Shown here: in pieces, positions 1 to 64,000 of the stretch | Layout: each line of letters starts with the position of its first letter | How positions within the stretch are numbered: the stretch's first letter is position 1 | Source of the DNA: Patescibacteria group bacterium | GTDB lineage: Bacteria > Patescibacteriota > Kazan-3B-28 | DNA: 64,000 bases | Direction: 5' to 3' | NCBI GenBank assembly: GCA_041649135.1 | Contig: JBAZNQ010000001.1 | Location: forward strand, 32,559-96,558 | Position numbers and translations under genes: made by a program | Notes under the pieces: generated by a model | Databases searched by the model: none | Told to the model about the DNA's origin: nothing | Seen by the model: the letters and a program-made list of their open reading frames with translations, nothing else

Positions 1-10
1 TCAAATATTT

Positions 11-105
11 ATACGATTCTGGATGCGGTCGCCGTGGCGACCTTACCAGAATGACGAGGAGAAAAATAGATTCCGGACTAAATCCGGAATGACAAGGGAG
101 GGGTG
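11..105. repeat. MITE-like palindromic element, GTCATTC/GAATGAC family (attctgg...ccagaatgac; attccgg...ccggaatgac)
   Basis: Inverted repeats visible in sequence. Same family recurs at 5345, 5932-6300, 14263, 15405, 16470, 26395, 30926 and 51945. Confidence 0.55.
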
Positions 106-189
106 GCCGGAAGGACAGTCCCCAAAATGTGCCCGTAGGGCGCTACCATAACTTTTCACTTATCACTTTTAACTTTTCACTTTTCTGAT

Positions 190-1398
190 ATGACAGAAAC
201 CAAACCATTACGAATCGGAGTAGATCTGCGGCCGCTTCTCACCGGACAAATTTCCGGGATCGAACAGTATACGATTTCGGTACTGTCTGAACTTTTACGC
301 ATCGATCACGACAACACGTACGTGTTGTTTTATGTTCGGTATCAGGATTTAGAACGGAATTTTCTGGAGTTATTGGAGCGGTATCCGATTCTAAAAAGTT
401 CCAATGTTGAAATTCGTCCGTTAAAGTGGGTCAACATTCCCCTGCTGCTTCACGCTACTTTTAAACCGCTTAACTGGCCCAAAGCCGATTTAGTTTGTGG
501 CGGGCTGGACGTGATGTGGATGCCATCGCCGATGTTGCTACCGGTCTCTCGCCACTGCGCCAAAATTACTACCGTTCACGATTTAATTTTTCAACTTTTC
601 CCCCAGTTTTTCACCTTAAAATCGCGGATTTGGCAGTGGCAAATGAATTATGCCTATGAGGCGCGCACTTCCGACCGAGTGATCGCCGTTTCCAATAACA
701 CCAAGCGCGATATGGTGAAATATTGGCACATCAACCCTAGTCAGATCGAAGTGATTTACGAAGGTGTTGATAAAAATTATTTTAATTCACCGGATGAAAA
801 ATTGTTTGCCGAACTTAAACAACGATGGAAATTATCGGAGCAATACATTTATTTTGTCGGCAGCGTGGAACCGCGCAAAAATCTCATCACAGTTGTCCGT
901 GCTTTACATCAATTACGCTCACAGAACAATGATACAATCAAGTTAGTAGTTTCCGGCGGAAAAAGCTGGTTAACTAGTGAACTTTATCAAACAATTACCG
1001 ACCTGGGTTTACAGGACGATGTTATCTTCACCGGTCGGGTAAAAGAGGCTGAAAAAATTGCCTTGTTTCAGCATGCCCTGGTCTTTGCTTTCCCATCATT
1101 TTATGAAGGTTTTGGCTTGATGGTGCTAGAAGCATTTGCCGCCGGTTGTCCGGTGATTTCCAGCAACGTTTCAGCCCTGCCGGAAATTGTTGGTAATGCT
1201 GGTATCCTGATCGCTCCCATCGATGTCGCTGCCCTTGCCCATCACATTCAAGATTTATCTCACCATCCTGCTTGCCGCGCTGAATTAATTGCCAAAGGCA
1301 AAGACACTGCGCGTCAGTTCACTTGGGAAGCTACTGCCAAACAAACTTTACAAATTATTCAGCTGGCAGCCAGATATAGAGAGAATGACAAAAAATAA
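190..1398 (+). CDS. Glycosyltransferase, GT4 family (GT-B fold, glycosyl transferase group 1)
   Basis: 402 aa. C-terminal motif EGFGLMVLEAFAAGCPVISSN is typical of group-1 glycosyltransferases. Preceded by a TTCACT-repeat leader. Confidence 0.8.
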   Translation: MTETKPLRIGVDLRPLLTGQISGIEQYTISVLSELLRIDHDNTYVLFYVRYQDLERNFLELLERYPILKSSNVEIRPLKWVNIPLLLHATFKPLNWPKADLVCGGLDVMWMPSPMLLPVSRHCAKITTVHDLIFQLFPQFFTLKSRIWQWQMNYAYEARTSDRVIAVSNNTKRDMVKYWHINPSQIEVIYEGVDKNYFNSPDEKLFAELKQRWKLSEQYIYFVGSVEPRKNLITVVRALHQLRSQNNDTIKLVVSGGKSWLTSELYQTITDLGLQDDVIFTGRVKEAEKIALFQHALVFAFPSFYEGFGLMVLEAFAAGCPVISSNVSALPEIVGNAGILIAPIDVAALAHHIQDLSHHPACRAELIAKGKDTARQFTWEATAKQTLQIIQLAARYRENDKK

Positions 1399-1432
1399 TA
1401 AATAGAAATAATTTTGGTGAGATTGGTGAAGA

Positions 1433-3457
1433 TTGGATAAATTGGTGAGATTTATTCTTATGTCTGATAAATATTATTACGCCAAACCAAAATCGAAATC
1501 ACGACTGTCGTACGGTCGGATTCCGGTCAGAACCGAAGACGAAAATATTCCGTCAGTTTTACAATTTCAGGCTCGTGGTCAAATTATGGATTTGGCATTT
1601 GTTGGTGAACAAGCTAGACGCATCCCATCCATTGCCCGACCCATCACTTGGTTGTGGTTAAAGATTGCCTTGTTGGTTCTTTTGGGTCTGCTAACTTATA
1701 CCGCTAGTGTGGCGTTGTATGGTGGCGCTAGTCAGATAAAAAAAGATACTGTGGGAACGGTGAATAAAGCTGTTGCCAAAATCGAAGCCGCCGCCCAAGC
1801 TGTTACTCTCCAAAATCTACCCGAGGCTAAACAAGATCTGATTGCCGCTGAAAATCTCTTTGCTACTGCCCAAAAAGATATTTTGTCTTTGGGACAAACC
1901 AATTTGTATATGTCAGGACTGGCTGGCGATAATTTTCAGATCATTGCTGGACAAAAATTAATTGATGCCGGACTAAATCTCGCTCAAGGCGGCCAGTTGT
2001 TAATCACTACTGCCGAACCAGCCCTACAATATTTCAATAGCGCTAATTCTACTTCCGGAACTATTAACGCTCAAACTACCCAAGATTTTCTCCCGCAGAT
2101 TATTCAAATGTTTTCTGCGAGTGTCCCCAACCTCGATAAAGCTCTAGTCAAAATCACCAAAGCTGACAACTTGCTCCAATCAATTCAACCTGACGCATTG
2201 GGGCCGGATTACACCACTACGCTCAAATTAGCTCAAGGCAAGGCCGCCACTCTCTCCGACGCGGTGGCAATGATGGATGTGCTGGCAAAACAATTGCCAC
2301 GGGCTCTCGGCTATCCTAATCCCCGCTCCTATCTGATCCTCAATCAAAACGACACCGAGCTTCGTCCCACAGGTGGTTTTATGGGGAGTGTGGCGATCTT
2401 GACGCTTCATCGTGGTAAAATTACCGATTTTTATGTTGATGACACTTATCGGATTGACGGTCAGCTTGCCGCTGCTCAAACTGGTGAAAAAGTTATCCCA
2501 AACGCCAATTTCGATCCGGATTTTCCATCCTCGGCAAAATACATTACCAAGCTTTATGAAGAAGCTGGTGGTGGAACACCAGACGGTGTAATCGCAATTA
2601 ACACCCAAGTGATGTCGGCATTTATGCAAGTCATTGGCGACATTGAATTGCCCAATCGCAAGCTAACTGTTACGTCAGATAATTTTGCCGAAGTTATTTA
2701 CGGCGAAATTCAAAAAGTCGAAAAGACTAGTACTCCCAAAGCCGTGTTGTCAGAACTTAGTCCGATCCTGATGCAAAAAATAATGTCGATGAGCCGTGAA
2801 GATATGAATCAATTAATGCCACTATTAGTTGATCAGCTGACCAAAAAAAATATTATGATTTACAGTCGGACATCGGATCTGGAAAAAATTCTCGCAACTC
2901 TGGATTGGTCGGGTGAACTTTATCAAACCGCTCCCAAACAGGATTATTTAATGATTGCGCGGGCCAACATGGGCGCCGTCAAAAGCAGCTATAACATTCA
3001 GGACGATATTCAACATCAGGTGAATATCAGCTCAACTGGAGAAATTACCGAAAAATTAATTCTCACCTACGTTCATACTGGCACTGGCAAAAAACCCGAT
3101 GGTACTAATAAAGATTATATTCGGGTTTATTTGCCGCAAGGTACGACAGTAAAAAATATTATTGGCTATGATATTGCGGAAAAAGTTGTTACTGAACCGG
3201 CTCATGAAAAAACTTTCTTTGGCTTTTATGTAACGACTGAACCAAATGAAACCAAAAAGATAATTTTAGATTATCAACTCCCCTTCACCCTCAACCTCGA
3301 AAAAGGGGAGAGCTACTCTGTCTACATCCAAAAACAAGCCGGTACCATTAATACTACCCTGACTTCCACTCTGAAAGCCCCCTCTACTGGCTTAAATGTT
3401 GCTGGTGCTATCAAAGACCTCTTCCGCGGGAGCTTTGTAGGGGATTTGAGTTTGTAA
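1433..3457 (+). CDS. DUF4012-domain membrane-anchored extracellular protein
   Basis: 674 aa with one N-terminal TM helix (ITWLWLKIALLVLLGLLTYTASVALYG). Contains the LNQNDTELRPTGGFMGSVA motif characteristic of DUF4012. The start may instead be the ATG at 1460. Confidence 0.6.
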   Translation: MDKLVRFILMSDKYYYAKPKSKSRLSYGRIPVRTEDENIPSVLQFQARGQIMDLAFVGEQARRIPSIARPITWLWLKIALLVLLGLLTYTASVALYGGASQIKKDTVGTVNKAVAKIEAAAQAVTLQNLPEAKQDLIAAENLFATAQKDILSLGQTNLYMSGLAGDNFQIIAGQKLIDAGLNLAQGGQLLITTAEPALQYFNSANSTSGTINAQTTQDFLPQIIQMFSASVPNLDKALVKITKADNLLQSIQPDALGPDYTTTLKLAQGKAATLSDAVAMMDVLAKQLPRALGYPNPRSYLILNQNDTELRPTGGFMGSVAILTLHRGKITDFYVDDTYRIDGQLAAAQTGEKVIPNANFDPDFPSSAKYITKLYEEAGGGTPDGVIAINTQVMSAFMQVIGDIELPNRKLTVTSDNFAEVIYGEIQKVEKTSTPKAVLSELSPILMQKIMSMSREDMNQLMPLLVDQLTKKNIMIYSRTSDLEKILATLDWSGELYQTAPKQDYLMIARANMGAVKSSYNIQDDIQHQVNISSTGEITEKLILTYVHTGTGKKPDGTNKDYIRVYLPQGTTVKNIIGYDIAEKVVTEPAHEKTFFGFYVTTEPNETKKIILDYQLPFTLNLEKGESYSVYIQKQAGTINTTLTSTLKAPSTGLNVAGAIKDLFRGSFVGDLSL

Positions 3458-4246
3458 AAAAACATCATCCACATTGTCGAGGATACTTTGTTCGATGATT
3501 TTTTTGGCTAGCTGCCCCCGGATAAATCGTGACTGATAACTCGGTGAGCGTTCAATTTCAACCATCACCAAAATGTTGGGTTGCACACCAGAGGGAAGGG
3601 TGACGCCATCGATTTTTGCTTTTAATTCGGATTCCTTACCAACACTAATGTTACCAAGACGCGTTCTCAGATCGGTATAACCCTGTATCATACCAACGAC
3701 CAGATCGGTTTTACTGTCTATAATCGGTGCTCCACTTGATCGATGATAGTGTTCGAATGAAGTTTCAAAAATCTCGTCGTCCATTAAGGAGCGGATATAA
3801 CCACTTTCAAAGCGTAATGTAGGTGGGGTAATCTCAAATCGAATATATGGGCTAGTTTCACCATAATGCCAAGCTCTTATCGGACTACCAATTTTGAGGG
3901 GTATCTCATCGCTTAAGTTTAGCCAACCATATGGCTTCAGATTACCCAAAACGCGACCGTAACAGATGTCAAAGTTGGCTAAATACAAGTTTAATTCAGA
4001 ATGTGGATTATAGTTGATTTTTAATAATGGGGAATCAGAAAGTGGGTTGCTTCTAAAAAATTGCGCGCGCAACAAACTAGAATCTTCCAGTTTCTCCGTA
4101 CTTTCATTTTCGAATACATGCCGTGCTGTTAAAAATCCTCCACTACTATCCACCAAAAATCCGGTGCCGAAATGACCCTGGGAAGTATTTCCTCCATCAG
4201 CGCGAGTTAAAGCAAAAACTGCTTTATGGTCATTGAAAGAATTCAT
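3392..4246 (-). CDS. Trypsin-like serine protease (S1 family)
   Basis: 284 aa. His motif TARHV and Ser motif SSGAPII (GDSGGP-like). The 3' end overlaps the preceding convergent gene by 66 nt. Confidence 0.7.
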   Translation of the reverse strand: MNSFNDHKAVFALTRADGGNTSQGHFGTGFLVDSSGGFLTARHVFENESTEKLEDSSLLRAQFFRSNPLSDSPLLKINYNPHSELNLYLANFDICYGRVLGNLKPYGWLNLSDEIPLKIGSPIRAWHYGETSPYIRFEITPPTLRFESGYIRSLMDDEIFETSFEHYHRSSGAPIIDSKTDLVVGMIQGYTDLRTRLGNISVGKESELKAKIDGVTLPSGVQPNILVMVEIERSPSYQSRFIRGQLAKKIIEQSILDNVDDVFLQTQIPYKAPAEEVFDSTSNI

Positions 4247-4253
4247 CCAAGTC

Positions 4254-4961
4254 TTATCTTACTTTTAAGTTCACCAATAGACCGCGTAGAATTTCTTTCG
4301 ACACTGGACGTCCAACTGCGATACCAGCTGAAATCTTAAAATTAGGATCGGTTTGTGACTGGTTGGTAATGTGACCAGACATAATCCCAATAACTTCACC
4401 ATTTTCTATCGAGGCAATTGGAGAGCCACTAAGGCCTGGATTGCTGTGCTTGTCAACAGCAAAGAATGACAACTCTCCATTGTTGGCATCTCTTTTTACT
4501 GAACTGATCATAGCACTGTGACTAGTAACGGTTAGTCCCCAGCCCATCTGCAATAGTGAATCTGCTAGCGGAAATCCAACAAACATTACATCACCTCCGG
4601 CAACCATCTCATCCGGGTTACCTAAATCGGCAGGAGTAGCCAGCAATACGTTGCTTACTCTAAATAACATGAGATCACGCGCGGCATCGACAACGACTGG
4701 CGCATCAAGTTTACACGCCGTGTAGCTGTCCAGTTTCTTGCCATCGGTCCCGTTGTAAAGCAGGATTCCTACATATGGTCGATCATTCTCTGGTATTCCG
4801 TTCCAAACATGGGCATTGGATACAATAAACTTTTCTTCGTCAATCTCTACCAAAAAACCAGTTCCCAATGTACGCAACTGTGTCGCTTTACCATCAGTTT
4901 TACTTACTACGAGTAAGCCAACCGAAGGGACGATTGTTTTAATTAATTCGGGTTTGTCCAT
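4254..4961 (-). CDS. Trypsin-like serine protease (S1 family), tandem paralog
   Basis: 235 aa. Motifs SNAHV and GLSGSPI. Lies 7 nt upstream of the second protease on the same strand. Confidence 0.7.
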   Translation of the reverse strand: MDKPELIKTIVPSVGLLVVSKTDGKATQLRTLGTGFLVEIDEEKFIVSNAHVWNGIPENDRPYVGILLYNGTDGKKLDSYTACKLDAPVVVDAARDLMLFRVSNVLLATPADLGNPDEMVAGGDVMFVGFPLADSLLQMGWGLTVTSHSAMISSVKRDANNGELSFFAVDKHSNPGLSGSPIASIENGEVIGIMSGHITNQSQTDPNFKISAGIAVGRPVSKEILRGLLVNLKVR

Positions 4962-5472
4962 GATAATTATGATAATCGATTATAACCAACTGCGTATTGT
5001 ACTCCCTCGAATCACCTTATGCAAAATTCTCCGCCATTGGAGCTTGGAACGTCAGACATTCCTTGAACATTCTTATCTAATCCGGCCCTTCAACGGAGGG
5101 TCGTCTTGAAATGAGCTAAATCTCTAGTGGGTGAAGCTGTTGTTTGATCCCGCCAGACTTGCCAAAGGCGAGCTGGGAACCGGTTGCTAAATGCAACCGG
5201 CGGGAGAGTTCAGCGAGAACGCCCAGAGATTTAGCCAATGAATAGACCCGCAGTTGCGGGCCACGGCTTTGGATACTTTCCCCAAGAGGAAAGTAACCGC
5301 GATCCAAGCGTCGCGGAGACGCTTGAAACAGAAACAAATTAAGAAAATGGATTCCTGCCTCCGCAGGAATGACAAGGAAAAAAAGAGCAAAAACCCCACG
5401 AAGTGGTAAACTTAAGGTAGAAATTGCTCTCTAATTGGGGTCGAATCTATATCAACCAATCGAGGTTAGATT
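4962..5472. other. Long (510-nt) hairpin-rich divergent intergenic region; candidate structured RNA or UTR
   Basis: Multiple stem-loops (ccggttgctaaatgcaaccgg, cgcgatccaagcgtcgcg, ctttccccaagaggaaag) plus one GTCATTCC-family hairpin at 5345-5375. No tmRNA, RNase P or SRP consensus could be recognised by eye. Confidence 0.3.
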
Positions 5473-5856
5473 ATGACTTCTCTTGAAATTATTATCTTGG
5501 TTTTCGCTGGTTTGATAATTGCGCTGGGTGCTGCCATGTTACTGCGTCCCCACCAACTTTCCAAAATCTTGATGGAGATGATGGATGAACCTAGCGAAAT
5601 CTTTAGTCTTGGTGTCATGACCCTGATTCTTGGTCTGGTAGTTTTGGGTATCACCGGTTATTCCGTTACGTGGGAAAGCACGCTTTGGATCGCTCCGCTG
5701 TTAGGTTGGATCGCCACGATAAAAGGTGCTCTGCTAATCCTGATGCCTGACGTCGTTAAGCCAATTGCCAAGCCGCTGTATAAGGCCAACGGTATGATGA
5801 TGTTTGCCGGCTTTATCGCTTTGGTGATTGGTGTTTGGCTGTTCTATCTCCTGTAA
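5473..5856 (+). CDS. Small integral membrane protein (4 predicted TM helices), function unknown
   Basis: 127 aa and hydrophobic. A GAGGT Shine-Dalgarno-like sequence lies 8 nt upstream. Confidence 0.5.
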   Translation: MTSLEIIILVFAGLIIALGAAMLLRPHQLSKILMEMMDEPSEIFSLGVMTLILGLVVLGITGYSVTWESTLWIAPLLGWIATIKGALLILMPDVVKPIAKPLYKANGMMMFAGFIALVIGVWLFYLL

Positions 5857-5931
5857 TTATCTTCAATTAAAAGCCGCCCTAAACATAGCCAAAGGGCGGC
5901 TTTTTAATTCCTAATCTATTCCTTAGTTTTC

Positions 5932-6300
5932 CGTCATCCCCGACCCGCTTGCCCGCCTCTGGAGGGATCGGGGATCCAGAAAGAAACAATTAATATTTTT
6001 TTACTGTCTGGATTCCCGCCTACCTGCCCGAAGTGCTACCAGCCCGCAGTAGATACAGCGTTTCTGGCGGGCATCGTTGCAGGCGGGCGCGGGAATGACA
6101 GTTAGGGTTGGGCTAGATCCTTCGACTTCGCTTGGGATGACAAAGAAGGAGAGATTGCTTCCTGCCCGAATCGCTACGCCAGCCCGCAGTAGACACAGTG
6201 TCTCTGGCGGGCGAATCGTTGCGGGCGGGCGTCATTACACTTCTCGCAATGACAAAAAAGAAAGGATGACAGATTAAGGTAGTCCCTCCCCTCGGCAAGC
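5932..6300. repeat. Cluster of MITE-like palindromic elements (GTCATCCCCG...CGGGAATGAC family) with nested inverted repeats
   Basis: Terminal and nested inverted repeats are visible. The small ORFs in the track here are on both strands and likely spurious. Confidence 0.6.
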
Positions 6301-6364
6301 TCGGGACAGGCTCGTTCGTTGGGAATACAAAAAAGCGCCGATTGGCGCCACCACAACTTTTTCA

Positions 6365-6437
6365 TCGCAGATCCTTCCGTCGGCACGTCAACCATAGCTT
6401 TAGCGACGGTGGAAGCTTTAGCGTAGGAGGACTACCC
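6365..6437 (+). ncRNA. Conserved ~70-nt structured element, copy 1 of 3 (GATCCTYCC...TAGCTTTAGCG...GGAGGACTACC)
   Basis: Homologous to 32957-33025 and 42426-42494. The inner stem is CCGTCG/CGACGG here versus CCTTCG/CGAAG in the other copies (compensatory change). Confidence 0.4.
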
Positions 6438-6502
6438 AAACCTATTTCTCTACTCTCTATTCACTATTCACTATCCCTAATCCCTAGATACCAGGCTAGA
6501 TA

Positions 6503-6850
6503 CTACTCTGTTACTTGCTTGACTACCCGCTCGAAAACTTCCGGATGTTGAGTAGCTAGTTGGGCCAAGATTTTTCTATCAAGAATGATCTTTTTGGCTA
6601 CCATCGCTTGGATAAACCGGCTGTATTTAATATCCATTCCACCCAAAGCCGCATTGATCCGATTGATCCACAAAGCCCGAAACTCCCGCTTTTTGTTTCT
6701 GCGATCACGATAGGAATAAGACAGCGCCTTCATCAAGGCTTCTTTTGCTCGCTTGATGTTAGTTCGGCGCAGTCCTCTAAAACCCTTCGTTGCGGCGAGT
6801 ACTTTCTTGTGCTTTCTGCGAACTACTTTTCCCCGTTTAATTCTGGCCAT
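6503..6850 (-). CDS. rplT: 50S ribosomal protein L20
   Basis: 115 aa, MARIKRGKVVRRKHKK... Forms an infC-rpmI-rplT operon. Has a CT-rich leader (tctctcatctctcatctc). Confidence 0.95.
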   Translation of the reverse strand: MARIKRGKVVRRKHKKVLAATKGFRGLRRTNIKRAKEALMKALSYSYRDRRNKKREFRALWINRINAALGGMDIKYSRFIQAMVAKKIILDRKILAQLATQHPEVFERVVKQVTE

Positions 6851-6922
6851 AGTGGATAGAGATGAGAGATGAGAGATGAGAGATGTAGGGTAAAACCTAT
6901 TCTCTACACTCTATTCTCTTAT

Positions 6923-7120
6923 TTATATTTTTCCCAACATTCTTTTGACTCTGGCAACATCAACAGCAGAAACCTGTGCCGGTTGAGCGCTTCGTCTTTT
7001 GCGGTCAGGCGACTTGTTAGTCAGCTTATGCGCGCCATAAGAACGACGACGAGCCAATTTGCCGGTCTTGGTAACGCTAAACCTCTTAGCTGCCGTTTTG
7101 TGAGTCTTAATCTTGGGCAT
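6923..7120 (-). CDS. rpmI: 50S ribosomal protein L35
   Basis: 65 aa, MPKIKTHKTAAKRF... Confidence 0.9.
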   Translation of the reverse strand: MPKIKTHKTAAKRFSVTKTGKLARRRSYGAHKLTNKSPDRKRRSAQPAQVSAVDVARVKRMLGKI

Positions 7121-7251
7121 AACAACAAACAGTGAAAAGTTAACAGTTAATAGTGAAAGGTTATGGTGTGAAATATATCTAGTCGATTAAGGAGAGAATC
7201 AAACGCCGTAGGCGTCACCTCAACTATTCACTATTCACCTCGGTCGGCCTC

Positions 7252-7776
7252 CTACTTCGTCGGCGCAATGATGATATGGATACTTCGTCCCTGACGAATT
7301 GGAGCTTGTTCCATTTTAGCTTTATCGCGTAACCTGTCAACCAGCTTTTCTAGGACCTCATGTCCCAGCTCCATGTGAGCCATTTGGCGTCCCCTGAACA
7401 TCACCGAGGCCTTCACCTTATGACCGAGCCCTAGGAACTTCTCCGCCTGTTTCACTTTTACCTGTAAATCATGGTCGCCGATCATCGGCCCGAGTCGGAC
7501 TTCCTTGACGATCACCTCCTTATGATGTTTCTTCTGCCGCTGTTGAGCTTTGGTCAAATCATATTTGTATTTGCCCAAGTCCAGAATTTTTGCCACCGGT
7601 GGATTAGCATTGGGAGATACCTCTACCAAATCCATCTCTGCCGCCTCGGCCAATTTCATGGCTTCTTGTAAGGTCATTTCACCTCGTGGAGTGCCCTCAT
7701 GGTCAATCACAAACAGCCGAGAAGCTCGGATCATGTGATTGGCGCGGATTCTTGGTGGGGGAGTTGGTCTACTCAA
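7252..7776 (-). CDS. infC: Translation initiation factor IF-3. The true start is probably the internal ATG at 7734 (the N-terminus as drawn is over-extended).
   Basis: IF3 N- and C-terminal domain motifs (IRASRLFVIDHEGTPRGEMT...; MFRGRQMAHMELGHEVL). Confidence 0.85.
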   Translation of the reverse strand: MSRPTPPPRIRANHMIRASRLFVIDHEGTPRGEMTLQEAMKLAEAAEMDLVEVSPNANPPVAKILDLGKYKYDLTKAQQRQKKHHKEVIVKEVRLGPMIGDHDLQVKVKQAEKFLGLGHKVKASVMFRGRQMAHMELGHEVLEKLVDRLRDKAKMEQAPIRQGRSIHIIIAPTK

Positions 7777-7791
7777 TCTATCCTCAAACTA

Positions 7792-8592
7792 TCATTTCTT
7801 AGGTTTCTTGGCTACTTTTACCGGTATTTTTGGTACCAGTAATTCTACGTATTTGCTACAACCTTTTACTTCTACTGGCGTATATGCTGCAGTTTCATTA
7901 CCCATTAATACCGGCATTTTTCTGTCACCTTCAATTTCAATTTCATCTGCCCACAACTTGGTCGGATTTTTTGGTGAATCGGTAATAATTTCTAACCGAA
8001 GTTTTTTGCCACCTTTATCACTATTTAATTTAATCGTTAATTTTTGTAATGGCACAGTTAGTTGTAAATCTTCATCCACTTTTATTTCGGCGCTTACATT
8101 CATTGTCCGTTGCGTTTTTGTAGTGGTACCCAAAAACTTTTTTAACAAACCTTCGCCGCGCAGATATTTGCCCAACAAATTTTGATGCGACACAATTTCC
8201 AGACCATCAACAAAATAATGCTTCCCTAATTTTCCCAACCGGCGCTCGGTCTTATCTGGATTTGCCAACATTCGGCAGGCCATTTGCCAATTCTTAATTC
8301 CGAGGCTGTGAGCTAAATAGTTCGTTTTACCGACCGGAATAATTCCCAATGGCATGCCTTCATCTGCCATCGAATTAATGATGGTATTAACAGTCGCATT
8401 GCCGCCAACTGCTACGACACCGGTGATAGCAGTTTTTAGATTTTTTGTCAGCGCTTCTTCGACATCGATCAGATTATCTAGCTCAACTAGCGTAAATTTA
8501 ATTTTCAACCGCTCTAAATTAGCGAGCAGTCGATTCTTTATCTTCTGAAATCTTTTACCACCGGCTTCCGGATTGGCGAGAAGTAGATACAT
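7792..8592 (-). CDS. Lipid kinase, DAGK_cat / YegS-BmrU family (diacylglycerol kinase catalytic domain)
   Basis: 266 aa. The N-terminal region (MYLLLANPEAGGKRFQK...; GVVAVGGNATVN...; GIIPVGKTNYLAHSLGI) is a typical DAGK_cat ATP-NAD kinase fold. Confidence 0.65.
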   Translation of the reverse strand: MYLLLANPEAGGKRFQKIKNRLLANLERLKIKFTLVELDNLIDVEEALTKNLKTAITGVVAVGGNATVNTIINSMADEGMPLGIIPVGKTNYLAHSLGIKNWQMACRMLANPDKTERRLGKLGKHYFVDGLEIVSHQNLLGKYLRGEGLLKKFLGTTTKTQRTMNVSAEIKVDEDLQLTVPLQKLTIKLNSDKGGKKLRLEIITDSPKNPTKLWADEIEIEGDRKMPVLMGNETAAYTPVEVKGCSKYVELLVPKIPVKVAKKPKK

Positions 8593-8598
8593 AGGCTG

Positions 8599-9039
8599 TT
8601 AGGCGGCAGAAGTACCTTGCTCATCAGTTTCTTCCGACTTGGTTTCCTGTACTTCGTAAGTCGGTTCAGTTTCCGGACGTTCAGCTTCCACCTCGTGCAT
8701 TGTACTGGTGCCTTTTAAAATGCCACCCGATTCGATCGATAACGAAGAGGAGGCAACATTGCCGTCGACCTTGCCGGTCTCTAAAATTTCGATCTTGCCG
8801 AAGGCATTGATATCACCCTTCACTTCACCGGCCACATAGACGTTTTCTCCATTGATGTCGGCGTCTACCACGGCATGCTCACCGACCACCACGTCCTTTT
8901 TGGTCAGCAGTTTGCCCTTAAAATCTCCATTGATTTGAATGTCGCCCTCGGTCTGGAGAGTCCCGTCTACCTTAACCCCCCGGCCAATAATGGTGTCGGG
9001 GTTATTGAAATCGGCAAAATCTGCTCTGGTCTTAGCCAT
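8599..9039 (-). CDS. Bactofilin family cytoskeletal protein
   Basis: 146 aa with repetitive beta-helical G-x-V/I motifs (GDIQINGDFKGKLLTKKDVVVGEHAVVDADINGENVYVAGEVKGDINAFGKIEI) and an acidic C-terminal tail. Confidence 0.7.
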   Translation of the reverse strand: MAKTRADFADFNNPDTIIGRGVKVDGTLQTEGDIQINGDFKGKLLTKKDVVVGEHAVVDADINGENVYVAGEVKGDINAFGKIEILETGKVDGNVASSSLSIESGGILKGTSTMHEVEAERPETEPTYEVQETKSEETDEQGTSAA

Positions 9040-9117
9040 ACAACCTCCACAGTATAAGCCAAATTTGCCAAAAAAGTCAAAATGCCTTTCCTTGACTAAT
9101 CTGGTGGACAGGTTAGA

Positions 9118-9456
9118 GTGAGAGCGACAAAACTTAGTAGGAGGTGCACCTTGTTCAATTTCACCGAGCTTAAGCCACAGATTCCGACATGTGAGACACT
9201 CGAGGCCTTGAATAGTCTCACTGATCTCTTTAACACAGCAGTCCTCACCGGCAAAATTGCTGGTGACTTATTGGACAGAATCCCAGCTATTCGCGATGAG
9301 ATCAAACAGCGAGCTCACCAACTCCACGCCCAGTTGGTGACTGAAGCTGGTCGTCAGCTGGATAATGTTCTAAGGAGTAGTGATGACCTGATTGTCGCGA
9401 CGAATCGAATCCGGAACGACTCTCGGAGATCGTCGACTTCTCCTCCCTCCCGCTGA
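9118..9456 (+). CDS. Hypothetical protein
   Basis: 112-aa ORF with no recognisable motifs. Followed by an intrinsic terminator at 9486-9515. Confidence 0.3.
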   Translation: MRATKLSRRCTLFNFTELKPQIPTCETLEALNSLTDLFNTAVLTGKIAGDLLDRIPAIRDEIKQRAHQLHAQLVTEAGRQLDNVLRSSDDLIVATNRIRNDSRRSSTSPPSR

Positions 9457-9485
9457 ATCATGGTCCCATCTCTATTTCATCGCCT

Positions 9486-9515
9486 AATGCCCTGTCTCGC
9501 AGGGCATTTTCTTTT
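9486..9515 (+). terminator. Rho-independent terminator (aatgccctgtctcgcagggcattttctttt)
   Basis: GC stem followed by a T-run. Confidence 0.6.
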
Positions 9516-9571
9516 GACCAAACCTACCTTTTCTGCTAGGCTAGGGAAGACCTAAACAGGGGTTTTTAGAC

Positions 9572-9796
9572 ATGGTATGGAGTCAGTTTTTAATTTGGTT
9601 TCAGGTGATTATCGGCATTCTCTTGATGGCTGTCATCCTTTTGCAGTCTCGGGGATCCTCTTTGGGTGAGACCTTTGGCGGCAGTGGCGTATTTTACGGT
9701 ACTCGCAGAGGACCAGAAAAAGCTCTTTATTACATTACTATCGTTCTAGCGATCTTGTTTGTCATCAGCTCCTTTGTGATGCTGTTCGTCAAATAA
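9572..9796 (+). CDS. secG: Preprotein translocase subunit SecG
   Basis: 74 aa with two TM helices and the LLQSRGSSLGETFGGSG motif. Confidence 0.8.
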   Translation: MVWSQFLIWFQVIIGILLMAVILLQSRGSSLGETFGGSGVFYGTRRGPEKALYYITIVLAILFVISSFVMLFVK

Positions 9797-9806
9797 TTTT
9801 GGCCTC

Positions 9807-11570
9807 ATGAGCAACCAAGAGCCCGAAATCCACGTCGTTAAGCGTCTAAAGTCGATCAAGACCACCCATACCGCTCTTTCGGCTATCAACGGCCTCCAGC
9901 GGTTCTTCGGCGATGCCATGCAATGGTTTGGTGGTTTGGCTCGCAAATTTAATTTCACCGAAAAAGCTGTTTTAGCTGTACTTATCACCATGATCGTCGG
10001 TGGTAGTGTTGGTTTGGCGCTTTCACGAGAAAATTCCAGCGAACTCCAACCGGCTACTGGTGGTGCCCATATCGAAGGCATGATTGGTCAGCCCCAATCC
10101 ATTAATCCACTTTTGGCTGGCACTAATTCCGTTGATCGCGATATCTCCCGCTTGGTTTATTCTGGCTTAACAAAAATCGGTGCTGGTCGGGAAGTCCTGC
10201 CAGACTTATCGACTGGCTGGGATGTTTTGGATAATGGCAAAACTTACATCTTCCAATTACAACCCAATGCCAAGTGGCATGACGGTCAGCCTTTTTCTGC
10301 CGATGACGTTGTATTTACTTTTAATGTTTTGCAGAACAACGACTATAACGGGGTCTTAAAAACTGATTTTACCGGCATACTGGTTGAAAAAGTTTCTGAT
10401 TTTGCAGTTAAGATCACATTGCCAATGTCTTCGGTTTTCTTTTTAACCGATGTCTCGTTTGGTATTATTCCCGCTCATATTTTCCAAGATATTCCCGTCA
10501 AAGATTTAGCGGCGAGTTACACCACTAGTAAAATTATCGGCACTGGGCCATACCAATATCAGAACTTCAAGGATGGCGCCCTCACCTTAAAACGTTTTGA
10601 AGACTATTACGGCACAAAGCCATATCTCGAAAGTATCGTTTTTTCTTTCTTTGATAACGCGGAAAATCTCTATGCCGCTTTGCGCAACCGTCAAGTTAGC
10701 GCCGCTGGCTTTACTGAACCAGTTTTTAGCGATACCTCATCATCAGACAACAAATACGAATTTGCGTTGCCGCAATATAAAGCGATTTTCTTTAATCAAT
10801 TAAGCGGTAATGCGTTGCTTCAAAATGCTACTATTCGCCAAGCTCTGGCCTATGCTACCAACAAACAGCAGATCATCGATGAAGTAGAACAAGGCTATGC
10901 CGTGCAAGTAGACTCACCAATTTTGCCGGGATTTTGGGGAAACAATCCGAATTTGAAAAAATATGAGTTTGATATCGCCAAAGCTGCCAGTTTATTAAAA
11001 CGCGATGGTTGGACAGATTCCGACAAAGACGGAATTTTAGATAAGAACAACGGCAAAACCCGCTTGAGTTTAAAAATTTCTTTCCGTGATGATGCGAAAT
11101 CTCGCCGGACTGCCGAATTAGTCCAACAGAATTGGAAATCGATCGGCGCAGAAGCCATTCTTTTGCCGTTGGATGCTACCACGTTGGTAAAAGACATTAT
11201 CCGGCCTCGGGCCTATGAAGTATTAATTTTTGGACAAGATTTAGGTGGCAACTCCGACCCGTATGTTTATTGGCACAGTAGTCAGATTACCGATCCGGGT
11301 CTAGCGCTCGCCCCGACTGTGGATAAGGACATTGATAACAATTTAGAACAAGCTCGGACGGCCGCTAGTTTGAGCAAAGCTATCCCGTACTATTTAAAGT
11401 TTCAGTCCGCCTTTGCGGATTTAGTTCCGGCTATTTTGCTTTATCAACCGAAATACACTTATCTGGCAGACAAAAAAGTCAAAGGCGTAACTGATAAAAT
11501 TAACTTGTCATCTACGGCTGATAGGTTTATAGATATCGGGAAGTGGTACGTTAAGTCCCATAGGGAATAA
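9807..11570 (+). CDS. ABC transporter substrate-binding protein, family 5 (peptide/nickel/oligopeptide-binding, OppA-like)
   Basis: 587 aa with an N-terminal TM anchor and an SBP_bac_5-like core (WHDGQPFSADDVVFTFN). Confidence 0.75.
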   Translation: MSNQEPEIHVVKRLKSIKTTHTALSAINGLQRFFGDAMQWFGGLARKFNFTEKAVLAVLITMIVGGSVGLALSRENSSELQPATGGAHIEGMIGQPQSINPLLAGTNSVDRDISRLVYSGLTKIGAGREVLPDLSTGWDVLDNGKTYIFQLQPNAKWHDGQPFSADDVVFTFNVLQNNDYNGVLKTDFTGILVEKVSDFAVKITLPMSSVFFLTDVSFGIIPAHIFQDIPVKDLAASYTTSKIIGTGPYQYQNFKDGALTLKRFEDYYGTKPYLESIVFSFFDNAENLYAALRNRQVSAAGFTEPVFSDTSSSDNKYEFALPQYKAIFFNQLSGNALLQNATIRQALAYATNKQQIIDEVEQGYAVQVDSPILPGFWGNNPNLKKYEFDIAKAASLLKRDGWTDSDKDGILDKNNGKTRLSLKISFRDDAKSRRTAELVQQNWKSIGAEAILLPLDATTLVKDIIRPRAYEVLIFGQDLGGNSDPYVYWHSSQITDPGLALAPTVDKDIDNNLEQARTAASLSKAIPYYLKFQSAFADLVPAILLYQPKYTYLADKKVKGVTDKINLSSTADRFIDIGKWYVKSHRE

Positions 11571-11601
11571 GAGAGAAGAGAGAAGAGAGAAGAGAGAAGA
11601 A
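11571..11601. repeat. Simple sequence repeat (GAGAGAA)n
   Basis: gagagaagagagaagagagaagagagaaga. Confidence 0.8.
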
Positions 11602-11733
11602 GGAACTAAAATCTCACCAATCTCTCCAATCTTCATCAATCTCACCAAGCGTCGGAACAATAAAAATAAAAAGCTGACCTCTGTTTGGCATTGATGAATT
11701 GGGAAATTGAAAATTAACTACACAGTAGTTTTT

Positions 11734-11820
11734 GGGCCGGTGGCGAAACTGGCATACGCGCAGCGTTAAGGGCGCTGTGGGGTAATACCCGTGGAGGTTC
11801 AACTCCTCTCCGGCCCACCA
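11734..11820 (+). tRNA. tRNA-Leu (class II, long variable arm). Anticodon loop TTAAGGG gives anticodon AAG (A34, unusual); CCA encoded.
   Basis: Acceptor GGGCCGG/CCGGCCC, anticodon stem cagcg/cgctg, T-arm gaggttcaactcctc. Confidence 0.75.
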
Positions 11821-11942
11821 TGAAACGGCTTCGCCGTAATATCCAATACCCAATATCCAATCAGAAAACAAAAAATCAAAAATCTCTTTAATCGAACATT
11901 GGACATTGGTGAATTGGACATTAACTACGAAGTAGTTTTTAA

Positions 11943-12019
11943 GGGCGCGTAGCTCAGCTGGTTAGAGCACTTGGTTTACATCCAAGGTGTCGGGGGTTCG
12001 AATCCCTCCACGCCCACCA
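11943..12019 (+). tRNA. tRNA-Val (TAC)
   Basis: Cloverleaf by eye; anticodon loop tttacat; T-loop ttcgaat; CCA encoded. Confidence 0.8.
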
Positions 12020-12193
12020 CGAACCACTCACATTCGTTCGGGTTCATGGCGCCGCCATGAACGATAGGAAGATAAAAAGTGGCGAGTGCCATGTGCCCTA
12101 AACCGCAAAGATTCAGGGCGTCGCTGGAGCAAAGCGACTAGTACTGTGGCATTCACTCTTGCTTGAAAAATATGGTTTAATTGAGTATGTTAT

Positions 12194-12268
12194 GCCGAGG
12201 TAGCTCAGTGGTAGAGCAGATGCCTGAAGAGCATCGTGTCGGGTGTTCGATCCACCCCCTCGGCACCA
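12194..12268 (+). tRNA. tRNA-Phe (GAA)
   Basis: gccgaggtagctcagtggtagagc...; anticodon loop ctgaaga; CCA encoded. Confidence 0.85.
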
Positions 12269-12269
12269 C

Positions 12270-12344
12270 GCGGGTGTCGTATAACGGCTATTACATTACC
12301 TTGCCAAGGTAGAGACGGGAGTTCGACTCTCCTCACCCGCTCCA
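12270..12344 (+). tRNA. tRNA-Gly (GCC)
   Basis: Acceptor gcgggtg/cacccgc; anticodon stem ttacc/ggtag, loop ttgccaa. Starts 1 nt after tRNA-Phe. Confidence 0.75.
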
Positions 12345-12482
12345 TCGAAAAATCGGCCAATGGCTGGTTTTTTGATGGGTGAACTCAAAAGTAACTTGGG
12401 AAACTTCTCGAGACCTTCTCTTGTACCACATAATGAATCTAGTACACTTAACGTGTATAAGTAATAAAGTTTTTGCACAATC

Positions 12483-13481
12483 ATGAAGACGCATTCTCGC
12501 AAAACATCAAAAAAACATTTTTCTGGCTCAAAACACAAATTACTTATTTGGATTATAGTACTACTTATCGCGGGAGCGACTGGTTATATGTACTTGAATA
12601 AGAACACCAGCCCAAGTCACGCTGATGCAGATTTGAATTTATATGTTTCAACGCTAGGTAACGACAGCAATCCAGGTACTATCAAGCGTCCCCTGAGGAG
12701 TATTCATCAAGCGCTCGCTCTTAAAGGGGAGCTGTCGGCATCAGCATTAGCAATTAACATTGTCGGACCATCCTATTTGGTCGACAAAAAGGACTATGTA
12801 GCGGCCGGTTATCAGATCCCTAATCGCATTACTGAAGGCTCTGTGAGCATGGGCCCTTTGCAGAGTGCTGCTACTGTCATCTCGGGGCGACAAACGACTA
12901 TTTATGCCGAGAGTCCGGTCGAAAATATAAGCTTCTTCGTAGGCAATACCGGAACGTTAAAAATCGGTGGGTTACGATTCACGGTCGGTCTTGTCGCTCA
13001 AGCATCTGGTCGCGATGCGAGTATTCAAATTGCGGCCAATGATTTCAGTTTGGCGTGGGCACCCGATCACGCTGACGCAGATCTTGATCTTTCCTGTTCC
13101 AGTTCGTCTTATTGCCGTGCCACTAAAAATACATTTACCATCTTCAATGGTCCATTTGGAGACATGCTCGTAAATGCTCTTAATCTTAATTCGTATGGCT
13201 CGGCCAGTATTGATGCCGATTGGAACACATTTAAGTATCCTGCAACAGAAGATTGGCCTGATGAGTTGAACCCGCCGGGACCGGGTGGCTACCAAATAAG
13301 AGGCATTGTGTCCTGGGGCAGTAGTCCATCAAGAATTCTTGGTAATACTTTTGTAAGCGATAAATTCAACGGCAAGACTGGATTCTTGGGCTACGTGGGT
13401 ATTAGCTATTCACCGTCAGCCGTTGTGGGCAAGAATAGCTTTACGAAGTTTAGCGGTATACCTCTCGATAAGCGTAATTAA
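12483..13481 (+). CDS. Secreted right-handed beta-helix (pectin-lyase-fold, DUF1565-like) protein
   Basis: 332 aa with an N-terminal signal/TM. The YVSTLGNDSNPGTIKRPLRSIHQA motif is typical of parallel beta-helix proteins. HADADL(N/D)L is duplicated internally. Confidence 0.5.
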   Translation: MKTHSRKTSKKHFSGSKHKLLIWIIVLLIAGATGYMYLNKNTSPSHADADLNLYVSTLGNDSNPGTIKRPLRSIHQALALKGELSASALAINIVGPSYLVDKKDYVAAGYQIPNRITEGSVSMGPLQSAATVISGRQTTIYAESPVENISFFVGNTGTLKIGGLRFTVGLVAQASGRDASIQIAANDFSLAWAPDHADADLDLSCSSSSYCRATKNTFTIFNGPFGDMLVNALNLNSYGSASIDADWNTFKYPATEDWPDELNPPGPGGYQIRGIVSWGSSPSRILGNTFVSDKFNGKTGFLGYVGISYSPSAVVGKNSFTKFSGIPLDKRN

Positions 13482-13661
13482 ATCTCTATTCGGTCATCAG
13501 CTATACTACACTTGTTGTTCTTCGACACGGGTGCATTGAGGTTAGCGCGCCAGTTATTACCCAGCGGGGCTGACCTGATGTTGTCGGAACTGCTATGAGC
13601 TGATTTTATCAGTGGGTTACGACCCGCGCGCTCGCCGTTCTACCCGTTGTCCAAGACGATC

Positions 13662-13690
13662 GAGGGGCAGTTTGCTGCCCCTCCTTTTCT
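13662..13690 (+). terminator. Rho-independent terminator (gaggggcagtttgctgcccctccttttct)
   Basis: Perfect stem plus T-run. Confidence 0.65.
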
Positions 13691-13752
13691 AGCTAGTTAA
13701 TTTTTCTCGTCCTAGGCTGTAATATAGGAGGGGCAGTTTTATTGTTATATTG

Positions 13753-13826
13753 GGCCAGATGGCCGAGCGGTTAGGCAGGGGTCTGCAAAACCCCGTACAG
13801 GAGTTCGACTCTCCTTCTGGCCTCCA
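13753..13826 (+). tRNA. tRNA-Cys (GCA)
   Basis: Acceptor ggccaga/tctggcc; anticodon loop ctgcaaa; T-arm aggagttcgactctcct. Confidence 0.8.
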
Positions 13827-14122
13827 GTCTTCGCTACCTTAACAGGTAGCTACGCCTGGCTGACGCCATTCTATTCTTAATGTGAGTGGCTAAGTCTGGT
13901 TGGAACTAATATAAAAACAAAAGCGAAGACTGTCCTGTGCAATCCTGCATAGCTCACAGAGCGACGCATGGGCGTAGTCCTGCATAGCTGTTAAGCGACG
14001 CACGGACGAAGCATGGACTTCCTCTAATTATTTCGCTGTAATATCCAATACCCAATCAGAAAACAAAAAATCAAAAATCTTTTTAATCGAACATTGGACA
14101 TTAACTACGAAGTAGTTTTCAT

Positions 14123-14206
14123 GGGCAGGTGGTGGAACGGTATACACGAAGGACTTAAAATCCTTTGCCGCAAGGCTTGAGGGTTCGAATCCCTCCCTGC
14201 CCACCA
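14123..14206 (+). tRNA. tRNA-Leu (TAA), class II
   Basis: Acceptor gggcagg/cctgccc; anticodon stem aagga/tcctt, loop cttaaaa; long variable arm. Confidence 0.8.
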
Positions 14207-14262
14207 ATAAACGGCTTCGCCGTAATACCCAATATCCAATTACCAATAAACAAAAAAATGAA

Positions 14263-14390
14263 CCGTCATTCCCGCGAAAGCGGGAATCCAGAAAAGAAAA
14301 TAAACAAAAAACTTTTTTCTGTTTTTGTCTGGATTCCCGATCCCTCCAGAGACGGGCAAGCGGGTCGGGAATGACGAAGGAACAGTTTGG
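14263..14390. repeat. MITE-like element with perfect 10-bp TIR GTCATTCCCG/CGGGAATGAC and nested inverted repeats
   Basis: gtcattcccgcgaaagcgggaatccag...ctggattccc...cgggaatgac. Confidence 0.65.
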
Positions 14391-14456
14391 AAAATTAGAA
14401 CTTAGGATTTGTTTGTGATTTGGTGCTTGAGATTTGGGATTTACTATTTAGAATAG

Positions 14457-14543
14457 GGGCACGTGGCGGAACTGGTATACGCGCAGCGTTCAGGTCGCTG
14501 TGGGAGCAATCCCGTGGAGGTTCAACTCCTCTCGTGCCCACCA
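14457..14543 (+). tRNA. tRNA-Leu (CAG), class II
   Basis: Acceptor gggcacg/cgtgccc; anticodon loop ttcaggt. Confidence 0.8.
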
Positions 14544-14623
14544 TGAAGCAGTGCATAGCACGCTTCATGGCCGTGAAGTGAGCTTCGCTCTACTTCACTG
14601 GCCAATATGGTTCTGATTTATAA

Positions 14624-14911
14624 AAGCAACAGACTAACCATATATCTACAACCAATTCACAACTTAGTCTTCTATCAAAAGAAAAACGTATTCAGACAAT
14701 TAATGCCATTGTTGGATATTTCAAATCCGAACGCAACGAAGATATTGGTATCATTGCGGCTGAAGAAATTTTAATTTTTTTCTTAGAGCAAATTGGTAAA
14801 TCTGTTTATAACCAAGGTGTCAAAGATGCTCGCAAAATTCTTGAACAGCGGTTAGCTGATTTTGGGATCGATCTAGAAGGGCTGATCTTGGAGGAGCCCA
14901 GCCCAAGGTAA
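14624..14911 (+). pseudogene. Small conserved-looking ORF fragment (~95 codons) lacking an ATG/GTG/TTG start; possible small protein with a non-canonical start, or a remnant
   Basis: The open frame translates to ...IQTINAIVGYFKSERNEDIGIIAAEEILIFFLEQIGKSVYNQGVKDARKILEQRLADFGIDLEGLILEEPSPR*. It is absent from the ORF track because it has no in-frame ATG. Confidence 0.3.
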
Positions 14912-14914
14912 GAT

Positions 14915-15328
14915 TTGGTATTATATGCTCATATGACTAAACTTCCTCATCAAGCCAGACGATATGGTTATCGGATTAAAAAACGCTTCCGCGAAGACCC
15001 TTTTTCAGTAATCGTCCTCTATGCGCTATTTTTTAGCTTGTTCTTTCTGATCTTCGCCTTTCGTGGGTTAATCGCCACAGTTTTCATCAAACCGTTGGGT
15101 ATCATCAATCCTTCGACCCAAACGACAACTTTGCCGACTAACCAAACTCCTGCTGACGAGACTAATAGTTTTATTTTAAAGAGCGATCAAAAATATACCG
15201 TCAAAGAAGGCGATACCCTTTACAGCGTTGCGAACGCGCTGGAATTAAATTGGAAAGATTTAGCGACGCTCAATGAAATTCAGCCACCCTACGACTTGGA
15301 AGTTGGTCAGGAATTGAAGCTCCCATAA
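14915..15328 (+). CDS. LysM-domain membrane protein
   Basis: 137 aa with a TM helix and a C-terminal LysM motif (YTVKEGDTLYSVANALELNWKDLATLNEIQPPYDLEVGQELKLP). Confidence 0.7.
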   Translation: MVLYAHMTKLPHQARRYGYRIKKRFREDPFSVIVLYALFFSLFFLIFAFRGLIATVFIKPLGIINPSTQTTTLPTNQTPADETNSFILKSDQKYTVKEGDTLYSVANALELNWKDLATLNEIQPPYDLEVGQELKLP

Positions 15329-15329
15329 C

Positions 15330-15640
15330 AGAATAAATTCTAAATTCGAAATCCTAAATCCTAAACAAATCTTAAATCTTAAATTCTAATGCTTCAAACG
15401 TTTTCTCTGTCATTCCCGCCCTCCTCTTTGTCATTCCCGCGTAGGCGGGAATCCAGCCAAGAACAAAAACATTTTTTCTTTTTTCTGTCTGGATTCCGGA
15501 TCAAGTCCGGAATGACGAATTGTTTATTTTAGTAATTGGTATTTCGTGCTTCGTGCTTGTTTCGTATTTCGTATTTCGTATTTATCTCCCTAGATACTAG
15601 ATACTGAATTGTGTTTCGTGTTTCGGATTTACTTTCAAGA
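15330..15640. repeat. Left arm of a ~310-bp inverted repeat flanking the DUF218 gene
   Basis: Near-identical reverse complement of 16300-16650. Contains a MITE-like GTCATTCC element and tandem (ATTTCGT)n and TAGATAC motifs. Confidence 0.7.
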
Positions 15641-15641
15641 A

Positions 15642-16250
15642 ATGACAAAATTCTTTATTTGGCTAATTTTTTTGGTTGGGTTGCTGGGTGGATTGATCAT
15701 CGGGGTGGGTTTTTATTTATCGCCACAAGGTGTGTTAAAAACTTCTGATGCGATCGTGGTAATTAGCGGAGGAGAGACTGATTTGCGAGTGAAAGAAGGT
15801 GTTAGATTGTATCAGGCCGACTGGGCGCCTCTCATGATCATGTCCGGTGCCGCTCGGGATGAAGGCGAATCAAATGCCGAAGCCATGAAACGACTGGCCA
15901 TCAGTTATGGGGTGCCATCAGACAAGATCCTAGTTGAAAAAGAAGCTCGTGACACCTTCGACAATGCGAAATTTACCCACGATTTACTGGAAGAACACCA
16001 GATTAGATCTATTATTCTGGTGACCTCTCCTTACCATCAGCGTCGGGCCTATCTAACTTTCCGCTACTATCTTGGTCCCGATGTAACAATCATCAACCAC
16101 TCGGCGGCTGACTCGGCTTGGCGAAAAAATGGTTGGTGGAATAACGCTTGGGCCAGAAGCATCACCTTCAGCGAGCTCCAAAAGCTGACTTATTTAGCAG
16201 TTTTCTTTAAGGGAGAGACAAAAACCAGTATACTGGACGGGACAAATTAG
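15642..16250 (+). CDS. DUF218 / YdcF-ElyC family protein with N-terminal TM helix
   Basis: Motifs VVISGGE, SPYHQRRAYLTFRYYLG. The first ATG in the track (15609) lies inside the inverted-repeat arm, so 15642 is preferred. Confidence 0.6.
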   Translation: MTKFFIWLIFLVGLLGGLIIGVGFYLSPQGVLKTSDAIVVISGGETDLRVKEGVRLYQADWAPLMIMSGAARDEGESNAEAMKRLAISYGVPSDKILVEKEARDTFDNAKFTHDLLEEHQIRSIILVTSPYHQRRAYLTFRYYLGPDVTIINHSAADSAWRKNGWWNNAWARSITFSELQKLTYLAVFFKGETKTSILDGTN

Positions 16251-16299
16251 TATCTAGTATCTAGCGACTAGTATCTAGCGACAAGGATTAGTCACTAGA

Positions 16300-16650
16300 A
16301 AAAATCCGAAGCACGAAATCCGAAATCCGAAACACAATTCAGTATCTAGTATCTAGGGAGGTAAATTCGAAGCACGAAATTCGAAATCCGAAACAAGCAC
16401 GAAATCCAAAATCCGAAATCCGAAACAAATCCGAAGCACGAAATACCAATGATTAAAATAAACAATTCGTCATTCCGGACTTGATCCGGAATCCAGACAG
16501 AAAAAAGAAAAAATGTTTTTGTTCTTGGCTGGATTCCCGCCTACGCGGGAATGACAAAGAAGAGGGTGGGAATGACAGAGAAAACGTTTGAAGCATTAGA
16601 ATTTGGAATTTGTTTATAATTTAGATATTAGAGTTTCGAATTTTATAAAA
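16300..16650. repeat. Right arm of the ~310-bp inverted repeat flanking the DUF218 gene
   Basis: Reverse complement of 15330-15640, with small indels in the (AAATCCGAA)n tracts. Confidence 0.7.
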
Positions 16651-16662
16651 AAGGAGGCAATT

Positions 16663-17220
16663 ATGTGGTGGATTTGGCTTATTTTAATCTTAGCTTTGGT
16701 AGCTTGGGTGGTTGGGATGTTCAATGGTCTGGTAATCCTCAAAAATCGCGTTAATGAGGCCGCTAGCGATATTGATGTTCAGCTCAAGCGTCGGCATGAC
16801 TTGATTCCCAATTTGGTCAATACTGTACAAGGTTATGCCCAGCATGAACGGGAATTGTTCGAAAAAGTTACTCAAGCTCGTAGTAATGCGGTCGCAGCTG
16901 GCAGTAACCCCGATCTCAAACAAAAAGCCGCAGCCGAGAACACTCTGACTTCTGCTTTGCGCAGTCTCTTTGCGGTAGCAGAGAATTATCCTGACCTAAA
17001 AGCCAACCAAAACTTCTTAGCTTTGCAGGAAGAATTATCTGATACCGAAAATAAGATCATGTCATCACGTCGCTTTTACAACACCAATGTTCGTGACTAC
17101 AACATTCGTCGTGAGATCTTCCCAACTAGTATCATGGCTCAAATGTTCAAATTTGAACGTCGTGAACAATTTGAGTTGGAGGACATCAAGGAGCGCGAGC
17201 TTCCCGAAGTGAAGTTCTAA
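16663..17220 (+). CDS. lemA: LemA family membrane protein
   Basis: N-terminal TM then the LemA signature (RRHDLIPNLVNTVQGYAQHERELFEKVTQARS). A strong Shine-Dalgarno (aaggagg) lies 7 nt upstream of this ATG. The ORF-track start at 16603 is probably too early. Confidence 0.8.
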   Translation: MWWIWLILILALVAWVVGMFNGLVILKNRVNEAASDIDVQLKRRHDLIPNLVNTVQGYAQHERELFEKVTQARSNAVAAGSNPDLKQKAAAENTLTSALRSLFAVAENYPDLKANQNFLALQEELSDTENKIMSSRRFYNTNVRDYNIRREIFPTSIMAQMFKFERREQFELEDIKERELPEVKF

Positions 17221-17221
17221 C

Positions 17222-18112
17222 ATGTACAAAGCAATTTCTGCCAATCGGTTTCGCACCATACTTTTGATGGCAATATTTTTTGCCGTCATAGTTGGGATTG
17301 GTTGGATTTTGGCAAACGTCTACGATGACCCAGCGATGCTTGGTATCGCGGTAGTAATTAGCGTGGCGATGAACTGGATTAGTTATTTCCGGAGCGACAA
17401 AATCGCATTGACTACTGCCAAAGCCCGACCAGTTGATGTTCGCGATCTGACCGAACACAAAATTCAAAATTTAGTTGAGAATTTAAGCATTACTGCTGGT
17501 GTCCCAGCGCCACAAGTTTATATCATTGACGATCCATCAATGAATGCATTCGCTACTGGTCGCAATCCAGCTCACGCCAGTATCGCTTTAACCCGTGGTT
17601 TGATCGAAACGTTGGACAAAACCGAAATCGAAGGCGTAATCGCACACGAGCTTTCTCATGTCAAAAATTATGATATTTTATTAGCTACTGTAGTAGTAAC
17701 TTTGGTTGGTACAATTACATTGTTGGCCGATTGGTTCACGCGTTCTCGGTGGATCGCCAGCAGTAACGACAATGACAATGGTGGCACTAATATATTAGCG
17801 GCGGTGGGATTAGTCTTAATTGTTTTATCACCAATTTTTGTCACTTTGTTACAACTAGCGGTTTCTCGTAAACGTGAATTACTGGCCGATGCCTCGGGGG
17901 CAATGTTAACCCGCTATCCCGAAGGTCTGGCACGGGCCTTAGAAAAAATTTCTGCCAAACCTCAAACTTTAAAATCTGCCAATCGGGCTACTGCGCATCT
18001 TTTTATCGTCAGCCCGTTTGCCAGTAAGGTGAGGGCATCGATTGCTAATCTCTGGTCAACTCACCCGCCAATTGAACAACGAATTAAGTTATTAAGAGGT
18101 ATGGGGGCTTAA
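17222..18112 (+). CDS. htpX: Zinc metalloprotease HtpX (M48 family)
   Basis: HELSHVKNYD HExxH motif and 4 TM segments. Starts immediately after lemA, a common gene pairing. Confidence 0.8.
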   Translation: MYKAISANRFRTILLMAIFFAVIVGIGWILANVYDDPAMLGIAVVISVAMNWISYFRSDKIALTTAKARPVDVRDLTEHKIQNLVENLSITAGVPAPQVYIIDDPSMNAFATGRNPAHASIALTRGLIETLDKTEIEGVIAHELSHVKNYDILLATVVVTLVGTITLLADWFTRSRWIASSNDNDNGGTNILAAVGLVLIVLSPIFVTLLQLAVSRKRELLADASGAMLTRYPEGLARALEKISAKPQTLKSANRATAHLFIVSPFASKVRASIANLWSTHPPIEQRIKLLRGMGA

Positions 18113-18946
18113 ATGAAACTTATTCAACCAACAGCCTTGGTCTTAATTGCCCTGCTAGCACTCGGTGGTGCGCGGTGCGGGCAAAATGCGACCGTCAACG
18201 GTAGTATTGAACAGACCAGTATCGCTACTGGTATCACCTACGACAACCAGCCAGAAAACAGTCTGGAGCAAGTTCCGGCGAGTGCAACAGCGATTTATCT
18301 TTCGGCAGAAATTGCCAACCCGACTAAATCCACTACCGTACAGGTGGCTTGGTATCAATTACCAACTACCGTCATCGCCAGCGAGGAATTTAGTGGCAAA
18401 CGGGAAAGTGGCGGTAATAATCTCGATTTCGACTATACCAAGTCCACCAGCTGGTTAGCTTCGCGAATAACTCGAACCGGCTTAAGCTGGTCGCTGGGCG
18501 ATTATCGGGTAGAAGTCAGCCTGAATGGCAATATCGCCAAAACCCTGTTCTTCAAAGTGGTGAGTGACAGCGAAGCCGAAAAAGCCAGCGTCGAGAAAAT
18601 TGTGAGCGCCTTAAGGGTAGGGGACGCTTTGGACGACGACAACCAGTTAGTCGCCGCTAAAACCAGCTTGGCTCGGGGGACTGACAATATCCACATTGCT
18701 GTTACCCTAACCGGTGCCAAAGCTGGTAGTAATCTGGAAGTCGGAGTTCGGTTTGTCAAAACCGATCTAGTTATCAACTCCTTTTCGTCAGTAGTATCGG
18801 GTAGTAAAACCCTGATTTTCTCCCTCCCCCGAGACCGTTTTGGCCGACTTTGGACCGATAAACTCTGGCCGGTCGGTAGTTTCGAAGTTACCGCCAAATT
18901 GAACGGGGTCATTGCTCGAACCACCACCTTTGTGGTCCAGCCTTAA
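18113..18946 (+). CDS. Secreted or lipoprotein-like hypothetical protein with two tandem beta-rich repeats
   Basis: Signal peptide MKLIQPTALVLIALLALGGARCG. No recognisable catalytic motif. Confidence 0.4.
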   Translation: MKLIQPTALVLIALLALGGARCGQNATVNGSIEQTSIATGITYDNQPENSLEQVPASATAIYLSAEIANPTKSTTVQVAWYQLPTTVIASEEFSGKRESGGNNLDFDYTKSTSWLASRITRTGLSWSLGDYRVEVSLNGNIAKTLFFKVVSDSEAEKASVEKIVSALRVGDALDDDNQLVAAKTSLARGTDNIHIAVTLTGAKAGSNLEVGVRFVKTDLVINSFSSVVSGSKTLIFSLPRDRFGRLWTDKLWPVGSFEVTAKLNGVIARTTTFVVQP

Positions 18947-19115
18947 AAAAAGTGGTTGCATCCATTGTGGGGTATCGTTTATAATGCAGACAACCTTGTG
19001 GGGTCTTGACGAGTAGCCCGATTTTAGTCATCTTTTTGCTACTATCCGAGACATTAAAAGCTGGTTCTATTCTTAACTTTTTGAGCAACTCTCGATTCAA
19101 AGAGCAGGTATTTTT

Positions 19116-22100
19116 ATGGCAAAAAATCAGCTGGACAAAGATATTTTGATTACCGCTAACCGCCTTTACGAAGATAAGTGGTACACCGATAAGAAAAAAG
19201 TTCCCCCGCTTCCCGAGCTAAACAATTTACAGCGTCGTTCATACGAGTACTTCATTCGTGAAGGCCTCAAAGAATTGTTCGCTGAAATTAGCCCGATCGA
19301 AGACTTAACGGGTAAAAATTTGGAACTTCATTTTGTCGACTACTATTTTGAGGAGCCGAAGTTTACCGAACAAACTGCTCATGAGCGGTACGCTACCTAT
19401 GAAGCGAGTCTTCGCGTCAAATTGCGATTAGTAAATAAGAACACCGGCGAAATTAAAGAACAAGAAGTTTTTTTGGGCGATATTCCGGTGATGACCCAAT
19501 CCGGAACTTTTATTATTAATGGTGTTGAGCGGGTCATCGTTTCTCAATTAGTTCGCTCCTCCGGCGTGTTATTCACTCGTGAAGATGGTCTTGAACACGG
19601 TCAGTATGGTGCCAAGATCATTCCTGAACGAGGCGCTTGGTTGGAACTGGAGACTAACGGTAAGGGAATTATTTCGGTCAAGATCGATCGCAAACGCAAA
19701 ACTTTTATTACTACTTTGTTGCGAGCTTTTGGGATTAGTAGCGACGCAGAATTAATTGAATTGTTTGCTGATGTTGGTGACAATCCTAAACTTGGTTTTC
19801 TGAAAGCAACTATCGAAAAGGATCCAACCAAATCTACCGATCAAGCTTTGTTGGAAGTTTACAAAAAAATTCGTCCCGGCGATCTCGCAACTGTTGATAA
19901 CGCTCGGACGCTTTTTGTTAATACGTTCCAGAATTTTCGTCGTTACGATCTAGGTGCCGTTGGTCGCTACAAATTAAACAAGCGGTTAAAAGTAAATCAT
20001 CCTAACGAACCAGAGTTTCGAGTTTTAACTAAGGACGATCTGATCACGATTACTCGTGAGATCATTCGGTTAGACAATAACGGTGGTTTAGCTGATGACG
20101 TTGATCACCTGAAGAACCGACGTGTGAAAGCTGTCGGTGAGTTGATGCAAAATAAATTCCGGACTGGTTTATTGCGCGTAGAAAGAATCGTTAAAGACCG
20201 CATGAGCGTTTCGGATATTAATACGATGACTCCGGCCCAGCTGATTAATGCTCGACCGATTTCCGCGATCATGCAGGAATTCTTCGGTTCTTCGCAGTTA
20301 AGCCAATTCATGGATCAGACCAATCCTTTGGCCGAGCTGGAACATAAACGGAGATTGTCGGCGATGGGCCCAGGTGGGTTGTCCCGCGAACGGGCCGGTT
20401 TTGAAGTTCGTGATGTCCATACCAGCCATTACGGTCGGATCTGTCCGATTCAAACTCCAGAAGGTCAAAACATTGGTTTGGTCGGTCATCTCGCTTCTTA
20501 CGCTCAAGTTAATGATTTTGGGTTTATCGAAACTCCCTATCGCAAAATCAACTCTGAAGTTGCTAATGATGGCAAAGCGGCGATTGGTCGGACTCTTCAC
20601 CGAGACGTCATTGATCCCAAAACCAAAAACATTGTCGCGGCTTCCGGTACTGTCGCCGATGAAGCGTTAGTCCAAAAGTTAGCCAAAATCGACGGTATTA
20701 CCAAAATTGAAGTTAAATCTTTTGTCACACCGCACATTGAATATCTTGATGCTCATGTTGAGGAAGATTTAGTTATTGCTCAAGCCAATATTCCGTTGGA
20801 TGACAAAGGCCAAGTCTTAAGCAGTCATGTTGCCGCTCGTCAGCAAGGCGAACCAACCTCTGTTTCGATCGGTCGCGTTAGCTATATGGACGTTTCACCA
20901 AAACAGATCGTTAGTGTTACCACTTCTTTGATCCCGTTTGTTGAACATGATGATGCCAAACGTGCCCTGATGGGTTCCAACATGCAACGTCAGGCTGTTC
21001 CGTTGGTGATTCCTCAAGTTCCAATTATCGGCACCGGTATGGAAGCTGACGCCGCGGTTGGTTCTGGATGGGTGATTACCGCTCCGGAAGATGGCACGAT
21101 TAAATACGCCGACAGTAGCCGAATTGAATTTTTGGCCGAAGGTAGCAAAAAGCCGATTACTTACACGCTGACCAAATTCGCTCGCAGTAATCATGAAACC
21201 AACCTCAATCAAACTCCGCTAGTCAATACTGGCGACAAAGTGAAGAAGGGGACTGCGTTATGTGACGGTCCAGCAATTAGTAATGGCAAATTGGCGCTGG
21301 GACGCAACTTGGTAGTTGCCTTCATGCCATGGGGCGGTGCTAACTATCAGGATGCCGTGATTTTGTCTGATCGAGCTGTTAAAGATGATGTCTTTACGTC
21401 TATTCATATTAAGCGGGAAGAGATTGATGTTCGCGATACTAAATTAGGCCCGGAGATCACCACTCGCGACATTCCTAATGTTGGCGAGGAAGCCGTGGCT
21501 GATTTGGATGAAGATGGCATTATTCGCATTGGTGCTCGCGTTACCTCCAACAATATTTTAGTCGGTAAGATTACTCCCAAAGGTGAAACTGAATTAACTG
21601 CCGAGGAAAGACTGTTGCGGGCTATCTTTGGTGAAAAAGTTAAAGATGTTAAAGATACTTCTCTTCGGATGCCACACGGCGGTTATGGAAAAGTTATTGG
21701 TGTTCAAGTTTTTGATGCTAGTAAAGGTGACAAACTCGAAGTTGGTGTGTTAAAGCGCATTTACGTTAATATTGCCCAGATGCGTAAAATTTCAGTTGGC
21801 GACAAATTAGCCGGTCGTCACGGTAATAAGGGTGTTATTTCAAAAATCGTACCGCAAGAAGATATGCCATGTTTGCCAGATGGTACTCCGGTTGATGTCA
21901 TTTTGAATCCCCTTGGTGTCATCTCCCGGATGAACTTGGGTCAGATTTTGGAAACTCATTTGGGTTGGGCCGCTGGCACTTTAGGTTTCAATGCGGTTAA
22001 CCCAGTTTTCGAAGGTATTGGAATGCAGGGCATTGTCGAAGAACTGCGGAAGGGCAATTTACCAGAAAACGGCAAAATTCAATTAACTGACGGTCGCTCC

Positions 22101-22556
22101 GGTGAACCTTTCGGTCAGCCCACTACGGTCGGTGTAATTTACATGATGAAATTGGCGCACATGGTTGATGACAAGATCCATGCTCGTTCCATCGGCCCGT
22201 ATGCTTTGGTTACCCAGCAGCCACTCGGTGGTAAAGCTCAACTTGGCGGTCAGCGATTTGGTGAAATGGAAGTTTGGGCGTTGGAAGGCTATGGCGCCGC
22301 CTATATTTTGGAAGAAATGCTGACGATCAAATCCGATGACGTTCAGGGACGCGCCCGCACTTATGAATCGATCATCAAGGGTGAGCCGATCCAAAAACCT
22401 CAAACGCCAGAAGCTTTCAACGTAATTGTTAAGGAACTCCAAGGTTTAGGGCTAAACGTTGAAGTGGTTCATTCTCCAGACGAATTAAAGCGTCCGATCG
22501 GTGAACATCGTGATAGCGGTAAAGCTTTACATAAAACTATCAAGCGTAAATCTTAA
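19116..22556 (+). CDS. rpoB: DNA-directed RNA polymerase subunit beta
   Basis: 1146 aa, with unmistakable conserved blocks. Confidence 0.98.
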   Translation: MAKNQLDKDILITANRLYEDKWYTDKKKVPPLPELNNLQRRSYEYFIREGLKELFAEISPIEDLTGKNLELHFVDYYFEEPKFTEQTAHERYATYEASLRVKLRLVNKNTGEIKEQEVFLGDIPVMTQSGTFIINGVERVIVSQLVRSSGVLFTREDGLEHGQYGAKIIPERGAWLELETNGKGIISVKIDRKRKTFITTLLRAFGISSDAELIELFADVGDNPKLGFLKATIEKDPTKSTDQALLEVYKKIRPGDLATVDNARTLFVNTFQNFRRYDLGAVGRYKLNKRLKVNHPNEPEFRVLTKDDLITITREIIRLDNNGGLADDVDHLKNRRVKAVGELMQNKFRTGLLRVERIVKDRMSVSDINTMTPAQLINARPISAIMQEFFGSSQLSQFMDQTNPLAELEHKRRLSAMGPGGLSRERAGFEVRDVHTSHYGRICPIQTPEGQNIGLVGHLASYAQVNDFGFIETPYRKINSEVANDGKAAIGRTLHRDVIDPKTKNIVAASGTVADEALVQKLAKIDGITKIEVKSFVTPHIEYLDAHVEEDLVIAQANIPLDDKGQVLSSHVAARQQGEPTSVSIGRVSYMDVSPKQIVSVTTSLIPFVEHDDAKRALMGSNMQRQAVPLVIPQVPIIGTGMEADAAVGSGWVITAPEDGTIKYADSSRIEFLAEGSKKPITYTLTKFARSNHETNLNQTPLVNTGDKVKKGTALCDGPAISNGKLALGRNLVVAFMPWGGANYQDAVILSDRAVKDDVFTSIHIKREEIDVRDTKLGPEITTRDIPNVGEEAVADLDEDGIIRIGARVTSNNILVGKITPKGETELTAEERLLRAIFGEKVKDVKDTSLRMPHGGYGKVIGVQVFDASKGDKLEVGVLKRIYVNIAQMRKISVGDKLAGRHGNKGVISKIVPQEDMPCLPDGTPVDVILNPLGVISRMNLGQILETHLGWAAGTLGFNAVNPVFEGIGMQGIVEELRKGNLPENGKIQLTDGRSGEPFGQPTTVGVIYMMKLAHMVDDKIHARSIGPYALVTQQPLGGKAQLGGQRFGEMEVWALEGYGAAYILEEMLTIKSDDVQGRARTYESIIKGEPIQKPQTPEAFNVIVKELQGLGLNVEVVHSPDELKRPIGEHRDSGKALHKTIKRKS

Positions 22557-25500
22557 TGAAACCAGATAACATTACTGAATCAGACTTTTTGGCGGTTCGG
22601 ATCGGTGTCGCTTCGCCCGAACAGATTTTCGATTGGTCTCACGGCGAAGTTACCAAACCAGAAACCATTAACTACCGGACTCTGCGTCCGGAGAAAGATG
22701 GTTTGTTTGATGAAAGAATTTTTGGCCCCACCAAAGATTGGGAATGTTATTGCGGCAAATACAAGAAAATCCGATACAAAGGCATTGTCTGCGATAAATG
22801 CGGCGTGGAAGTTACCCGAGCCGCTGTTCGGCGTGAACGGATGGGACACATTCAATTAGCCGCCCCAGTTAGCCACATCTGGTATTTGCGTGGCACGCCA
22901 TCTCGTTTGGGTCTGACATTAAATGTCCCCGCCCGTCGAGTTGAGCAGGTAATTTATTTTGCCGCTTACATTATTACTAGTGTCGAAGAAGATGCTCGCA
23001 GTCAGGCGCTGGCACAACTAGAACAAGAATTCAAGAATCACATTACTCGCTTAAAAAATGAGCACAAACAACAACGTTTAAGCGATGCTGAACTTGAAGA
23101 AAAATTAGACAAACTCAAAGCCGCCTACCAAACTGCAGTCAATGAAATTAAAGAATTGAAATTAAAGCAGATCCTCTCCGAGCATGAATACCGCAATCTG
23201 GCGCTGAAATATGGTCAGGTATTCAAAGCCGGTATTGGTGCCGAGGCAGTTTACCAATTGATCAAAGACATGGATTTGGATGAGGAAATCAAACAGATCC
23301 GGTTGCAGTTGCGTGATGCCGCTGGCCAAAAATTCAAGCGTTTGCAAAAACGGTTACGTTTGTTGGATGGCATGATCAAGGCTAATCTTCATCCATCTTG
23401 GATGTTTATTACCGTTTTGCCAGTTATTCCACCAGACCTTCGGCCAATGGTACAGCTCGATGGTGGTCGGTTTGCTACTTCTGACTTAAACGATTTGTAT
23501 CGTCGGGTTATCAACCGCAATAATCGCTTAAAGAAATTAGTCGAGATCGGCGCTCCGGAAGTTATTACTCGCAACGAAAAACGGATGCTTCAGGAAGCCG
23601 TTGATGCTTTGTTTGACATTACTGCTCGTGAAACCTCTACCACCACAGCGACTAAGCGCCAGCTAAAATCGTTGTCCGATATGTTAAAGGGTAAGCAAGG
23701 TCGGTTCCGTCAGAACCTGCTTGGTAAGCGTGTCGATTATTCTGGTCGTTCTGTCATTGTGGTTGGTCCAAAATTGGAACTGGACGAATGTGGTGTGCCA
23801 AAATCAATTGCTTTGGAATTATTTAAACCGTTTGTGATCGCCAAGTTAATGCAGGACGGCATTGTTCATAATGTCAAAACTGCCGGTAAGATGGTGGAAA
23901 AAGAAACCACCGAAGTTTGGGATGCGCTGGATAGTGTCATCGGTCACTATCATGTGTTGTTAAATCGCGCTCCTACTCTTCACCGTTTGGGTATCCAAGC
24001 CTTCAAGCCAATCTTGGTGGAAGGAAATGCGATCCAACTGCATCCGTTAACTTGTACGGCTTTTAACGCGGACTTTGATGGCGACCAAATGGCGATCCAT
24101 TTACCATTGTCTGAACCGGCCCAAAAAGAAGCGCGGGAAATTATGTTATCCACTAAGAACTTACTGAAACCAGCTACCGGTGATCCGATCGTACTGGCCG
24201 ACCAAGACATGATCTTGGGCTGCTACTATTTGACCTTAAAGGCTGATTTACCAGCCGAGGGAAAACTAAAAACCTTCTCCGATATTAATGAAGCGAGATT
24301 AGCGTTAGCTCACCATGCGATCCATCTACACACTCCAATTTTTGTGTCAGCCAAGGGTGAAAATCGCGAAACTACCCTCGGTCGATTGATCTTTAATGAA
24401 ATTTTGCCGGAAGAATTCGCATACTTTAATGATGTAGCCGATAAAAAATCGCTCAAAAAAATCGTTATCAACTGTTACAAAGTCATGACTCAAGAACGGA
24501 CAGTTGAGTTGGTTAATGGCATCAAAGATCTTGGCTTCGAATATGCAACCTTATCCGGCGCTACTTTTTCTGCCACCGATTTGGAAATTCCTAATGAAAA
24601 GGCCAGCATTATTTCTAATACTGACGATCAAGTTGAGATTATCCGTCAACAATTTAAAGAAGGTTTAATTACTGCCGACGAACGTCGCCGTTTAGTCATT
24701 AACTTATGGGAAAAAACTAAACAGGAAGTGGAAGCTCTCTTAAAGAGCCAATTAAGTCACAAATTGTTTAATCCTACTGCCATGATGGTCAATTCTGGCG
24801 CCAGAGGTAGTTTGGAACAGTTCAACCAGATGGTTGGTATTGTTGGTACCAAAGTTAGTGCGACCGGTAGCAAGATCGAATTGCCAGTTAAATCCAACTA
24901 CAAAGAAGGTCTCGAATCTTTGGAATATTTCTTATCCACTCATGGCGCCCGTAAAGGTCTCTCCGATACTGCCTTGCGTACTTCTGATGCTGGTTATTTG
25001 ACTCGTCGTTTGGTGGATGTTTGTCAGGATGTAGTCGTCGCTCAAACCGATTGCGGCACCTCTGCTGGTATCCAAATGCCACGTAATGCCGAAGATTTGT
25101 TGGGTGATCCATTTGAAAAAAGACTAGAAGGCCGCTACCTAGCCGAAGATGTGAAAGCTGACGGCAAAGTTGTGGCTCACGTTGGTGATTACATTACAGA
25201 AGATCTTGCCAAAGCGATTGATGCTACCGGTGTCGCTTCTGTCACTCTGCGTTCGCCGATTTGGTGCGAAGCCGATTGGGGCATTTGTCAGAAATGTTAT
25301 GGCAAAGATTTGGCTCGGGGTAAATTGACGGCTATTGGTGAGGCGGTTGGTATTGTTGCCGCTCAAAGTATCGGTGAGCCGGGTACCCAGTTAACCATGA
25401 GAACTTTCCATACTGGTGGTGTAGCTTCGACTGCCGATATTACCCAAGGTTTGCCACGGGTAGAAGAATTGTTTGAAGCTCGCAATCCTAAAACCGAAGC

Positions 25501-26350
25501 CATGATGGCCACCATTGCCGGTGTTATCAGCATCATGGAAGTTGGCAATAAAAAAGTTATGCGACTGGAAGGCGACGAAGATGCCACTACCCAAATTTCA
25601 GTTCCTACCGGTGCTGATGTTAAGATTTCTGGCACTACTAAAGTCAAGCGCAATGATGTTTTGTTTATTACCAAGTCCGGTGAAGAGTTTAAATCACCGA
25701 CTAGTGGCGAAGCCGTTGTTGAAGATGGCTCGATCATGCTAACTTACACCAAAAAACAGACCTACGAATTCCAACTTACCAATCGGACTTTCCTGCGTGT
25801 AAAAGACGGCGATACAGTTGAGCGTGGTCAGCAATTAACGGAAGGCCAGCTCAATTTGAAAGATCTAATGGAGCTAAAGGGAGTGGAAGCAACCCAACGC
25901 TACATCATTAACGAAATTCAAAAAATTTATAATTTACAAGGCCAGAACATCAGCGACAAACATATTGAAATTGTCGTTCGACAAATGTTCTCCAAGGTTC
26001 GCATCGAAAAAGCCGGCGATAGCGATTTAATTGCCGGTGAAATTGCTGAACGGTTGAAATTCAATCAGGCCGCTGCTGACATGGTGACCAAAGGCAAGAC
26101 TCCGCCGATTGCTACTCAACTATTGTTGGGCGTAACCAAGGCTTCCTTAAATACTGAAAGCTTCCTGTCTGCCGCTTCCTTCCAAGAAACTACTCGGGTT
26201 TTGGTAGATGCCGCAGTCGTTGGTAAAGTCGATTACCTTCGAGGTCTGAAAGAAAATGTCATTGTTGGACGGCTCATTCCTGCTGGTACCGGCTTCTATG
26301 AGTATCACAAGGATATGACACCACCGGTTAAGATTGACAACGAAGAATAA
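22556..26350 (+). CDS. rpoC: DNA-directed RNA polymerase subunit beta'
   Basis: 1264 aa; NADFDGD catalytic motif and zinc-binding Cys. Overlaps the rpoB stop. Confidence 0.98.
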
Positions 26351-26394
26351 TATCAGATAAACTACGGCGTGGGCAGAAATTAACCAATCTGTCC

Positions 26395-26600
26395 CATTAA
26401 GTCGTCATTCTGACAAGCCTCCCTCCCCGTCATTCTGAACTTCTCGTCATTCCAAACCCCTCCCCCGTCATTCTGGCAAGCGCAGCGCATCCAGAATCGT
26501 ATAAAGACAACCTTTTCCTTGTCATTCCGAGCGAGCGTAGCGAGTCGAAGAATCTAGACCGAAGGTCGCTCCGCTAGATCCTTCATTACCATTCAGGATG
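26395..26600. repeat. Tandem cluster of MITE-like GTCATTCYG...CAGAATC/GGATGAC hairpin elements between rpoC and rpsL
   Basis: Four GTCATTC heads followed by inverted tails. Confidence 0.55.
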
Positions 26601-26669
26601 ACAGATGTGAAGAACACCATTCACTCTCCTCTCTATTCTCTATTCACTATTCACTATTCACTATCTCCT

Positions 26670-27098
26670 ATGCCGACAGTTAATCAACTATTAAAGTCTG
26701 GCCGTAAAACCGCCGCCAAAAAGAGCAAATCACCTGCTCTGCAACGTCGTTTCAATACGCTCAAAAATCGGCCGGTGCGGTTAAAAAAGGGTTCTCCCTT
26801 CAAGCGGGGTGTCTGTACCAAAGTTACTACCATGACTCCTAAAAAACCAAACTCCGCTCTGCGAAAGATCGCTCGTGTTCGGTTAACCAATCGGATGGAA
26901 GTTACCGCCTACATTCCCGGCATCGGTCATAATCTGCAGGAGCACTCTATTGTTATGATCAGAGGCGGTCGGGTGAAAGACCTTCCGGGTGTTCGCTACC
27001 ATATTGTCCGAGGCCATTTGGATACGGCTGGTGCTGCCAATCGGAAACAGGGCCGGAGTAAATATGGCGCCAAAAAAACAGAAGCAATTAAAGCATAA
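26670..27098 (+). CDS. rpsL: 30S ribosomal protein S12
   Basis: [13 protein letters not shown]... The start is taken at the internal ATG 26670, directly after a CACTATTCACT repeat leader. Confidence 0.95.
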
Positions 27099-27202
27099 AT
27101 CCCAAGCACGAAATACAAAATCCTAAACAAATCCCAAATCCCAAAAAATATCTTCCTTATATGTTTAGAATTTAGAAATTATAATTTAGAATTTACCAAG
27201 GT

Positions 27203-27676
27203 ATGGCTCGTAGCAAACAAAAAATAGCTAAACATTTTGAACCGGACCAAAAGTACGGCAATATTTTAATTGGCCGGCTGATCAGTAAGATTATGCTTAA
27301 CGGTAAGCGTACCGTTGCTGAACGGATCGTTTATCAAGCGCTGGATGCGGCCTCTAAAAAATTAGGTAAAGAGCCAGTCGAAGTTTTTGAAACTGTCATG
27401 CACAATATCTCTCCCTCCGTTCAGTTAAAAGCGCGTCGGATGGGCGGTTCCAATTTGCAAGTACCGACTGAAGTTAGCGCTGACCGCCGAATTGTCATTG
27501 CTATGAAATGGTTAGTTCAAGTTTCTCGGGGCATTAAAGGCAAACCGATGAAAGATAGATTAACTCAAGAATTAATTGACGCTTACAACGGCACCGGTAA
27601 CACGATGCGCAAGAAAGAAGAAACTCACCGGATGGCTGAAGCCAACCAAGCCTTCGCCCATTTCTCGAAGTTCTAA
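27203..27676 (+). CDS. rpsG: 30S ribosomal protein S7
   Basis: 157 aa. Confidence 0.95.
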   Translation: MARSKQKIAKHFEPDQKYGNILIGRLISKIMLNGKRTVAERIVYQALDAASKKLGKEPVEVFETVMHNISPSVQLKARRMGGSNLQVPTEVSADRRIVIAMKWLVQVSRGIKGKPMKDRLTQELIDAYNGTGNTMRKKEETHRMAEANQAFAHFSKF

Positions 27677-27753
27677 CAAATAGACGAATAGACGAATCGA
27701 TAAGTCTATTAGTCTATAGGTCTATAAATCTATAGGTCTATAAGTCTTTATTC

Positions 27754-29826
27754 ATGACCGAACGACAATATTCTCTCGACAAAACCCGTAACATTGGCAT
27801 CATCGCCCATATTGACGCTGGCAAAACCACCGTTTCCGAGCGAATTCTTTTTTATACCGGAAAAACTTATAAAATCGGTGAAGTTCATGAAGGTGCGGCT
27901 GTCATGGACTGGATGGAACAAGAACAAGAGCGGGGGATTACGATTACCTCTGCCGCTACGACTTGTTTCTGGAATGATACTCGAATTAACTTAATTGATA
28001 CGCCGGGCCATGTTGATTTTACCGTTGAAGTAGAACGCTCTCTGCGTGTCCTAGATGGCGGTGTCGTCGTATTTGATGGTGTGGCTGGTGTCGAACCACA
28101 ATCTGAAACAGTTTGGCGTCAGGCGGACAAATATTCGGTCCCACGCATTTGTTTTGTGAACAAAATGGATCGCATGGGTGCTGACTTCTATTTCTGCTAC
28201 AAAACTATCCTTGATCGGCTCGGTGCTAACGCTGTGCCGATCCAATTACCAATTGGTGCGGCAGAAACTTTTAAAGGTATCGTCGATTTAGTTACTGAAC
28301 GAGCCTACATTTATCAAGACGATTTAGGCAAAGATATTTTGGAAACTGATGTACCGGATGATTTGAAGGACAAGGTTAAAGAATTTCGTCACAACATGCT
28401 TGAGAAAATTGTTGAGACTGAAGACGCTCTGATGGAAAAGTTTTTGGCTGATCAAGCCATTACCAACGATGAACTAAAGCAGGCCATGCGGGCCGCGATT
28501 ATCGCCGGTAAAATGGTGCCGGTCATGTGTGGTACTGCTTTAAAGAATAAAGGGATTCAAAAACTCCTCGATGCTGTGGTGGATTATTTGCCGACTCCCC
28601 TAGATGTTCCGCCGATTAAGGCCACCGATCCAAAAACTGGCGAGGATATTGAACGGCATCCTTCGGATGATGAGCCATTTACCGCCTTGGCGTTCAAAAT
28701 TGCCACCGACCCATTTGTGGGGAAATTAGTTTATTTTCGAGTTTATTCCGGCACATTAAAGTCCGGCTCTTATGTTTTAAATGCCAGCAAAGGCACCAAA
28801 GAACGGGTTAGCCGCATTTTGCGGATGCACAGTAATCACCGCGAAGAAGTGGATCAAATTTTTGCCGGTGAGATCGGCGCTATTGTTGGTCTAAAAGATG
28901 TTACTACTGGTGATACGTTATGCGAAGAAGCTCATCCCGTCTTACTTGAATCAATTACCTTCCCTGAACCAGTTATCTCAATCGCGGTTGAGCCCAAGAC
29001 CAAAGCCGACCAAGAAAAAATGGGTTTGGCGTTGGCGAAGCTGGCAGAAGAAGATCCAACTTTCCGGGTTACTTCCAACCAAGAGTCGGGTCAGACCGAA
29101 ATTTCCGGTATGGGTGAACTTCACTTGGATATTATTGTTGATCGGATGAAGCGCGAATTTAAAGTTGAAGCTAATATTGGTAAACCGCAGGTGGCTTATC
29201 GTGAAACTATCACTACCGAAGCTACTAATGAGACCAAATACATCAAACAATCCGGTGGTCGCGGTCAGTATGGTCATGTTGTCTTAAAACTCGAACCACT
29301 CGAAACTGGTGGGTTTGAATTTGTGAACAAAATTGTTGGCGGTGTCATTCCCAAAGAATACATTCCGGCTGTTCAGAAGGGGATTGAGGCGGCGTTGGGA
29401 CGCGGGGTGATCGCCGGCTATCCGGTAGTTGATATTAAGGCGACGTTATTCGATGGTTCGTATCACGAAGTCGACTCTAACGAAATGGCCTTCCAAATTG
29501 CAGGTAGTATGTGTTTCCAAGAAGGTGTCCGTAAGGGCAATCCAGTCATTCTCGAACCTATTATGAAAGTTGAAGCAGTTACTCCTGAAGAATATGCCGG
29601 TGATGTAATGGGGGATTTAAACTCCAAACGCGGCCGCATTGAGGGCATGACTGATCGGGCTAATGCTAAAGTGATTCGGGCCTTCGTTCCGCTCGCCGAG
29701 ATGTTTGGCTATGCCACTAACCTGCGCTCCATGTCCCAAGGCCGCGCCTCCTACACCATGGAGTTCGACCATTACGAAAAGGTTCCGGCCAACATTCAGG
29801 CCGAGCTAGTCGCTAAAAAAGGCTAA
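27754..29826 (+). CDS. fusA: Elongation factor G
   Basis: 690 aa; [10 protein letters not shown]-domain. Confidence 0.97.
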
Positions 29827-29831
29827 AAAAG

Positions 29832-29886
29832 AGGCCCAGACACATAGCTTTTGACAGCTGTTGTTATCTTGGGCCTTTTTCTTTTC
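29832..29886 (+). terminator. Rho-independent terminator after fusA (aggcccaga...tcttgggcctttttcttttcg)
   Basis: Long stem plus T-run. Confidence 0.6.
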
Positions 29887-30218
29887 GTGTAGGCATAGTT
29901 CTTGTTTAGCCATGCCTACGGCTGGTGCCGGGTACGCCGTCTTTATGGTACGACCATACCCAGAGTACAGAGAAGATGAGGAGGAAGACCCCCCTGCCAA
30001 CCAATTCTGTGAACACTGCCACTCGCACCTCCAAGTCGATTGATACGTTCACTGTAGCAAAAATATCAAAATTGTCAACCCCAGAGCTACTTACTACTAA
30101 CTTAACCCCAAACAAGCTGGTGCCCATAAAAAGCTAATTGGGCCATGAAATAACTCAAATATCAAGCTCCCCGCCATCCGGCGGGGAGCTTACAAAACCG
30201 CCACCAGAGCCGAAAATC

Positions 30219-30247
30219 TTGACATAGCCCTCGATAACTGGTAGGTT
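30219..30247 (+). promoter_or_regulatory. Candidate sigma70 promoter (TTGACA-17 nt-TAGGTT) driving the fusA-tuf islet genes
   Basis: Perfect -35 with 17-nt spacing; weak -10. Confidence 0.35.
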
Positions 30248-30306
30248 TAGTTTAGCTCATTAGGCAGACCTTGCTATTAAGCGGGCTGACCACAAAGGAG
30301 AAAAAA

Positions 30307-30396
30307 ATGGGCAACACAATCAAAGTGCACATTCCCAATAATGACGAGGCGTACGTCCTCAGCAAACTCGGCCGAACATTCTCTACGAGTTGCTAG
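30307..30396 (+). CDS. 29-aa ORF (MGNTIKVHIPNNDEAYVLSKLGRTFSTSC) with a canonical Shine-Dalgarno, ending in a TAG that is in frame with the next ORF
   Basis: SD aaaggag lies 7 nt upstream. The GC-rich codon usage differs from the host genes. Confidence 0.35.
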   Translation: MGNTIKVHIPNNDEAYVLSKLGRTFSTSC

Positions 30397-30840
30397 ATGG
30401 ACGGCAGCCGCTATATGCTGGCGAGCGCCGGTGTGGTGGAGGCTGTTATATCGGCGTTAAAGGCGATAGGCGTCGAGATACTGTATGTCACCGAACTTGT
30501 AAAGGTGCCTGAGTCGCTTGTCACCCGCCTACCCGCAGGATCTCTCCACCTGGCAGGCGATCGGGTTCATCTCTCCCCATCGATGAAAGCCGGGGAATAC
30601 ATAGCAAAAGCCAAGGATCTTGATGCTCTCAGGGAGGGCCTTGCCGCTGCCGGGATCCGCTCCATTACGGAGCACCACTCGGCTGACAAGATCACTGATC
30701 TCCTCATCACGGACGACCATTCTGATGGCAGCGACTCCACTAACGATGTGGACGACACCGGTACTGATGGGGGAGGGGGCGACAACACCTCATGGTCAGA
30801 TAACGACGACGACACCGGTACGGACCACACACCGGCCTAG
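30397..30840 (+). CDS. 147-aa protein of unknown function: ~100-aa N-terminal domain plus a poly-acidic D/T/G-rich disordered tail (DDHSDGSDSTNDVDDTGTDGGGGDNTSWSDNDDDTGTD)
   Basis: ~58% GC versus ~42% for flanking genes. The ATG is immediately after the upstream TAG, in the same frame. A terminator follows. Confidence 0.5.
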   Translation: MDGSRYMLASAGVVEAVISALKAIGVEILYVTELVKVPESLVTRLPAGSLHLAGDRVHLSPSMKAGEYIAKAKDLDALREGLAAAGIRSITEHHSADKITDLLITDDHSDGSDSTNDVDDTGTDGGGGDNTSWSDNDDDTGTDHTPA

Positions 30841-30875
30841 TCTCGTTTCGAGACTCAAAACCTAGTACCTACCCA

Positions 30876-30903
30876 GGCCGCGGAACTCTCCGCGGCCTTT
30901 CTC
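30876..30903 (+). terminator. Rho-independent terminator (ggccgcggaactctccgcggcctttctc)
   Basis: 8-bp GC stem plus T-run. Confidence 0.6.
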
Positions 30904-30925
30904 ATATGGAGAAGCCCCTTATTGT

Positions 30926-30993
30926 GTCATTCTGGGGAGCCCCACAGGGCGACGCCAGAATCTTATATACGATTCTGGACAAGCCAGAATGAC
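30926..30993. repeat. MITE-like GTCATTCTGG...CCAGAATGAC element
   Basis: Inverted termini. Related to the copy at 11-66. Confidence 0.55.
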
Positions 30994-31194
30994 GGAGCAA
31001 CGGTTGTTGACACCTCGCTCAAGATGACCAAAATATGAGGGACCACCTTCCCCCAGATTGGTTAGATTGGATTAAATTGGATAAATTGGTTAGATTTTCT
31101 CAAAAAACCCTTGCTTTATCCTCCGAATTTAGGTATTTTCTAAAAGTATCACTTTTTACACCTATACTAATCTGTAAAGTTTTTAGAGGGACTT

Positions 31195-32382
31195 ATGGCT
31201 GAAACATTTAAGCGCGATAAGGTTCACGTTAACGTCGGCACCATCGGCCACGTTGACCATGGTAAGACCACTCTGACTGCCGCTATCACTCAAGTGTTAG
31301 CTAGTAAGGGTTTGGCCACTGCCCGCAAGTTCGATGAGATCGATAATGCTCCTGAAGAAAAGGCGCGTGGTATTACCATTGCGACGAGCCATCAGGAATA
31401 TGAGTCAGCGAAGCGTCACTACGCTCACGTTGACTGCCCCGGTCATGCTGACTACGTCAAGAACATGATCACCGGTGCCGCCCAGATGGACGCCGCTATT
31501 TTGGTGGTGGCCGCTACTGACGGTCCGATGCCACAAACTCGTGAGCACATTCTTTTGGCTCATCAGGTTGGTGTGCCTCAAATTATTGTCTTTTTGAATA
31601 AAACTGACATGGTTGACGATCCAGAATTGATCGACCTTGTCGAACAGGAAGTTCGTGACCTGCTCAAGAAATACGAATATCCAGGTGATGAGACCCCAAT
31701 TATTCGTGGAAGTGCTCTGAAAGCTCTGGAAAATCCAACTGACGAAGCTGCTGCCAAACCAATTATGGATTTGGTCGAAGCTCTCGACACCTATATCCCA
31801 GATCCAGTTCGGGCGCTTGATAAACCATTCTTGATGCCAGTTGAAGATGTCTTCTCCATCAAAGGCCGTGGTACGGTTGCTACTGGTCGTGTGGAGCAGG
31901 GTGTCATCAAAGTTAACGAAGAAATTGAGATCGTTGGGATTAAACCAACCATGAAATCGGTTGTTACTGGTGTGGAAATGTTCCGCAAATTGCTTGATCA
32001 AGGTCAGGCTGGCGACAACGTTGGTTTGCTATTGCGCGGTGTTGAGCGTGAGCAGATCGAGCGTGGTCAGGTGATCGCCAAACCGGGTAGTATTACTCCT
32101 CATACCGAATTCGAATCTGAAATTTACGTCTTGAGTAAAGAGGAAGGTGGCCGTCATACTCCATTCTCCAAAGGTTACAAGCCGCAGTTCTACTTCCGGA
32201 CGACTGACGTTACTGGCGAAGTCATTTTGGGCGAAGGCACCGAAATTGTTATGCCAGGTGATACTGCCAAAGTGAAAGTCGTCTTGATCGCTCCGATCGC
32301 TATGGACGAAGGCTTGCGGTTTGCTATTCGTGAAGGTGGTAAGACCGTTGCTTCTGGGGTTGTCTCAAAAATTCTCAAATAA
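31195..32382 (+). CDS. tuf: Elongation factor Tu
   Basis: 395 aa; GHVDHGKTT. Confidence 0.98.
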
Positions 32383-32445
32383 TTATCAAATCAGGCGTCG
32401 CTTCAATTTCGAAGCGGCGCCTGAACAAAAATTTCTTGTACACTT

Positions 32446-32823
32446 ATGGCAAAAGCTCTCTCCCAATCAGATCCCAAAAAGAAACCGGAAAACGTCAAAC
32501 ATTCCGAAATCAAATCCGATAAGCAACGGATTCGGATTCGCTTAAAGGCGTATGATCACCGGATTTTAGATCGGTCGGCACATCAAATTATTGAAACTGC
32601 CGAGCGGACTGGTGCCGTTGTGTTGGGACCTATTCCTCTGCCAACCGATAAAAAAATTTACACTGTCTTGAAATCCACTTTTGTGCATAAAGATTCGCGA
32701 GATCAGTTTGAAATGCGGATCCATCGCCGGCTGATTGAAATTATTGATCCAACTGCCAAAACCATTGACGCCCTCACCAATTTGAGTCTGCCTGCCGGTG
32801 TCAGCATCGAAGTAAAAATGTAA
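32446..32823 (+). CDS. rpsJ: 30S ribosomal protein S10
   Basis: [14 protein letters not shown] motif. Confidence 0.95.
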
Positions 32824-32956
32824 GGTTTAGAGAAAAGAGACGAGAGTATAGAGAAAAATCTCTACGCTTTCATCTCTACTCTCTAACAGCAACAATTACT
32901 TCTGCGTCCCGCCATTGAATGGGACCAGAAGACAGATTTATATGAACCCCTATCCC

Positions 32957-33025
32957 TCGCAGATCCTCCGACTCGGTCCTTCGTAGCTTTAGCGAAGTAG
33001 GAAGCCTTGGCGTAGGAGGACTACC
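32957..33025 (+). ncRNA. Conserved ~70-nt structured element, copy 2 of 3, in the rpsJ-rplC spacer
   Basis: tcgcagatcctccgactcggtccttcgtagctttagcgaagtaggaagccttggcgtaggaggactacc, followed by a (CCTCTCT)n leader and the rplC ATG. Confidence 0.4.
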
Positions 33026-33070
33026 TGAACTTATCCCTCTCCTCTCTCCTCTCTCCTCTCTCCTCTATCT

Positions 33071-33649
33071 ATGAAAGGTTTACTCGCAAAAAAATTGATG
33101 ATGAGCCAGAGTATTGCCGCAGACGGCAAGGTTCAACCGATCACTATCTTGGAAGTCGTTCCCAATGTCATTCGACAAATTAAAACGACTGAAACAGATG
33201 GCTATTTTGCGTTACAGTTAGCCTTTCCTAAGATCAATGCCAAGAAAGGTTTCACCAAGATCGCCGAATTTAATTATCCCGAAGGTGAATACAAAATTGG
33301 TGACTCCATTGCTGTTGACATCTTTACGGTCGGCGACAAAGTTCAGGCGACGGGTGTTACGAAAGGTAAAGGCTTCGCCGGCACGATCAAACGCCACAAT
33401 TTTTCCAGCGGTCCTTCAGGACATGGTCATGATCATCATCGGGCACCGGGGTCTTTGGGCCCTATGGGCATTGCTCGAGTGATCAAGGGTCGTCGCATGG
33501 GCGGTCACATGGGTGCTACGCAAATTACGGTCAAAAATCTGTCAGTCGTGGCGATCGACCCAAGTCATAATTTGATCGCTATCTCGGGTGCGATCCCGGG
33601 TGCTAATAAACAAATGGTAATGATCACACAAAATGGCGGACAAGAATAA
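33071..33649 (+). CDS. rplC: 50S ribosomal protein L3
   Basis: 192 aa. Confidence 0.95.
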   Translation: MKGLLAKKLMMSQSIAADGKVQPITILEVVPNVIRQIKTTETDGYFALQLAFPKINAKKGFTKIAEFNYPEGEYKIGDSIAVDIFTVGDKVQATGVTKGKGFAGTIKRHNFSSGPSGHGHDHHRAPGSLGPMGIARVIKGRRMGGHMGATQITVKNLSVVAIDPSHNLIAISGAIPGANKQMVMITQNGGQE

Positions 33650-34280
33650 TCCTGAACCAGTTGTTACTGAAACCAAGGCTGCTGATTGGCAAGTTTTGCC
33701 GGAGACTGCTTTAGGGGACGTCAAAGTTCAACCCCAAGTTTTACGGGAAGTGATTTTGGCTCTTCAAACCAACCGTCATCACGCTACTGCCAATACCAAG
33801 CGTCGTGGTGAAGTTAGCGGCGGCGGTCGCAAACCATGGCGGCAAAAGGGGACGGGACGAGCCAGAACTGGTTCCATCCGGAATCCTTTGTGGAAAGGTG
33901 GCGGCATTATCTTTGGCCCGTTAAAAACCAAGAATTATCAGCAAAATGTGCCAACTAACTTACGGCGTCAGGCGTTATTCGGTGCCCTAAAGTTAAAACT
34001 TGATCAGGGTAAAGTTGCGGTTTGGAAATTAACCGAACCAGTCGCCAAAACTAAATTAGTCTTATCCCAGCGACCAGAACTTCTGGAAGCTAGCCCGATC
34101 TTGGTAGTGGTACCAAATAGCGATTTCAAAACTAGTTTGCGTAATCTGCCGAATGTTCAGTTAGTTACTCCCGTTACTCTCAATGCTTTGGGAGTCGCGT
34201 CAGCTCGACGGATTATCTTTATTAATGATACTTTTGACCAAATTAAAGCCAGAGCCAAGGCTGAACCACTTGCCTCGTAA
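33633..34280 (+). CDS. rplD: 50S ribosomal protein L4
   Basis: 215 aa. Confidence 0.93.
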
Positions 34281-34354
34281 AAATCTAGCCAACAGTAATC
34301 GATTATCACCATTAACTTTAATATCAACTATACCAAGTACAAATTTCTAACGGG

Positions 34355-34633
34355 ATGACTATCATCAAGCGACCAATTATTTCTGAAAAAAGCATTGCCC
34401 AAGGTACGGTGAATAAGTACACTTTTTTAGTCACTCGGGTAGCTAACAAGTCTCAAATTGCGTTAGCTATCGAAAAGTTGTTTAAAGTTAAGGTTACAGA
34501 TGTTAATGTTTTAAACTTGGCTGGCAAAAGAAAAAAGTTTCGTCGGACCATGGGTCAGCGGGATGCTCGTCGTAAAGCCATGGTTACGTTGAAAGCTGGT
34601 GACCGCATCGCCTTATTTGAAGAAAACAAATAA
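34355..34633 (+). CDS. rplW: 50S ribosomal protein L23
   Basis: 92 aa. Confidence 0.93.
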   Translation: MTIIKRPIISEKSIAQGTVNKYTFLVTRVANKSQIALAIEKLFKVKVTDVNVLNLAGKRKKFRRTMGQRDARRKAMVTLKAGDRIALFEENK

Positions 34634-34700
34634 ATTAATTTAATAACCAAATATCTTCCCTAATTATTAACTGTTCACTCTTAACTTTTCACTAATTATC

Positions 34701-35549
34701 ATGTCCGTCAGAACACTCAAACCTAATACTTCTGCCCAGCGCAAAATGCAGTACATTCTGTATCGGGATGTGCTGACCCAAGGCGCCAAGCCGGTCAAAA
34801 GTTTACTGAAAGGTAGAAATCGGACGGATGTTCGGAACAATCGTGGTGTAAAAACCATGACTGGTCGCGGTGGTGGCGCCAAGCGGTCCTATCGCATGGT
34901 AGACCTCCATCAGAAGAGATTTGAAATTCCGGCTACTGTTCAAAGCATTCAATACGATCCTAATCGGACTACCTTTATTGCTCACATTACTTTTATTGAC
35001 GGTGTTCACGCCTACATTCTGGCTCCCGAGGGGCTCAAGGTAGGGGATAAGGTTGTCTCTGGTATCAACACCAAGGTTAAGCTCGGCAACCGACTCCAGT
35101 TGAAAAATATTCCAGCTGGTACCACCATTCACAATATCGAGTTGGTACCCAACAAAGGCGGTCAAATTGCTCGCTCTGCCGGTTCATCTGCCTTGCTTAT
35201 GAGTTTTGACGCTGGGTTTGCTCTCCTCAAAATGCCATCTGGTGAAATTCGCCGGGTTCCGGAAACTGGTTTTGCCAGCATTGGTTCCTTGTCCAACCCC
35301 GATCATATGAATATCAGAATTTCTAAAGCCGGTCGCACCCGGAAAATGGGACTTCGTCCTACTACCCGCGGTAAAGCCAAAAACCCAGTTGATCACCCGC
35401 ATGGTGGTGGTGAAGGTAATACTTCTATCGGTTTGAAGAAACCAAAGACCAAAACTGGTCGTCCCGCCCTTGGCTTTAAGACCCGTAATCGCAAAAAACC
35501 AAGTAGCAAGTTTATTGTTAAACCAAGAGCAAAAAAACATAAAAAATAA
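34701..35549 (+). CDS. rplB: 50S ribosomal protein L2
   Basis: HPHGGGEG motif. Confidence 0.97.
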   Translation: MSVRTLKPNTSAQRKMQYILYRDVLTQGAKPVKSLLKGRNRTDVRNNRGVKTMTGRGGGAKRSYRMVDLHQKRFEIPATVQSIQYDPNRTTFIAHITFIDGVHAYILAPEGLKVGDKVVSGINTKVKLGNRLQLKNIPAGTTIHNIELVPNKGGQIARSAGSSALLMSFDAGFALLKMPSGEIRRVPETGFASIGSLSNPDHMNIRISKAGRTRKMGLRPTTRGKAKNPVDHPHGGGEGNTSIGLKKPKTKTGRPALGFKTRNRKKPSSKFIVKPRAKKHKK

Positions 35550-35658
35550 TAAATTAAGTTAATAATTAATAATTAACGGTGAATAATTAGGGAATAAAAT
35601 ATATCAATCGTCGCTTGCGACACCAAAACTATTCACTTTTAACTTTTCACTATCTCTT

Positions 35659-36018
35659 ATGTCACGTTCAAGCAAAAAAGGACCATACATCGACGAACGC
35701 CTAATGAAAAAGGTGCTCGCCGCCAAGGATTCCGGTAGCAAGTCGGTCATTAAGACTTGGTCACGTAGTTGTTCTATCACTCCGGAAATGGTTGGTTTGA
35801 CCATCGGTGTCCATAACGGTAAAGACCATATTCCGGTTTACATTCAGGAAGCCATGGTTGGACATAAGTTGGGTGAGTTTTCCTTGACCCGTAAATTCCG
35901 TAGCCACGGCGGTAAGATGGCTAAAGAACAAGCCAAGGCTGCTACCGCTCCGGCCGCTCCAGCTGCTACTCCAGCCGCCAAGCCAGCCGCTAAAAGCAAA
36001 GGCGGTAAGAAAAAATAA
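35659..36018 (+). CDS. rpsS: 30S ribosomal protein S19 with Ala/Pro/Lys-rich C-terminal extension
   Basis: S19 core plus the tail [32 protein letters not shown]. Confidence 0.93.
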
Positions 36019-36021
36019 ATC

Positions 36022-36540
36022 ATGGAAACTAAAGCCACCGCAAAATTCACTCGGATTAGCCCGAAAAAAGCCCAACCTATGGTGAAGGCTTTGCGTGGGG
36101 CAACTGTTACTGATGCGATGGCTGAACTGAAATATCATTCCAGTAAAACGGCTCGAATTCTTTACAAGTTGATTAAATCGGCCACTAATAATGCCATTAA
36201 CAACTATAATTTAAAAGAAACTAATCTTCGGGTTAAAACGCTGACTGTTGATACCGGCCCAACTATGAAACGGTATTGGTTCCGTTCCCATGGTTCCGCC
36301 GACCCATTATTGAAGCGGAGTAGCCATTTTGCGGTTGTCTTGGAAGAAATTAAGCCAACCCTGATCAAAAAGAAAGTCGAAGCGCCTAAATCGATCACTA
36401 CCACATCAGCTCCTTCTAGTACTGCCGCCGAAACTGCTGTTACCCCAACGACTGATCTAGCGCCTAAATCGAAATTACCAAAACCCAAATTGACTAAAGG
36501 ATTAAAGCAAGTATTTACTCGTCGAACTACAAATAAATAA
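36022..36540 (+). CDS. rplV: 50S ribosomal protein L22 with ~55-aa low-complexity C-terminal extension
   Basis: 172 aa. Confidence 0.92.
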   Translation: METKATAKFTRISPKKAQPMVKALRGATVTDAMAELKYHSSKTARILYKLIKSATNNAINNYNLKETNLRVKTLTVDTGPTMKRYWFRSHGSADPLLKRSSHFAVVLEEIKPTLIKKKVEAPKSITTTSAPSSTAAETAVTPTTDLAPKSKLPKPKLTKGLKQVFTRRTTNK

Positions 36541-36630
36541 AAACAAGTAAATTCGAAGCACGAAATCCGAAATACTAAAAACGTTCAGAAAATTATAATT
36601 TAGAAATTAGAATTTAGAAATTAACCTGTT

Positions 36631-37302
36631 ATGGGACAAAAGATTCATCCACATTTATTCAGACTCGGTGTCACTTCCAAGTGGAAGGCGCGTTGGTTTG
36701 ACAGCAAAAACTACGCCAAGTTTTTATTGGAAGATTACAAAATTCGTCAGCTAGTCAACGCCAAATTAAAACGGGCAGCTAATGATTTGGAAATTGAACG
36801 GGTGGGTAGTGATATGAATTTAGTAATTCTCACTTCTCGTCCGGGTGTGATTATCGGCCGAGGTGGCGCCGGCGTTGAAGACTTAAAGCAAGCAGTCAAG
36901 AAATTAACTACTGCGACCAACGTTAATATCAATATTCAAGAGATCCATGACCCAGAAACTTCTGCTTCAGTCATCGCCAATAATATTGTTGAACAGATTG
37001 AAAAAAGAATTCCTTTCCGTCGAGCCATTAAACAATCAATTGAAGCTGCTCGTCAGGCCAAAGCCGAAGGTGTTCGGATCGTCATTGCTGGTCGGTTAAA
37101 TGGTGCGGAAATTGCTCGTCGGGAAGTCTTTGGCTTCGGTAAGGTACCATTACATACTATTAAGCGGTTCATTGATTATTCCTTTAAAACTGCCTACACC
37201 ACTTATGGCACGATCGGCGTTAAGGTTTGGGTGTTATTGCCATCAGTAAAAGAAGACGAAACCAATGACCAGCCACAATCAGCAGCTCATAACTCTTTAT
37301 AA
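36631..37302 (+). CDS. rpsC: 30S ribosomal protein S3
   Basis: 223 aa; KH domain. Confidence 0.95.
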   Translation: MGQKIHPHLFRLGVTSKWKARWFDSKNYAKFLLEDYKIRQLVNAKLKRAANDLEIERVGSDMNLVILTSRPGVIIGRGGAGVEDLKQAVKKLTTATNVNINIQEIHDPETSASVIANNIVEQIEKRIPFRRAIKQSIEAARQAKAEGVRIVIAGRLNGAEIARREVFGFGKVPLHTIKRFIDYSFKTAYTTYGTIGVKVWVLLPSVKEDETNDQPQSAAHNSL

Positions 37303-37364
37303 ATTTCCCACTACTTATCATTTTTCACTTTTAACTCTTCACTCTTAACTATTCACTATTCACT

Positions 37365-37772
37365 ATGTTAATCCCCAGAAAAGTAAAATATCGCAAGCAG
37401 CATCGAGGCAAAATGGGTGGCGTCGCCACTCGGGGGAGTGCTATTGCTTTTGGTAAATTCGGTCTCAAATCTCTGGAGGCGCATTGGATTACTGCCCGCC
37501 AGATCGAAGCCGCTCGTCGAGCTATTACCCACTTTATTAAACGTGAAGGCAAAGTCTGGATTCGGATCTTCCCGCATCAATCGGTTACCTCTACTCCCAA
37601 CGAAACCCGTATGGGTGGCGGTAAGGGGGCAGTCAGCCATTATGTTGCTACCATCAAACCAGGCACGATCTTATTTGAAATGGATGGAGTGCCGGAAGCA
37701 GTTGCCGAAAAGGCACTCAATCTGGCTGGCCACAAATTACCGATCAAAACTAAGTTTGTAACTAAGGTTTAA
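37365..37772 (+). CDS. rplP: 50S ribosomal protein L16
   Basis: [15 protein letters not shown]. Confidence 0.95.
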
Positions 37773-37774
37773 TT

Positions 37775-37999
37775 ATGACAAAGACGAGTACCACACTAAT
37801 CGATTACCGTAAACTTGCGTTGAAGGATTTGGTTAAGCAAATCGATGAGACCCAGTTGAAGCTGCAGGAACTGCGCAATCAATTGACCATCGGTAAGCTA
37901 AAAAGTTATAACCAAATTCACGACTTAAGACGGTCAATCGCTCAAATGGAAACCGTTCGGAATGAAAAAATTATGTTGGAGGCAATCTCTCATGGATAA
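37775..37999 (+). CDS. rpmC: 50S ribosomal protein L29
   Basis: 74 aa. Confidence 0.9.
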   Translation: MTKTSTTLIDYRKLALKDLVKQIDETQLKLQELRNQLTIGKLKSYNQIHDLRRSIAQMETVRNEKIMLEAISHG

Positions 38000-38255
38000 A
38001 ATTAGGCAACAAAAAACCGGTCAAGCTATTTCCCGAGCTGGTCATCAAACGGTGATCGTTCGGGTGGATACTTACATTGCTCACCCACTCTACAAAAAGC
38101 GGGTTCGCAAAACCAAGCGGTTTGCCGTCCACGATGTCGATAACAAAGTTCAGATCGGTGATGCCGTGATTATTGGCGAAACTCGTCCGATCAGCAAAAC
38201 CAAGCATTGGGAAGTAATCGAAATTCTGTCAACTAAACCTAATACCACCATATGA
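37992..38255 (+). CDS. rpsQ: 30S ribosomal protein S17 (start at internal ATG 37992, overlapping the rpmC stop)
   Basis: [25 protein letters not shown]. Confidence 0.9.
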
Positions 38256-38620
38256 TCCAAGAAGGAACTAATTTAAAAGTGGCTGACAACACCGGCGCCA
38301 AGCGGGTTCGTTGTTTCAAAGTCTTAGGCGGTTCCCGTCGTCGCTATGCTGGCTTAGGCGATATTATTGTTTGTGCTGTCAAAGAAGCCTCTGCTACTGG
38401 TGTCGTCAAAAAGAAGGACGTTGTCAAAGCCGTGATCATTCGGGTGAGAAAGTCAGTTCGACGTTCCGACGGTAGCTACATTCGGTTTGATGACAATGCT
38501 GTCATTATCGTTGACGCCCAAAAGCAACCCCGAGGGACTCGAGTTTTTGGACCGGTTGCCCGCGAGTTGCGCGATAAAAACTTTATGAAAATTATCTCAC
38601 TAGCTCCAGAGGTCTTATAA
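38252..38620 (+). CDS. rplN: 50S ribosomal protein L14
   Basis: [17 protein letters not shown]. Confidence 0.95.
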
Positions 38621-38652
38621 CATTCCACCATTAAGCAAATTCGATCAACAAA

Positions 38653-38976
38653 ATGAAATTACGAAAAGGCGACAAAGTATTAGTAATCAAAGGCAAAGAC
38701 CGAGGCAAGTCTAGCGCTATCGTAGTGGTTGATCCCAAAACTGCCAAGTTGAAACTTGAAGGTCTGAATGTTTATAAGCGCCATCTTCGGAAAGCGTCCC
38801 GACCGGGTGTAGCTGGTGGTATCACCGAACGCATCTTGCCGATTGATGCCGCAAAAGTTATGCTGATTTGCGCTAACTGCAATCAGCCAACTCGGGTTGG
38901 ATATAAGAAAATTGGTGGCAAAACTGAAAGAATCTGTAAAAAATGTCAGGCGATCATCGCTTATGCTAAAAAGTAA
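38653..38976 (+). CDS. rplX: 50S ribosomal protein L24 (KOW) with C-terminal Cys4 zinc-ribbon-like motif
   Basis: KGDKVLVIKGKDRGK, followed by CANC...CKKC. Confidence 0.9.
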   Translation: MKLRKGDKVLVIKGKDRGKSSAIVVVDPKTAKLKLEGLNVYKRHLRKASRPGVAGGITERILPIDAAKVMLICANCNQPTRVGYKKIGGKTERICKKCQAIIAYAKK

Positions 38977-39508
38977 ATATTTAAAATTAGTTCCCGAATT
39001 AAAACAGACTCTCGGCCTGAAATCGATTTCCGCTGTACCAAAACTGCAGAAAGTGGTGATTCATGTTAGTGCTGGTCGGGCGATTGGCGAACCGAAATTG
39101 ATCGAGACCGTGGTTGAAGAATTGAAAAAGATTACTGGTCAAAAGCCAGTTGTCACCAAAGCCAAGAAATCTGTTGCCGGCTTTAAACTGCGCGAAGGAG
39201 TTGAGATCGGTGTCATGGTGACACTTCGAGGAAACCGGATGTATGATTTTCTGGACAAGCTGGTTAATGTTACTTTACCTCGGGTACGCGACTTCCAAGG
39301 CCTGCCACCTCACAAAGGTTTCGACAAAAACGGTAGTTTTAACCTTGGTATCCGCGAACATATTGCTTTCCCTGAAGTTGTTTTCGAAAATGTTGAAAAA
39401 ATTCTTAGCTTACAAATTACCATTGTTACCACCGCCAAGACTCCAGCCCACACCAAAGCTCTGTTAGTCGGTCTCGGCTTCCCTTTCCAAACAGAATCCA
39501 CTAAATAA
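38963..39508 (+). CDS. rplE: 50S ribosomal protein L5 (start at ATG 38963, 14-nt overlap with rplX)
   Basis: MLKSKYLKLVPELKQTLGLKSISAVPKLQKVVIHVSAG. Confidence 0.92.
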   Translation: MLKSKYLKLVPELKQTLGLKSISAVPKLQKVVIHVSAGRAIGEPKLIETVVEELKKITGQKPVVTKAKKSVAGFKLREGVEIGVMVTLRGNRMYDFLDKLVNVTLPRVRDFQGLPPHKGFDKNGSFNLGIREHIAFPEVVFENVEKILSLQITIVTTAKTPAHTKALLVGLGFPFQTESTK

Positions 39509-39554
39509 ATCCTGATCATCTATAACTTTTCACTTATCACTATTAACTACTCAT

Positions 39555-39740
39555 ATGGCTCGTAAAGCATTAATCAACAAAGCGAATAAGAAACCCAAAT
39601 TTTCCACTCGGATCGTGCGACGGTGTTCGATTTGCGGTCGTCCTCACGGTTTCATGAGAGACTTTGGGGTTTGCCGCATCTGCTTTCGAGAATTAAGTCG
39701 TACCGGACAGCTGCCAGGAATTAAAAAAGCCAGCTGGTAA
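39555..39740 (+). CDS. rpsN: 30S ribosomal protein S14 type Z (zinc-binding)
   Basis: 61 aa; CSICGRPHG...CRIC. Confidence 0.93.
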
Positions 39741-39856
39741 AGATAATAATCTAATCAATTTATTCCAATCTCACCAATCTGACCAATCTGACCAATCAAA
39801 ATTAATCCATAACTTATTCACTTCTCATTATTCATTCTTAATTCTTAATTATCCTT

Positions 39857-40261
39857 ATGACTATTACCGATCCTATTGCTGATATGTTGACCGCTCTGCG
39901 CAATGCTGTTGCTGTGCACAAGGATATCGTCGTTGTGCCCCATTCCAAACTGCGTGAAGCTATCGCGAAATTGATCCAAGAAGAGGGTTATGTTCGTGAT
40001 GTCAGAGTCGAGACTAATCCCCAAACTAAGTTTTTAGAATTGCAGGTGGGGCTTAAATACGCTTCCAATGGTGATTCCGTGATTCAGGGTATCCGTCGGG
40101 TTAGTCATCCGGGTCAACGAATTTACAGCTCTTCTAACCGCTTGAAGAAAGTTTTGAGCGGTGTCGGAACTTCTGTCGTGTCTACTTCTCAAGGCCTAAT
40201 GACTGATCACCAAGCTCGCCAACAGGGGCTAGGCGGTGAAGTACTATTTAAGATTTGGTAA
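39857..40261 (+). CDS. rpsH: 30S ribosomal protein S8
   Basis: TDPIADMLTALRNA. Confidence 0.95.
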   Translation: MTITDPIADMLTALRNAVAVHKDIVVVPHSKLREAIAKLIQEEGYVRDVRVETNPQTKFLELQVGLKYASNGDSVIQGIRRVSHPGQRIYSSSNRLKKVLSGVGTSVVSTSQGLMTDHQARQQGLGGEVLFKIW

Positions 40262-40387
40262 ATCGTAAAGTTAATCATTAATAGTGAATAGTTAAGGAAA
40301 ATAATTTAACCCCCCCCAATCTCTATTCTCTAATCTCTCTTCTCTCTTCTCTCTTCTCTACTCTCTAATCTCTACTCTCTAACTCCC

Positions 40388-40939
40388 ATGTCTAAAATCG
40401 GCAAACTTCCAATTGAGGTCCCAAACACAGTCACCATCACGTTGACCAATGATTTGGCTGTGGTTAAAGGTCCCAAGGGTGAGCTATCTGTTGCTATTCC
40501 CAAAGTGATCACTATTAAACAGGAAGGGAGTCAGCTGTTAGTTACTCGTATTAATGAAGACAAACCAACTCGAGCTCTCCACGGCTTAATTCGTTCGTTG
40601 GTTGCCAATGCCGTAGAAGGTGTTACGAATGGCTTTACTAAAACTCTGGAAATCAACGGTGTTGGTTATCGGGCTGAATTAAAAGGGCAAGTGGTCGTTT
40701 TACATCTTGGGTTCTCCCATCCGGTTGAGGTGCCGATCTTAAACGGGGTTGAAGTCAAATTGGAGAAGAACCAAGTCATTATTTCTGGTATTGATAAACA
40801 ACAGGTGGGCGAAATGGCGGCTGTCATTCGCTCCCACAAAAAACCCGAACCTTACAAAGGCAAAGGCATTAAATACATTGATGAAATTGTCCGCCGTAAA
40901 GCTGGTAAGACCGCCGCTACTGGTAAATCAGCTGGTTAA
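40388..40939 (+). CDS. rplF: 50S ribosomal protein L6
   Basis: 183 aa. Confidence 0.95.
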   Translation: MSKIGKLPIEVPNTVTITLTNDLAVVKGPKGELSVAIPKVITIKQEGSQLLVTRINEDKPTRALHGLIRSLVANAVEGVTNGFTKTLEINGVGYRAELKGQVVVLHLGFSHPVEVPILNGVEVKLEKNQVIISGIDKQQVGEMAAVIRSHKKPEPYKGKGIKYIDEIVRRKAGKTAATGKSAG

Positions 40940-40949
40940 AGCTTGAATT

Positions 40950-41300
40950 ATGTTAAAAGAAATTCGTAAAACCCAACGTCGTAAAATTTTGCGCACCAAT
41001 CGCACTCGGGTTAAAGTTGGCGTTCATGCCAATCGTCCTCGGTTGGTCATTCATCGGAGTAACAAATATATTTATGCCCAGATCGTTGATTCGGTCGGAC
41101 AGGTATTAGCCTCCGCCTCCAGCTTAAAGGCCAAGGGTAAAACTCCTGTGGAACGAGCGGCTATCGTCGGTCAGACTATCGCTGCCGCTGCCCAAGCCAA
41201 GTCAATTACTCAAGTTGCTTTCGATCGTCGCGGATACAAATATCATGGTCAAATTAAAGCCCTGGCTGATAGTGCCAGAGAGGGCGGTCTAATCTTCTAG
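40950..41300 (+). CDS. rplR: 50S ribosomal protein L18
   Basis: 116 aa; ends with a TAG stop. Confidence 0.93.
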   Translation: MLKEIRKTQRRKILRTNRTRVKVGVHANRPRLVIHRSNKYIYAQIVDSVGQVLASASSLKAKGKTPVERAAIVGQTIAAAAQAKSITQVAFDRRGYKYHGQIKALADSAREGGLIF

Positions 41301-41309
41301 TTAATTTTT

Positions 41310-41903
41310 ATGGAAAATCGTCAGAACCAAAATCAGGATAGAGGTAATCGTGGCTCCGGTCGGGGTGGCAGTCGCCGGCCAGCCCATTCGACTGCGCCAT
41401 CAGAATTCCAAGAACGAGTTCTGGAAATTAATCGGGTTACTCGAGTAGTTAAAGGTGGTAAACGGATGCGTTTTCGCGCACTCGTGGTCATTGGTGATCG
41501 GATCAGCCGAATTGCTTTCGGTTTAGGTAAAGCTAATGATGTTACTACCGCCGTTGCCAAAGCTGTCAATGAAGCCAAAAAGAATGTTCTGACAGTTAGC
41601 TTGGTCAATGGTACTCTGCCTTATAAAGTTACCAGCAGTCATAAAAGCGCCACGGTGCTCATCAAACCTACTCGGTCTGGTAGTGGGTTGATCGCTGGCG
41701 GATCAGTTCGAGTTGTGCTCGATCTGGCTGGCGTCAAAGATGCGGTGGCTAAAGTGATGGGTTCATCTAATAAAATTAGTAATGTAGTTGCTACGATCAA
41801 AGCGCTCGAATCAGTCCAATTACCAAAGGACATTTTGGCTAAGCGTGGCAAAACCGCCAAGACCAAAGCGCAACCAACTACGACCGAGGAGGATAACGCC
41901 TAA
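41310..41903 (+). CDS. rpsE: 30S ribosomal protein S5 with RG-rich N-terminal and K-rich C-terminal extensions
   Basis: 197 aa. Followed directly by rplO with no rpmD (L30) between them. Confidence 0.95.
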   Translation: MENRQNQNQDRGNRGSGRGGSRRPAHSTAPSEFQERVLEINRVTRVVKGGKRMRFRALVVIGDRISRIAFGLGKANDVTTAVAKAVNEAKKNVLTVSLVNGTLPYKVTSSHKSATVLIKPTRSGSGLIAGGSVRVVLDLAGVKDAVAKVMGSSNKISNVVATIKALESVQLPKDILAKRGKTAKTKAQPTTTEEDNA

Positions 41904-41914
41904 AGGAGTCAACT

Positions 41915-42361
41915 ATGGATCAACTACACGACATTACTGGTATTGCCAAACATCCCGATCGCAAACGGGTTGGACGCGGTTATTCGGCTGGCGGCGGTTC
42001 TACTGCCGGTCGCGGTAACAAAGGCCAAAAAGCCAGAACCGGTGGTAATGTGCCAGCCTACTTCGAAGGTGGCCAAACTCCACTCATTCGCCGGTTGGCA
42101 AAGCGAAAAGGTTTCCGGTCGCACCGCAAATTTTCAGTTGTTCGTATCAATCTGAAAGATTTGGTCAAATACACCGACGATTACAAGCTTAATATCCAAC
42201 ATTTGATCGAAACTAGTCTGATCAATCCCGATACCAAGGTTAAAATTTTAGGTGAAGGCGAACTGACTGGAAGTTTCCAAGTGCAGGCTCATTTCATTTC
42301 CGCTCAAGCTCGCGCTAAAATTGAAGCACAGGGCGGCAAGGTTGAAATAGTTAATAGTTAA
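41915..42361 (+). CDS. rplO: 50S ribosomal protein L15
   Basis: 148 aa. Confidence 0.95.
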   Translation: MDQLHDITGIAKHPDRKRVGRGYSAGGGSTAGRGNKGQKARTGGNVPAYFEGGQTPLIRRLAKRKGFRSHRKFSVVRINLKDLVKYTDDYKLNIQHLIETSLINPDTKVKILGEGELTGSFQVQAHFISAQARAKIEAQGGKVEIVNS

Positions 42362-42425
42362 CAGTTAATAGTGAATAATTAGGGAACAATATATAAATCG
42401 TCGCTAGCGACACCTGAACTTTTCA

Positions 42426-42494
42426 TCGCAGATCCTCCGACTCTGTCCTTCGTAGCTTTAGCGAAGTAGGAAGCCTTGGCGTAGGAGGACTACC
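42426..42494 (+). ncRNA. Conserved ~70-nt structured element, copy 3 of 3, in the rplO-secY spacer
   Basis: Differs from copy 2 by about one substitution. Confidence 0.4.
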
Positions 42495-42519
42495 AAAACT
42501 CTTAACTTTTCACTCTCTA

Positions 42520-43800
42520 ATGAACATTCTTGATTCAATCAGACAGATTTTCAAACACCGCGATTTACGTCTGCGGATCATTTTTACTCTGGTTGCCTTA
42601 CTGTTTGTGCGACTGATCACTCATACTCCCATGCCGGGTGTAGATTTGGATGCCTTAGCTCAAGTTTTCTCACAAAATCAATTCTTGGGCTTAATTGACC
42701 TTTTTTCCGGCGGCTCCCTTAATCGTTTCTCTATTGCCATGATGGGTGTCGCGCCCTACATCAACGCTTCCATTATTATGCAGTTGATGGGTATGGCATT
42801 ACCAAGCGTAGAAGCCCTGCAGAAAGAAGGGGATTATGGCCGGAGAAAGATCAGCCAATATACTCGCTTACTGACCGTACCCTTGGCCATCATCCAAGGT
42901 TACGGCATGATTGCTCTCCTCCAAAGTTCCGACGTGAATATTTTGGGCAATATTGGCATATTGCAGCTGGTTGGCATCTTGCTAATCGTTACCACCGGTA
43001 CTTTGCTCTTAATGTGGTTGGGTGAATTGATTTCCGAACACGGTATTGGCAATGGCATCTCGTTAATTATCTTCATTGGCATTCTGGCTAGTTTGCCCCA
43101 AAGCTTATCCAGTACGATTGCCCTGTTTGACGTTAGTCGCTTGATGGAAATTCTCATCTTTGCCATTTTGGCAGTCGCTACTATCTTCTTAGTAGTTTGG
43201 ATTACGGAAGGCCAACGCAACATCCCGATCGCTTACGCTGGTCGGGGTGGTGGCAATCGTCTTTATGCCGGCCAAAGCAATCATCTGCCACTGCGAGTGA
43301 ACCAAGCCGGTGTTATCCCGATTATTTTTGCTATTTCATTACTATTGTTCCCCGGTCTGATCGCATCTTTCTTTGCTTCCGCTCGAACTGCATGGTTGGC
43401 TTCCGCCGCTCAATGGGTGCAAACTGCTTTTCAAGATCAATGGGTCTACGGCATTTTATACTTCGTCTTTGTAGTCTTCTTTACCTACTTTTACACTTGG
43501 GTCATCTTCAAACCGGATCAGGTCGCTGAAAACATTCAAAAATCTGGTGGTTTCATCCCCGGTATTCGTCCCGGTCGTCAAACAGTTGAATTCTTGAATT
43601 TTGTTACCAACCGAATTACTTTAGCCGGTGCTATTTTCCTCGGCCTAATTGCCGTATTGCCAAATATTGTGCAGGGGATCACCAATATTCAAACTCTGAC
43701 TTTGGGTGGTACTGGTCTATTGATCGTCGTTTCGGTCGCATTGGAATTAATGCGTCAACTACGAGCCCAATTAATTATGAAGCGGTACGATGAGATCTAA
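42520..43800 (+). CDS. secY: Preprotein translocase subunit SecY
   Basis: 426 aa; 10 TM. Confidence 0.97.
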   Translation: MNILDSIRQIFKHRDLRLRIIFTLVALLFVRLITHTPMPGVDLDALAQVFSQNQFLGLIDLFSGGSLNRFSIAMMGVAPYINASIIMQLMGMALPSVEALQKEGDYGRRKISQYTRLLTVPLAIIQGYGMIALLQSSDVNILGNIGILQLVGILLIVTTGTLLLMWLGELISEHGIGNGISLIIFIGILASLPQSLSSTIALFDVSRLMEILIFAILAVATIFLVVWITEGQRNIPIAYAGRGGGNRLYAGQSNHLPLRVNQAGVIPIIFAISLLLFPGLIASFFASARTAWLASAAQWVQTAFQDQWVYGILYFVFVVFFTYFYTWVIFKPDQVAENIQKSGGFIPGIRPGRQTVEFLNFVTNRITLAGAIFLGLIAVLPNIVQGITNIQTLTLGGTGLLIVVSVALELMRQLRAQLIMKRYDEI

Positions 43801-44392
43801 TCCCTCCAAGCCAACAGCGGGCAGGCCGGACATTATTCTTTATGGCGGTCCGGGTTCAGGGAAAAGTACTCAAGCTTCGGCTTTGGTTGCCAGCCTAAAC
43901 GCTCAACATTTAAATATGGGTGGTTTATTGCGTGCCTTTGTTAAGGGCCGAAGTGCTGATGCGTTGCGTACTAAAAAGATCATGTTCGCTGGCAAGCTTG
44001 TGCCGGTCAGAATCACCAATAGTTTAGCCGAACGATTTGTTGATCAAACAAAGTCTCATCACCGGATCGTCTTCGATGGTTATCCTCGAAGTCTCGCTCA
44101 AGCCAAATTTTTAGATAAATTAATGGCCAAAACCGGTCGTTCGGTCAATCTGCTGTATATCAAATTGCCGGTCAAAGTTGCTCGCGATCGATTGATCAAA
44201 CGGGCTCGCATCGAACATCGCCCCGATGATTTAGATCCTTCTGCCTTGCGGTCACGCATTGCTGTTTTTCATCACGAAGCTAAAGATCTATTAGCGCATT
44301 ATCGCAAAACTAAACAGTTGATAATTATCGATGGCGATCAAACTGTTAAACAAGTTCAGGCCGCTATCGCCAAAGCCGTTTCCAAATGCTAA
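43790..44392 (+). CDS. adk: Adenylate kinase
   Basis: GGPGSGKSTQ P-loop. Confidence 0.9.
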   Translation: MRSNPSKPTAGRPDIILYGGPGSGKSTQASALVASLNAQHLNMGGLLRAFVKGRSADALRTKKIMFAGKLVPVRITNSLAERFVDQTKSHHRIVFDGYPRSLAQAKFLDKLMAKTGRSVNLLYIKLPVKVARDRLIKRARIEHRPDDLDPSALRSRIAVFHHEAKDLLAHYRKTKQLIIIDGDQTVKQVQAAIAKAVSKC

Positions 44393-45141
44393 CTGACGCT
44401 GAAATTATTGATATCAAAGAATGTGGCCGCCGTTTGGTGGGGATTTTAGCTGAACTGAAGGCGATGGTTAAGCCGGGTACTAATTTATTGGAGCTAGAAG
44501 CCGCCGCCAACCAATTGGCGAGTAAAGCTGGTGGCATCCCCTCATTTAAGGGCTATCATGGCTATCCAGCCGCTCTCTGTCTCTCCGTCAACAGCACCAT
44601 CGTTCATGGCATCCCCAAAGACTATGTCTTAAAAGCCGGCGATATTTTAGCTATTGATATGGGATTGTTCTACAAAGGATGGCACACCGATTCTGCCCTA
44701 ACCCTCGGAGTAGGGGATATTGCTCCCATGGCCGCTCGGCTGATGGAGGGCACCTATCTTGCCCTTCTTAGCGGTACTGATGCCGTCCGTCCCGGCAATC
44801 GGGTCCAAGATATCTCTCAAGCCATTGAAAAGGTGCTTCGGGCGCGTAATTTGACTATTTTCCGCCAGTTAGTTGGTCATGGCACTGGTCGCCAGCTCCA
44901 TCTTGACCCATTAATTCCTAATTTTGACACTGGTGAGCGAGGGCCAAAGCTGACGGCTGGCATGCTGGTGGCACTTGAGCCGATTACTGGTCTGGGCCTA
45001 GAGGATACCCGAGAATTGCCCGACGGCTGGACTATCGAGACGGTTGACGGCCAAATTGCCGCCCATTTTGAGCACACCATCCTGATTACCCCTGATGGGC
45101 CAGAGGTCATCACCCCTCTGACTGATCTGGTCAAATTCTGA
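44386..45141 (+). CDS. map: Methionine aminopeptidase type I
   Basis: 251 aa; pita-bread fold motifs. Confidence 0.93.
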   Translation: MLTDAEIIDIKECGRRLVGILAELKAMVKPGTNLLELEAAANQLASKAGGIPSFKGYHGYPAALCLSVNSTIVHGIPKDYVLKAGDILAIDMGLFYKGWHTDSALTLGVGDIAPMAARLMEGTYLALLSGTDAVRPGNRVQDISQAIEKVLRARNLTIFRQLVGHGTGRQLHLDPLIPNFDTGERGPKLTAGMLVALEPITGLGLEDTRELPDGWTIETVDGQIAAHFEHTILITPDGPEVITPLTDLVKF

Positions 45142-45297
45142 AAAACTCCTTGACGCCCACCTCGAAACATAGAATAATGTCAAAGTAATTTTCGCCCTAT
45201 CGGAATCTGATTTTTGGGCCTCCAACTGGGTATCCGGACCGTAAGTCTTCTAAGCAGGAACTATCTGGCAGATTGGGCGGATTCCATCACTTACCCT

Positions 45298-45525
45298 ATG
45301 AATACTTCATCCGGCAAACAAGTTATCGAGCTAGACGGCACCATTCGGGAAACACTTCCTAATGCTATGTTCAAAGTCGAGCTTGAGAGTGGTCACACGA
45401 TTTTGGCACATATCTCTGGCAAAATGCGAATGCACTACATCAAGATTGCCGCTGGCGATAAAGTCAAAGTCGAAATGAGTCCCTATGATATTGAAAAAGG
45501 CCGCATCACCTACCGCTATAAATAG
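45298..45525 (+). CDS. infA: Translation initiation factor IF-1 (start at internal ATG 45298)
   Basis: S1-like OB fold ([19 protein letters not shown]). Confidence 0.9.
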
Positions 45526-45653
45526 CCACTAGGGATTAGCCGCCAGCCACTAATTTTATAGCTTACCAGTCTAAATGACGAAAAGAAAAAAGCTACCGTT
45601 AGGTAGCTACCGGAACTTATCACTTTTAACTTTTAACTTTTCACTATCCCAAT

Positions 45654-45767
45654 ATGAAAGTCCGACCATCTGTAAAACCCATGTGTAAAGATTGCCGCGT
45701 GATTAAGCGGAAGGGAGTCGTGCGGGTAATTTGTAAAACCAAGAAACATAAACAACGTCAAGGCTAA
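45654..45767 (+). CDS. rpmJ: 50S ribosomal protein L36 (37 aa; not in the ORF track because below its length cutoff)
   Basis: [37 protein letters not shown]; TTCACT-repeat leader. Confidence 0.85.
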
Positions 45768-45880
45768 ATAAAGTTAATAATTAACAGTTAAAAGTGAAAA
45801 AATACGGTAAACATTAATTTAATAGCCTAAATATTTTCCTTAATTCTTAACTTTTCACTCTTAACTTTTCATTATCATCT

Positions 45881-46270
45881 ATGGTTATCCGAATTGCAGG
45901 TATCAACTTGAACAATGACCGGCGCATCGACATCGCGCTGACTGCTGTTTATGGTGTTGGTCGTCCGTTAAGTGCCGAAATTCTCAAGCAGTTGAAGATC
46001 TCACCAGCCACTCGGGTCAAGGATTTGACTGAAGCCGAGGAAAACAAGCTCCGTACATTTATTGAAAAAGAATTATTAGTTGAAGGCGATCTCCGTCGGG
46101 AGGTGGCTGTGAATATTAAGCGGCTGAAAGATTTGGGCTCCTACCGCGGCCTTCGGCACATTCGCAAACTGCCGGTTCGTGGTCAGCGTACCAAAACCAA
46201 TGCTCGCACCAAGCGTGGCAAACGCGTTACTATGGGTAGCGGCCGCAAGAAAACCGGTGACAAGACCTAA
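45881..46270 (+). CDS. rpsM: 30S ribosomal protein S13
   Basis: 129 aa. Confidence 0.95.
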
Positions 46271-46407
46271 ACACAATAAATCCGAAACTCAAAATCCGAA
46301 ATCCTAAACAAATCCCAAATCATAATTCCCGAAACTATTCGTTTAAAACATTAAAATATTTGTGCTTGTTTAGAATTTAGTGCTTAGAATTTAGAATTTA
46401 CACCGTT

Positions 46408-46881
46408 ATGTCTCGAAAAAAACGTTTACAAAAGAAAGCCGAAAAAGGACGCAAGGCCGAAGCTAAAAAGCAGGCTTATGCTACTAAAGCCGCGACTAAA
46501 GGTCGCGTCAAGAAAAAGAAAGTTAAGCGGGTTGCCGCCGAAGGTAAGGTTTATATTAAATCAACCTTCAACAATACTTTGATCACGATTTCTGATTTGG
46601 AAGGCAACGTTTTGGCTACCGGCTCCAGCGGTCGCGAAGGGTTCAAGGGTTCGAAAAAATCCACTTCCTTTGCCGCTTCCAAAGCCGCCGGTTCGGCCAT
46701 CAACAAAGCCATCACTTCTACTGGTCTGCAAAAGGCTCACATTTTTGTTCAGGGTGTTGGTACTGGTCGGGAAGCCGCCATTCGGTCCATCGCTCAAGGA
46801 GGATTGGAAATTCTGTCGATCAAGGACGTTACTCCGATCCCTCATAACGGTCCGCGTCAGCGTAAATCTCGGAGAGTTTAA
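46408..46881 (+). CDS. rpsK: 30S ribosomal protein S11 with Lys/Arg-rich N-terminal extension
   Basis: 157 aa. Confidence 0.95.
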   Translation: MSRKKRLQKKAEKGRKAEAKKQAYATKAATKGRVKKKKVKRVAAEGKVYIKSTFNNTLITISDLEGNVLATGSSGREGFKGSKKSTSFAASKAAGSAINKAITSTGLQKAHIFVQGVGTGREAAIRSIAQGGLEILSIKDVTPIPHNGPRQRKSRRV

Positions 46882-46970
46882 AAAATTTATCCCGTTAGTA
46901 ATTTGATCAACGGGATTCCCCTAAATAAATCAACCGAAAATTATACCTCATAGCACAAATTTTTAACGGA

Positions 46971-47597
46971 ATGGTTACCAACATTGGACCAAAACTTAAA
47001 CGGGTTAGACGATTGGGCGAAGAATTCGCTATGGCCGGTGATCGGTCATCTGCCGCCAAGTACGTTAAGCTCCATCGCAAACAACCCCCAGGCATGCATG
47101 GCAAGAAAGCTGGTTTCGCCAAATTAACTGGTTATGGCCAGCAGTTACGTGAAAAGCAAAAAGCTCGTGCTTTTTATAATCTGACCGAAAAACAACTGCG
47201 TCGGTATTACGGCAAAGCTAACAGCCAGCATGGTTCTACCGATGTGGCACTCTTAGTTGAGTTGGAACGCCGTTTGGATAATGTTATTTATCGGGCTGGG
47301 TGGGCTAATTCTCATCCTGCCGCTCGCCAGCTCGTCTCGCATGCTCATTTGACGGTTAATGGTCGGAAAGTCGACACTCCATCCTTCCAAGTTAAGTCTG
47401 GTGATGAGATCACGTTTGCCAGCAATCGTCCAGCGTTACAGGATGGTGTTAAGGAATTGTCCAAAGCCAATCAACCAGCCTCTTGGTTGAAAGTCGATCC
47501 GGACAAATTAACCATTCAGGTTATCAATTTGCCGGTTCGGGGAGAGATCGAGGCTCCATTTAATGAAAAAGTTATCGTTGAGTTCTATTCGAGGTAA
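46971..47597 (+). CDS. rpsD: 30S ribosomal protein S4
   Basis: 208 aa. Confidence 0.93.
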   Translation: MVTNIGPKLKRVRRLGEEFAMAGDRSSAAKYVKLHRKQPPGMHGKKAGFAKLTGYGQQLREKQKARAFYNLTEKQLRRYYGKANSQHGSTDVALLVELERRLDNVIYRAGWANSHPAARQLVSHAHLTVNGRKVDTPSFQVKSGDEITFASNRPALQDGVKELSKANQPASWLKVDPDKLTIQVINLPVRGEIEAPFNEKVIVEFYSR

Positions 47598-47619
47598 TAA
47601 TTTGTGGGGAGAATAAATT

Positions 47620-48555
47620 ATGATTGAAGACATCAACATCCCAAGTATCAAGCTCGAAGAAAAAGCGATTAATCGCGCCGTCTTCGTAGTCGAGCCGTGC
47701 TTTCCGGGTTACGGCACAACTTTAGGTAATTCCCTTCGTCGAGTTTTGTTAAGCTCTTTGCCGGGTGCGGCTATCATTGCTGTCAAAATCGCTGGTGTTG
47801 ATCACGAATTTTCGCCGGTCATCGGTGTCAAAGAAGACGCTGTTGGTATTATCTTGAATCTCAAAAAGCTTCGGTTTATTATGCACGAAGCCGGTCCAGT
47901 CGCTTTGAAATACAAGGGTGGTAAGACTGGTGAAATTACTGGTGCTGATTTAGAAATTCCTAGTACGGTTACCTTGGTCAATCCCGAACAATACATTGCC
48001 ACAGTCTCCGAAAAAACCGCTCTGGAAATGGAAATTCAGGTCGCCAAAGGTCGCGGATATATGCCCAGTGAAGCCATGGATGAAAAGAATTTCTCCATCG
48101 GTACGATTGCTGTTGATGCCGCTTTCTCTCCAGTCGTCAAAGTCATGTTTAATGTCGAGCCAACTCGTGTTGGCGAAATGATCAACTATGACAAGCTGAC
48201 AATTAATGTTTTAACCGATGGGACGATTACTCCGGAAGAGGCCGTTCGCCAAAGTGCTCAAATTTTGGCTAAGCAATTAACTGTCTTCGGTGTTGATTTA
48301 GAGAATCTGCCGATCGGTGAAACACCAACCGAAGCCGAAGCCGTCGATGTAAAAGACTTCAGTATTGATGAGGTTAATCTATCAGTTCGGACCACTAACG
48401 CATTAGTTAACAATGGTATCAAAAAAGTTAGCGAAATTCTGGAAGTTGGTGCCGAAAAACTCGGGACGATGAAAGGTCTAGGTGCAAAAGCGTTGGACGA
48501 AATTACTGACAAATTAGCCGAGCTTGGTATTAAGTTTAATAATCCCGATTCTTAA
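47620..48555 (+). CDS. rpoA: DNA-directed RNA polymerase subunit alpha
   Basis: 311 aa. Confidence 0.97.
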   Translation: MIEDINIPSIKLEEKAINRAVFVVEPCFPGYGTTLGNSLRRVLLSSLPGAAIIAVKIAGVDHEFSPVIGVKEDAVGIILNLKKLRFIMHEAGPVALKYKGGKTGEITGADLEIPSTVTLVNPEQYIATVSEKTALEMEIQVAKGRGYMPSEAMDEKNFSIGTIAVDAAFSPVVKVMFNVEPTRVGEMINYDKLTINVLTDGTITPEEAVRQSAQILAKQLTVFGVDLENLPIGETPTEAEAVDVKDFSIDEVNLSVRTTNALVNNGIKKVSEILEVGAEKLGTMKGLGAKALDEITDKLAELGIKFNNPDS

Positions 48556-48658
48556 TTCCCCCTCATTCCTCTCTATTCTCTATTCTCCTCTCTACTCTCT
48601 AACCTCTTCTCTCTACTCTTAACTTTTCACTTTTAACTATTAACTATTAACTTTTCTT

Positions 48659-49012
48659 ATGCGTCATTTGGTCAAAGGCAAAAAGCTGGGGAGAGTCAAG
48701 CGACAACGCACCGCGTTGATTCGCAATCTCTTAACTTCGCTCATTTTACATGAGCGTATCGTTACTACCGAAGCCAAGGCCAAAGCTCTTCGCCCGAAGA
48801 TCGAACGGTTAGTTACTATCGCCAAAAAGGGTAACCTAATGGCCAAACAGCAGTTGATGAAACCTCTTTACAATAACCAGATCGTAGTTAAAAAAATGTT
48901 ACAGGTTATTGCTCCCCGTTATCAGGGACGCGTTGGTGGCTATGTCCGGATTGTTCGCAAAGGAACTCGGGTCGGTGACGCCGCGCCAACTTCCGTAATC
49001 GAATTTGTATAA
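48659..49012 (+). CDS. rplQ: 50S ribosomal protein L17
   Basis: 117 aa. Confidence 0.93.
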   Translation: MRHLVKGKKLGRVKRQRTALIRNLLTSLILHERIVTTEAKAKALRPKIERLVTIAKKGNLMAKQQLMKPLYNNQIVVKKMLQVIAPRYQGRVGGYVRIVRKGTRVGDAAPTSVIEFV

Positions 49013-49017
49013 ATCAA

Positions 49018-49575
49018 ATGAAGAATTCTGATAATCAAAATAAGGAAGGGAAAACAGCGAACTTAGTTGAGCCGAAGGCTCAACTCGGCTCCACCGATGA
49101 GCGTCGAGAGGGAAGCCATGGGTTGTCATCTCGGGTGCTTCATCAAGCCACTGCCCACATGCCGAGTCACAAACTTCCAGAACGCTGGTTTTTGGTTGAT
49201 GCCAAAGACAAAGTGTTAGGTCGGTTGGCAGTAAAGATCGCCGAACTGTTGATGGGCAAAGATAATGCCATGTTCAATCAGGCGGTACAGGCGCGGACCA
49301 ACGTCGTCGTTATCAACGCAAAATACGTTAAATTAACTGGCAATAAATTGACTGGGAAAATTTATACCTCTCATTCCGGTTACCCAGGTGGTATTACCAC
49401 CAAAACTCCGGCGGATATTCTAGCTGGCAACAAACCCAACGAAGTTTTACGTCACGCCGTAGCTGGTATGTTACCCAAAAATAAATTACATAATCTTACT
49501 CTTGATCGGTTAAAAATCTACGCCGAAGACGAACATCGTCATGGTGGGCAGAACCCAATTCCGGTTAAGCTATAA
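49018..49575 (+). CDS. rplM: 50S ribosomal protein L13 (possible 47-aa N-terminal extension; alternative start ATG at 49159)
   Basis: WFLVDAKDKVLGRLA. Confidence 0.9.
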   Translation: MKNSDNQNKEGKTANLVEPKAQLGSTDERREGSHGLSSRVLHQATAHMPSHKLPERWFLVDAKDKVLGRLAVKIAELLMGKDNAMFNQAVQARTNVVVINAKYVKLTGNKLTGKIYTSHSGYPGGITTKTPADILAGNKPNEVLRHAVAGMLPKNKLHNLTLDRLKIYAEDEHRHGGQNPIPVKL

Positions 49576-49689
49576 AACTATTTCTTTAATTGTTTGATGA
49601 TTGTAATCTGGTGATTGATTATTAACCCTCTATAGTAAAATTCTTAATTGTTTGATGATTGTAATTTGGTGATTGATTATTAACCCGCT

Positions 49690-50103
49690 ATGGAAAAAAC
49701 TCTTCAACTCTCTGGTACTTATTATTACGGCGTTGGCCGTCGCAAAACCGCCTCTGCCGAGGTGCGGTTATATAAGGGTGACGGCAAAATTACCATCATC
49801 AATGGTCAGGTTGGCAGTCGCTATTTTAGCCCACAGAGTTTAGTCGAAAAAATTTATCAACCATTAGAAGCTGTCGGTTTGCGAAAAGATTTTGATATTT
49901 CTATCCAAGTCCATGGTGGCGGCATGGCGGCTCAAGCTGATGCCGCTTGTCATGGAATTGCTCGCGCGTTAGTTGCTTTTGATGCTAATCTTAAAACAGC
50001 GCTTAAAAAGACCGGATTCTTAACTCGCGATGCTCGAGCCAAAGAACGCAAGAAATTCGGTCTCAAACGAGCTCGTCGTGCACCACAGTTCTCGAAACGC
50101 TAA
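49690..50103 (+). CDS. rpsI: 30S ribosomal protein S9
   Basis: 137 aa. Confidence 0.95.
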   Translation: MEKTLQLSGTYYYGVGRRKTASAEVRLYKGDGKITIINGQVGSRYFSPQSLVEKIYQPLEAVGLRKDFDISIQVHGGGMAAQADAACHGIARALVAFDANLKTALKKTGFLTRDARAKERKKFGLKRARRAPQFSKR

Positions 50104-50204
50104 CATGCAGTTAAGGGTTAAAAGTGAAAAGTTAAAAGTTTTGGTGTCCTTCGGACCATCCTAAATAACCACTCACTATTCACCGTTCACTATTCACCAC
50201 CTCT

Positions 50205-50480
50205 ATGTTCAAAGCTATCGTCAAATTCTTACATGAAGCTCGGGTAGAACTTGCCAAAGTCACTTGGCCTACTCGTCAGGCGGCCATTAATTTGACCCTG
50301 ATCGTTATCACGGTATCAATTTTATTTACCCTCTATATCACAGTTGTTGACTACGGTTTGACTACCGGTATCAAATGGGTAACTCAACAAGCCGCCGAAC
50401 TGAAAGCTGGTAACTCAAGTGATGTTACCGCTACCCCAAGCGACATCCAAGTTACTCCTTTAACTGAACCAACTGAATAA
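50205..50480 (+). CDS. secE: Preprotein translocase subunit SecE
   Basis: 91 aa; single TM. Confidence 0.8.
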   Translation: MFKAIVKFLHEARVELAKVTWPTRQAAINLTLIVITVSILFTLYITVVDYGLTTGIKWVTQQAAELKAGNSSDVTATPSDIQVTPLTEPTE

Positions 50481-50497
50481 ATTTATTCCGATAGAAA

Positions 50498-51289
50498 ATG
50501 GACAACGATTTACAAAAACCATCACAGGACGATCGATCAGAGCTCGACAATGTTGTTTCAGCCGAGGAAACCGTCGAAACTCCAGAAGAAAGTTCAGCCG
50601 AAGCCGAAGTTGAGGCTGAAGCCGGTACTGGTGAATTAGCCGAAGTTGAAGAGTCAATCGAACAGGCTGCTTTGCCGGTTGAGGAGATTGAAGAAGAAAT
50701 TGAAGAAAAGACTGACGAAGAACCAACCGCCGAAGCTCTAACCGCCGCCTCTCTAGCTCAAAAATGGCCGGGACAGTGGTATGTCCTTCATACCTATTCT
50801 GGCTATGAAGATGCAGTATCGGAGAGTTTGAAACAAAGAATTTCCTCTCTAGACATGCAAGACAAGATCTTTGATGTTTTGGTTCCAAAGGAAAATCAGA
50901 TTGAGATCAAGAACGGCAAACGCAAGATCGTTGAAAAGAAGATGTTCCCCGGTTACGTCTTAGTAAATATGAATGTAACAGAAGACTCTTGGTATGTTGT
51001 CCGCAACACTCCTAACGTTACTGGTTTTATTGGTTCCGGTACTGTGCCAGTCCCAGTTGCCGAACACGAACTCAAGGGTATCTTCAAACGGATGGATGTC
51101 GAAGAACCAAAATATAAGATCGATGTTAATATCGGTGATCTCGTCCACATCAAAGACGGTCCATTCAAAAATTACGACGGTTCAGTTGCTGAAATTGACG
51201 AAGAGAAAGGTAAGATCAAAGTCTTGGTTTCCATCTTTGGCCGCGAAACCCCCGTCGAACTAGATTTCTTACAGATCAAAAAAGCATGA
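50498..51289 (+). CDS. nusG: Transcription termination/antitermination factor NusG with ~85-aa acidic N-terminal extension
   Basis: NGN and KOW domains (WYVLHTYSGYE; GDLVHIKDGPFKNYDGSVAEI). Confidence 0.9.
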   Translation: MDNDLQKPSQDDRSELDNVVSAEETVETPEESSAEAEVEAEAGTGELAEVEESIEQAALPVEEIEEEIEEKTDEEPTAEALTAASLAQKWPGQWYVLHTYSGYEDAVSESLKQRISSLDMQDKIFDVLVPKENQIEIKNGKRKIVEKKMFPGYVLVNMNVTEDSWYVVRNTPNVTGFIGSGTVPVPVAEHELKGIFKRMDVEEPKYKIDVNIGDLVHIKDGPFKNYDGSVAEIDEEKGKIKVLVSIFGRETPVELDFLQIKKA

Positions 51290-51331
51290 TAGTTCAATAG
51301 ACTAATAGACCAATAGACGAATTGATGGAGA

Positions 51332-51697
51332 ATGTTCAAGTTTGAAAAACTAAATGTGTGGCAGTCTGCTCGAATTTTCATTCAGACAATATATAAACTT
51401 AGTCAGCAATTCCCATCGAGTGAATTATACGGGTTAACATCACAAATTCGTCGTGCAGCCGTATCAGTAGCACTGAATATCGCCGAGGGTTGTAATTCAG
51501 GTTCTAACAAAGAGTTTAATCGGTTTCTCTATCTGTCTTCTCGTTCCCTTGACGAAGTTATTAGCTGCCTGTACCTTGCAATGGACCTAGAATACATTCA
51601 AAAGACAGATTTTGATGTCATCTATCAAGCTGCCGAAAATCTCGGCAAACAAATATCTGGTTTAAAAAGGTTCCTAGCCCAATCCGTCAGTCTATAA
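51332..51697 (+). CDS. Four-helix-bundle protein (TIGR02436; 23S rRNA intervening-sequence protein family)
   Basis: MFKFEKLNVWQSARIFIQTIYKLSQQFPSSELYGLTSQIRRAAVSVALNIAEG. Confidence 0.7.
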   Translation: MFKFEKLNVWQSARIFIQTIYKLSQQFPSSELYGLTSQIRRAAVSVALNIAEGCNSGSNKEFNRFLYLSSRSLDEVISCLYLAMDLEYIQKTDFDVIYQAAENLGKQISGLKRFLAQSVSL

Positions 51698-51729
51698 ATC
51701 TATCTATCTACTAATCTATTAATCTACTT

Positions 51730-51912
51730 ATGCCTGCTAAAGCCAAAATCACTAAAAAAGTCAAACGCCCCATCATCAAACTGATGTGTACTGAATGTAA
51801 ACAGGGTGTTTACTCTACTCGCAAGAATCCGACCAACACGCCGGATAGATTGGTCAGAAAGAAATTCTGCCGCATCTGCAAAAAAACCACCGAGCACAAA
51901 GAGACGAAATAG
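51730..51912 (+). CDS. rpmG: 50S ribosomal protein L33 (Cys4 zinc form)
   Basis: 60 aa; CTECKQ...CRICKK. Confidence 0.9.
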
Positions 51913-51944
51913 TATCTAGCATTCAGTATCTAGCATCTAGCTCC

Positions 51945-52160
51945 GCGTCATTCCTGCGGAGGCAGGAATCCATTTTCTTTTTGTCATCCCGAGCGTAGTC
52001 GAGGGATCTAGCGTAGTGCTATCAAAAATCATCTTAAAACCCCGCTCCCTCTTCTTGTCATCCCCGCGCAGGCGGGGATCCACCCCGTTTTGTCATCCTG
52101 AACTCGTTTCAGGATCTAAAAATCACCTATCAAAACCCCGCTCCAGTAGCGGGGTTTATG
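51945..52160. repeat. Cluster of MITE-like GTCATYC hairpin elements plus a terminator-like hairpin (aaaaccccgctccagtagcggggttta)
   Basis: Repeats visible by eye. Confidence 0.55.
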
Positions 52161-52182
52161 GTAAAATACACCTGTACTATAT

Positions 52183-52256
52183 AGGGGCGTCGTTCAGTGG
52201 TAGGACGTGGGTCTCCAAAACCCAAGACGAGTGTCCGATTCACTCCGCCCCTGCCA
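52183..52256 (+). tRNA. tRNA-Trp (CCA). The T-loop reads UCCGAUU (C at position 55), which is non-canonical.
   Basis: Acceptor aggggcg/cgcccct; anticodon stem tgggt/accca, loop ctccaaa. Confidence 0.75.
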
Positions 52257-52299
52257 GCAAAATTATTCGCTTTCACAGTGGATTTTATTTTGATCCAAA

Positions 52300-52896
52300 G
52301 TGGAAGTTAGAACCGTAAGGCGATGTTATACTAAACTTGTGTATGATCAAGTTAAACAGTTTGTAGAAGAATCTTTTAGTGCTGGGGTTAATGAGAAGAG
52401 TATGAAGCACTTTGAGCAAACAGTTGCTTGGCTTAAACGTTTGAAACCCGATGCTGATGAGCCAATGTTAATTGCTGCCTATTCGCACGATATTGCCAGA
52501 GCATTGCGACAAGTAGATTCAAAAACCTTGTTTAAAAATAAAGAACTTAACGATCCCGAGGTGTTGAAAGAGCATCAAGAGCAGGGAGCCCAAATCATGG
52601 GAGAGTTTCTGAGGGATAATGATTACGACGAAGTGTCAGTCAAACGGGTAGAGAACATGATACGCCACCACGAAGAGGGTGGTGATGAGGAATCTAACCT
52701 TCTGATGGATGCTGACAGTCTGAGTTATTTGGAGGTTAATGCCAAAAAACATATTGGACTAATTGATGTTTGGGGAAAGGGAAAAGTTGAACGGAAAATT
52801 GATTGGATGTATAGCAGGATTTCTTCTGCTCGGGCTAAAGAATTTGCCCAGCCATATTACCAAGAAGTGAAGGACTTACTGAACAAGCATTTCTAA
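52300..52896 (+). CDS. HD-domain metal-dependent phosphohydrolase (cassette 1)
   Basis: H...HD motif (KHFEQT...LIAAYSHDIARAL). The stop TAA lies inside the att-like repeat core TTCTAAC. Confidence 0.6.
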   Translation: MEVRTVRRCYTKLVYDQVKQFVEESFSAGVNEKSMKHFEQTVAWLKRLKPDADEPMLIAAYSHDIARALRQVDSKTLFKNKELNDPEVLKEHQEQGAQIMGEFLRDNDYDEVSVKRVENMIRHHEEGGDEESNLLMDADSLSYLEVNAKKHIGLIDVWGKGKVERKIDWMYSRISSARAKEFAQPYYQEVKDLLNKHF

Positions 52897-52969
52897 CTTC
52901 CTCCACCACGGTCTGCCAGTTATTTTATTCGCTCCCAGAGCGGATTATTGTCGGTAGTATAATACAAAC

Positions 52970-53533
52970 ATGGAAAAGCTAACTTTTATTACTGGCAATC
53001 CAGCCAAGGCAAAATATCTCGGTGACTACTTTCATTTTCCAGTTGATCACCTCAAATTAGATTTGCCAGAGATTCAGTCTACGGATTTACAAACAATCGT
53101 TGAAGACAAGGTCAAACGAGCTTTTGCCATTACAAGTACGCCCGTAATAGTTGAGGATGTCTCTCTGATATTTCACGGGATGAAAGCACTCCCTGGTCCA
53201 CTCATTAAATGGTTTCTTGAAACTTTGGGGAATAACGGACTATGTAAATTGGTGGATGGTTTAAATAACCGCAAAGCAACAGCCAAAGTAATGTTCGCAA
53301 TTTGTGATGAGTCAGGTGTTCATACCTTTGCTGGTTCAATGGAAGGCTCTATCTCCGAGTTGCCAAGAGGGGAGATGGGTTTTGGCTGGGATCCGATTTT
53401 TATACCCGACGGTTATGACAAAACTTGGGCGGAAATGACCGATGACGAAAAACACGCTGTCTCCATGCGGAAACAAGCGTTGGAGCAAATGTCAGAGTTC
53501 TTGTCCAAACAAAACGTAATGGTTAATGGATAA
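52970..53533 (+). CDS. Non-canonical purine NTP pyrophosphatase (Ham1/RdgB/ITPase family) (cassette 2)
   Basis: MEKLTFITGNPAKAKYL...GFGWDPIF. Confidence 0.75.
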   Translation: MEKLTFITGNPAKAKYLGDYFHFPVDHLKLDLPEIQSTDLQTIVEDKVKRAFAITSTPVIVEDVSLIFHGMKALPGPLIKWFLETLGNNGLCKLVDGLNNRKATAKVMFAICDESGVHTFAGSMEGSISELPRGEMGFGWDPIFIPDGYDKTWAEMTDDEKHAVSMRKQALEQMSEFLSKQNVMVNG

Positions 53534-54020
53534 TCAGCATCCTCAAAAACAATTTATGGAAGCCGCTATAGCAGAGGCAACCGAAGCTCGCGATAACGGT
53601 GATTATGCCATCGGAGCGATTATTGTTCATGATGGTCAAGTTATTTCCAGAGCCACCAACCGATCTAAGGTCGACCAAGACGCAACCCAGCACGCCGAGA
53701 TAGTCGCAATTCGTCAGGCGTCGCAAATGCTCGGGTCTCGCTATTTGGAGGAGTGCATTTTGTACACTACCCACGAACCCTGCCCTATGTGTGCTGCCGC
53801 TGTTGTTTGGGCAAAAATGAGAGGTGTTGTATCGGGGGCTCGCATGGAAGACATGACGGACTATCGCATCAAGAATGGCAACGATGAATGGAAATGGCGG
53901 ACTATCAGCATTCCTGCCCGAGAGGTGTTAGCAAAAGGGGAACCAAAGGTTATGCTAATAGAGGAGTTTATGCGGGATGAGTGTAGGCAGCTGTTTCACG
54001 GTGCCGAATCAAATTCCTAA
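53526..54020 (+). CDS. CDA-fold zinc deaminase, TadA-like (tRNA adenosine or nucleoside deaminase) (cassette 2; overlaps the Ham1 gene by 8 nt)
   Basis: HAEIVAIRQA...THEPCPMCAAAVVWAKMRGVVSGA. Confidence 0.7.
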   Translation: MDNQHPQKQFMEAAIAEATEARDNGDYAIGAIIVHDGQVISRATNRSKVDQDATQHAEIVAIRQASQMLGSRYLEECILYTTHEPCPMCAAAVVWAKMRGVVSGARMEDMTDYRIKNGNDEWKWRTISIPAREVLAKGEPKVMLIEEFMRDECRQLFHGAESNS

Positions 54021-54074
54021 CTTCCTCCGCCACGGTTTCTGCCAACCGCTTATACTCTCTACAGATAAAAGATT

Positions 54075-54626
54075 ATGAAAAACGACATTAGACCCATATA
54101 TAGTGAGTTGCGAGGATATCTTAGTGTCGCTCCACTCGCAGATGGATACTTGTTTGGCAGCGAAGCTAATAGATTTAGTCATCAACTAAACGTCACCATC
54201 GATGAATTAAACGAGGCTACCAAGAGCAACTATGACAAATTTAAAGTGGTACTTGAACATGACAGCGGTAGCCCAGCCCTTATGATTAGTGATTACCGCA
54301 ATAGGTTGAGCGGTCTGATCTATAAGATCCAAGGAGAATATTTTGCAGATGAACAGCAGTCGGGAAGTGGGCCCAGTACTATTATTAATGCCAACCAAAG
54401 TCAGGCTCAAAGCCAACAGCAAAGCCTTATAGTCGACTTGGTTTTCTTTGTTGCTGAGAAAAAAGCGGAGTATCAGGATGGAACACCTGAGAAGACATTC
54501 CTAGATAAGTTTGGGGATGCGCTCAAAACGGCCAAGGGAGTTCAGGATATAATTCAGCTTATCTTCACTATAGCGAGTCAGGTTGGCCTTCAGTTGGAAC
54601 AGCTTAAGAACTTATTTGGGGGATAA
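54075..54626 (+). CDS. Hypothetical protein (cassette 3)
   Basis: 183-aa ORF with no recognisable motif. Confidence 0.4.
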   Translation: MKNDIRPIYSELRGYLSVAPLADGYLFGSEANRFSHQLNVTIDELNEATKSNYDKFKVVLEHDSGSPALMISDYRNRLSGLIYKIQGEYFADEQQSGSGPSTIINANQSQAQSQQQSLIVDLVFFVAEKKAEYQDGTPEKTFLDKFGDALKTAKGVQDIIQLIFTIASQVGLQLEQLKNLFGG

Positions 54627-54632
54627 TACGTA

Positions 54633-54974
54633 ATGGAAATTACCTACGAAGATTTTGAAAAAGTAGATATCCGACTTGGTCGGGTTATTGATGCTCAAGA
54701 TTATCCAGAAGCCAAAAAGCCTGCTTTCAAGTTGAAGATAGACTTTGGCCCAGAGATTGGCATCAAGAGTTCCAGCGTTCAAGCTGTCGGTGCTCACACT
54801 AAAGAAGAACTTAATGGCATGCTGGTTTGTTGTGTAGTTAATTTCCCACCTAAGCGAATTGGCGATTTCACATCCGAAGTACTGACTCTTGGTTTTAAGA
54901 ACGCTGACGGTATCGGCTGGGTACTGATTACTCCAGCCAAGCAGTCGGTTAATATCGGAGATAAACTTCAATAA
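54633..54974 (+). CDS. tRNA-binding domain protein (CsaA/Trbp111/EMAP-like OB fold) (cassette 3)
   Basis: DIRLGRVIDAQDYPEAKKPAFKLKIDFGPEIG... Confidence 0.65.
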   Translation: MEITYEDFEKVDIRLGRVIDAQDYPEAKKPAFKLKIDFGPEIGIKSSSVQAVGAHTKEELNGMLVCCVVNFPPKRIGDFTSEVLTLGFKNADGIGWVLITPAKQSVNIGDKLQ

Positions 54975-54975
54975 T

Positions 54976-55710
54976 ATGAATAAAATTGCATTAGTAACGG
55001 GCTCGTCTAAAGGTATTGGTATGGCAATTGCCATAGAACTATCATCCAGGGGATTTGATGTAATCATCAATAATAGTCACGAAAATGCTGAAGGCCAAGC
55101 CGTCGTTGATGAAATTAACCAACACGGTGGCAGAGCTGTCTATATGCCAGCCGATGTCTCTAATATTAATGATGTTATTAAACTCAAAACCGAAATCGAA
55201 GAACAGTTTGGACACCTAGACGTTCTTATCAATAATGCTGGAATCGTCAGAAAGGAATATCCAGGCCAAGCTAACTGGGAGGATTGGGATAGGGTGTTTG
55301 CTGTAAATGTGAGAGGTATGGCTCAATGTATCTATGAACTATCTCCAGTCATGCCCGAGGGTTCAGCGATAGTGAACATTGTATCTGTGTGGGGGCTTGA
55401 GCTCCCTGCATATGACGCCAACGCTTACGCTGCTTCTAAGGCAGCCGTAGTTAGTCTCACCAAGACCCTCGCTCTCCAGTTGGCTCCTAAGATTAGAGTC
55501 AATGCAGTAGCTCCTAGCGTCGTGGCAATTGAACAACCCCACGAAACTAATCCAGATACCGTTAAATGGGTGCAGGACAATATGCCCCTTGGACGCAAAG
55601 CCACACCTCAAGAGATTGCTAAATTAGTGGCTTTTTTGGTGTCAGATGATGCTAGCTTTATTATCGGTGATTGTATAAAAATTGACGGTGGATTAACTTT
55701 GAAGATCTAG
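54976..55710 (+). CDS. Short-chain dehydrogenase/reductase (FabG-like SDR) (cassette 3)
   Basis: TGSSKGIG Rossmann motif, NNAG, catalytic YAASK. Confidence 0.8.
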   Translation: MNKIALVTGSSKGIGMAIAIELSSRGFDVIINNSHENAEGQAVVDEINQHGGRAVYMPADVSNINDVIKLKTEIEEQFGHLDVLINNAGIVRKEYPGQANWEDWDRVFAVNVRGMAQCIYELSPVMPEGSAIVNIVSVWGLELPAYDANAYAASKAAVVSLTKTLALQLAPKIRVNAVAPSVVAIEQPHETNPDTVKWVQDNMPLGRKATPQEIAKLVAFLVSDDASFIIGDCIKIDGGLTLKI

Positions 55711-55875
55711 CTAACACACTGAGGCAATTGTTGCAGAATGACAGTTCTAACTTCCTCCACCACGGTCTGCCAGATAAATTATCCGCTATGACAGCGAATA
55801 TTTTTGTGTGGGCAACGCGTAGTTAGAACTTTGCCCAAGAAAAAAGCTCATTATTTACAGTCGCGAGCGAACGAC

Positions 55876-56841
55876 TTACCACCGCTTATAGAGAGCCCCC
55901 GTCTTTTGCAACAGCCAGAATGCTAACATTCCAGTCGCAAGAAAGAACGCTACTCCACCGAAGGTGGTGTTGAGCAATGGATGGGGATGAAACCACCATG
56001 TCATTACTGCGAGCAACAACCAGACATCGAACATGTGCTTTGATGTGCGGTGTTCATAGTCCATGTTCGAGTTCCAGAATCGAGCAGCTCCATGCACTAC
56101 GCCTCTAGTCATGCCCCATCCAAAAAACAAGAACAGTGGTAACAACATGTATGTCTCGTGCCATCTAGCCGAAAGCCACATGCCTATCACTGTTGGCCAC
56201 GGCATCAAGCAGGCAATCCAACATACGGCTCGAAACGCCTGAGGCTCGCCAACCAGTAGTGGCAGAGTACGCTTATTACCGTTTCTATCGGCTTCCATGT
56301 CTTCGATGTCCTTTAGCGTTTCGCGTATGACCAATGCCATTACAACGCTCAGGAATACACCTAACACTAGGGGCTTCGAAGAGCCTGCGACAGGGAACAG
56401 CATGAGTACTGGGCTGGAGGCTGTCACGGCTACCAGAACATTGTTGACTGGATACCAAGGTCGGATCCAGTTGTACAACCATATCCCTACACCGATTTGC
56501 GACAGCAAGAGGGATGACTGCCAAATGGCTAAACCTTGATTGTCTGAACGATGTAGAAACAACCAGCTGACAGCAATCACCACCAGAACACACCACTGTA
56601 TGACGGCAAGTTGGTATAGTTTGGCATGTTCGAGGTCGGTCATTTCTCGGCTTTTACCCCGATCCTCATTGCGGTCAAATAAATCGTTCCAGAGCATAGT
56701 CGCTCCACAAATCCATGCCTGAATAATGGCCAAGACCACAATTCCGACACCAAACTTGTAAAGCTGGACAGACATTCCGACCAACAGCCCTGCCGCTAGT
56801 AAGCTGACAGGCACTCTGTATCGTAAAAGTACATTCCGCAT
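55876..56841 (-). CDS. UbiA-family prenyltransferase, membrane (cassette 4, reverse orientation)
   Basis: NDLFDRNED (NDxxDxxxD), multiple TM segments. A strong SD aaggaggtg lies upstream on the minus strand. Confidence 0.65.
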   Translation of the reverse strand: MRNVLLRYRVPVSLLAAGLLVGMSVQLYKFGVGIVVLAIIQAWICGATMLWNDLFDRNEDRGKSREMTDLEHAKLYQLAVIQWCVLVVIAVSWLFLHRSDNQGLAIWQSSLLLSQIGVGIWLYNWIRPWYPVNNVLVAVTASSPVLMLFPVAGSSKPLVLGVFLSVVMALVIRETLKDIEDMEADRNGNKRTLPLLVGEPQAFRAVCWIACLMPWPTVIGMWLSARWHETYMLLPLFLFFGWGMTRGVVHGAARFWNSNMDYEHRTSKHMFDVWLLLAVMTWWFHPHPLLNTTFGGVAFFLATGMLAFWLLQKTGALYKRW

Positions 56842-56922
56842 TATTCACCTCCTTTACTGTATTTGCGGATGTTTCATTATATGGGCCGACGAGTAGATTA
56901 GTCCACAGGGATCGGTCAAGGG

Positions 56923-56951
56923 TTGACGCAACCCAGTTATCGTCCAATAAT
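56923..56951 (+). promoter_or_regulatory. Candidate sigma70 promoter TTGACG-17 nt-AATAAT for the 56985 gene
   Basis: Spacing and hexamers visible; SD aaaggagg before the ATG. Confidence 0.35.
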
Positions 56952-56984
56952 ACAGCCATTCAGTGACAACCAAAGGAGGTCAAA

Positions 56985-57377
56985 ATGTCGCTGTCACGCA
57001 CCTTGGCGGTCTTAGTGTATATTGCTCATCACCTCTGGGTCGGGGCAGCCATGCTGGCGTCCCTCACTTGGTTGGTGGATCACTTCAACTTGGTCTGGAT
57101 TAGTCCCCAGATTGTCAGCTTTGCGACTCGTTGGATGGCAAGTAGCATGGTGGTAATGATCATTGGTCCAGTGTTGTGTTGGGATGGGACATCTCACTAT
57201 CACTGTGCCCCACTATATTTACGCAGAGCCATTCAGGTCGCGTCTGGTGACAAAGTTGGGGGACTGTTTACCCCTCTTTTCAGCCATATACTTCCGTGGT
57301 CGGATGTCCACATAGCCTTAGCACTTAACCTATTCTTGTTAGGGGTGTGGCTCAGACTATTGTTGATAGAGCACTAA
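56985..57377 (+). CDS. Small membrane protein, hypothetical (cassette 4); followed by a terminator at 57398-57430
   Basis: 130 aa; 4 hydrophobic segments. Confidence 0.45.
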   Translation: MSLSRTLAVLVYIAHHLWVGAAMLASLTWLVDHFNLVWISPQIVSFATRWMASSMVVMIIGPVLCWDGTSHYHCAPLYLRRAIQVASGDKVGGLFTPLFSHILPWSDVHIALALNLFLLGVWLRLLLIEH

Positions 57378-57640
57378 GATGCAATTGTATTCGTCGCTTA
57401 CGGCCCCCATCTGGGGGCCTATCATTTTAATTTAATGGTAAACTTACAGGTATAGGACTGGTGGATTGGGTTAAAGCCGTTCTAACTTCCTCTACCAAGG
57501 TCTGCCAATAAAATTAACCGCTTTCATAACGGATTTTATTTTCAGCCACAGTAGAAGTTAGAACTTGAAGGTGTTACAATATCCCCATCAAACTAGAGGG
57601 GGCTAGCGCTCCTTCAAACCTCAACAAAGGAGGGTGGGCT

Positions 57641-58756
57641 ATGTACCACCACATCGAAAACGAACACTGCCCTATGTCGCACGGGTTTTGTTACCGCGAT
57701 GGAGTGCTGTATGTCACAGTTTTGGAAGCCTATCTTCCAGAACTACTAGAACGGCTACCTCAAGCGGTGGCCAATCTAGTATGCCGTCATCAGGACAAGC
57801 AACGGCTGGGAGAGTTCGGTGGGCTAGACGACTTAAATGGCTATCTCACGGAACCCGTCGGTGGCTATTGCGGTTTTGGCAGATTTGGCGAATCTCTGGC
57901 ATTCTTTCCATCTCCAGAATCTGGCTGGATTGAATTTCGCTACACTATACCAGGTAGTTATGAACAGGCTGTTCCTGGAATGGCGTCGCTGAACTTTTTG
58001 CTGTTCGTGCTGGCCTGGCTCACCAAGCCAGACGGTATTGCCTCGCCTCGAGGCAATCAGCTCGTAATCCGCGAGGGTGGTTCGTATAGCGTCGCGAAAG
58101 AGGTAGGCGATTGGCTTTGGTCGCAACCCATCGTCAATCTTCCCATCGCCCAAGCCATCGCTGAAGTCTATGCGTCTCTACATAGCCAGCTAACTCCCGA
58201 AGAGATTCACCTTGGCCTAGTTAGACCATCTGCCACAGACGTATTGTCTAAGCCTGGCGGTGCAACTGCCAATATCTACGGGCGGTCCATTCATCTTAAC
58301 TACCCTGGCGGTGCTGCCACTGGGCTAGATGCCGAGATGGCTCGCGAGAATCGGGGCTACCGCGTAGTGCCTCACAATGTTGATGTGCCCGCCCAAGATC
58401 TCGGGCTGTTGGTGGGGATGGCGAAGCTTCACGAACTGGTTGAAGCCGGTATCGATTCACAATGGATGAAGTACTACAGCATGTTCGCCACTCAAACCTT
58501 CGTTGAGCCTAACCCCGAAGAAATACCCATCAATCATCCCACCGAGGCTGGTGTCTACGAAGTCCGAGGCGAAGAGTACCTCACGATTGAGGTGTACCAA
58601 CACCCCGTTCTCGGACTTAGCGTCTGGTGCGAGGATGCCGATCGCGGAGTAAATGCGGATACCGAAGACGATGTAGCTGGCCATATCCGAGCCGATATGG
58701 CGGGCATCAACTTCGTGCGACGGCTACGCCCCCTGCAGTCAGGAGGACAAAACTAG
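57641..58756 (+). CDS. Hypothetical 371-aa protein, GC-rich (cassette 5), paralogous to 58996-59862
   Basis: SD aaggaggg. The C-terminal block VPHNVDVPAQDLGLLVGMAKLHELVEAG is shared with the next cassette. A terminator follows. Confidence 0.55.
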   Translation: MYHHIENEHCPMSHGFCYRDGVLYVTVLEAYLPELLERLPQAVANLVCRHQDKQRLGEFGGLDDLNGYLTEPVGGYCGFGRFGESLAFFPSPESGWIEFRYTIPGSYEQAVPGMASLNFLLFVLAWLTKPDGIASPRGNQLVIREGGSYSVAKEVGDWLWSQPIVNLPIAQAIAEVYASLHSQLTPEEIHLGLVRPSATDVLSKPGGATANIYGRSIHLNYPGGAATGLDAEMARENRGYRVVPHNVDVPAQDLGLLVGMAKLHELVEAGIDSQWMKYYSMFATQTFVEPNPEEIPINHPTEAGVYEVRGEEYLTIEVYQHPVLGLSVWCEDADRGVNADTEDDVAGHIRADMAGINFVRRLRPLQSGGQN

Positions 58757-58995
58757 AACCTACGGTCAGAATGCGACTGACTACCATCGGATGGCGAACC
58801 TACGGGTTCGCCTCCTTTAATTTAATGTTAAACTTACAGATATAGGGCAGGTGGACTGGATAAGAATTCTTCTAACTTCCTCCACCAAGGTCTGCCAATA
58901 AAATTAACCGCTTTCATAACGGATTTTATTTTCAGCCACAGTAGAAGTTAGAACTTGAAGGTGTTACAATATCCCCATCAAACTAGAGGGGGCTA

Positions 58996-59862
58996 GTGCT
59001 CCTTCAAACTCTGGAGTCTAACCACATGACAGATGATAATCTGAGCCTTTTTCACATCAGTCGTCAAAATTGCCCAGCGAATTATCGTCTGGCAATCGTG
59101 GACCCTAGGGTCATCACCGTGCTAGTCCACCGTAGCGTTTGGGAGTCGTTCTGCGAAGACACCAATCGTCGACATAATCCATTGTCACCCATGATAGGCG
59201 GCAATAATATCTTGGGCGAGGAAGTACCATTTATCGCCCCAGGAAGTATCAACGCGCCGTTTGGATATCATGACGGCGTGACGAGGATAGCCTCCGAGGA
59301 TCCACAGTGGGAAACCCTTTGTATTAAGCTGCCAATCGAGAAGAGTGCGAGTGGCGGGAAGGGTAACCACATGTTGGCTTTGGCCAACACTAGAGCAGTA
59401 CTGGTGTCCTTGATGGGGTCTCATTCGACCGCCCAAGAACCCCAGCTGTTGGCCATCTGGCAGATGTCGCTGTGGAACCCAGATTGCAGCATCGGCTGCA
59501 GGATGTCTCAAGCAATTGTTGCCTGGCTTACGGCTTTGACTGTAGAGCAAAGGGCCCGAATTGAAGCTGAAGTCTCGTTAGCGATGCGGACTGCTTTCAC
59601 AGTGATTCGCGACGGTGTCGTTTCACCGATCAGCAAGTCTGCTAGTGGTAAGGTCGGTATGCATCTATCTCATGGGGACAGTATATATTTGTACTGCTAT
59701 GGGACTAATTCTGGCTCTTTGGGCGCAGAATCCATCTCCAAGGCGATGTGTGGCGATCTCTTGCCACACAATATGGATAGCCCATACCAAGCGCTAGTCA
59801 CTGTCGCGGGGTTAGCCAAGCTGTACGAGATTGCCCGTGTGGCACTCTACCCATCAGAGTAG
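58996..59862 (+). CDS. Hypothetical 288-aa protein, GC-rich (cassette 6), paralog of 57641-58756
   Basis: Shared block LPHNMDSPYQALVTVAGLAKLYEIARVA. Terminator at 59883-59915. Confidence 0.5.
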   Translation: MLLQTLESNHMTDDNLSLFHISRQNCPANYRLAIVDPRVITVLVHRSVWESFCEDTNRRHNPLSPMIGGNNILGEEVPFIAPGSINAPFGYHDGVTRIASEDPQWETLCIKLPIEKSASGGKGNHMLALANTRAVLVSLMGSHSTAQEPQLLAIWQMSLWNPDCSIGCRMSQAIVAWLTALTVEQRARIEAEVSLAMRTAFTVIRDGVVSPISKSASGKVGMHLSHGDSIYLYCYGTNSGSLGAESISKAMCGDLLPHNMDSPYQALVTVAGLAKLYEIARVALYPSE

Positions 59863-60094
59863 GCCAAAACTGATCTCGAATTGGGCGGACATTCCCTTGT
59901 CCGCCCGCTTTTAATTTAATGGTAAACTTACAGGTGTGGGACTGGTGGATTGAGTCACAACCTTCCTAACTTCCTCCACTCTAGCCGCGTCCCACGACCA
60001 GCGGGCAGGCCACAATCTGCCAACCGCTACAATGGCAAAGCGACCGTAGCGTTTCAAAAATCCAAGATAAAACATTAATTCTTAACTAATCATT

Positions 60095-60562
60095 ATGTCG
60101 GATATTACATTCAAGAAAGTAACGATTGAAGATGTTGATAAACTTTTAGAGGTTGAAAAAACTGCCGTAAGTTCAAAAACATATTTTTCAATTACAGACA
60201 GGGAAGAGGCAAAAAAAGAAATCGAGAATAATGAAGTATATTTTATTATTAAGCATAATAAAATCGTTGGGACTACAGAATATCAAATCAAAAATCCCAA
60301 CCATGCATATCTTGGAGGACTTGTCATTATCCCGAGTTTTCAGGGGCAAGGTATTGCGCGCAAAGCGGCAGAATTTAAGCTCGAAAAGCTAAAGAATATA
60401 AAACGAATCGATCTTACAGCGCACCCTCGGAATAATAAGATAATTGTGCTTTATCTGTCGCTCGGATTCCATATTGAATCATGGAAAGATAATTATTTTG
60501 GAGATGGTGAGCCAAGATTAATACTGGCATTAAACAACTCACATTCTGATGAATGCGGATAA
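60095..60562 (+). CDS. GNAT family N-acetyltransferase (cassette 7, AT-rich)
   Basis: GGLVIIPSFQGQGIARKA acetyl-CoA binding motif. Confidence 0.65.
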   Translation: MSDITFKKVTIEDVDKLLEVEKTAVSSKTYFSITDREEAKKEIENNEVYFIIKHNKIVGTTEYQIKNPNHAYLGGLVIIPSFQGQGIARKAAEFKLEKLKNIKRIDLTAHPRNNKIIVLYLSLGFHIESWKDNYFGDGEPRLILALNNSHSDECG

Positions 60563-60634
60563 AGTAAGTTAAAAACGAGCAAAAAGATCGGAATCGAGCT
60601 GTTCTGCCAAAAGAAAACTTAGGAATTACATAAA

Positions 60635-61246
60635 ATGCCGCATAATAAAGATATGCTGGCTATCCTTAGTATTGCGGTCGTAGCATTTATCGCGACAAAT
60701 CTCGACGACACTCTTCTGCTTATAGGTTTTTTCTCTCACAAATCATATAAACCCATCCAGGTCGTCATCGGCCAATATCTCGGCATCGGCTTGCTTGTGT
60801 TTGTAAGCGCAATAGGCGCAGCCATTTCACTCTCGATCGCTCCGGCATATGTCGGGTTGCTCGGTTTTTTGCCTATAGTGATTGGAGCTAAAGAATTTTG
60901 GCATACTTTTATTACCGGTGATGCACAGGCAGAGAATACAAAAATCGCTTCTTCTGGAAAAATTCTTTCAATTGCTGCTGTCACCATTGCCAACGGAGGG
61001 GACAATATCGGCATATATATTCCTTTGTTTGCCACCATGACTTCCGCTCAATTTATAGTCACAGTGGTAATGTTTGCCGTGATGACTGGGCTGTTATGTT
61101 TGGCAGGATATTGGCTGGTATACCACAAAAGATTCGGTCGCCACATACAATATTGGGGGCATCGGATGCTGCCGTTTGTGCTAATTGGGCTCGGAGTATA
61201 TATTCTGTGGCACAACGGGAGTACTTCTTTGATTAAAGGGTACTAG
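60635..61246 (+). CDS. CadD-family cadmium/metal resistance transporter-like membrane protein (cassette 7)
   Basis: MPHNKDMLAILSIAVVAFIATNLDDTLLLIGFF; 5-6 TM. The stop is immediately followed by a variant att-like repeat. Confidence 0.55.
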   Translation: MPHNKDMLAILSIAVVAFIATNLDDTLLLIGFFSHKSYKPIQVVIGQYLGIGLLVFVSAIGAAISLSIAPAYVGLLGFLPIVIGAKEFWHTFITGDAQAENTKIASSGKILSIAAVTIANGGDNIGIYIPLFATMTSAQFIVTVVMFAVMTGLLCLAGYWLVYHKRFGRHIQYWGHRMLPFVLIGLGVYILWHNGSTSLIKGY

Positions 61247-61365
61247 AGCCCTAACCTCCTCCACCCTAGCCACGTCCCGCGATCGGCGGGCAGACCACAG
61301 TCTATTAGTATTGGTTTTCGACTCTTACGGTACAATAGAAGCAGTTATACTCGTTTATTTTTCTT

Positions 61366-61803
61366 ATGTCAAAACTCTTCATAGTTTCATCTCTTGGCTT
61401 AATGGTATGTTGCGGATTGTGTTTAAGCGGCTGTCAAAAAACCAATTCCACCAATCAGTCTCAAAGTTCTACCCCCAAAATTTATACCGATCAATCAAAA
61501 TTCGCCTCTGCTTTTACTAAATGTGAAGTTAGTGAGTTACAAATTCCTTTTGGTAGTGATGCGACCTACTCTATTAAAATGTTAGGGATTACTGACGGTA
61601 AATGTGGTTATCAGGTACAGGTTCGTAATAATACTCAAGGTAAGGTAACTAGTGGTCCAGCGGACTTGACTTGTAACATGCCAACAACGTCACTTAGTCA
61701 AAACGCTCTCGGTCATCTCTTTGGGTATGATAAAGCCACCGGCATGGAAACCACAAAAGCCGAACAGGATCAACTAGAGGCAAAGTATTGTCAATCAAGT
61801 TAA
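61366..61803 (+). CDS. Lipoprotein, hypothetical
   Basis: Signal peptide with lipobox LSGC. Confidence 0.5.
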   Translation: MSKLFIVSSLGLMVCCGLCLSGCQKTNSTNQSQSSTPKIYTDQSKFASAFTKCEVSELQIPFGSDATYSIKMLGITDGKCGYQVQVRNNTQGKVTSGPADLTCNMPTTSLSQNALGHLFGYDKATGMETTKAEQDQLEAKYCQSS

Positions 61804-61837
61804 GACCTTCCGGTAGGCTCCATAATCAATTCGCCCC

Positions 61838-62161
61838 ATGCAACATTACTCTCAAGAATTCGCCAATAGGTGGTCTCAACTGACATTGCCCCAACAGCTG
61901 GGTAATGTTGGGAGTGAAGTTAGCCGGATGCTCAAATGGCGAGACAAAGACCCCATCATTGCCGAACGGGCTTTTGAACGAATGCTGGAACTTATTGATT
62001 TGACTCTTCAAAATCAGACCAACGGTCCTCGTTTGCGAGAAATTGCCCGTGCTCGGGAAGTTTTGGTTCAGACGTGGTTGGAACGATCCACTTCGGATAA
62101 TGCGGAATGGGCATCTTTGAATCGGTACTTTTTCTATTTCGCCTTACTCGGTAATGCTTAA
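61838..62161 (+). CDS. Hypothetical small alpha-helical protein
   Basis: 107-aa ORF. Confidence 0.35.
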   Translation: MQHYSQEFANRWSQLTLPQQLGNVGSEVSRMLKWRDKDPIIAERAFERMLELIDLTLQNQTNGPRLREIARAREVLVQTWLERSTSDNAEWASLNRYFFYFALLGNA

Positions 62162-62221
62162 CATTTTTGTCCAATCCATCTCCCAAAAGATCTCTTACTA
62201 TACAACTCTAAATCTACTCAC

Positions 62222-63043
62222 ATGAGAAGAACACCCGAAGCTGGTGGACCACCAGAACCTCCCTCAACACCAGAAACATCACAGGAAAAGGAACATTTTG
62301 AACCAACCATTCGGATTGATCTTGTTCGGCATGGGGAAGCAGAATATAGCGATGAACTAGAGCAGCAAGTCGAAGCACAGGGCTACCCCTATGATAAACT
62401 CTTCCCAGCGTCCAAAACTACAGCAGAGCTTCGAGGAACGCGGGCTGGCAAGGAGGGTCGTTTAACCAAAGAGGGGAGAGCACAACTGACCATGTCCATG
62501 GAACATCTAGCCAAAAAGATTGATCCAGCCAATGAAGTAATCATAGTGTTGTCTAGCCCACAATTAAGAGCGGAGGAATCGGCAGGGGTCGTCATTGATG
62601 CCCTAAAACAACAAGGCGTTGATATTCTGGGAGCTAGGGAACATCTAGACCTTATCGATATGCAAAGACCTTGGATTGGGATATTGCAATTTCTTAAACA
62701 GAGCCCGTCTGGTGAATCTCCATTCAAGTACTGGCTACAAATGTCAGAGGAAGAGCTTCAAGAGGCAGATATTGAAGGGATAAAAAGCATTGAAGATCGG
62801 ACAGGCCACTTTATAAAACTTATTCAAGCACTAGCTCGACTTAGACGAGTGGGGTGGGGCCTAGATAAAAAGACCCTTCGCGTTATTGCTGTTACTCATG
62901 ATATTAATCTTATAGCTATCGCTGGTTGCGTTCCGGGCCTTAGCAAAAAAGAACTTAATGATGTTAAGCATGCTGAAATTGTCGAACTAGGTATGGACGA
63001 TCGCGGTGACGCTCAATTAATAACTGATGATGAAACAGCCTAA
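62222..63043 (+). CDS. Histidine phosphatase superfamily (phosphoglycerate-mutase-like) protein
   Basis: RHG catalytic motif DLVRHGEAEY. Confidence 0.6.
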   Translation: MRRTPEAGGPPEPPSTPETSQEKEHFEPTIRIDLVRHGEAEYSDELEQQVEAQGYPYDKLFPASKTTAELRGTRAGKEGRLTKEGRAQLTMSMEHLAKKIDPANEVIIVLSSPQLRAEESAGVVIDALKQQGVDILGAREHLDLIDMQRPWIGILQFLKQSPSGESPFKYWLQMSEEELQEADIEGIKSIEDRTGHFIKLIQALARLRRVGWGLDKKTLRVIAVTHDINLIAIAGCVPGLSKKELNDVKHAEIVELGMDDRGDAQLITDDETA

Positions 63044-63083
63044 GTATGTTCTAATTTTTTCTGGTATCGATTCCAACGCTTTG

Positions 63084-64000
63084 ATGACTGATCTCATGAT
63101 CCACGGACCCTACGGCCGTTTCCCGGCCGTTTTTTTGGTAGACGAAGGGCTTTGGCAATTGTACTTACCATCCGAGTTTTTACATCAACTTTCCGAAGAG
63201 GGGTACATGAACGCCTTACAAAAAGATTTTGTGGTCGGCTTTAACAAAGATGCGCAAAAAATGATTCAGGAAATCAGGAATTTCTACCAGTCTTATGACA
63301 AAGCCAATTCATTATCCCGTGAGAATTTTATAGACTATTTTAATGCTATGACGGATTTGGTAGTGCGTTTTTTTGAGCTCTATACCATTACTGAATTTTT
63401 CTATTCTGGGAAAATTGATCAAGAAATCTACCAATGGGCGAAACAAACTCATCCTGCTCACATTTCGCTGACAGTCAATAAATTACTTAATGGCACATAC
63501 CAGGGCGATGTCTCGAGTGTGATCAAGCAATTGGCTAATTTTCTTCAGGAAATTGGTAGGATACGTTTCGAGCTAAGAGAGACCATCAATCAACTCTACA
63601 TTGGTGACGGCGTTTATCTCGCCACTATGCGGTCTTTCGCTCGTCTTACTAATCGTGACGACTTTTCCGAATTAACTATACAAGAAATTCGCGATGTGAT
63701 TTTTGGTAAGGATGTGCCAGACGGGAAACATCGTCGCAAACTACTCGCAGTCCAACAAGAGGGTGGCGAATGGCGGTTCATGTCGAATGATCGAGCTCAT
63801 CAAATATTGTCTAGTGTTCAAAGATCTATCGGATCTCTTGAGGAACTGCATGGGCACACAGCTAGCCCCGGCAAAGCGCAGGGCATTGCGAGAATCTATT
63901 CGCTTAGTCGCTCCCCTGATTTTGATAGATTCAACCAAGGAAATATTTTAGTAGCTAGTACTACCGGTCCAGAGTTTATGCCTGCCATCCAGCGAGCCGG
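63084..64000 (+). CDS. Partial (5' portion) protein with PEP-utilising-enzyme mobile (swivel) domain; continues beyond the window
   Basis: Open frame from ATG 63084 to the window end. C-terminal visible motif HGHTASPGKAQGIARIY...GNILVASTTGPEFMPAIQRA resembles PpsA/RPH swivel domains. Not in the ORF track because it has no stop within the window. Confidence 0.45.
   Translation, partial: MTDLMIHGPYGRFPAVFLVDEGLWQLYLPSEFLHQLSEEGYMNALQKDFVVGFNKDAQKMIQEIRNFYQSYDKANSLSRENFIDYFNAMTDLVVRFFELYTITEFFYSGKIDQEIYQWAKQTHPAHISLTVNKLLNGTYQGDVSSVIKQLANFLQEIGRIRFELRETINQLYIGDGVYLATMRSFARLTNRDDFSELTIQEIRDVIFGKDVPDGKHRRKLLAVQQEGGEWRFMSNDRAHQILSSVQRSIGSLEELHGHTASPGKAQGIARIYSLSRSPDFDRFNQGNILVASTTGPEFMPAIQRA

What the first reader, a model, noticed from the sequence alone, without database searches (positions are those of the whole stretch)
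11734..11820. tRNA-Leu with apparent A34 anticodon (AAG), next to a cassette-borne TadA-like deaminase
By canonical numbering the anticodon loop TTAAGGG, closed by a perfect cagcg/cgctg stem, gives anticodon AAG. The paralogous tRNA-Leu at 14457 has TTCAGGT (CAG) in the identical scaffold. A34 tRNAs other than tRNA-Arg(ACG) are rare in bacteria and require A-to-I editing by a TadA with relaxed specificity. The window also encodes a TadA-like CDA-fold deaminase (53526-54020, HAE…PCxxC), co-transcribed with a Ham1 ITPase on a mobile cassette.
Basis: partly seen in the sequence, partly recalled or inferred. Interest (0 to 1): 0.55.

Follow-up and report, generated by a model that had tools for sequence, protein, structure and literature searches.

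The report
Conserved A34 leucine tRNA in CPR bacteria
A leucine tRNA gene with the rare anticodon AAG is real, functional and conserved across a lineage of ultra-small bacteria (candidate division Kazan), the same kind of tRNA already known from lactic acid bacteria, but the nearby "TadA-like" deaminase shows no sign of being the enzyme that edits it.

Summary
ARAGORN and the Rfam tRNA model both place a type II tRNA-Leu with anticodon AAG at 11734-11820. It is not a one-off mutation. Ten further independent assemblies carry tRNA-Leu(AAG), nine at the head of the same array (Leu-AAG, Val, Phe, Gly, Cys, Leu-UAA, Leu-CAG) and one (L142) in a rearranged array. Five of the ten were found by synteny alone, blind to the anticodon, including two named candidate division Kazan genomes. 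Across the 11 copies the cloverleaf is 100% paired, with 7 doubly compensated pairs, while U33-A34-A35-G36-G37 never changes.

The most likely mechanism (inferred, not shown) is A34-to-I34 deamination, so that the tRNA reads CUU, CUC and CUA, as shown experimentally for tRNA-Leu(AAG) in Streptococcus and Oenococcus. That makes this a new lineage of a known kind.

It scores 85 bits on NCBI's TadA model (cutoff 150), the same as B. subtilis guanine deaminase. It lacks the TadA C-terminal half, has 56-62% identical homologues on DPANN-labelled contigs, one shown to be archaeal, and sits in a different neighbourhood in every relative. The "mobile cassette" idea is partly right: attC-like repeats punctuate the region, but no integrase is present. 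Whether a canonical tadA or a Leu(GAG) gene exists elsewhere in the genome could not be checked.

The parts
11734..11820 (+). tRNA-Leu(AAG), a type II tRNA with encoded CCA, discriminator A73 and G37
   Evidence: ARAGORN. Rfam RF00005 at 44.2 bits, full length. Across 11 orthologues the cloverleaf is 100% paired with 7 doubly compensated pairs.
11766..11772 (+). Anticodon loop U32-U33-A34-A35-G36-G37-G38; the anticodon AAG is at 11768-11770
   Evidence: ARAGORN puts the anticodon at gene position 35. Positions 33-37 are invariant in all 11 orthologues, and position 38 is G in 10 and A in one. The loop matches the S. pyogenes TadA consensus YUAMGRA at 6 of 7 positions.
11943..12019 (+). tRNA-Val(UAC), second member of the conserved array
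12194..12268 (+). tRNA-Phe(GAA), array member
12270..12344 (+). tRNA-Gly(GCC), array member
13753..13826 (+). tRNA-Cys(GCA), array member
14123..14206 (+). tRNA-Leu(UAA), array member; reads UUA/UUG
14457..14543 (+). tRNA-Leu(CAG), a close paralogue of the AAG tRNA (85% identical in the window); reads CUG
53526..54020 (+). CDA-fold deaminase from a distinct subfamily of the TadA/guanine-deaminase clade. Examined as the candidate A34 deaminase and judged unlikely to be one.
52970..53533 (+). Ham1/RdgB ITP/XTP pyrophosphatase; its stop overlaps the deaminase start by 8 nt
   Evidence: Pfam Ham1p_like at 142 bits; NCBIfam; ORF coordinates

Best explanation
Positions 11734-11820 encode a functional, expressed-type leucine tRNA whose gene carries A at wobble position 34. 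It is a fixed, vertically inherited trait of a CPR lineage, candidate division Kazan-3B-28 and close relatives. There it heads a conserved array of seven tRNA genes that also holds Leu(UAA) and Leu(CAG). Because LeuRS does not read the anticodon, the tRNA is charged with leucine.

The most likely working form has A34 deaminated to inosine by a tRNA adenosine deaminase that tolerates A35, encoded outside this window. tRNA-Leu(IAG) would then read CUU and CUC, and less well CUA. Leu(CAG) would read CUG and Leu(UAA) would read UUA/UUG.

Shown: the gene, its cloverleaf, its conservation and covariation, and its native origin. Inferred: I34 formation, the codons read, and the identity and location of the deaminase.
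For: Two independent tRNA callers agree on AAG.

Ten further assemblies carry tRNA-Leu(AAG), nine of them at the head of the same seven-tRNA array and one (L142) in a rearranged array on the other strand. Five came from a pattern that left position 34 free. Five came from anticodon-blind synteny through the M48 peptidase at 73, 65, 60, 59 and 56% identity, including Kazan RIFCSPHIGHO2_01_FULL_44_14 and _49_10. Flanking proteins are only 45-92% identical, with M48 at 61-78% and SBP5 at 64-72%.

All 23 helix pairs are paired in 100% of cells. Seven pairs have compensatory double changes, three of them in the anticodon stem, and 0 of 500 shuffles reach the observed covariation score. U33-A34-A35-G36-G37 is invariant.

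The same anticodon-arm scaffold carries G34 (Leu-GAG) in 116 of 120 other bacterial genomes, so AAG is one substitution from a GAG-type tRNA. The AAG tRNA is 76-91% identical to the Leu(CAG) paralogue of its own genome, so it is native and not imported.

The loop UUAAGGG fits the YUAMGRA consensus of the one characterised TadA that edits Leu(AAG) at 6 of 7 positions, and Kazan 44_14 fits at 7 of 7.

CUU is not preferred over CUC or CUA in any of six lineages. Examples: 78 CUU against 80 CUC in the window's rpo, ribosomal-protein and EF genes, and 9 CUU, 19 CUC and 24 CUA in Kazan 49_10. CGU, CGC and CGA are all common, which is what an Arg(ICG)/TadA system would give.

Precedent: tRNA-Leu(AAG) is fully converted to I34 by TadA in S. 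pyogenes, S. mutans and O. oeni (PMC11472039, PMC13249217).
Against: No canonical tadA, tRNA-Arg(ACG), Leu(GAG) or Leu(UAG) could be looked for, because only about 300 kb of CPR sequence was accessible and none of these was found in it. The codon-usage argument is weak if other CUN-reading tRNAs exist elsewhere in the genome. Position 38 is G in 10 of 11 copies, not the A of the streptococcal consensus. Reduced genomes such as the Mollicutes have lost TadA and use unmodified A34 (PMC3711424), and this lineage is also reduced. There is no RNA-level evidence.
Confidence: 0.55

Rival explanations
1. A34 stays unmodified. The tRNA reads CUU by Watson-Crick pairing and the other CUN codons by relaxed pairing, as tRNA-Thr(AGU) does in Mycoplasma, in a reduced genome that may have lost TadA.
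For: The lineage has a very small genome, with contigs of 0.5-0.7 Mb. No protein in the window or the fetched loci passes the TadA model. Mollicutes show that life without TadA is possible (PMC3711424). A preprint reports that A34 variants of four-codon-box tRNAs can be neutral or beneficial in E. coli (10.64898/2026.05.15.725136).
Against: CUC is used as often as CUU, even in highly expressed genes and in the GC-richer relative, and A:C wobble is weak. The loop matches the editing consensus of a Leu(AAG)-competent TadA. Strict conservation of A34 in place of the usual U34 four-way reader is hard to explain without modification. Every bacterial Leu(AAG) tested so far is I34. Frequent CGU, CGC and CGA codons suggest an ICG tRNA and hence a TadA.
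Confidence: 0.22
2. One reading: the CDA-fold deaminase at 53526-54020 is itself the A34 deaminase, a divergent TadA with relaxed specificity, perhaps helped by the CsaA/Trbp111-like tRNA-binding protein encoded two genes downstream (54633-54974).
Against: It scores 85.4 bits against a cutoff of 150, and only residues 3-107 align. B. subtilis guanine deaminase scores the same (86.2 bits), whereas S. aureus and E. coli TadA score 171 and 335 bits over their full length. The region after the PCxxC motif lacks the TadA motifs GAxDxKxGxxGS, NH and FFxxxR, as seen by reading the sequence against the TadA sequences used. Homologues 56-62% identical occur on DPANN-labelled contigs, and one contig carries topoisomerase VI A and B; archaea have no A34 tRNAs. 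Fold and profile comparisons tie TadA with guanosine and guanine deaminases. The gene's neighbourhood differs in each relative, and only the window pairs it with Ham1 or CsaA. No Kazan-labelled protein appears among the 120 best homologues, although Kazan proteins are named in the same database.
Confidence: 0.15
3. The gene is a decaying or non-functional tRNA copy, or an assembly or sequencing error at position 34.
For: It has the lowest Rfam score of the eight tRNAs (44.2 bits), and position 13 is A instead of G.
Against: Eleven independent assemblies agree. The cloverleaf is 100% paired with compensatory changes, and the loop is invariant.
Confidence: 0.02

Closest known systems
tRNA-Leu(AAG -> IAG) of Lactobacillales (Streptococcus, Lactobacillus, Lactococcus, Oenococcus/Leuconostoc)
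   Same: Both are gene-encoded A34 in a type II leucine tRNA that is one substitution from a GAG-type scaffold. Both are fixed across a whole lineage. G36-G37 follows the anticodon, and the loop fits YUAMGR(A).
   Different: The host is a CPR lineage (candidate division Kazan-3B-28), far from Bacilli, where one survey places almost all known cases (PMC13249217). Here the gene heads a conserved seven-tRNA array together with the only other Leu tRNAs seen. Position 38 is usually G, not A. I34 formation, loss of Leu(GAG) and the responsible TadA are all unverified here.
tRNA-Arg(ACG -> ICG) with TadA, the universal bacterial A34 system
   Same: The same wobble chemistry is expected, with a U33-A34-N35-G36 context in a 7-nt loop closed by a 5-bp stem.
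   Different: Position 35 is A, not C, and position 37 is G, not A. E. coli-type TadA does not accept that loop (PMC11472039). The tRNA is a different amino-acid acceptor and has a long variable arm.
Unmodified A34 tRNAs of reduced genomes (Mycoplasma tRNA-Thr(AGU))
   Same: Both are A34 tRNAs for a four-codon box in a very small bacterial genome.
   Different: There, A34 is known to remain unmodified and to read all four codons. Here a separate Leu(CAG) is kept and codon use shows no U-ending preference, which favours I34.
Eukaryotic tRNA-Leu(IAG) edited by ADAT2/ADAT3
   Same: The anticodon and the likely decoding pattern are the same.
   Different: The eukaryotic enzyme is a heterodimer that needs the whole tRNA. 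Nothing comparable was identified here.
CDA-fold guanine and guanosine deaminases (B. subtilis GuaD 1WKQ, Arabidopsis GSDA 7DBF) and TadA (2B3J), as comparators for the window's deaminase
   Different: The conserved C-terminal 55 residues (W124, R125, FMRxEC, ending in LFH) match no solved protein. Both the TadA RNA-contact motifs and the GuaD GFDD motif and C-terminal Tyr are absent.

Membership tests
Bacterial I34-type tRNA-Leu(AAG), as in Lactobacillales | Gene-encoded A34-A35-G36 in a leucine-type (type II, A73) tRNA with an intact cloverleaf | tested here: met
Bacterial I34-type tRNA-Leu(AAG), as in Lactobacillales | Fixed across a lineage rather than a sporadic mutation | tested here: met
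   11 of 11 related assemblies, 5 of them chosen blind to the anticodon
Bacterial I34-type tRNA-Leu(AAG), as in Lactobacillales | Anticodon loop compatible with a Leu-competent TadA (YUAMGRA at positions 32-38) | tested here: inconclusive
   UUAAGGG matches 6 of 7 positions, and Kazan 44_14 (UUAAGGA) matches 7 of 7. The consensus comes from a single species.
Bacterial I34-type tRNA-Leu(AAG), as in Lactobacillales | Replaces tRNA-Leu(GAG): the two are mutually exclusive within a genome | not testable with these tools
   Only 64 kb of the genome and about 20 kb of each relative were accessible. No Leu(GAG) was seen in them.
Bacterial I34-type tRNA-Leu(AAG), as in Lactobacillales | A34 is converted to inosine in the mature tRNA | not testable with these tools
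   This needs RNA data. Codon usage is compatible with it.
TadA (tRNA adenosine-34 deaminase), for ORF 53526-54020 | CDA fold with HAE and PCxxC zinc-binding motifs | tested here: met
TadA (tRNA adenosine-34 deaminase), for ORF 53526-54020 | Full-length match to the NCBIfam equivalog NF008113 above its cutoff of 150 bits | tested here: not met
   85.4 bits over residues 3-107 only. Calibrators: E. coli TadA 335, S. aureus TadA 171, B. subtilis guanine deaminase 86.
TadA (tRNA adenosine-34 deaminase), for ORF 53526-54020 | TadA-specific C-terminal half (GAxDxKxGxxGS loop, NH motif, basic FFxxxR helix) | tested here: not met
   No alignment runs beyond about residue 107-110 with any TadA. Read directly, the family alignment shows different conserved residues.
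TadA (tRNA adenosine-34 deaminase), for ORF 53526-54020 | Occurs only in organisms that have A34 tRNAs; vertically inherited core gene | tested here: not met
   Homologues 56-62% identical occur on DPANN-labelled contigs, one shown to be archaeal. The context differs in every relative.
TadA (tRNA adenosine-34 deaminase), for ORF 53526-54020 | Deaminates A34 of an anticodon stem-loop | not testable with these tools
   Needs a biochemical assay
CDA-type guanine deaminase (GuaD), for ORF 53526-54020 | GFDD substrate loop and a C-terminal tail Tyr that closes the active site | tested here: not met
   The aligned segment reads NGNDEW, and the family ends in LFH(S). The core similarity is as good as for TadA.
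Integron-type gene cassette, for the Ham1-deaminase unit | Unit bounded by imperfect-palindrome recombination sites with complementary R''/R' cores | tested here: inconclusive
   Five direct copies are present. Three fold as long hairpins with TTCTAAC/GTTAGAA ends (z from -3.3 to -6.6). The two flanking Ham1-deaminase are half-elements with z near 0.
Integron-type gene cassette, for the Ham1-deaminase unit | An integron integrase or other site-specific recombinase next to the array | tested here: not met
   No recombinase domain in any ORF between 52 and 63 kb, even at relaxed thresholds

The most novel reading that the evidence does not exclude
The Kazan-3B-28 lineage may have collapsed leucine decoding to the three tRNAs of this array (IAG, CAG, UAA), with no Leu(GAG) or Leu(UAG). 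That would make wobble inosine essential for CUC and CUA, a eukaryote-like strategy that arose independently in an ultra-small bacterium. The A34 deaminase would then be either an unrecognised relaxed-specificity TadA or the non-canonical CDA-fold family that this lineage shares with DPANN archaea.
Probability: 0.12. Interest if true: 0.75.

Novelty: new member of a known kind. Interest (0 to 1): 0.45.

Why it matters
Non-arginine A34 tRNAs are almost absent from bacteria. The only well-studied case, Leu(AAG) in Lactobacillales, is being used to ask why inosine decoding expanded in eukaryotes. A second, phylogenetically remote and apparently unreported lineage with the same tRNA is an independent natural replicate. 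It allows tests of three questions: whether the G34-to-A34 switch always goes with loss of Leu(GAG), whether it goes with TadA adaptation at position 35, and whether it equalises CUU and CUC use. This lineage also has a genome of about 0.7 Mb, where economy in tRNA genes could be the driver. The work also corrects an attractive but unsupported link to a neighbouring deaminase, which belongs to an uncharacterised subfamily shared by CPR bacteria and DPANN archaea.

Tried and rejected
2. L033 (Saccharibacteria) and L141 (Magasanikbacteria) were tried as outgroups. They are not syntenic and gave no information.
4. The listing of cluster members gave no organism names for the unnamed NCBI homologues.
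5. I searched for a canonical TadA and other A34 tRNAs in all fetched CPR loci and found none, but coverage is far too small to conclude absence.
6. I searched for an integrase in the repeat array with Pfam at E <= 1 and with PHROGs and found none.
7. The upstream regions of the AAG tRNA are not conserved among relatives, and promoter-like hits do not exceed chance.
8. A neighbour-joining tree of the AAG and CAG paralogues is intermingled because the sequences are short and acceptor stems co-vary within genomes. It cannot say whether AAG arose from a GAG or a CAG gene.
9. The dCMP-deaminase-like ORF inside the array of L140 was considered as a TadA candidate and rejected: it is ComEB-like.
10. 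Literature searches combining CPR or Patescibacteria with A34, inosine or TadA found nothing relevant.

Full report
**Observation**

ARAGORN finds eight tRNA genes in the window, and the one at 11734-11820 (+) is tRNA-Leu with anticodon AAG. The Rfam tRNA covariance model aligns 11734-11817 end to end at 44.2 bits (gathering score 29), with UUAAGGG in the anticodon-loop columns. The whole-window gathering scan had omitted it only because of the speed filters. The gene has U8, A14, G18-G19, a 5-bp anticodon stem CAGCG/CGCUG, U33, G37, a long variable arm, a TΨC-type loop, discriminator A73 and an encoded CCA. The Leu(CAG) gene at 14457-14543 has the same anticodon stem and is 85% identical overall.

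**Where it lies**

- The window is part of a 420 kb metagenome contig (ENA ERZ27247363 k141_2225525). The same organism is in NCBI as a "Patescibacteria group bacterium" MAG with a 521 kb contig.
- The window carries rpoB, rpoC, rpsL, rpsG, fusA, the large ribosomal-protein operons, secY, rpoA, secE and nusG. It is therefore core chromosome.
- The tRNA heads an array of seven: Leu(AAG), Val(UAC), Phe(GAA), Gly(GCC), Cys(GCA), Leu(UAA), Leu(CAG). The array lies between an SBP_bac_5 gene and a LysM-DUF218-LemA-M48-hypothetical-rpoB block.

**Is A34 a fixed trait?**

A metagenome scan used a pattern that left position 34 free. It returned ten contigs:
- Five carry Leu(AAG) at the head of the same array.
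- Five are unrelated Leu(CAG) genes.
- None is GAG.

The flanking proteins of the syntenic contigs are 45-92% identical to the window's, for example M48 at 61-78% and SBP5 at 64-72%. To avoid any bias from the tRNA sequence, I then took homologues of the syntenic M48 peptidase at 73, 65, 60, 59 and 56% identity and fetched their contigs. All five have Leu(AAG) in the array. Two are named genomes of candidate division Kazan-3B-28: RIFCSPHIGHO2_01_FULL_44_14 and _49_10. In the most distant one (L142) the array is rearranged onto the other strand, and the AAG gene is still there.

On the alignment of the 11 copies:
- All 23 helix pairs are standard pairs in 100% of cells.
- Seven pairs carry compensatory changes on both sides, three in the acceptor stem, one in the D stem and three in the anticodon stem.
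- None of 500 shuffles reaches the observed covariation score, and slid registers drop to 40-69% paired.
- Positions 33-37 (U-A-A-G-G) never vary.

This is the signature of a functional tRNA under selection with A34 maintained.

**Origin**

- The same anticodon-arm scaffold is overwhelmingly a Leu(GAG) scaffold elsewhere. Of 120 genomes retrieved from GTDB, 116 have G34, 3 have C34, 1 has U34 and none has A34. Eight of the G34 genes also have G38, like the window.
- The AAG tRNA is 76-91% identical to the Leu(CAG) paralogue of its own genome, with acceptor stems that co-vary within genomes. It is therefore native to the lineage and not imported from Bacilli.
- A short-sequence tree cannot say whether it arose from a GAG or a CAG gene.

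**How it most likely works**

LeuRS does not use the anticodon (PMC11028032 abstract), so the tRNA is charged with leucine. In every bacterium where tRNA-Leu(AAG) has been examined, A34 is fully converted to inosine by TadA. This holds for S. pyogenes in vivo and in vitro (PMC11472039). It also holds for S. mutans and S. pneumoniae TadA (PMC13249217) and for O. oeni (cited in both). E. coli TadA does not accept Leu(AAG). The streptococcal enzyme recognises YUAMGRA at positions 32-38.

- The Kazan-clade loop is UUAAGGG, which fits at 6 of 7 positions. The Kazan 44_14 loop, UUAAGGA, fits at 7 of 7.
- Codon usage does not favour CUU. In the window the fractions are CUU 0.13, CUC 0.11, CUA 0.09 and CUG 0.16.
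- In the rpo, ribosomal-protein and EF genes there are 78 CUU against 80 CUC.
- In the conserved genes of five relatives CUC and CUA equal or exceed CUU, for example 9, 19 and 24 in the GC-richer Kazan 49_10.
- CGU, CGC and CGA are all common, as expected if an Arg(ICG) tRNA and a TadA are present.

I therefore favour I34, reading CUU, CUC and CUA, with Leu(CAG) for CUG and Leu(UAA) for UUA/UUG. These steps are inferred. No RNA-level data exist, and I could not inspect the rest of the genome for tadA, Arg(ACG), Leu(GAG) or Leu(UAG). The main rival is an unmodified A34, as in Mollicutes that lost TadA (PMC3711424).

**The deaminase at 53526-54020**

It is a CDA-fold protein with HAE and PCPMC motifs, and its start overlaps the stop of a Ham1 ITPase gene by 8 nt. 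Several lines of evidence argue against a TadA role.

Scores against NCBI's TadA equivalog model (cutoff 150 bits):

| Protein | Bits | Extent of match |
|---|---|---|
| E. coli TadA | 335 | full length |
| S. aureus TadA | 171 | full length |
| B. subtilis guanine deaminase | 86.2 | core only |
| Window deaminase | 85.4 | residues 3-107 only |
| Archaeal homologues | 71-90 | core only |

The first 135 residues of GuaD and the first ~106 residues of S. aureus TadA agree with the PDB alignments printed.

- Single-sequence and family-profile searches of PDB tie TadA (105-107 bits) with guanine deaminase (103 bits), and every alignment stops near residue 103-110.
- The family has its own strongly conserved C-terminal part (D109, W124, R125, FMRxEC, and an end at LFH). 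It lacks the TadA loop and helix motifs.
- Homologues 56-62% identical occur on contigs labelled Woesearchaeota and Nanoarchaeota. The Woesearchaeota contig also encodes topoisomerase VI A and B. Archaea have no A34 tRNAs.
- The gene's neighbours differ in each of the five relatives examined, and only the window has Ham1 or CsaA beside it.

I conclude that it belongs to an uncharacterised subfamily of the TadA/guanine-deaminase clade. It is most likely a base or nucleoside deaminase of nucleotide salvage or sanitation, which would fit the coupling to Ham1 here. That assignment is an inference. A tRNA role is not excluded, and I give it about 0.15.

**The "mobile cassette"**

- A ~110-nt element occurs five times in direct orientation at 52891, 54015, 55745, 57480 and 58870, and nowhere else in the window. 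None is expected by chance.
- It has a left arm (G)TTCTAACTTCC and a right arm GGAAGTTAGAAC that are inverted repeats. Their cores, TTCTAAC and GTTAGAA, resemble the integron attC R''/R' boxes; that comparison is from my own knowledge.
- Between the arms lie a segment resembling the 3' end of tRNA-Trp (…CTGCCA) and a hairpin.
- tRNA-Trp (52183-52256) is itself followed by the right half of the element.
- Three copies fold as long imperfect hairpins on both strands, with z from -3.3 to -6.6. The two copies that flank Ham1-deaminase lack the right arm and do not fold, with z near 0.
- No recombinase is detectable.

The deaminase thus lies in a repeat-punctuated, possibly once-mobile region downstream of a tRNA gene. 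An active cassette is not shown.

**Comparison with what is known, and novelty**

Bacterial tRNA-Leu(AAG) is an established though rare feature. In GtRNAdb almost all cases are in class Bacilli, where it replaces Leu(GAG) (PMC13249217; bioRxiv 10.64898/2026.05.15.725136). I found no paper that connects A34 tRNAs, inosine or TadA with CPR/Patescibacteria. The present case is therefore a new member of a known kind. It is an independent, lineage-wide occurrence in candidate division Kazan-3B-28, in genomes of roughly 0.5-0.7 Mb. Its array holds all three Leu tRNAs seen, which with I34 would suffice to read all six leucine codons. Whether they are the only Leu tRNAs is the most interesting open point.

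**Verdict**

The tRNA finding is real and of moderate interest, and the proposed deaminase partner is probably wrong. Interest 0.45.

Noticed in passing
window 52251-58956: A ~110-nt attC-like element is repeated five times in direct orientation downstream of tRNA-Trp, at 52891, 54015, 55745, 57480 and 58870. It has inverted arms (G)TTCTAACTTCC and GGAAGTTAGAAC, a tRNA-Trp-3'-end-like CTGCCA segment and a hairpin. The tRNA-Trp gene itself is followed by the right half of the element. The copies delimit units of 1.1-1.7 kb holding 1-3 genes. No integrase was found.
   Followed up: partly
window 57641-58756 and 58996-59862: Two paralogous ORFs of unknown function (371 and 288 aa) share a C-terminal ...PHNxDxPxQxL...AGLAKLxE motif. 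They sit in and just after the last repeat-bounded unit, in the GC-richest stretch of the window (0.52 against about 0.44). They have no Pfam or PHROGs match.
   Followed up: partly
window 11835-11942 and 14038-14122 (also 14211-14245): A ~100-nt spacer module is duplicated in front of tRNA-Val and tRNA-Leu(UAA): ...taatatccaatacccaat..cagaaaacaaaaaatcaaaaatct..aatcgaacattggacattaactacgaagtagtttt. The hairpin aaacggcttcgccgt follows both Leu(AAG) and Leu(UAA). The module is not conserved in relatives.
   Followed up: partly
window 12483-13481; L137 6194-7480; L138 7423-7896; L139 7072-7539; L140 5915-7472: The spacers of the conserved tRNA array are insertion hot spots, with different cargo in each relative. 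The window has a 332-aa hypothetical. L137 has a dCTP deaminase/dUTPase plus an AAA kinase. L138 has an HNH protein, and L139 a NUDIX protein. L140 has a GIY-YIG protein, a kinase and a dCMP deaminase. Much of the cargo is nucleotide metabolism.
   Followed up: no
window 14265-14377: A long imperfect palindrome lies between tRNA-Leu(UAA) and tRNA-Leu(CAG): gtcattcccgcgaaagcgggaatcc ... ggattcccgatccc...gggtcgggaatgac. It attracts only weak, sub-threshold Rfam hits.
   Followed up: no
window 11570-11600: A GAGAA-type microsatellite, (gagaa/gagag)n, lies immediately after the stop codon of the SBP_bac_5 gene and upstream of the tRNA array.
   Followed up: no
window 53526-54020 and loci L133, L135: The deaminase belongs to a compact family of about 150-165 aa with its own conserved C-terminus. 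The family is shared at 55-75% identity between Patescibacteria and DPANN archaea, which suggests cross-domain transfer of an uncharacterised nucleobase or nucleoside deaminase.
   Followed up: partly
window 54633-54974: A CsaA/Trbp111-type tRNA-binding-domain protein (NCBIfam 129 bits) is encoded in the repeat-bounded unit next to the deaminase, together with an unknown 183-aa protein and an SDR. The linkage is seen only in this organism.
   Followed up: partly

What the first reader, a model, noticed from the sequence alone, without database searches (positions are those of the whole stretch)
14263..14390. MITE-like palindromic element family (GTCATTCC…GGAATGAC) at nine or more intergenic loci
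Elements have perfect or near-perfect terminal inverted repeats (e.g. GTCATTCCCG…CGGGAATGAC), nested internal palindromes (GGGAATCCAGA…TCTGGATTCCC) and variable-length cores. They are found at 11-105, 5345-5375, 5932-6300 (cluster), 14263-14390, 15405-15530, 16470-16590, 26395-26600 (4 tandem), 30926-30993 and 51945-52135, in both orientations and always intergenic. This density, 9 loci in 64 kb, is high for a streamlined genome. Several flank the other unusual features: the fusA-tuf islet, the DUF218 inverted repeats and the tRNA-Trp cassette array. The elements may therefore mark recombination hot-spots.
Basis: seen in the sequence. Interest (0 to 1): 0.5.

Follow-up and report, generated by a model that had tools for sequence, protein, structure and literature searches.

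The report
NTS-like hairpin repeats in CPR bacterium
The "MITE-like" elements are short hairpin-forming DNA repeats of a known, widespread kind (CGTC-tagged REPs, the same 28-base motif as the Neisseria dRS3/NTS that a small single-strand DNA nuclease cuts), and they are unusually dense in the small genome of an uncultured Patescibacteria bacterium.

Summary
A strict unit (Y-GTC tag, perfect stem of at least 7 bp starting A-T/T-A, then C) occurs 16 times in the window against 0.01 in shuffles.

They are not MITEs. The supposed terminal inverted repeats are self-contained hairpins of about 25 nt that also occur singly and in tandem, and there is no target-site duplication.

They fit CGTC-tagged REPs (Di Nocera 2013; CGTC-1 is Neisseria dRS3). 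The focal copy, 14264-14291, matches the Neisseria NTS consensus exactly (Chenal 2025). NTS is the ssDNA site cut by the GIY-YIG nuclease SsnA. The GTC before the stem and the C after it, which that study found critical, are invariant here, while stem positions 3, 5, 6 and 8 change in a compensatory way.

Syntenic sister genomes (Kazan-related Patescibacteria) have spacers of about 20-110 nt where the window has 250-400 nt clusters, so the expansion is lineage-specific. An identical 28-mer flanks an Ssn homologue in a viral contig, and Ssn homologues flanked by GTC-tagged hairpins occur in related MAG loci.

No ssn gene lies in the 84 kb I could read, so the nuclease partner is inferred. Verdict: new member of a known kind, modest interest.

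The parts
15..56 (-). D-type unit CGTC-ATTCTGG-(23-nt loop)-CCAGAAT-C. It is the right arm of an HH dimer whose left arm lies just upstream of window base 1.
   Evidence: The identical 40-mer occurs in two JGI contigs in other contexts.
69..94 (-). B-type unit TGTC-ATTCCGGA-TTTAG-TCCGGAAT-C.
   Evidence: ssDNA fold -7.5 kcal/mol, z -4.5.
5350..5374 (-). C-type unit TGTC-ATTCCTGC-GGAG-GCAGGAAT-C with a CCATTTTCTT tail. This is the only subtype that also looks like an intrinsic terminator.
   Evidence: 95% identical over 38 nt to 51942-51979 (I8).
5932..6100 (.). HH dimer. The A' unit at 5932-5976 (+) has a 24-nt loop. An A/T-rich spacer with CCAGA/TCTGG ends follows. The A unit at 6011-6100 (-) has a loop carrying a ~70-nt palindromic insert.
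   Evidence: 5932-6002 is 86% complementary to 14306-14376 (I3).
6112..6271 (-). Degenerate or variant heads: an E-type at 6112-6142, a second copy of the ~70-nt palindrome at 6155-6229, the palindrome CGTCATTACACTTCTCGCAATGAC at 6230-6253, and a bare head at 6264-6270.
   Evidence: 6112-6144 is 91% complementary to 51980-52012 (I24).
14264..14291 (+). Focal A-type unit CGTCATTCCCGCGAAAGCGGGAATCCAG. It matches the Neisseria NTS consensus CGTCATTCCCGCGMAVGCGGGAATCYRG exactly.
   Evidence: ssDNA hairpin -9.0 kcal/mol, z -4.1. The identical 28-mer lies 15 nt upstream of an Ssn-homologue gene in L136.
14292..14331 (.). A/T-rich spacer of the focal HH dimer. The complementary CCAGA / TCTGG ends are the unit tails (14288-14292 and 14328-14332).
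   Evidence: The D16 family has 4 copies of this spacer type. The whole dimer 14255-14385 folds at -29.6 kcal/mol, z -5.1.
14332..14376 (-). A' unit CGTC-ATTCCCGA-(24-nt loop)-TCGGGAAT-C, the right arm of the focal HH dimer.
   Evidence: The fold is only marginally better than shuffles (z -1.4).
15408..15517 (.). Truncated head at 15408-15428, then an HH dimer: A unit 15429-15453 (+), spacer, B unit 15492-15517 (-).
   Evidence: It lies inside arm 1 of the 242-nt inverted duplication I1. Seven sister genomes have LysM and DUF218 adjacent here.
16468..16577 (.). Mirror copy of the previous part: B unit 16468-16493 (+), spacer, A unit 16532-16556 (-), truncated head 16557-16577 (-).
   Evidence: Sister genome L006 has three different units in the same DUF218-LemA spacer, and five others have 50-110 nt spacers.
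26403..26605 (.). Array after rpoC. Three truncated heads lie at 26404, 26429 and 26446 (+). A complete D unit is at 26466-26498 (+). E-like variants are at 26520-26560 (+) and 26573-26603 (-).
   Evidence: The rpoC-rpsL spacer is 20 nt in L006 and L008 against about 320 nt here.
30925..30994 (.). D/D HH dimer: 30925-30962 (+) with a 19-nt loop, the spacer TTATATAC, and 30971-30994 (-).
   Evidence: Folds -11.4 and -5.5 kcal/mol, z -4.1 and -5.0.
51946..52116 (+). Head-to-tail array of four units between rpmG and tRNA-Trp: C 51946-51970, E 51982-52012, F 52056-52080 (ATCCCCGC stem) and G 52091-52116 (ATCCTGAA stem).

Best explanation
**What the elements are.** They are CGTC-tagged repetitive extragenic palindromes, the class that includes Neisseria dRS3/NTS and the 'Ssn-related motifs' (SRM).

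**Anatomy of a unit.**
- A pyrimidine-rich run of about 10 nt.
- An unpaired Y-GTC tag.
- A 7-8 bp stem that always begins A-T, T-A.
- A loop of 4-5 nt, or 14-24 nt in some copies.
- An invariant C after the stem.

**Arrangement.** Units occur as singletons, as tag-outward (HH) dimers with a conserved A/T-rich spacer that can fold into one long hairpin, and as head-to-tail arrays. They have accumulated in the intergenic spacers of this Kazan-related Patescibacteria genome but not in its sister genomes.

**Inferred mechanism.** When the DNA is single-stranded (at replication, during repair, or on DNA taken up by transformation) each unit folds. An Ssn-family GIY-YIG nuclease then binds it and cuts a few nucleotides upstream of the tag, on one strand only. 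Ssn genes flanked by such units, in an IS-like layout, would be the source of the repeats. Spread would resemble REP/REPIN spread by RAYT.

**Shown versus inferred.**
- Shown: family identity, anatomy, enrichment, lineage-specific gain and dispersal.
- Inferred: an Ssn partner in this genome, cleavage, the copying mechanism, and any effect on transformation or recombination.
For: **1. Sequence identity.**
- 14264-14291 matches the published NTS consensus exactly.
- Four copies fit the published SRM pattern against 0.22 expected.

**2. Anatomy fits CGTC REPs** (an 8-9 bp stem with AT first, a 4-5 nt loop, a CCA tail, HH dimers predominant with conserved spacers having complementary ends).
- All 15 distinct hairpins have A-T, T-A, then Y-R, C-G, Y-R.
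- The base at -1 is always Y and the base at +1 is always C.
- There are six HH dimers.

**3. The functionally critical positions are the invariant ones.** The three bases before the palindrome matter for SsnA cleavage and the C after it matters for binding. Here those positions never vary, while stem positions 3, 5, 6 and 8 change on both sides with 100% pairing.

**4. Folding.** Units fold as ssDNA hairpins of -5.5 to -11.4 kcal/mol, z -2.5 to -5.

**5. Lineage-specific gain.**
- Syntenic loci of the seven nearest genomes have spacers of about 20-110 nt where the window has 250-400 nt clusters.
- The window has 8 units in its syntenic 20 kb against 0-1 in each relative. Density is 26.6 per 100 kb in the window, against about 1.3 per 100 kb across 80 mostly Patescibacteria loci (the script printed 1.9 because seven short alignment rows were counted as loci).

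**6. Dispersal of specific variants.**
- 38 nt at 95% identity, 46 kb apart.
- 71 nt at 86% identity, 8 kb apart.
- The same 40-mer at four unrelated loci, including two JGI contigs.

**7. Link to the nuclease.**
- In L136 the identical 28-mer and its inverted copy bracket a 97-aa GIY-YIG gene.
- That protein is 59% identical to the N. gonorrhoeae ssnA-locus product.
- It is 52% identical to a GIY-YIG protein in MAG locus L061. The L061 protein is itself 52% identical to the Neisseria one (E 5e-31) and is flanked by two tag-outward GTC hairpins.
- Patescibacteria locus L038 has another homologue (38%, E 6e-20) flanked by palindromes.
Against: - No Ssn or other GIY-YIG gene exists in the window or its 10-kb flanks. 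tblastn with five queries gave nothing below E 0.2, and the Pfam lists and the motif scans were also empty. The remaining ~336 kb of the contig could not be read.
- At least seven stem sequences coexist in 64 kb. N. meningitidis SsnA lost activity when the palindrome sequence was changed with the structure preserved. So one enzyme may not serve them all.
- E-type units and some long-loop units do not fold better than shuffles.
- Head-to-tail arrays and long loops are atypical for CGTC REPs as described.
- No copying mechanism for CGTC REPs or NTS has been demonstrated in any organism.
Confidence: 0.7

Rival explanations
1. These are true MITEs: non-autonomous derivatives of a DDE-type insertion sequence. 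The GTCATTCCCG...CGGGAATGAC terminal inverted repeats are bound by a transposase, and insertion creates target-site duplications.
For: The dimers are 68-167 bp, have inverted ends, lie between genes and are multi-copy.
Against: - No flanking direct repeat is shared by the six dimers or six singletons. The best matches are 0-3 nt, with one 5-nt case, and 6% of random position pairs give at least 4 nt under the same search.
- The 'TIR' is a complete hairpin unit that also occurs alone and in tandem.
- The two arms of a dimer are of different subtypes.
- No transposase is present in 84 kb.
- The ends match a repeat class described as lacking any dedicated transposase.
Confidence: 0.04
2. The hairpins act only at the RNA level, as transcription terminators or 3'-end stabilisers of the upstream gene. 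They were selected for structure alone, with no nuclease partner.
For: - The non-dimer heads in unidirectional or convergent spacers (after rpoC, after rpmG and beside rplT, 12 heads) are co-oriented with a flanking gene.
- CGTC and GTAG REPs lie mostly downstream of ORFs in other bacteria.
- The two C-type units have a T-rich tail and are called terminator-like.
Against: - Only 2 of 16 units are followed by a T tract.
- An RNA hairpin does not explain the invariant unpaired GTC and the 3' C, nor the identity to a motif conserved across phyla.
- Units also sit upstream of genes, between tRNA genes and in divergent spacers.
- This role could coexist with the main explanation.
Confidence: 0.12
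3. The units are decaying relics. They were spread by an Ssn-type or other element that has since been lost from this lineage, and they now persist as neutral spacer DNA that is shuffled by recombination.
For: - There are truncated heads, poorly folding E-type copies and long-loop copies.
- No partner gene lies in 84 kb.
- One pair of loci arose by segmental inverted duplication.
- In the published survey, 19% of SRM-rich genomes lack an SsnA homologue.
Against: - Many units keep perfect 8-bp stems with compensatory changes and invariant tag and C.
- Dispersed copies are near-identical.
- Density is about 20-fold higher than in sister and other Patescibacteria loci. This argues for recent gain rather than old decay.
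Confidence: 0.12
4. All copies are fragments of one larger duplicated region rather than a dispersed family.
For: 15342-15583 and 16402-16643 are a 242-nt inverted duplication at 89% identity that carries the units with it.
Against: - Elsewhere similarity ends within a few bases of the units or dimers (33-71 nt; I3, I8, I24).
- The subtypes differ between loci.
- The same unit occurs in unrelated flanks in L207 and L208, where only 47-70 nt are shared.
Confidence: 0.02

Closest known systems
CGTC-tagged REPs, family CGTC-1 (Neisseria dRS3, Rickettsia RPE-6); Di Nocera, De Gregorio & Rocco 2013, PMC3733652
   Same: - Unpaired CGTC/TGTC tag.
- 8-bp stem starting A-T, T-A.
- 4-5 nt loop in most units.
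- C-initial tail, often CCA.
- Tag-outward HH dimers whose conserved spacers have complementary ends.
- Extragenic location.
- Several stem, loop and tail subtypes in one genome.
- Clustering as in Neisseria and Wolbachia.
   Different: - The host phylum, Patescibacteria/CPR, is not among the five phyla listed there.
- Six of 15 distinct units have 14-24 nt loops, and one has a 70-nt insert.
- Head-to-tail arrays are prominent here, but 'negligible' in that survey.
- A pyrimidine-rich tract of about 10 nt precedes the tag.
NTS / Ssn-related motifs with the GIY-YIG ssDNA nuclease SsnA (cd10448); Chenal et al. 2025, PMC11893778
   Same: - One copy is identical to the NTS consensus and three more fit the SRM pattern.
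- The GTC before the palindrome and the C after it are invariant.
- The units are oriented, intergenic and clustered.
- The host is a symbiont-type organism with a reduced genome, like the SRM-rich Rickettsia and Wolbachia.
   Different: - No ssn gene was seen in the part of the genome that could be read.
- Most units have stems outside the published SRM pattern (ATTCTGG, ATTCCGGA, ATTCCTGC, ATCCTGAA).
- No biochemical or genetic data exist for this lineage.
GTAG REPs, BIMEs and REPINs mobilised by RAYT (TnpA-REP) tyrosine transposases
   Same: - Short tagged hairpins.
- Inverted doublets that fold into one long hairpin.
- Recognition expected on single-stranded DNA.
- The enzyme gene is flanked by its own repeats.
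- The likely working analogy for how the units spread.
   Different: - The tag is CGTC, not GTAG.
- The associated enzyme family is GIY-YIG, not HUH/Y1.
- Transposition has been shown or strongly inferred for REPINs, but not for CGTC or NTS units.
Neisseria intergenic mosaic elements (NIMEs)
   Same: Intergenic arrays in which dRS3-type inverted repeats bracket short repeat blocks and are interleaved with other repeat families (the definition of NIMEs is from my own knowledge of the N. meningitidis genome papers).
   Different: - The internal blocks here are unrelated to Neisseria RS elements. They are A/T-rich spacers, a 70-nt palindrome and heptamer tracts.
- The arrays are much smaller.
Bacterial MITEs such as Neisseria Correia elements
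   Same: Small size, inverted ends, intergenic position, multi-copy.
   Different: - MITEs have TIRs derived from an IS plus a target-site duplication (TA for Correia, from my own knowledge).
- Here there is no TSD, and the ends are independent hairpin units.

Membership tests
CGTC-tagged REP superfamily | Unpaired terminal tag CGTC (or TGTC) on one side of the palindrome. | tested here: met
   All 29 cluster heads have C or T at -1 followed by GTC. The tag is unpaired in the predicted folds.
CGTC-tagged REP superfamily | Stem of 8-9 bp with complementary A-T, T-A in the first two positions. | tested here: met
   All 15 distinct hairpins start A-T, T-A. Stems are 7 bp (D-type) or 8 bp.
CGTC-tagged REP superfamily | Loop of 4-5 nt. 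| tested here: inconclusive
   9 of 15 distinct units have 4-5 nt loops and 6 have 14-24 nt loops. One further unit has a 70-nt insert.
CGTC-tagged REP superfamily | Short unpaired tail, mostly CCA. | tested here: met
   The base at +1 is C in 15 of 15 units. The tail is CCA in 7, and CTA, CTT or CGT in the rest.
CGTC-tagged REP superfamily | Mostly HH (tag-outward) dimers with conserved spacers; extragenic. | tested here: met
   There are six HH dimers. The spacer family D16 has CCAGA/TCTGG ends. All units are intergenic. Two head-to-tail arrays are an atypical addition.
NTS / SRM-Ssn system | Match to the NTS consensus or the SRM degenerate pattern. | tested here: met
   14264-14291 matches NTS exactly. 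There are four SRM hits against 0.22 expected. Most other units fall outside the published pattern.
NTS / SRM-Ssn system | Conserved GTC upstream of the palindrome and C immediately after it. These are the positions critical for cleavage and binding. | tested here: met
   Both are invariant in all complete units.
NTS / SRM-Ssn system | A cd10448-type GIY-YIG (ssn) gene in the same genome, usually flanked by the motif. | tested here: inconclusive
   It is absent from the 84 kb readable. Homologues flanked by GTC hairpins exist in L061 and L038.
NTS / SRM-Ssn system | Strand-specific binding and cleavage of the ssDNA form by the nuclease. | not testable with these tools
   This needs biochemistry.
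MITE | Target-site duplication flanking the element. | tested here: not met
   There is no consistent flanking direct repeat at 12 elements here, nor at the dimers in L207 and L208.
MITE | Terminal inverted repeats shared with an autonomous IS that encodes the transposase. | tested here: not met
   No transposase was found in 84 kb. The ends are independent hairpin units found singly and in tandem. The rest of the genome was not examined.
GTAG REP / RAYT | GTAG tag and an associated Y1 (RAYT) transposase. | tested here: not met
   The tag is YGTC. There is no IS200/IS605-like gene in the Pfam lists.
Intrinsic terminator | G+C-rich hairpin followed directly by a T tract. | tested here: not met
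   Only the two C-type units pass the scan.

The most novel reading that the evidence does not exclude
An Ssn/NTS system is currently active and expanding, in a REPIN-like way, in an ultra-small Patescibacteria genome.

**Observations behind this reading**
- Density is about 20-fold higher than in sister genomes.
- At least seven stem variants coexist, which implies several or relaxed nuclease specificities.
- There are head-to-tail arrays with truncated heads, and insertions into the loops of existing units.

**Possible meaning**
- Patescibacteria are thought to depend on DNA uptake. Strand-specific cutting at these sites could decide which incoming or replicating single-stranded DNA survives. 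That would make the repeats a genome-wide control of recombination in this group.
- The 28-mer identical to that of Neisseria would then reflect horizontal spread of ssn-NTS modules, possibly on viruses.
Probability: 0.2. Interest if true: 0.6.

Novelty: new member of a known kind. Interest (0 to 1): 0.3.

Why it matters
- **Annotation.** The call should be corrected. These are not transposon remnants but sites of a repeat class whose protein partner was identified only in 2025.
- **Host range.** Finding the canonical Neisseria NTS, letter for letter, at high density in a Kazan-related Patescibacteria genome extends that class to the candidate phyla radiation. Neither key paper lists that group, and my paper searches turned up no report of it.
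- **Pattern across hosts.** It fits the published observation that SRM-rich genomes are often those of symbionts.
- **A testable link.** If the genome also encodes an Ssn nuclease, the lineage offers a natural test of whether NTS/Ssn systems modulate DNA uptake or recombination outside Neisseria.
- **Practical point.** The clusters explain much of the spacer-length variation between otherwise syntenic sister genomes. They are also likely points of assembly breakage and of spurious ORF calls.

Tried and rejected
- **Rfam** at gathering thresholds found only tRNAs, so the units are not a described RNA family.
- **Partner gene in the window.** GIY-YIG motif scans of six-frame translations were empty. 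Precomputed Pfam for the called genes, Pfam on the unannotated ORFs and tblastn with five GIY-YIG queries, four of them Ssn homologues, all found nothing.
- **Strain polymorphism.** The only second assembly (Logan SRR8542065) is base-for-base identical over 18.9 kb, so it gives no information.
- **First look-up** with the TTG-start DUF218 ORF found nothing. Look-ups with ATG-start proteins worked.
- **Exact empty site for the focal dimer.** The tRNA-Leu/tRNA-Leu spacer is not alignable between genomes. It holds an HNH gene in L007 and L009, the two tRNAs are adjacent in L008, and L052 has another palindrome there.
- **MAFFT alignment of units** (A1) put the stems out of register, so pair statistics were computed from the stem ends inward in a script instead.
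- **Supplementary tables** of the Ssn paper are not held, so I could not check whether any Patescibacteria genome was in its survey.
- **Walking along the 420-kb contig, or screening GIY-YIG homologues for this sample.** I considered both and dropped them. Each step needs a whole-database protein search for a small chance of success.
- **Segmental duplication as a general explanation.** Rejected, because it holds for one pair of loci only.

Full report
**Observation.** The sequence at 14263-14390 reads CGTCATTCCCGCGAAAGCGGGAATCCAGA, then a 35-nt A/T-rich stretch, then TCTGGATTCCCGATCC...GGGTCGGGAATGACG.
- GTCATTCC occurs 15 times in the window against 1.9 expected.
- I defined a strict unit as [CT]GTC, a perfect stem of at least 7 bp starting AT, a loop, and a C right after the stem. 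That gives 16 real units against a mean of 0.01 in 200 dinucleotide-preserving shuffles.
- Adding truncated and variant heads gives 29 heads in 10 intergenic clusters, two of them in the 10 kb upstream of the window. The 15 other GTCAT[TC]C matches lie outside those clusters, mostly in coding sequence, and none has a tag-stem-C hairpin.

**Anatomy.** Fifteen distinct complete hairpins share one plan.
- A pyrimidine-rich run of about 10 nt comes first (Y fraction 0.66-1.0 from -10 to -1).
- GTC follows, then a stem whose pairs are A-T, T-A, Y-R, C-G, Y-R, N-N', G-C (one A-T), and an eighth pair in nine of them.
- The loop is 4-5 nt in nine units and 14-24 nt in six. The next base is an invariant C.
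- Stem positions 3, 5, 6 and 8 differ between units on both sides and always stay paired.
- As single-stranded DNA the canonical units fold at -5.5 to -11.4 kcal/mol with z-scores of -2.5 to -5. A variant (GTCATCCCGAGCGTAGTCGAGGGATCTAGC and relatives) and one long-loop unit do no better than shuffles.

**Arrangement.** Units occur in four ways.
- Alone.
- As six tag-outward dimers of 68-167 bp, whose two arms are often of different subtype.
- As two head-to-tail arrays, after rpoC and after rpmG.
- With other sequence inserted in the loop.

The dimer spacers form a small family with complementary CCAGA/TCTGG ends (D16). The focal dimer can fold into one hairpin of -29.6 kcal/mol (z -5.1).

**What it is not.**
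- No target-site duplication flanks the six dimers or six singletons, nor the dimers found in two metagenome contigs.
- No transposase is among the genes of the window and its flanks.
- Only the two units with a CCATTTTCTT tail pass a terminator scan.
- Rfam has no matching family.

The MITE and plain-terminator readings therefore fail on their defining features.

**What it is.** Two papers describe this class.
- Di Nocera et al. 2013 (PMC3733652) sorted bacterial REPs into GTAG- and CGTC-tagged superfamilies.
  - CGTC REPs have an unpaired CGTC or TGTC tag, 8-9 bp stems starting with complementary A-T pairs, 4-5 nt loops and a short tail, mostly CCA.
  - They occur mostly as HH dimers with the tags outside.
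  - CGTC-1 in Neisseria is dRS3.
  - No transposase was associated with them.
- Chenal et al. 2025 (PMC11893778) extended dRS3 to the 28-nt NTS, CGTCATTCCCGCGMAVGCGGGAATCYRG.
  - The 94-aa GIY-YIG protein SsnA binds the NTS hairpin only as ssDNA and cuts a few nt upstream.
  - The three bases before the palindrome govern cleavage, and the C after it governs binding.
  - The loop is dispensable, and ssn genes are typically flanked by such motifs.
  - In N. meningitidis the system lowers transformation by NTS-bearing DNA.

Window 14264-14291 matches the NTS consensus exactly. Three further copies fit their degenerate SRM pattern, giving 4 hits against 0.22 expected. The positions that are invariant here are the ones they found critical.

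**Link to the nuclease.**
- A scan of viral contigs found the exact NTS in more than 120 contigs.
- In one of them (L136) the 28-mer identical to the window's copy lies 15 nt upstream of a 97-aa GIY-YIG gene, and an inverted copy lies 15 nt after its stop.
- That protein is 59% identical to the product of the NTS-flanked ssnA locus of N. gonorrhoeae.
- Among 80 loci from other, mostly Patescibacteria, genomes, two carry homologues.
  - L061 is 52% identical to the Neisseria protein (E 5e-31), passes the Pfam GIY-YIG threshold, and is bracketed by two tag-outward GTC hairpins.
  - L038, labelled Patescibacteria, is 38% identical (E 6e-20) and flanked on both sides by a CTTCGTCCCGATT.AATCGGGACTACG palindrome.
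- Ssn-hairpin modules therefore exist in this part of the tree.

**Host and history.**
- The window is part of a 420-kb contig of an ENA metagenome assembly.
- By HtpX similarity and conserved gene order its nearest species-level relatives are three unnamed Patescibacteria MAGs (75-77%), followed by candidate division Kazan genomes (about 60-65%).
- Gene order from the DUF4012 gene to fusA is the same in seven relatives, which allows spacer-by-spacer comparison.
  - rpoC to rpsL is 20 nt in L006 and L008 (TAA tatcagatagact + 7 nt + ATG). In the window it is about 320 nt, beginning with the same tatcagataaact.
  - LysM and DUF218 are adjacent in all seven relatives, but about 300 nt apart here.
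  - DUF218 to LemA is about 50-110 nt in six relatives. In the closest one (L006) it is 385 nt with three units of the same subtypes but different sequence.
- The window has 8 strict units in the syntenic 20 kb against 0-1 in each relative. Its density is 26.6 per 100 kb, against about 1.3 per 100 kb over 1.2 Mb of other loci. The script printed 1.9 because seven short alignment rows were counted.
- The expansion is therefore specific to this lineage.

**Dispersal.** Specific variants are dispersed.
- 38 nt at 95% identity, 46 kb apart.
- 71 nt at 86% identity, 8 kb apart.
- 33 nt at 91% identity, 46 kb apart.
- One 40-nt long-loop unit at four unrelated places: window 15-56, L002 ~6000-6040, and JGI contigs L207 and L208. 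In each JGI contig it forms an HH dimer with a different partner arm.

**Mechanism and its limits.** The family assignment rests on direct sequence tests and I hold it at about 0.9. The working model has three inferred parts.
- Folding in single-stranded DNA, recognition and one-strand cleavage by an Ssn nuclease.
- Spread from ssn genes flanked by their own hairpins.
- Consequences for recombination or DNA uptake.

I hold that model at about 0.5-0.6 for this organism, for these reasons.
- No ssn gene lies in the 84 kb I could read, and the rest of the genome is out of reach.
- At least seven stem types coexist. The Neisseria enzyme is sequence- as well as structure-specific.
- No copying mechanism has been shown for this class anywhere.

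An RNA-level role for co-oriented units downstream of genes may coexist with the model. Relic status of some copies (truncated heads, poorly folding variants) is likely.

The clusters do sit where sister genomes differ.
- The focal dimer occupies a tRNA spacer that holds an HNH endonuclease gene in L007 and L009.
- The tRNA-Leu order is swapped in L008 and L010.
- The 5.3-6.3 kb clusters border a roughly 3-kb segment absent from L008.

This matches what has been said of dRS3 in Neisseria. It is a correlation only, because variable spacers may simply be where insertions are tolerated.

**Verdict.** This is a correct observation of a real repeat family, mislabelled as MITE-like. It is a new member, in a new phylum and at notable density, of the known CGTC-REP / dRS3 / NTS class.

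Noticed in passing
window 26610-26674, 37292-37376, 40307-40395, 48555-48664, 16294-16442 and many other spacers: Tandem 7-nt tracts (TTCACTA, TCTCTAC, TTAACTT, AAATCCG and so on) fill most intergenic spacers directly upstream of start codons. They are pyrimidine-rich on the sense strand, often with no obvious Shine-Dalgarno (families D1-D5, D9, D11, D12). Sister genomes have short versions plus AAGGAGG, and the JGI contigs L207 and L208 share the style.
   Followed up: partly
window 6361-6459, 32950-33048, 42419-42517: A 99-nt repeat (D8, 63-87% identity) lies upstream of rplT, rplC and secY. It contains CTTCGTAGCTTTAGCGAAG-type palindromes. Related CTTCG...CTACG palindromes occur in L006, L052 and flanking the Ssn homologue of L038.
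   Followed up: no
window 6020-6088 and 6155-6229: An imperfect palindrome of about 70 nt (CCTGCCCGAA..GCCAGCCCGCAGTAGA..TCTGGCGGGC..GTTGC.GGCGGGCG) is present twice, once inside the loop of a CGTC unit.
   Followed up: no
window 52183-60000 (52251, 52888, 54002, 55742, 57425, 58815, 59909): The 3' end of tRNA-Trp and 60-190 nt of adjoining sequence recur at least six times downstream of the tRNA (D6, D7, D10, D13, D19). This looks like serial integration of gene cassettes at tRNA-Trp.
   Followed up: no
window 15342-15583 and 16402-16643: A 242-nt inverted duplication (89%) brackets the DUF218 gene. All seven sister genomes have LysM and DUF218 directly adjacent.
   Followed up: partly
L007 1905-2378; L009 ~7420-7895: A 157-aa HNH endonuclease gene (Pfam HNH, E 7.6e-06) sits between tRNA-Leu(taa) and tRNA-Leu(cag) in two relatives, at the place where the window has the focal dimer.
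   Followed up: partly
window 3392-5340: Two trypsin-like protease genes on the minus strand, plus about 240 nt of G+C-rich palindromic non-coding sequence, have no counterpart in any of the four relatives whose loci cover this interval (L008, L009, L010, L052). In L008 the DUF4012 gene is 48 nt from rplT.
   Followed up: no
L206 1195-1473 (N. gonorrhoeae NZ_CP119142.1): The gonococcal ssnA locus reads as frameshifted near its 5' end in this strain: MHGLYFSKPT, a stop, and then the rest of the protein in another frame. The record is a 2.17-Mb chromosome filed as a plasmid in PLSDB.
   Followed up: no
window 51332-51697: A 23S rRNA-intervening-sequence protein (bAvd-like four-helix bundle, Pfam E 2.9e-36) is encoded between nusG and rpmG.
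   Followed up: no
window 30397-30840: A 147-aa ORF with no Pfam match, followed by the D/D dimer, lies between fusA and tuf. From my own knowledge of str operons, fusA and tuf are usually adjacent.
   Followed up: no

What the first reader, a model, noticed from the sequence alone, without database searches (positions are those of the whole stretch)
29830..31000. GC-rich foreign islet splitting the conserved fusA-tuf junction: one reading frame interrupted by in-frame TAG, with poly-acidic tail
fusA and tuf are normally adjacent. Here they are separated by 1.37 kb containing the following. A fusA terminator. A ~400-bp non-coding stretch with two strong hairpins (gtaggcat…atgcctac at 29888-29921; agctccccgcc-atcc-ggcggggagct at 30166-30192). 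A near-consensus promoter TTGACA-17-TAGGTT (30219-30247). A canonical SD aaaggag; such SDs are rare in this genome. A 29-codon ORF ending in TAG, immediately followed in the same frame by ATG and a 147-codon ORF. Together these would give a 176-aa protein if TAG were read through. Then a clean terminator (30876-30903) and a MITE-like hairpin. The segment is ~58% GC against a ~42% GC background. The 147-aa product has an unassignable ~100-aa N-domain and a 45-aa tail of D/T/G/S/N (…DDHSDGSDSTNDVDDTGTDGGGGDNTSWSDNDDDTGTD). That tail is reminiscent of DNA-mimic or anti-restriction proteins and of SSB-type acidic tails. TAG is a genuine stop elsewhere in the window (rplR, rpmG). So this is either a recent nonsense disruption, a coupled two-cistron unit, or programmed readthrough.
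Basis: partly seen in the sequence, partly recalled or inferred. Interest (0 to 1): 0.75.

Follow-up and report, generated by a model that had tools for sequence, protein, structure and literature searches.

The report
Orphan gene cassette between fusA and tuf
A candidate-phyla-radiation (Kazan-lineage) bacterium carries a roughly 680-bp GC-rich insert between its fusA and tuf genes that encodes a small acidic protein with no relative in any database; the insert is real and foreign-looking, but it sits in a spot where related genomes routinely hold different extra genes, so it is an ordinary kind of event with an unknown product.

Summary
fusA (27754-29826) and tuf (31195-32382) are 1,368 nt apart. 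A 29-codon ORF (30307-30396, strong SD) ends in TAG and is followed in frame by ATG and a 147-codon ORF (30397-30840, 58% GC against a 45% window mean).

Four assemblies, including a 99%-identical sister strain, carry the same sequence and the same TAG, so it is not an artefact. ORF147 shows coding three-base periodicity but foreign codon usage. It matches nothing in 5.8 billion proteins, an exhaustive 1.84-billion-representative HMMER scan, Pfam, PHROGs, PADLOC, NCBIfam or PDB.

The closest relatives (EF-G 83-94% identical) have fusA-tuf spacers of 200-2,050 nt, either empty or holding unrelated genes. Only the fusA end and a ~100-nt tuf promoter/leader are conserved. The ancestral post-fusA box and hairpin (30108-30191) and the ancestral fusA terminator (30875-30907) now flank the cassette, which fixes its boundaries.

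TAG is a normal stop here (rplT, infC, infA, ORF147 itself). The window has no tRNA-CUA, and the fused protein folds worse in AF2. I read the unit as an acquired orphan cassette translated as an SD-led leader ORF coupled to ORF147 at UAGAUG. The DNA-mimic and SSB-tail ideas are unsupported. Interest is modest.

The parts
27754..29826 (+). fusA (EF-G, 690 aa): left conserved boundary of the variable site
   Evidence: Pfam EF-G domains. 83-94% identical to EF-G of Kazan-lineage relatives.
29825..29893 (+). Current fusA intrinsic terminator: long hairpin followed by TTTTTCTTTT. It is flanked by an A-run, so it could act in both directions.
   Evidence: I3; dG -25, z -2.6. Not homologous to the relatives' terminator.
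29827..30107 (.). Block A: a lineage-specific 281-nt segment between the real fusA stop and the relic fusA end. It includes hairpin 29888-29920.
   Evidence: No match in any relative's spacer. No protein homologs in any frame. Not paralogous to the cassette 5' region (p=0.44).
29906..30127 (-). Possible 73-aa minus-strand small ORF with a hydrophobic C-terminal segment, convergent with fusA
   Evidence: Called by JGI in the sister strain. Three-base periodicity p=0.0025. GC1/2/3 .51/.39/.58 and KD19 1.94. No homologs. Tentative.
30108..30163 (+). Relic of a fusA 3' end (30108-30136, decayed, ends in TAA) plus the ancestral 'post-stop box' (GCCATGAAATAACTCAAATATCAAGC at 30142-30167)
   Evidence: Aligns to the fusA end and downstream sequence of L086, L087 and L090 (with 0 of 500 shuffles reaching the score, 71, 72). 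The box is unique in the window.
30164..30191 (.). Hairpin 1 (12-bp perfect stem), at the position of the relatives' first post-fusA terminator hairpin. It has no T-run on the + strand here. It marks the left edge of the cassette.
   Evidence: I5; dG -26.1, z -7.9.
30192..30875 (+). The inserted cassette (~684 nt): promoter-like site, SD, uORF29, ORF147 and 3' UTR
   Evidence: It lies between two ancestral elements that are adjacent in L086 and L093. No DNA match in phages or plasmids.
30219..30247 (+). Promoter-like site: -35 TTGACA, 17-nt spacer, TG (30239-30240) extended -10, -10 TAGGTT (3/6). The only SNP against the sister strain (30234 A>G) falls in the spacer.
   Evidence: Read from the sequence. 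Not called by the consensus scan. SNP. Function is inferred.
30295..30300 (+). Shine-Dalgarno AAGGAG, 6 nt upstream of the uORF ATG
   Evidence: Only 2 of 25 native genes checked have any SD-like motif.
30307..30396 (+). uORF29 (MGNTIKVHIPNNDEAYVLSKLGRTFSTSC*), ending in TAG
   Evidence: GC3 0.667, reached by 1.1% of native 30-codon windows. Periodicity is in phase with ORF147. No homologs.
30397..30840 (+). ORF147: a ~105-aa predicted alpha/beta N-domain plus a 42-aa D/T/G/S/N tail (net charge -14, with an in-frame 57-nt internal repeat DDTGTD...DDTGTD). It has no SD of its own and stops at TAG.
   Evidence: (D3). Strict orphan. AF2 pLDDT 48.
30875..30907 (+). Ancestral fusA terminator hairpin (GGCCGCGGAAC..CCGCGGCC + TTTCTCATAT), now downstream of ORF147
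   Evidence: 87.5% identical to L086 8118-8149. Also present at L088 9891-9918, downstream of that genome's cargo. Fold.
30926..30993 (.). Two inverted units of a native dispersed hairpin repeat (GTCATTCTGG-loop-CCAGAATC-(G)TATA). Not part of the cassette.
   Evidence: (related copies at 10-56 and 26400-26560; the 10-mer occurs 14 times against 3.8 expected).
31093..31194 (+). Conserved tuf promoter and leader (-35 TTGCTT 31111-31116, -10 TATTTT 31134-31139, SD-like GAGG): right conserved boundary of the variable site
   Evidence: 84-91% identical in the relatives that aligned to the window here (L084, L086-L088, L090-L092). No conserved secondary structure.
31195..32382 (+). tuf (EF-Tu, 395 aa)

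Best explanation
The element is a lineage-specific, horizontally acquired orphan gene cassette of about 684 nt (30192-30875).

Where it sits. It lies in the fusA-tuf intergenic region, which in the candidate-division-Kazan lineage is a hypervariable cargo site. That site is bounded by the fusA stop and a conserved tuf promoter/leader. The cassette landed between the ancestral post-fusA box with its hairpin and the ancestral fusA terminator, and that terminator now ends its transcript.

How it is expressed (inferred). It probably uses its own promoter (TTGACA, 17 nt, TGgTAGGTT). Translation probably starts at a canonical SD, which native genes here lack, and reads a 29-codon leader ORF. Ribosomes stop at UAG and restart at the abutting AUG (UAGAUG), giving translational coupling to ORF147, which has no SD of its own.

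The product. It is a 147-aa protein with a small, probably alpha/beta, N-domain and a 42-residue strongly acidic, probably disordered, tail. Its biochemical role is unknown; my best guess is a dispensable accessory factor.

Shown: the insertion, its boundaries, its foreign composition, its coding character, its orphan status, and that TAG is an ordinary stop. Inferred: promoter use, coupling, the nature of the product, and the route of acquisition. That route may be homologous recombination through the conserved fusA and tuf flanks, as the low-diversity tract shared with the sister strain suggests.
For: Real, not an artefact:
- Identical sequence in ENA, Logan and NCBI assemblies.
- Present in a 99.0%-identical JGI sister strain that keeps the TAG, with a single SNP at 30234.

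An insertion:
- Relatives with EF-G 94%, 90% and 89% identical have spacers of 402, 200 and 210 nt without it. Others carry unrelated cargo in spacers of 2,053, 1,954, 747 and 572 nt.
- L086's contiguous fusA-end/box/hairpin/terminator aligns to two separated window pieces, 30108-30195 and 30876-30922. For each, 0 of 500 shuffles reach the score.
- The cargo of L087, L088 and L091 lies in the same short interval, and L087's box is duplicated around an orphan gene.

Foreign:
- GC 58% against 45%.
- GC3 0.65 against 0.44-0.47 in native genes.
- Native-codon log-odds -0.30 per codon, against +0.39 to +0.49 for native genes.
- It has an SD and lacks the native heptad leader motif.

Coding:
- Three-base periodicity 6.83 against 0.75+-0.44, 0 of 2000 shuffles.
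- GC2 is the lowest codon position.
- Frame 0 is the best of the three frames.
- The tail contains an in-frame 57-nt repeat.

The uORF belongs to the same unit:
- GC3 0.667, reached by 1.1% of native windows; the upstream control is 0.467.
- Its periodicity is in phase with ORF147.

Coupling:
- A perfect SD precedes the uORF and none precedes ORF147.
- The stop and start are adjacent.
- The UAG and AUG lie in the 3' arm of a hairpin whose 5' arm is inside the uORF (weak, z -2.2).

Recent spread:
- 1 SNP in 2,111 nt around the cassette against 17 expected, P=6e-7.
Against: - There is no expression data of any kind.
- The -10 hexamer is poor, and the consensus scan called neither the promoter nor the terminator.
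- Native genes here initiate without an SD, so ORF147 might not need coupling at all.
- The hairpin at the junction is not statistically distinctive on its own (81-nt fold, z -0.7).
- Both AF2 models are low-confidence, so they cannot settle whether there is one protein or two.
- With no homologs, purifying selection cannot be measured. The only inter-strain SNP is non-coding.
- The donor and the insertion mechanism are unknown: I found no recombinase, target-site duplication or terminal repeats.
- The low-diversity tract could be a strain-mixing artefact of metagenome assembly.
Confidence: 0.55

Rival explanations
1. A single ~176-codon foreign gene, starting at 30307, suffered a nonsense mutation at codon 30. 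It is now a pseudogene, or survives only because re-initiation at the adjacent ATG still yields an N-terminally truncated protein.
For: - The only SD serves the ATG at 30307, and ORF147 has none.
- The uORF shares ORF147's frame, GC3 bias and periodicity phase, as expected if both were once one ORF.
- Newly acquired genes often decay.
Against: - An ATG directly after a random nonsense codon is expected only about 2% of the time (3 Met in 147 codons; inference).
- The TAG is fixed in both strains.
- The fused AF2 model is worse, and the 29 residues are unstructured at pLDDT 25-28 (a weak test).
- No uninterrupted homolog exists in 5.8 billion proteins or 1.84 billion representatives.
Confidence: 0.25
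2. The segment is a decaying fragment of foreign coding DNA that is no longer expressed as a functional protein: neutral cargo in a permissive intergenic site.
For: - Strict orphan status.
- Weak -10 and an imperfect terminator T-tract.
- The site tolerates very different content in relatives, including nothing at all.
- An open stretch of 147 codons arises in 5.9% of shuffles at this composition.
Against: - The periodicity is as strong as in native genes, and the 147-codon frame with SD-led start is intact.
- The cassette is retained with zero coding changes in two strains that differ by ~1% elsewhere, inside a low-diversity tract suggestive of recent spread.
Confidence: 0.14
3. Programmed TAG read-through or recoding (suppressor tRNA, pyrrolysine, or a gene from a TAG-recoded donor such as a code-15 phage) yields one fused 176/177-aa protein.
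For: - The uORF and ORF147 are in frame and share a codon bias.
- Both cassette ORFs end in TAG, although only 15% of native long ORFs do.
Against: - TAG terminates housekeeping genes: rplT, infC, infA and rplR.
- ORF147's own TAG is followed 35 nt later by its terminator.
- None of the 8 tRNA genes in the window has a CUA anticodon.
- No Rfam element was found.
- The fused model is worse.
- An ATG right after the stop is unexplained by read-through.
Confidence: 0.04
4. It is an assembly chimera: a GC-rich fragment from another organism mis-joined into the contig.
For: It comes from a metagenome-assembled genome and has sharp compositional contrast.
Against: - The same junctions appear in four independent assemblies from different sources, including a diverged strain.
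- The insert is flanked on both sides, within 1.4 kb, by native and ancestral sequence.
Confidence: 0.02

Closest known systems
Horizontal-gene-transfer hotspots between conserved core genes, and multigene insertions between the concatenated translation operons (Brandis, Cao and Hughes 2019, PMC6735719; the general hotspot concept is from my own knowledge)
   Same: Variable accessory cargo sits at one chromosomal interval flanked by highly conserved genes. Closely related genomes hold different content. The conserved flanks can serve as homology arms for exchange.
   Different: Here the site lies inside what is a single str operon (rpsL-rpsG-fusA-tufA) in classical bacteria, between fusA and tuf, not between operons. 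tuf has its own conserved promoter in this lineage. The cargo is a single ~0.7-kb orphan cassette, and I found no integrase, tRNA or mobile-element genes.
Translational coupling by termination-reinitiation at adjacent or overlapping stop and start codons (classical operon examples such as trpB-trpA; from my own knowledge)
   Same: An SD-bearing upstream ORF ends directly at the start codon of a downstream ORF that lacks an SD, and the junction lies in local RNA structure.
   Different: The upstream ORF is only 29 codons and has no known function. Coupling is inferred, not measured. In this genome most genes initiate without an SD anyway.
Integrative elements that target the 3' end of a gene and regenerate it, leaving a displaced duplicate of the gene end (from my own knowledge)
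   Same: A decayed second copy of the last ~30 nt of fusA and its downstream box lies 310 nt beyond the real fusA stop. In relative L087 a 39-nt duplicate of the post-stop box flanks an orphan gene.
   Different: No recombinase gene is present, and the duplicated segments in the window are no longer similar to each other (p=0.31). The enclosed block is only 281 nt, and the ORF147 cassette lies outside that duplication.
Small Phd/YefM-like protein with an acidic C-terminal tail, encoded between fusA and tuf in other Patescibacteria (found here: L004, L005, L007, L013, L021, L034)
   Same: The same chromosomal position just upstream of tuf, a small protein, and an acidic, probably disordered C-terminal tail.
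   Different: There is no detectable sequence relationship. An HMM of that family scores below zero on all six frames of the window spacer, and the family is absent from the Kazan relatives' spacers. The N-domain differs, and the tail lacks the terminal YFE.V motif.
   Same: Only the net negative charge of the product.
   Different: No hit to any such family in Pfam, PHROGs, PADLOC, NCBIfam or PDB. The charge is concentrated in a low-complexity tail and is not spread over a folded surface. The tail ends ...DHTPA, not the SSB tip D-D-D-I-P-F (motif from my own knowledge).

Membership tests
Genome-wide TAG reassignment or suppression (code-15-like or pyrrolysine) | TAG is not used as a terminator of conserved housekeeping genes | tested here: not met
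   rplT, infC, infA, rplR and 6 other long ORFs end in TAG.
Genome-wide TAG reassignment or suppression (code-15-like or pyrrolysine) | A tRNA with anticodon CUA (and pylTSBCD for pyrrolysine) | tested here: inconclusive
   None among the 8 tRNA genes of the 64-kb window. The rest of the 521-kb contig and genome was not available.
Single gene interrupted by a stop (pseudogene or read-through) | Homologs elsewhere are one continuous ORF spanning the stop position | tested here: inconclusive
   No homolog of either part exists in 5.8 billion proteins or 1.84 billion representatives, so the comparison cannot be made.
Single gene interrupted by a stop (pseudogene or read-through) | The two parts together form one folded domain | tested here: not met
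   AF2 on the fused product gives mean pLDDT 39.3, with residues 1-30 at 25-28 and no secondary structure. ORF147 alone gives 48.0. Both are single-sequence models, so this is weak evidence.
Patescibacterial fusA-tuf Phd/YefM-like small protein | N-terminal motif KKTGDRIIVFD...FVVM..EYE.L (sub-threshold PF02604 match) | tested here: not met
   A family HMM against the six-frame translation of 29827-31194 gives best scores below 0 bits. Pfam finds nothing for the uORF+ORF147 product even at E<=10.
SSB-type acidic tail | OB-fold SSB domain plus a C-terminal acidic tip ending in a hydrophobic IPF-like motif | tested here: not met
   No Pfam or NCBIfam SSB hit. The tail ends DTGTDHTPA.
Anti-restriction and DNA-mimic proteins (ArdA, Ocr and similar) | Sequence or fold match to a known mimic family | tested here: not met
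   Zero hits in Pfam, PHROGs, PADLOC, NCBIfam and PDB sequences. Foldseek against PDB gives no match with E<=0.001 and TM<=0.34, on a low-confidence model.
MITE/REP-like dispersed repeat (the hairpin at 30926-30993) | Several related copies at intergenic sites, with terminal inverted repeats | tested here: met
   Related units at window 10-56, 26400-26560 and 30926-30993. CCAGAATGAC (<=1 mismatch) occurs 14 times against 3.8 expected. Stable hairpin, z -6.2.
MITE/REP-like dispersed repeat (the hairpin at 30926-30993) | Target-site duplication and an empty site in a relative | tested here: inconclusive
   L086 has only ~20 nt where the window has 30923-31092, so there is an insertion, but I could not identify a target-site duplication.
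Sigma-70-type promoter | Both hexamers close to consensus at 16-18 nt spacing | tested here: inconclusive
   -35 matches 6/6, the spacer is 17 nt, and -10 matches 3/6 with an upstream TG. The site fell below the scan's threshold.
Intrinsic terminator (30875-30907) | GC-rich stem-loop followed by a U-run | tested here: inconclusive
   10-bp GC-rich stem, dG -23.3. The tail TTTCTCATAT was not called by the scan. The L086 homolog has TTTTTCATAT.
Integrative element at a gene 3' end | Recombinase gene plus direct att repeats flanking the element | tested here: not met
   No ORF with any family hit lies in the spacer. The window's fusA end and the relic are not significantly similar to each other. 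The relic is recognisable only through the relatives.

The most novel reading that the evidence does not exclude
The short interval just downstream of the fusA stop in Kazan-lineage (and perhaps other CPR) genomes may be a dedicated capture site. It comprises the conserved post-stop box (TAA-TTAnGCCACAAAATA..TCAAGC) and a hairpin. Single-gene cassettes, often orphans, would be inserted there repeatedly by an unrecognised recombination mechanism, leaving duplicated copies of the box or of the fusA end. ORF147 would then be one such cassette, placed next to the elongation-factor genes for co-expression. Its acidic-tailed product would act on the translation apparatus, paralleling the acidic-tailed Phd-like protein at the same position in other Patescibacteria.
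Probability: 0.1. Interest if true: 0.65.

Novelty: new member of a known kind. Interest (0 to 1): 0.3.

Why it matters
On my reading this is one more lineage-specific orphan gene in a variable intergenic site, which is common in candidate-phyla-radiation genomes and not surprising in itself.

Three points have some wider value:
- **The junction is not fixed.** The fusA-tuf junction is treated as fixed in most bacteria, yet it is an open cargo site in Patescibacteria. tuf has its own conserved promoter there, which matters for operon-based annotation and for marker-gene synteny.
- **Repeated use of one interval.** The same ~70-nt interval has been used repeatedly, with duplicated flank sequence in two genomes. 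This hints at a non-random insertion process that could be tested as more Kazan genomes appear.
- **A contrast in translation signals.** The cassette carries a canonical SD in a genome whose own genes use heptad-repeat leaders instead. That makes it a natural test case for how such bacteria translate foreign genes.

The product's function remains unknown.

Tried and rejected
1. **uORF29 as a remnant of the CPR Phd/YefM-like spacer gene.** By eye, 'KKMGNTIKVHI' resembles 'KKTGDRIIVFD'. Rejected: the family HMM scores below zero in all six frames.
2. **Block A and the cassette 5' region as a decayed tandem duplication.** The hint came from the repeat finder D4/D5. Rejected: local alignment gives p=0.44.
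3. **The window's own fusA end as a direct repeat of the relic.** Not significant (p=0.31). The relic is recognisable only through the relatives.
4. **The cassette as a fragment of a known gene read in another frame or strand.** No hits for any alternative-frame ORF. No blastn hits in phages or plasmids.
5. **An RNA gene or riboswitch in the spacer.** The Rfam E-value scan gave only chance-level matches, the best being 21 bits against a 95-bit threshold.
6. **Structure-based function.** Both AF2 models are low-confidence, and Foldseek against PDB gave nothing.
7. **A conserved RNA structure in the tuf leader.** None found, and no covariation.
8. **Wider sampling.** A metagenome scan with the tuf-leader 21-mer returned a single contig of the L086 type. 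The genome-contig scan with EF-G returned only distant relatives, <=70% identical.
9. **Inverted repeat 30229-30248 / 30858-30877 as cassette termini.** It is only 70% complementary over 20 nt (I2), which I judged to be chance.
Full report
**1. The observation**

- fusA occupies 27754-29826 and tuf 31195-32382, leaving a spacer of 1,368 nt.
- A 29-codon ORF runs from the ATG at 30307 to a TAG at 30394-30396. The next codon, in the same frame, is the ATG of a 147-codon ORF (30397-30840) that also ends in TAG.
- The named hairpins exist and are stable: 30164-30191 has dG -26.1 and z -7.9; 30875-30898 has dG -23.3 and z -4.7; 30920-31000 has dG -36.4 and z -6.2.
- AAGGAG lies 6 nt upstream of the first ATG. 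Of 25 native genes checked, only tuf and rplO have any SD-like motif.

Some details need correcting.
- The window's mean GC is 45.0%, not 42%.
- Only ORF147 (58.1%) and its 3' UTR (53.7%) are GC-rich. The uORF, 5' UTR and upstream block are 46-49%.
- The -10 hexamer TAGGTT matches the consensus at 3 of 6 positions, though a TG sits at the extended -10 position.
- The terminator's T-tract is imperfect. The consensus scan called neither the promoter nor the terminator.

**2. It is real and it is coding**

The same DNA occurs in an ENA assembly and a Logan assembly, both 100% identical. It also occurs in the NCBI MAG ('Patescibacteria group bacterium') and in a JGI contig from a sister strain that is 99.0% identical overall. 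The sister strain keeps the TAG. It differs at a single base (30234, in the promoter spacer) across 29599-31709, where 17 differences would be expected from the downstream rate (P=6e-7). An assembly chimera is therefore excluded.

ORF length alone is weak evidence, because 5.9% of shuffles give an open stretch of at least 147 codons. Other measures are strong.
- Three-base periodicity is 6.83 against 0.75+-0.44 in shuffles (0 of 2000). That is as strong as in fusA and stronger than in rpsJ or rpsG. The 5' UTR and the block after the terminator show none.
- GC1/GC2/GC3 is 0.64/0.45/0.65, a coding pattern.
- The annotated frame scores best of the three on codon usage.

The codon usage is nonetheless not native: -0.30 bits per codon, against +0.39 to +0.49 for native genes.

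**3. It has no relatives**

None of the following gave anything:
- Pfam, PHROGs, PADLOC and NCBIfam;
- PDB sequences;
- the 5.8-billion-protein collection;
- an exhaustive phmmer scan of 1.84 billion representatives with the fused uORF plus N-domain;
- blastn against phages and plasmids;
- a search with every alternative-frame ORF of the cassette and the upstream block.

Only the protein itself was ever returned. Rfam gives chance-level matches only. Single-sequence AF2 models are poor: pLDDT 48 for ORF147, and 39 for the fused product with the uORF residues at 25-28. Foldseek against PDB finds nothing.

**4. Comparative context changes the picture**

EF-G identifies the organism as a member of the candidate division Kazan lineage: it is 83% identical to Kazan RIFCSPHIGHO2_01_FULL_44_14, and unnamed relatives reach 94%. 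The fusA-tuf spacers of these relatives differ widely.

| Locus | EF-G identity | Spacer | Content |
|---|---|---|---|
| L084 | 94% | 402 nt | no gene called |
| L086, L093 | 90% (L086), 88% (L093, partial) | 200 nt | no gene called |
| L090 | 89% | 210 nt | no gene called |
| L091 | 89% | 572 nt | one doubtful minus-strand ORF |
| L092 | 83% | 747 nt | a 125-aa membrane protein |
| L087 | 89% | 2,053 nt | a 243-aa orphan and an acyltransferase |
| L088 | 85% | 1,954 nt | DUF5678, a 135-aa protein and a 332-aa membrane protein |

None of this cargo resembles ORF147.

Only two things are conserved across these loci: fusA up to its stop, and about 100 nt upstream of tuf (window 31093-31194). That stretch is 84-91% identical in the relatives that aligned to the window there. 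It holds a TTGCTT-17-TATTTT promoter and a leader with no conserved structure.

In more distant Patescibacteria the spacer is also long (450-3,560 nt). In six of them it holds a small Phd/YefM-like protein with an acidic tail just upstream of tuf. The premise that fusA and tuf are adjacent therefore does not hold in this phylum.

**5. Boundaries of the insert**

The short L086 spacer reads: fusA end, then a post-stop box, then hairpin 1, then the terminator hairpin, then the tuf promoter. It aligns to two separated parts of the window, and in each case none of 500 shuffles reaches the score.
- Window 30108-30195 contains a decayed copy of the last ~30 nt of fusA with its TAA, the box, and hairpin 1.
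- Window 30876-30922 contains the terminator hairpin.

The cassette (30192-30875) thus sits between two ancestral elements that are adjacent in L086.

The cargo of L087, L088 and L091 lies in the same short interval. In L087, a 39-nt copy of the box flanks the 243-aa orphan.

A second novel block (29827-30107) separates the real fusA stop, which has a new terminator, from the relic fusA end. That block shows periodicity (p=0.0025). It may encode a 73-aa hydrophobic peptide on the minus strand, which JGI's gene caller also predicted.

The 'MITE-like hairpin' (30926-30993) is two inverted units of a native dispersed repeat. Related copies occur at 10-56 and 26400-26560. It lies outside the cassette.

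**6. The TAG**

TAG terminates 10 of 67 long ORFs, including rplT, infC, infA and rplR. ORF147's own TAG is followed 35 nt later by its terminator. None of the 8 tRNAs in the window has a CUA anticodon. Genome-wide recoding is therefore excluded within the limits of the window, and nothing points to local read-through.

The uORF does belong to the same foreign coding unit.
- Its GC3 (0.667) is reached by only 1.1% of native 30-codon windows, and the 90 nt upstream in the same frame score 0.467.
- Its periodicity is in phase with ORF147.

Two readings remain.
- **Bicistronic unit (about 0.55).** Ribosomes load at the SD, translate the 29-codon leader and re-initiate at UAGAUG. The position of the SD fits this, as does a modest hairpin that buries the junction. 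So does the low prior (~2%) of an ATG following a random nonsense codon.
- **Nonsense-disrupted single gene (about 0.25).**

Non-functional decaying DNA (about 0.14), read-through (about 0.04) and an assembly artefact (about 0.02) are less likely.

**7. What it is like and what it is not**

It behaves like accessory cargo in a transfer hotspot flanked by core genes. Insertions between the concatenated translation operons of Proteobacteria are documented (PMC6735719). Here the site lies inside the classical str operon, which in this lineage is split by a dedicated tuf promoter.

It is not a member of the Phd-like spacer family. It is also not a member of the SSB family or any known DNA-mimic or anti-restriction family. 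The acidic tail is a low-complexity D/T/G/S/N segment with an in-frame 19-codon repeat. Its similarity to calcium-binding Dx[DN]xDG-type loops is a lead from memory, not a tested result.

**8. Verdict**

The 'interrupted reading frame' reading is undecided and leans towards coupling. The functional analogies are unsupported. This is a new member of a known kind, of modest interest (0.3).

The most novel reading still open is a dedicated cassette-capture site downstream of fusA in Kazan and CPR genomes (probability about 0.1).

Noticed in passing
window, e.g. 145-181, 26640-26662, 34664-34693, 35629-35651, 37328-37364, 42499-42514, 45623-45873, 48616-48652: A heptad-type tandem motif (CTCTTAACTTTTCACT, units ~ACTnTTm) occurs 30 times (<=3 mismatches) against 0.7 expected. 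It lies in the leaders just upstream of native genes, on the coding strand, in a genome where SD motifs are rare. This resembles the TAACTGA heptamer repeats reported upstream of start codons in Beggiatoaceae, Cyanobacteria and Bacteroidetes (PMC4679880). It may be an SD-substitute translation signal in this Kazan genome. The apparent N-terminal extension of rpsL (26598-) is encoded by this repeat, so the true rpsL start is probably the Met of MPTVNQLLK.
   Followed up: partly
L004 3896-4318, L005 7200-7445, L007 7080-7412, L013 5728-6009, L021 8407-8700, L034 4051-4455 (approximate locus coordinates): In six diverse Patescibacteria-like genomes the fusA-tuf spacer carries, just upstream of tuf, a small ORF (81-140 aa). 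Its N-terminus reads M..QLK..I.L.KKTGDRIIVFD....FVVM.L.EYE.L, with sub-threshold PF02604 Phd/YefM hits (E 1e-6 to 0.01). It ends in an acidic tail, often ..YFE.VE. No adjacent toxin gene is evident. A conserved syntenic partner of the elongation-factor genes would deserve its own study.
   Followed up: partly
window 29906-30127 (- strand): A possible 73-aa small protein gene convergent with fusA. JGI called it in the sister strain. It has coding-like GC1/2/3, three-base periodicity p=0.0025, a hydrophobic C-terminal segment and no homologs. A sigma-70-like site (TTGACA-16-TACAGT with TG) lies on the same strand inside it at 30078-30051.
   Followed up: partly
window 29599-31709 versus L002: The two strains differ at 1 of 2,111 positions across the fusA 3' end, the whole spacer and the first 515 nt of tuf, but at ~0.8-1.3% downstream (P=6e-7). 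This indicates either recent recombinational exchange or a sweep of the cassette-bearing segment, with a breakpoint near 31710 inside tuf, or a strain-mixing assembly artefact.
   Followed up: partly
window 31057-31096: Four tandem ~9-10-nt units ATTGG(T/A)TA(G/A)A lie immediately upstream of the conserved tuf -35 element (D1). They are absent from the relatives' spacers. They could be an UP-like or regulator-binding array, or simply slippage.
   Followed up: no
window 5857-6502: A 650-nt GC-rich (51-56%) non-coding stretch contains ~140-nt-spaced direct repeats (6020-6089 and 6158-6231, 85-94% identical) and several '...GGAATGACAG'-type ends. It may be a cluster of the same hairpin-repeat family as 30926-30993.
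   Followed up: partly
window 57641-58756 and 58996-59862: Two further moderately GC-rich ORFs (54% and 52%; 371 and 288 aa), both ending in TAG, have no Pfam match. They may be other foreign or lineage-specific genes.
   Followed up: no
L087 8075-8112 and 9089-9127: The 39 nt directly after the fusA stop (box plus terminator hairpin) are duplicated (90% identical) 1,014 nt downstream, flanking a 243-aa orphan gene. This is the clearest sign that insertions at this site duplicate the flank.
   Followed up: partly
L088 8090-8726: The cargo at the same site in an 85%-EF-G relative starts with a DUF5678 protein (72 aa). It is followed 10 nt later by a 135-aa protein containing a DSGAD motif that, from memory, resembles retropepsin-like aspartyl proteases, and then by a 332-aa membrane protein.
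   Followed up: no
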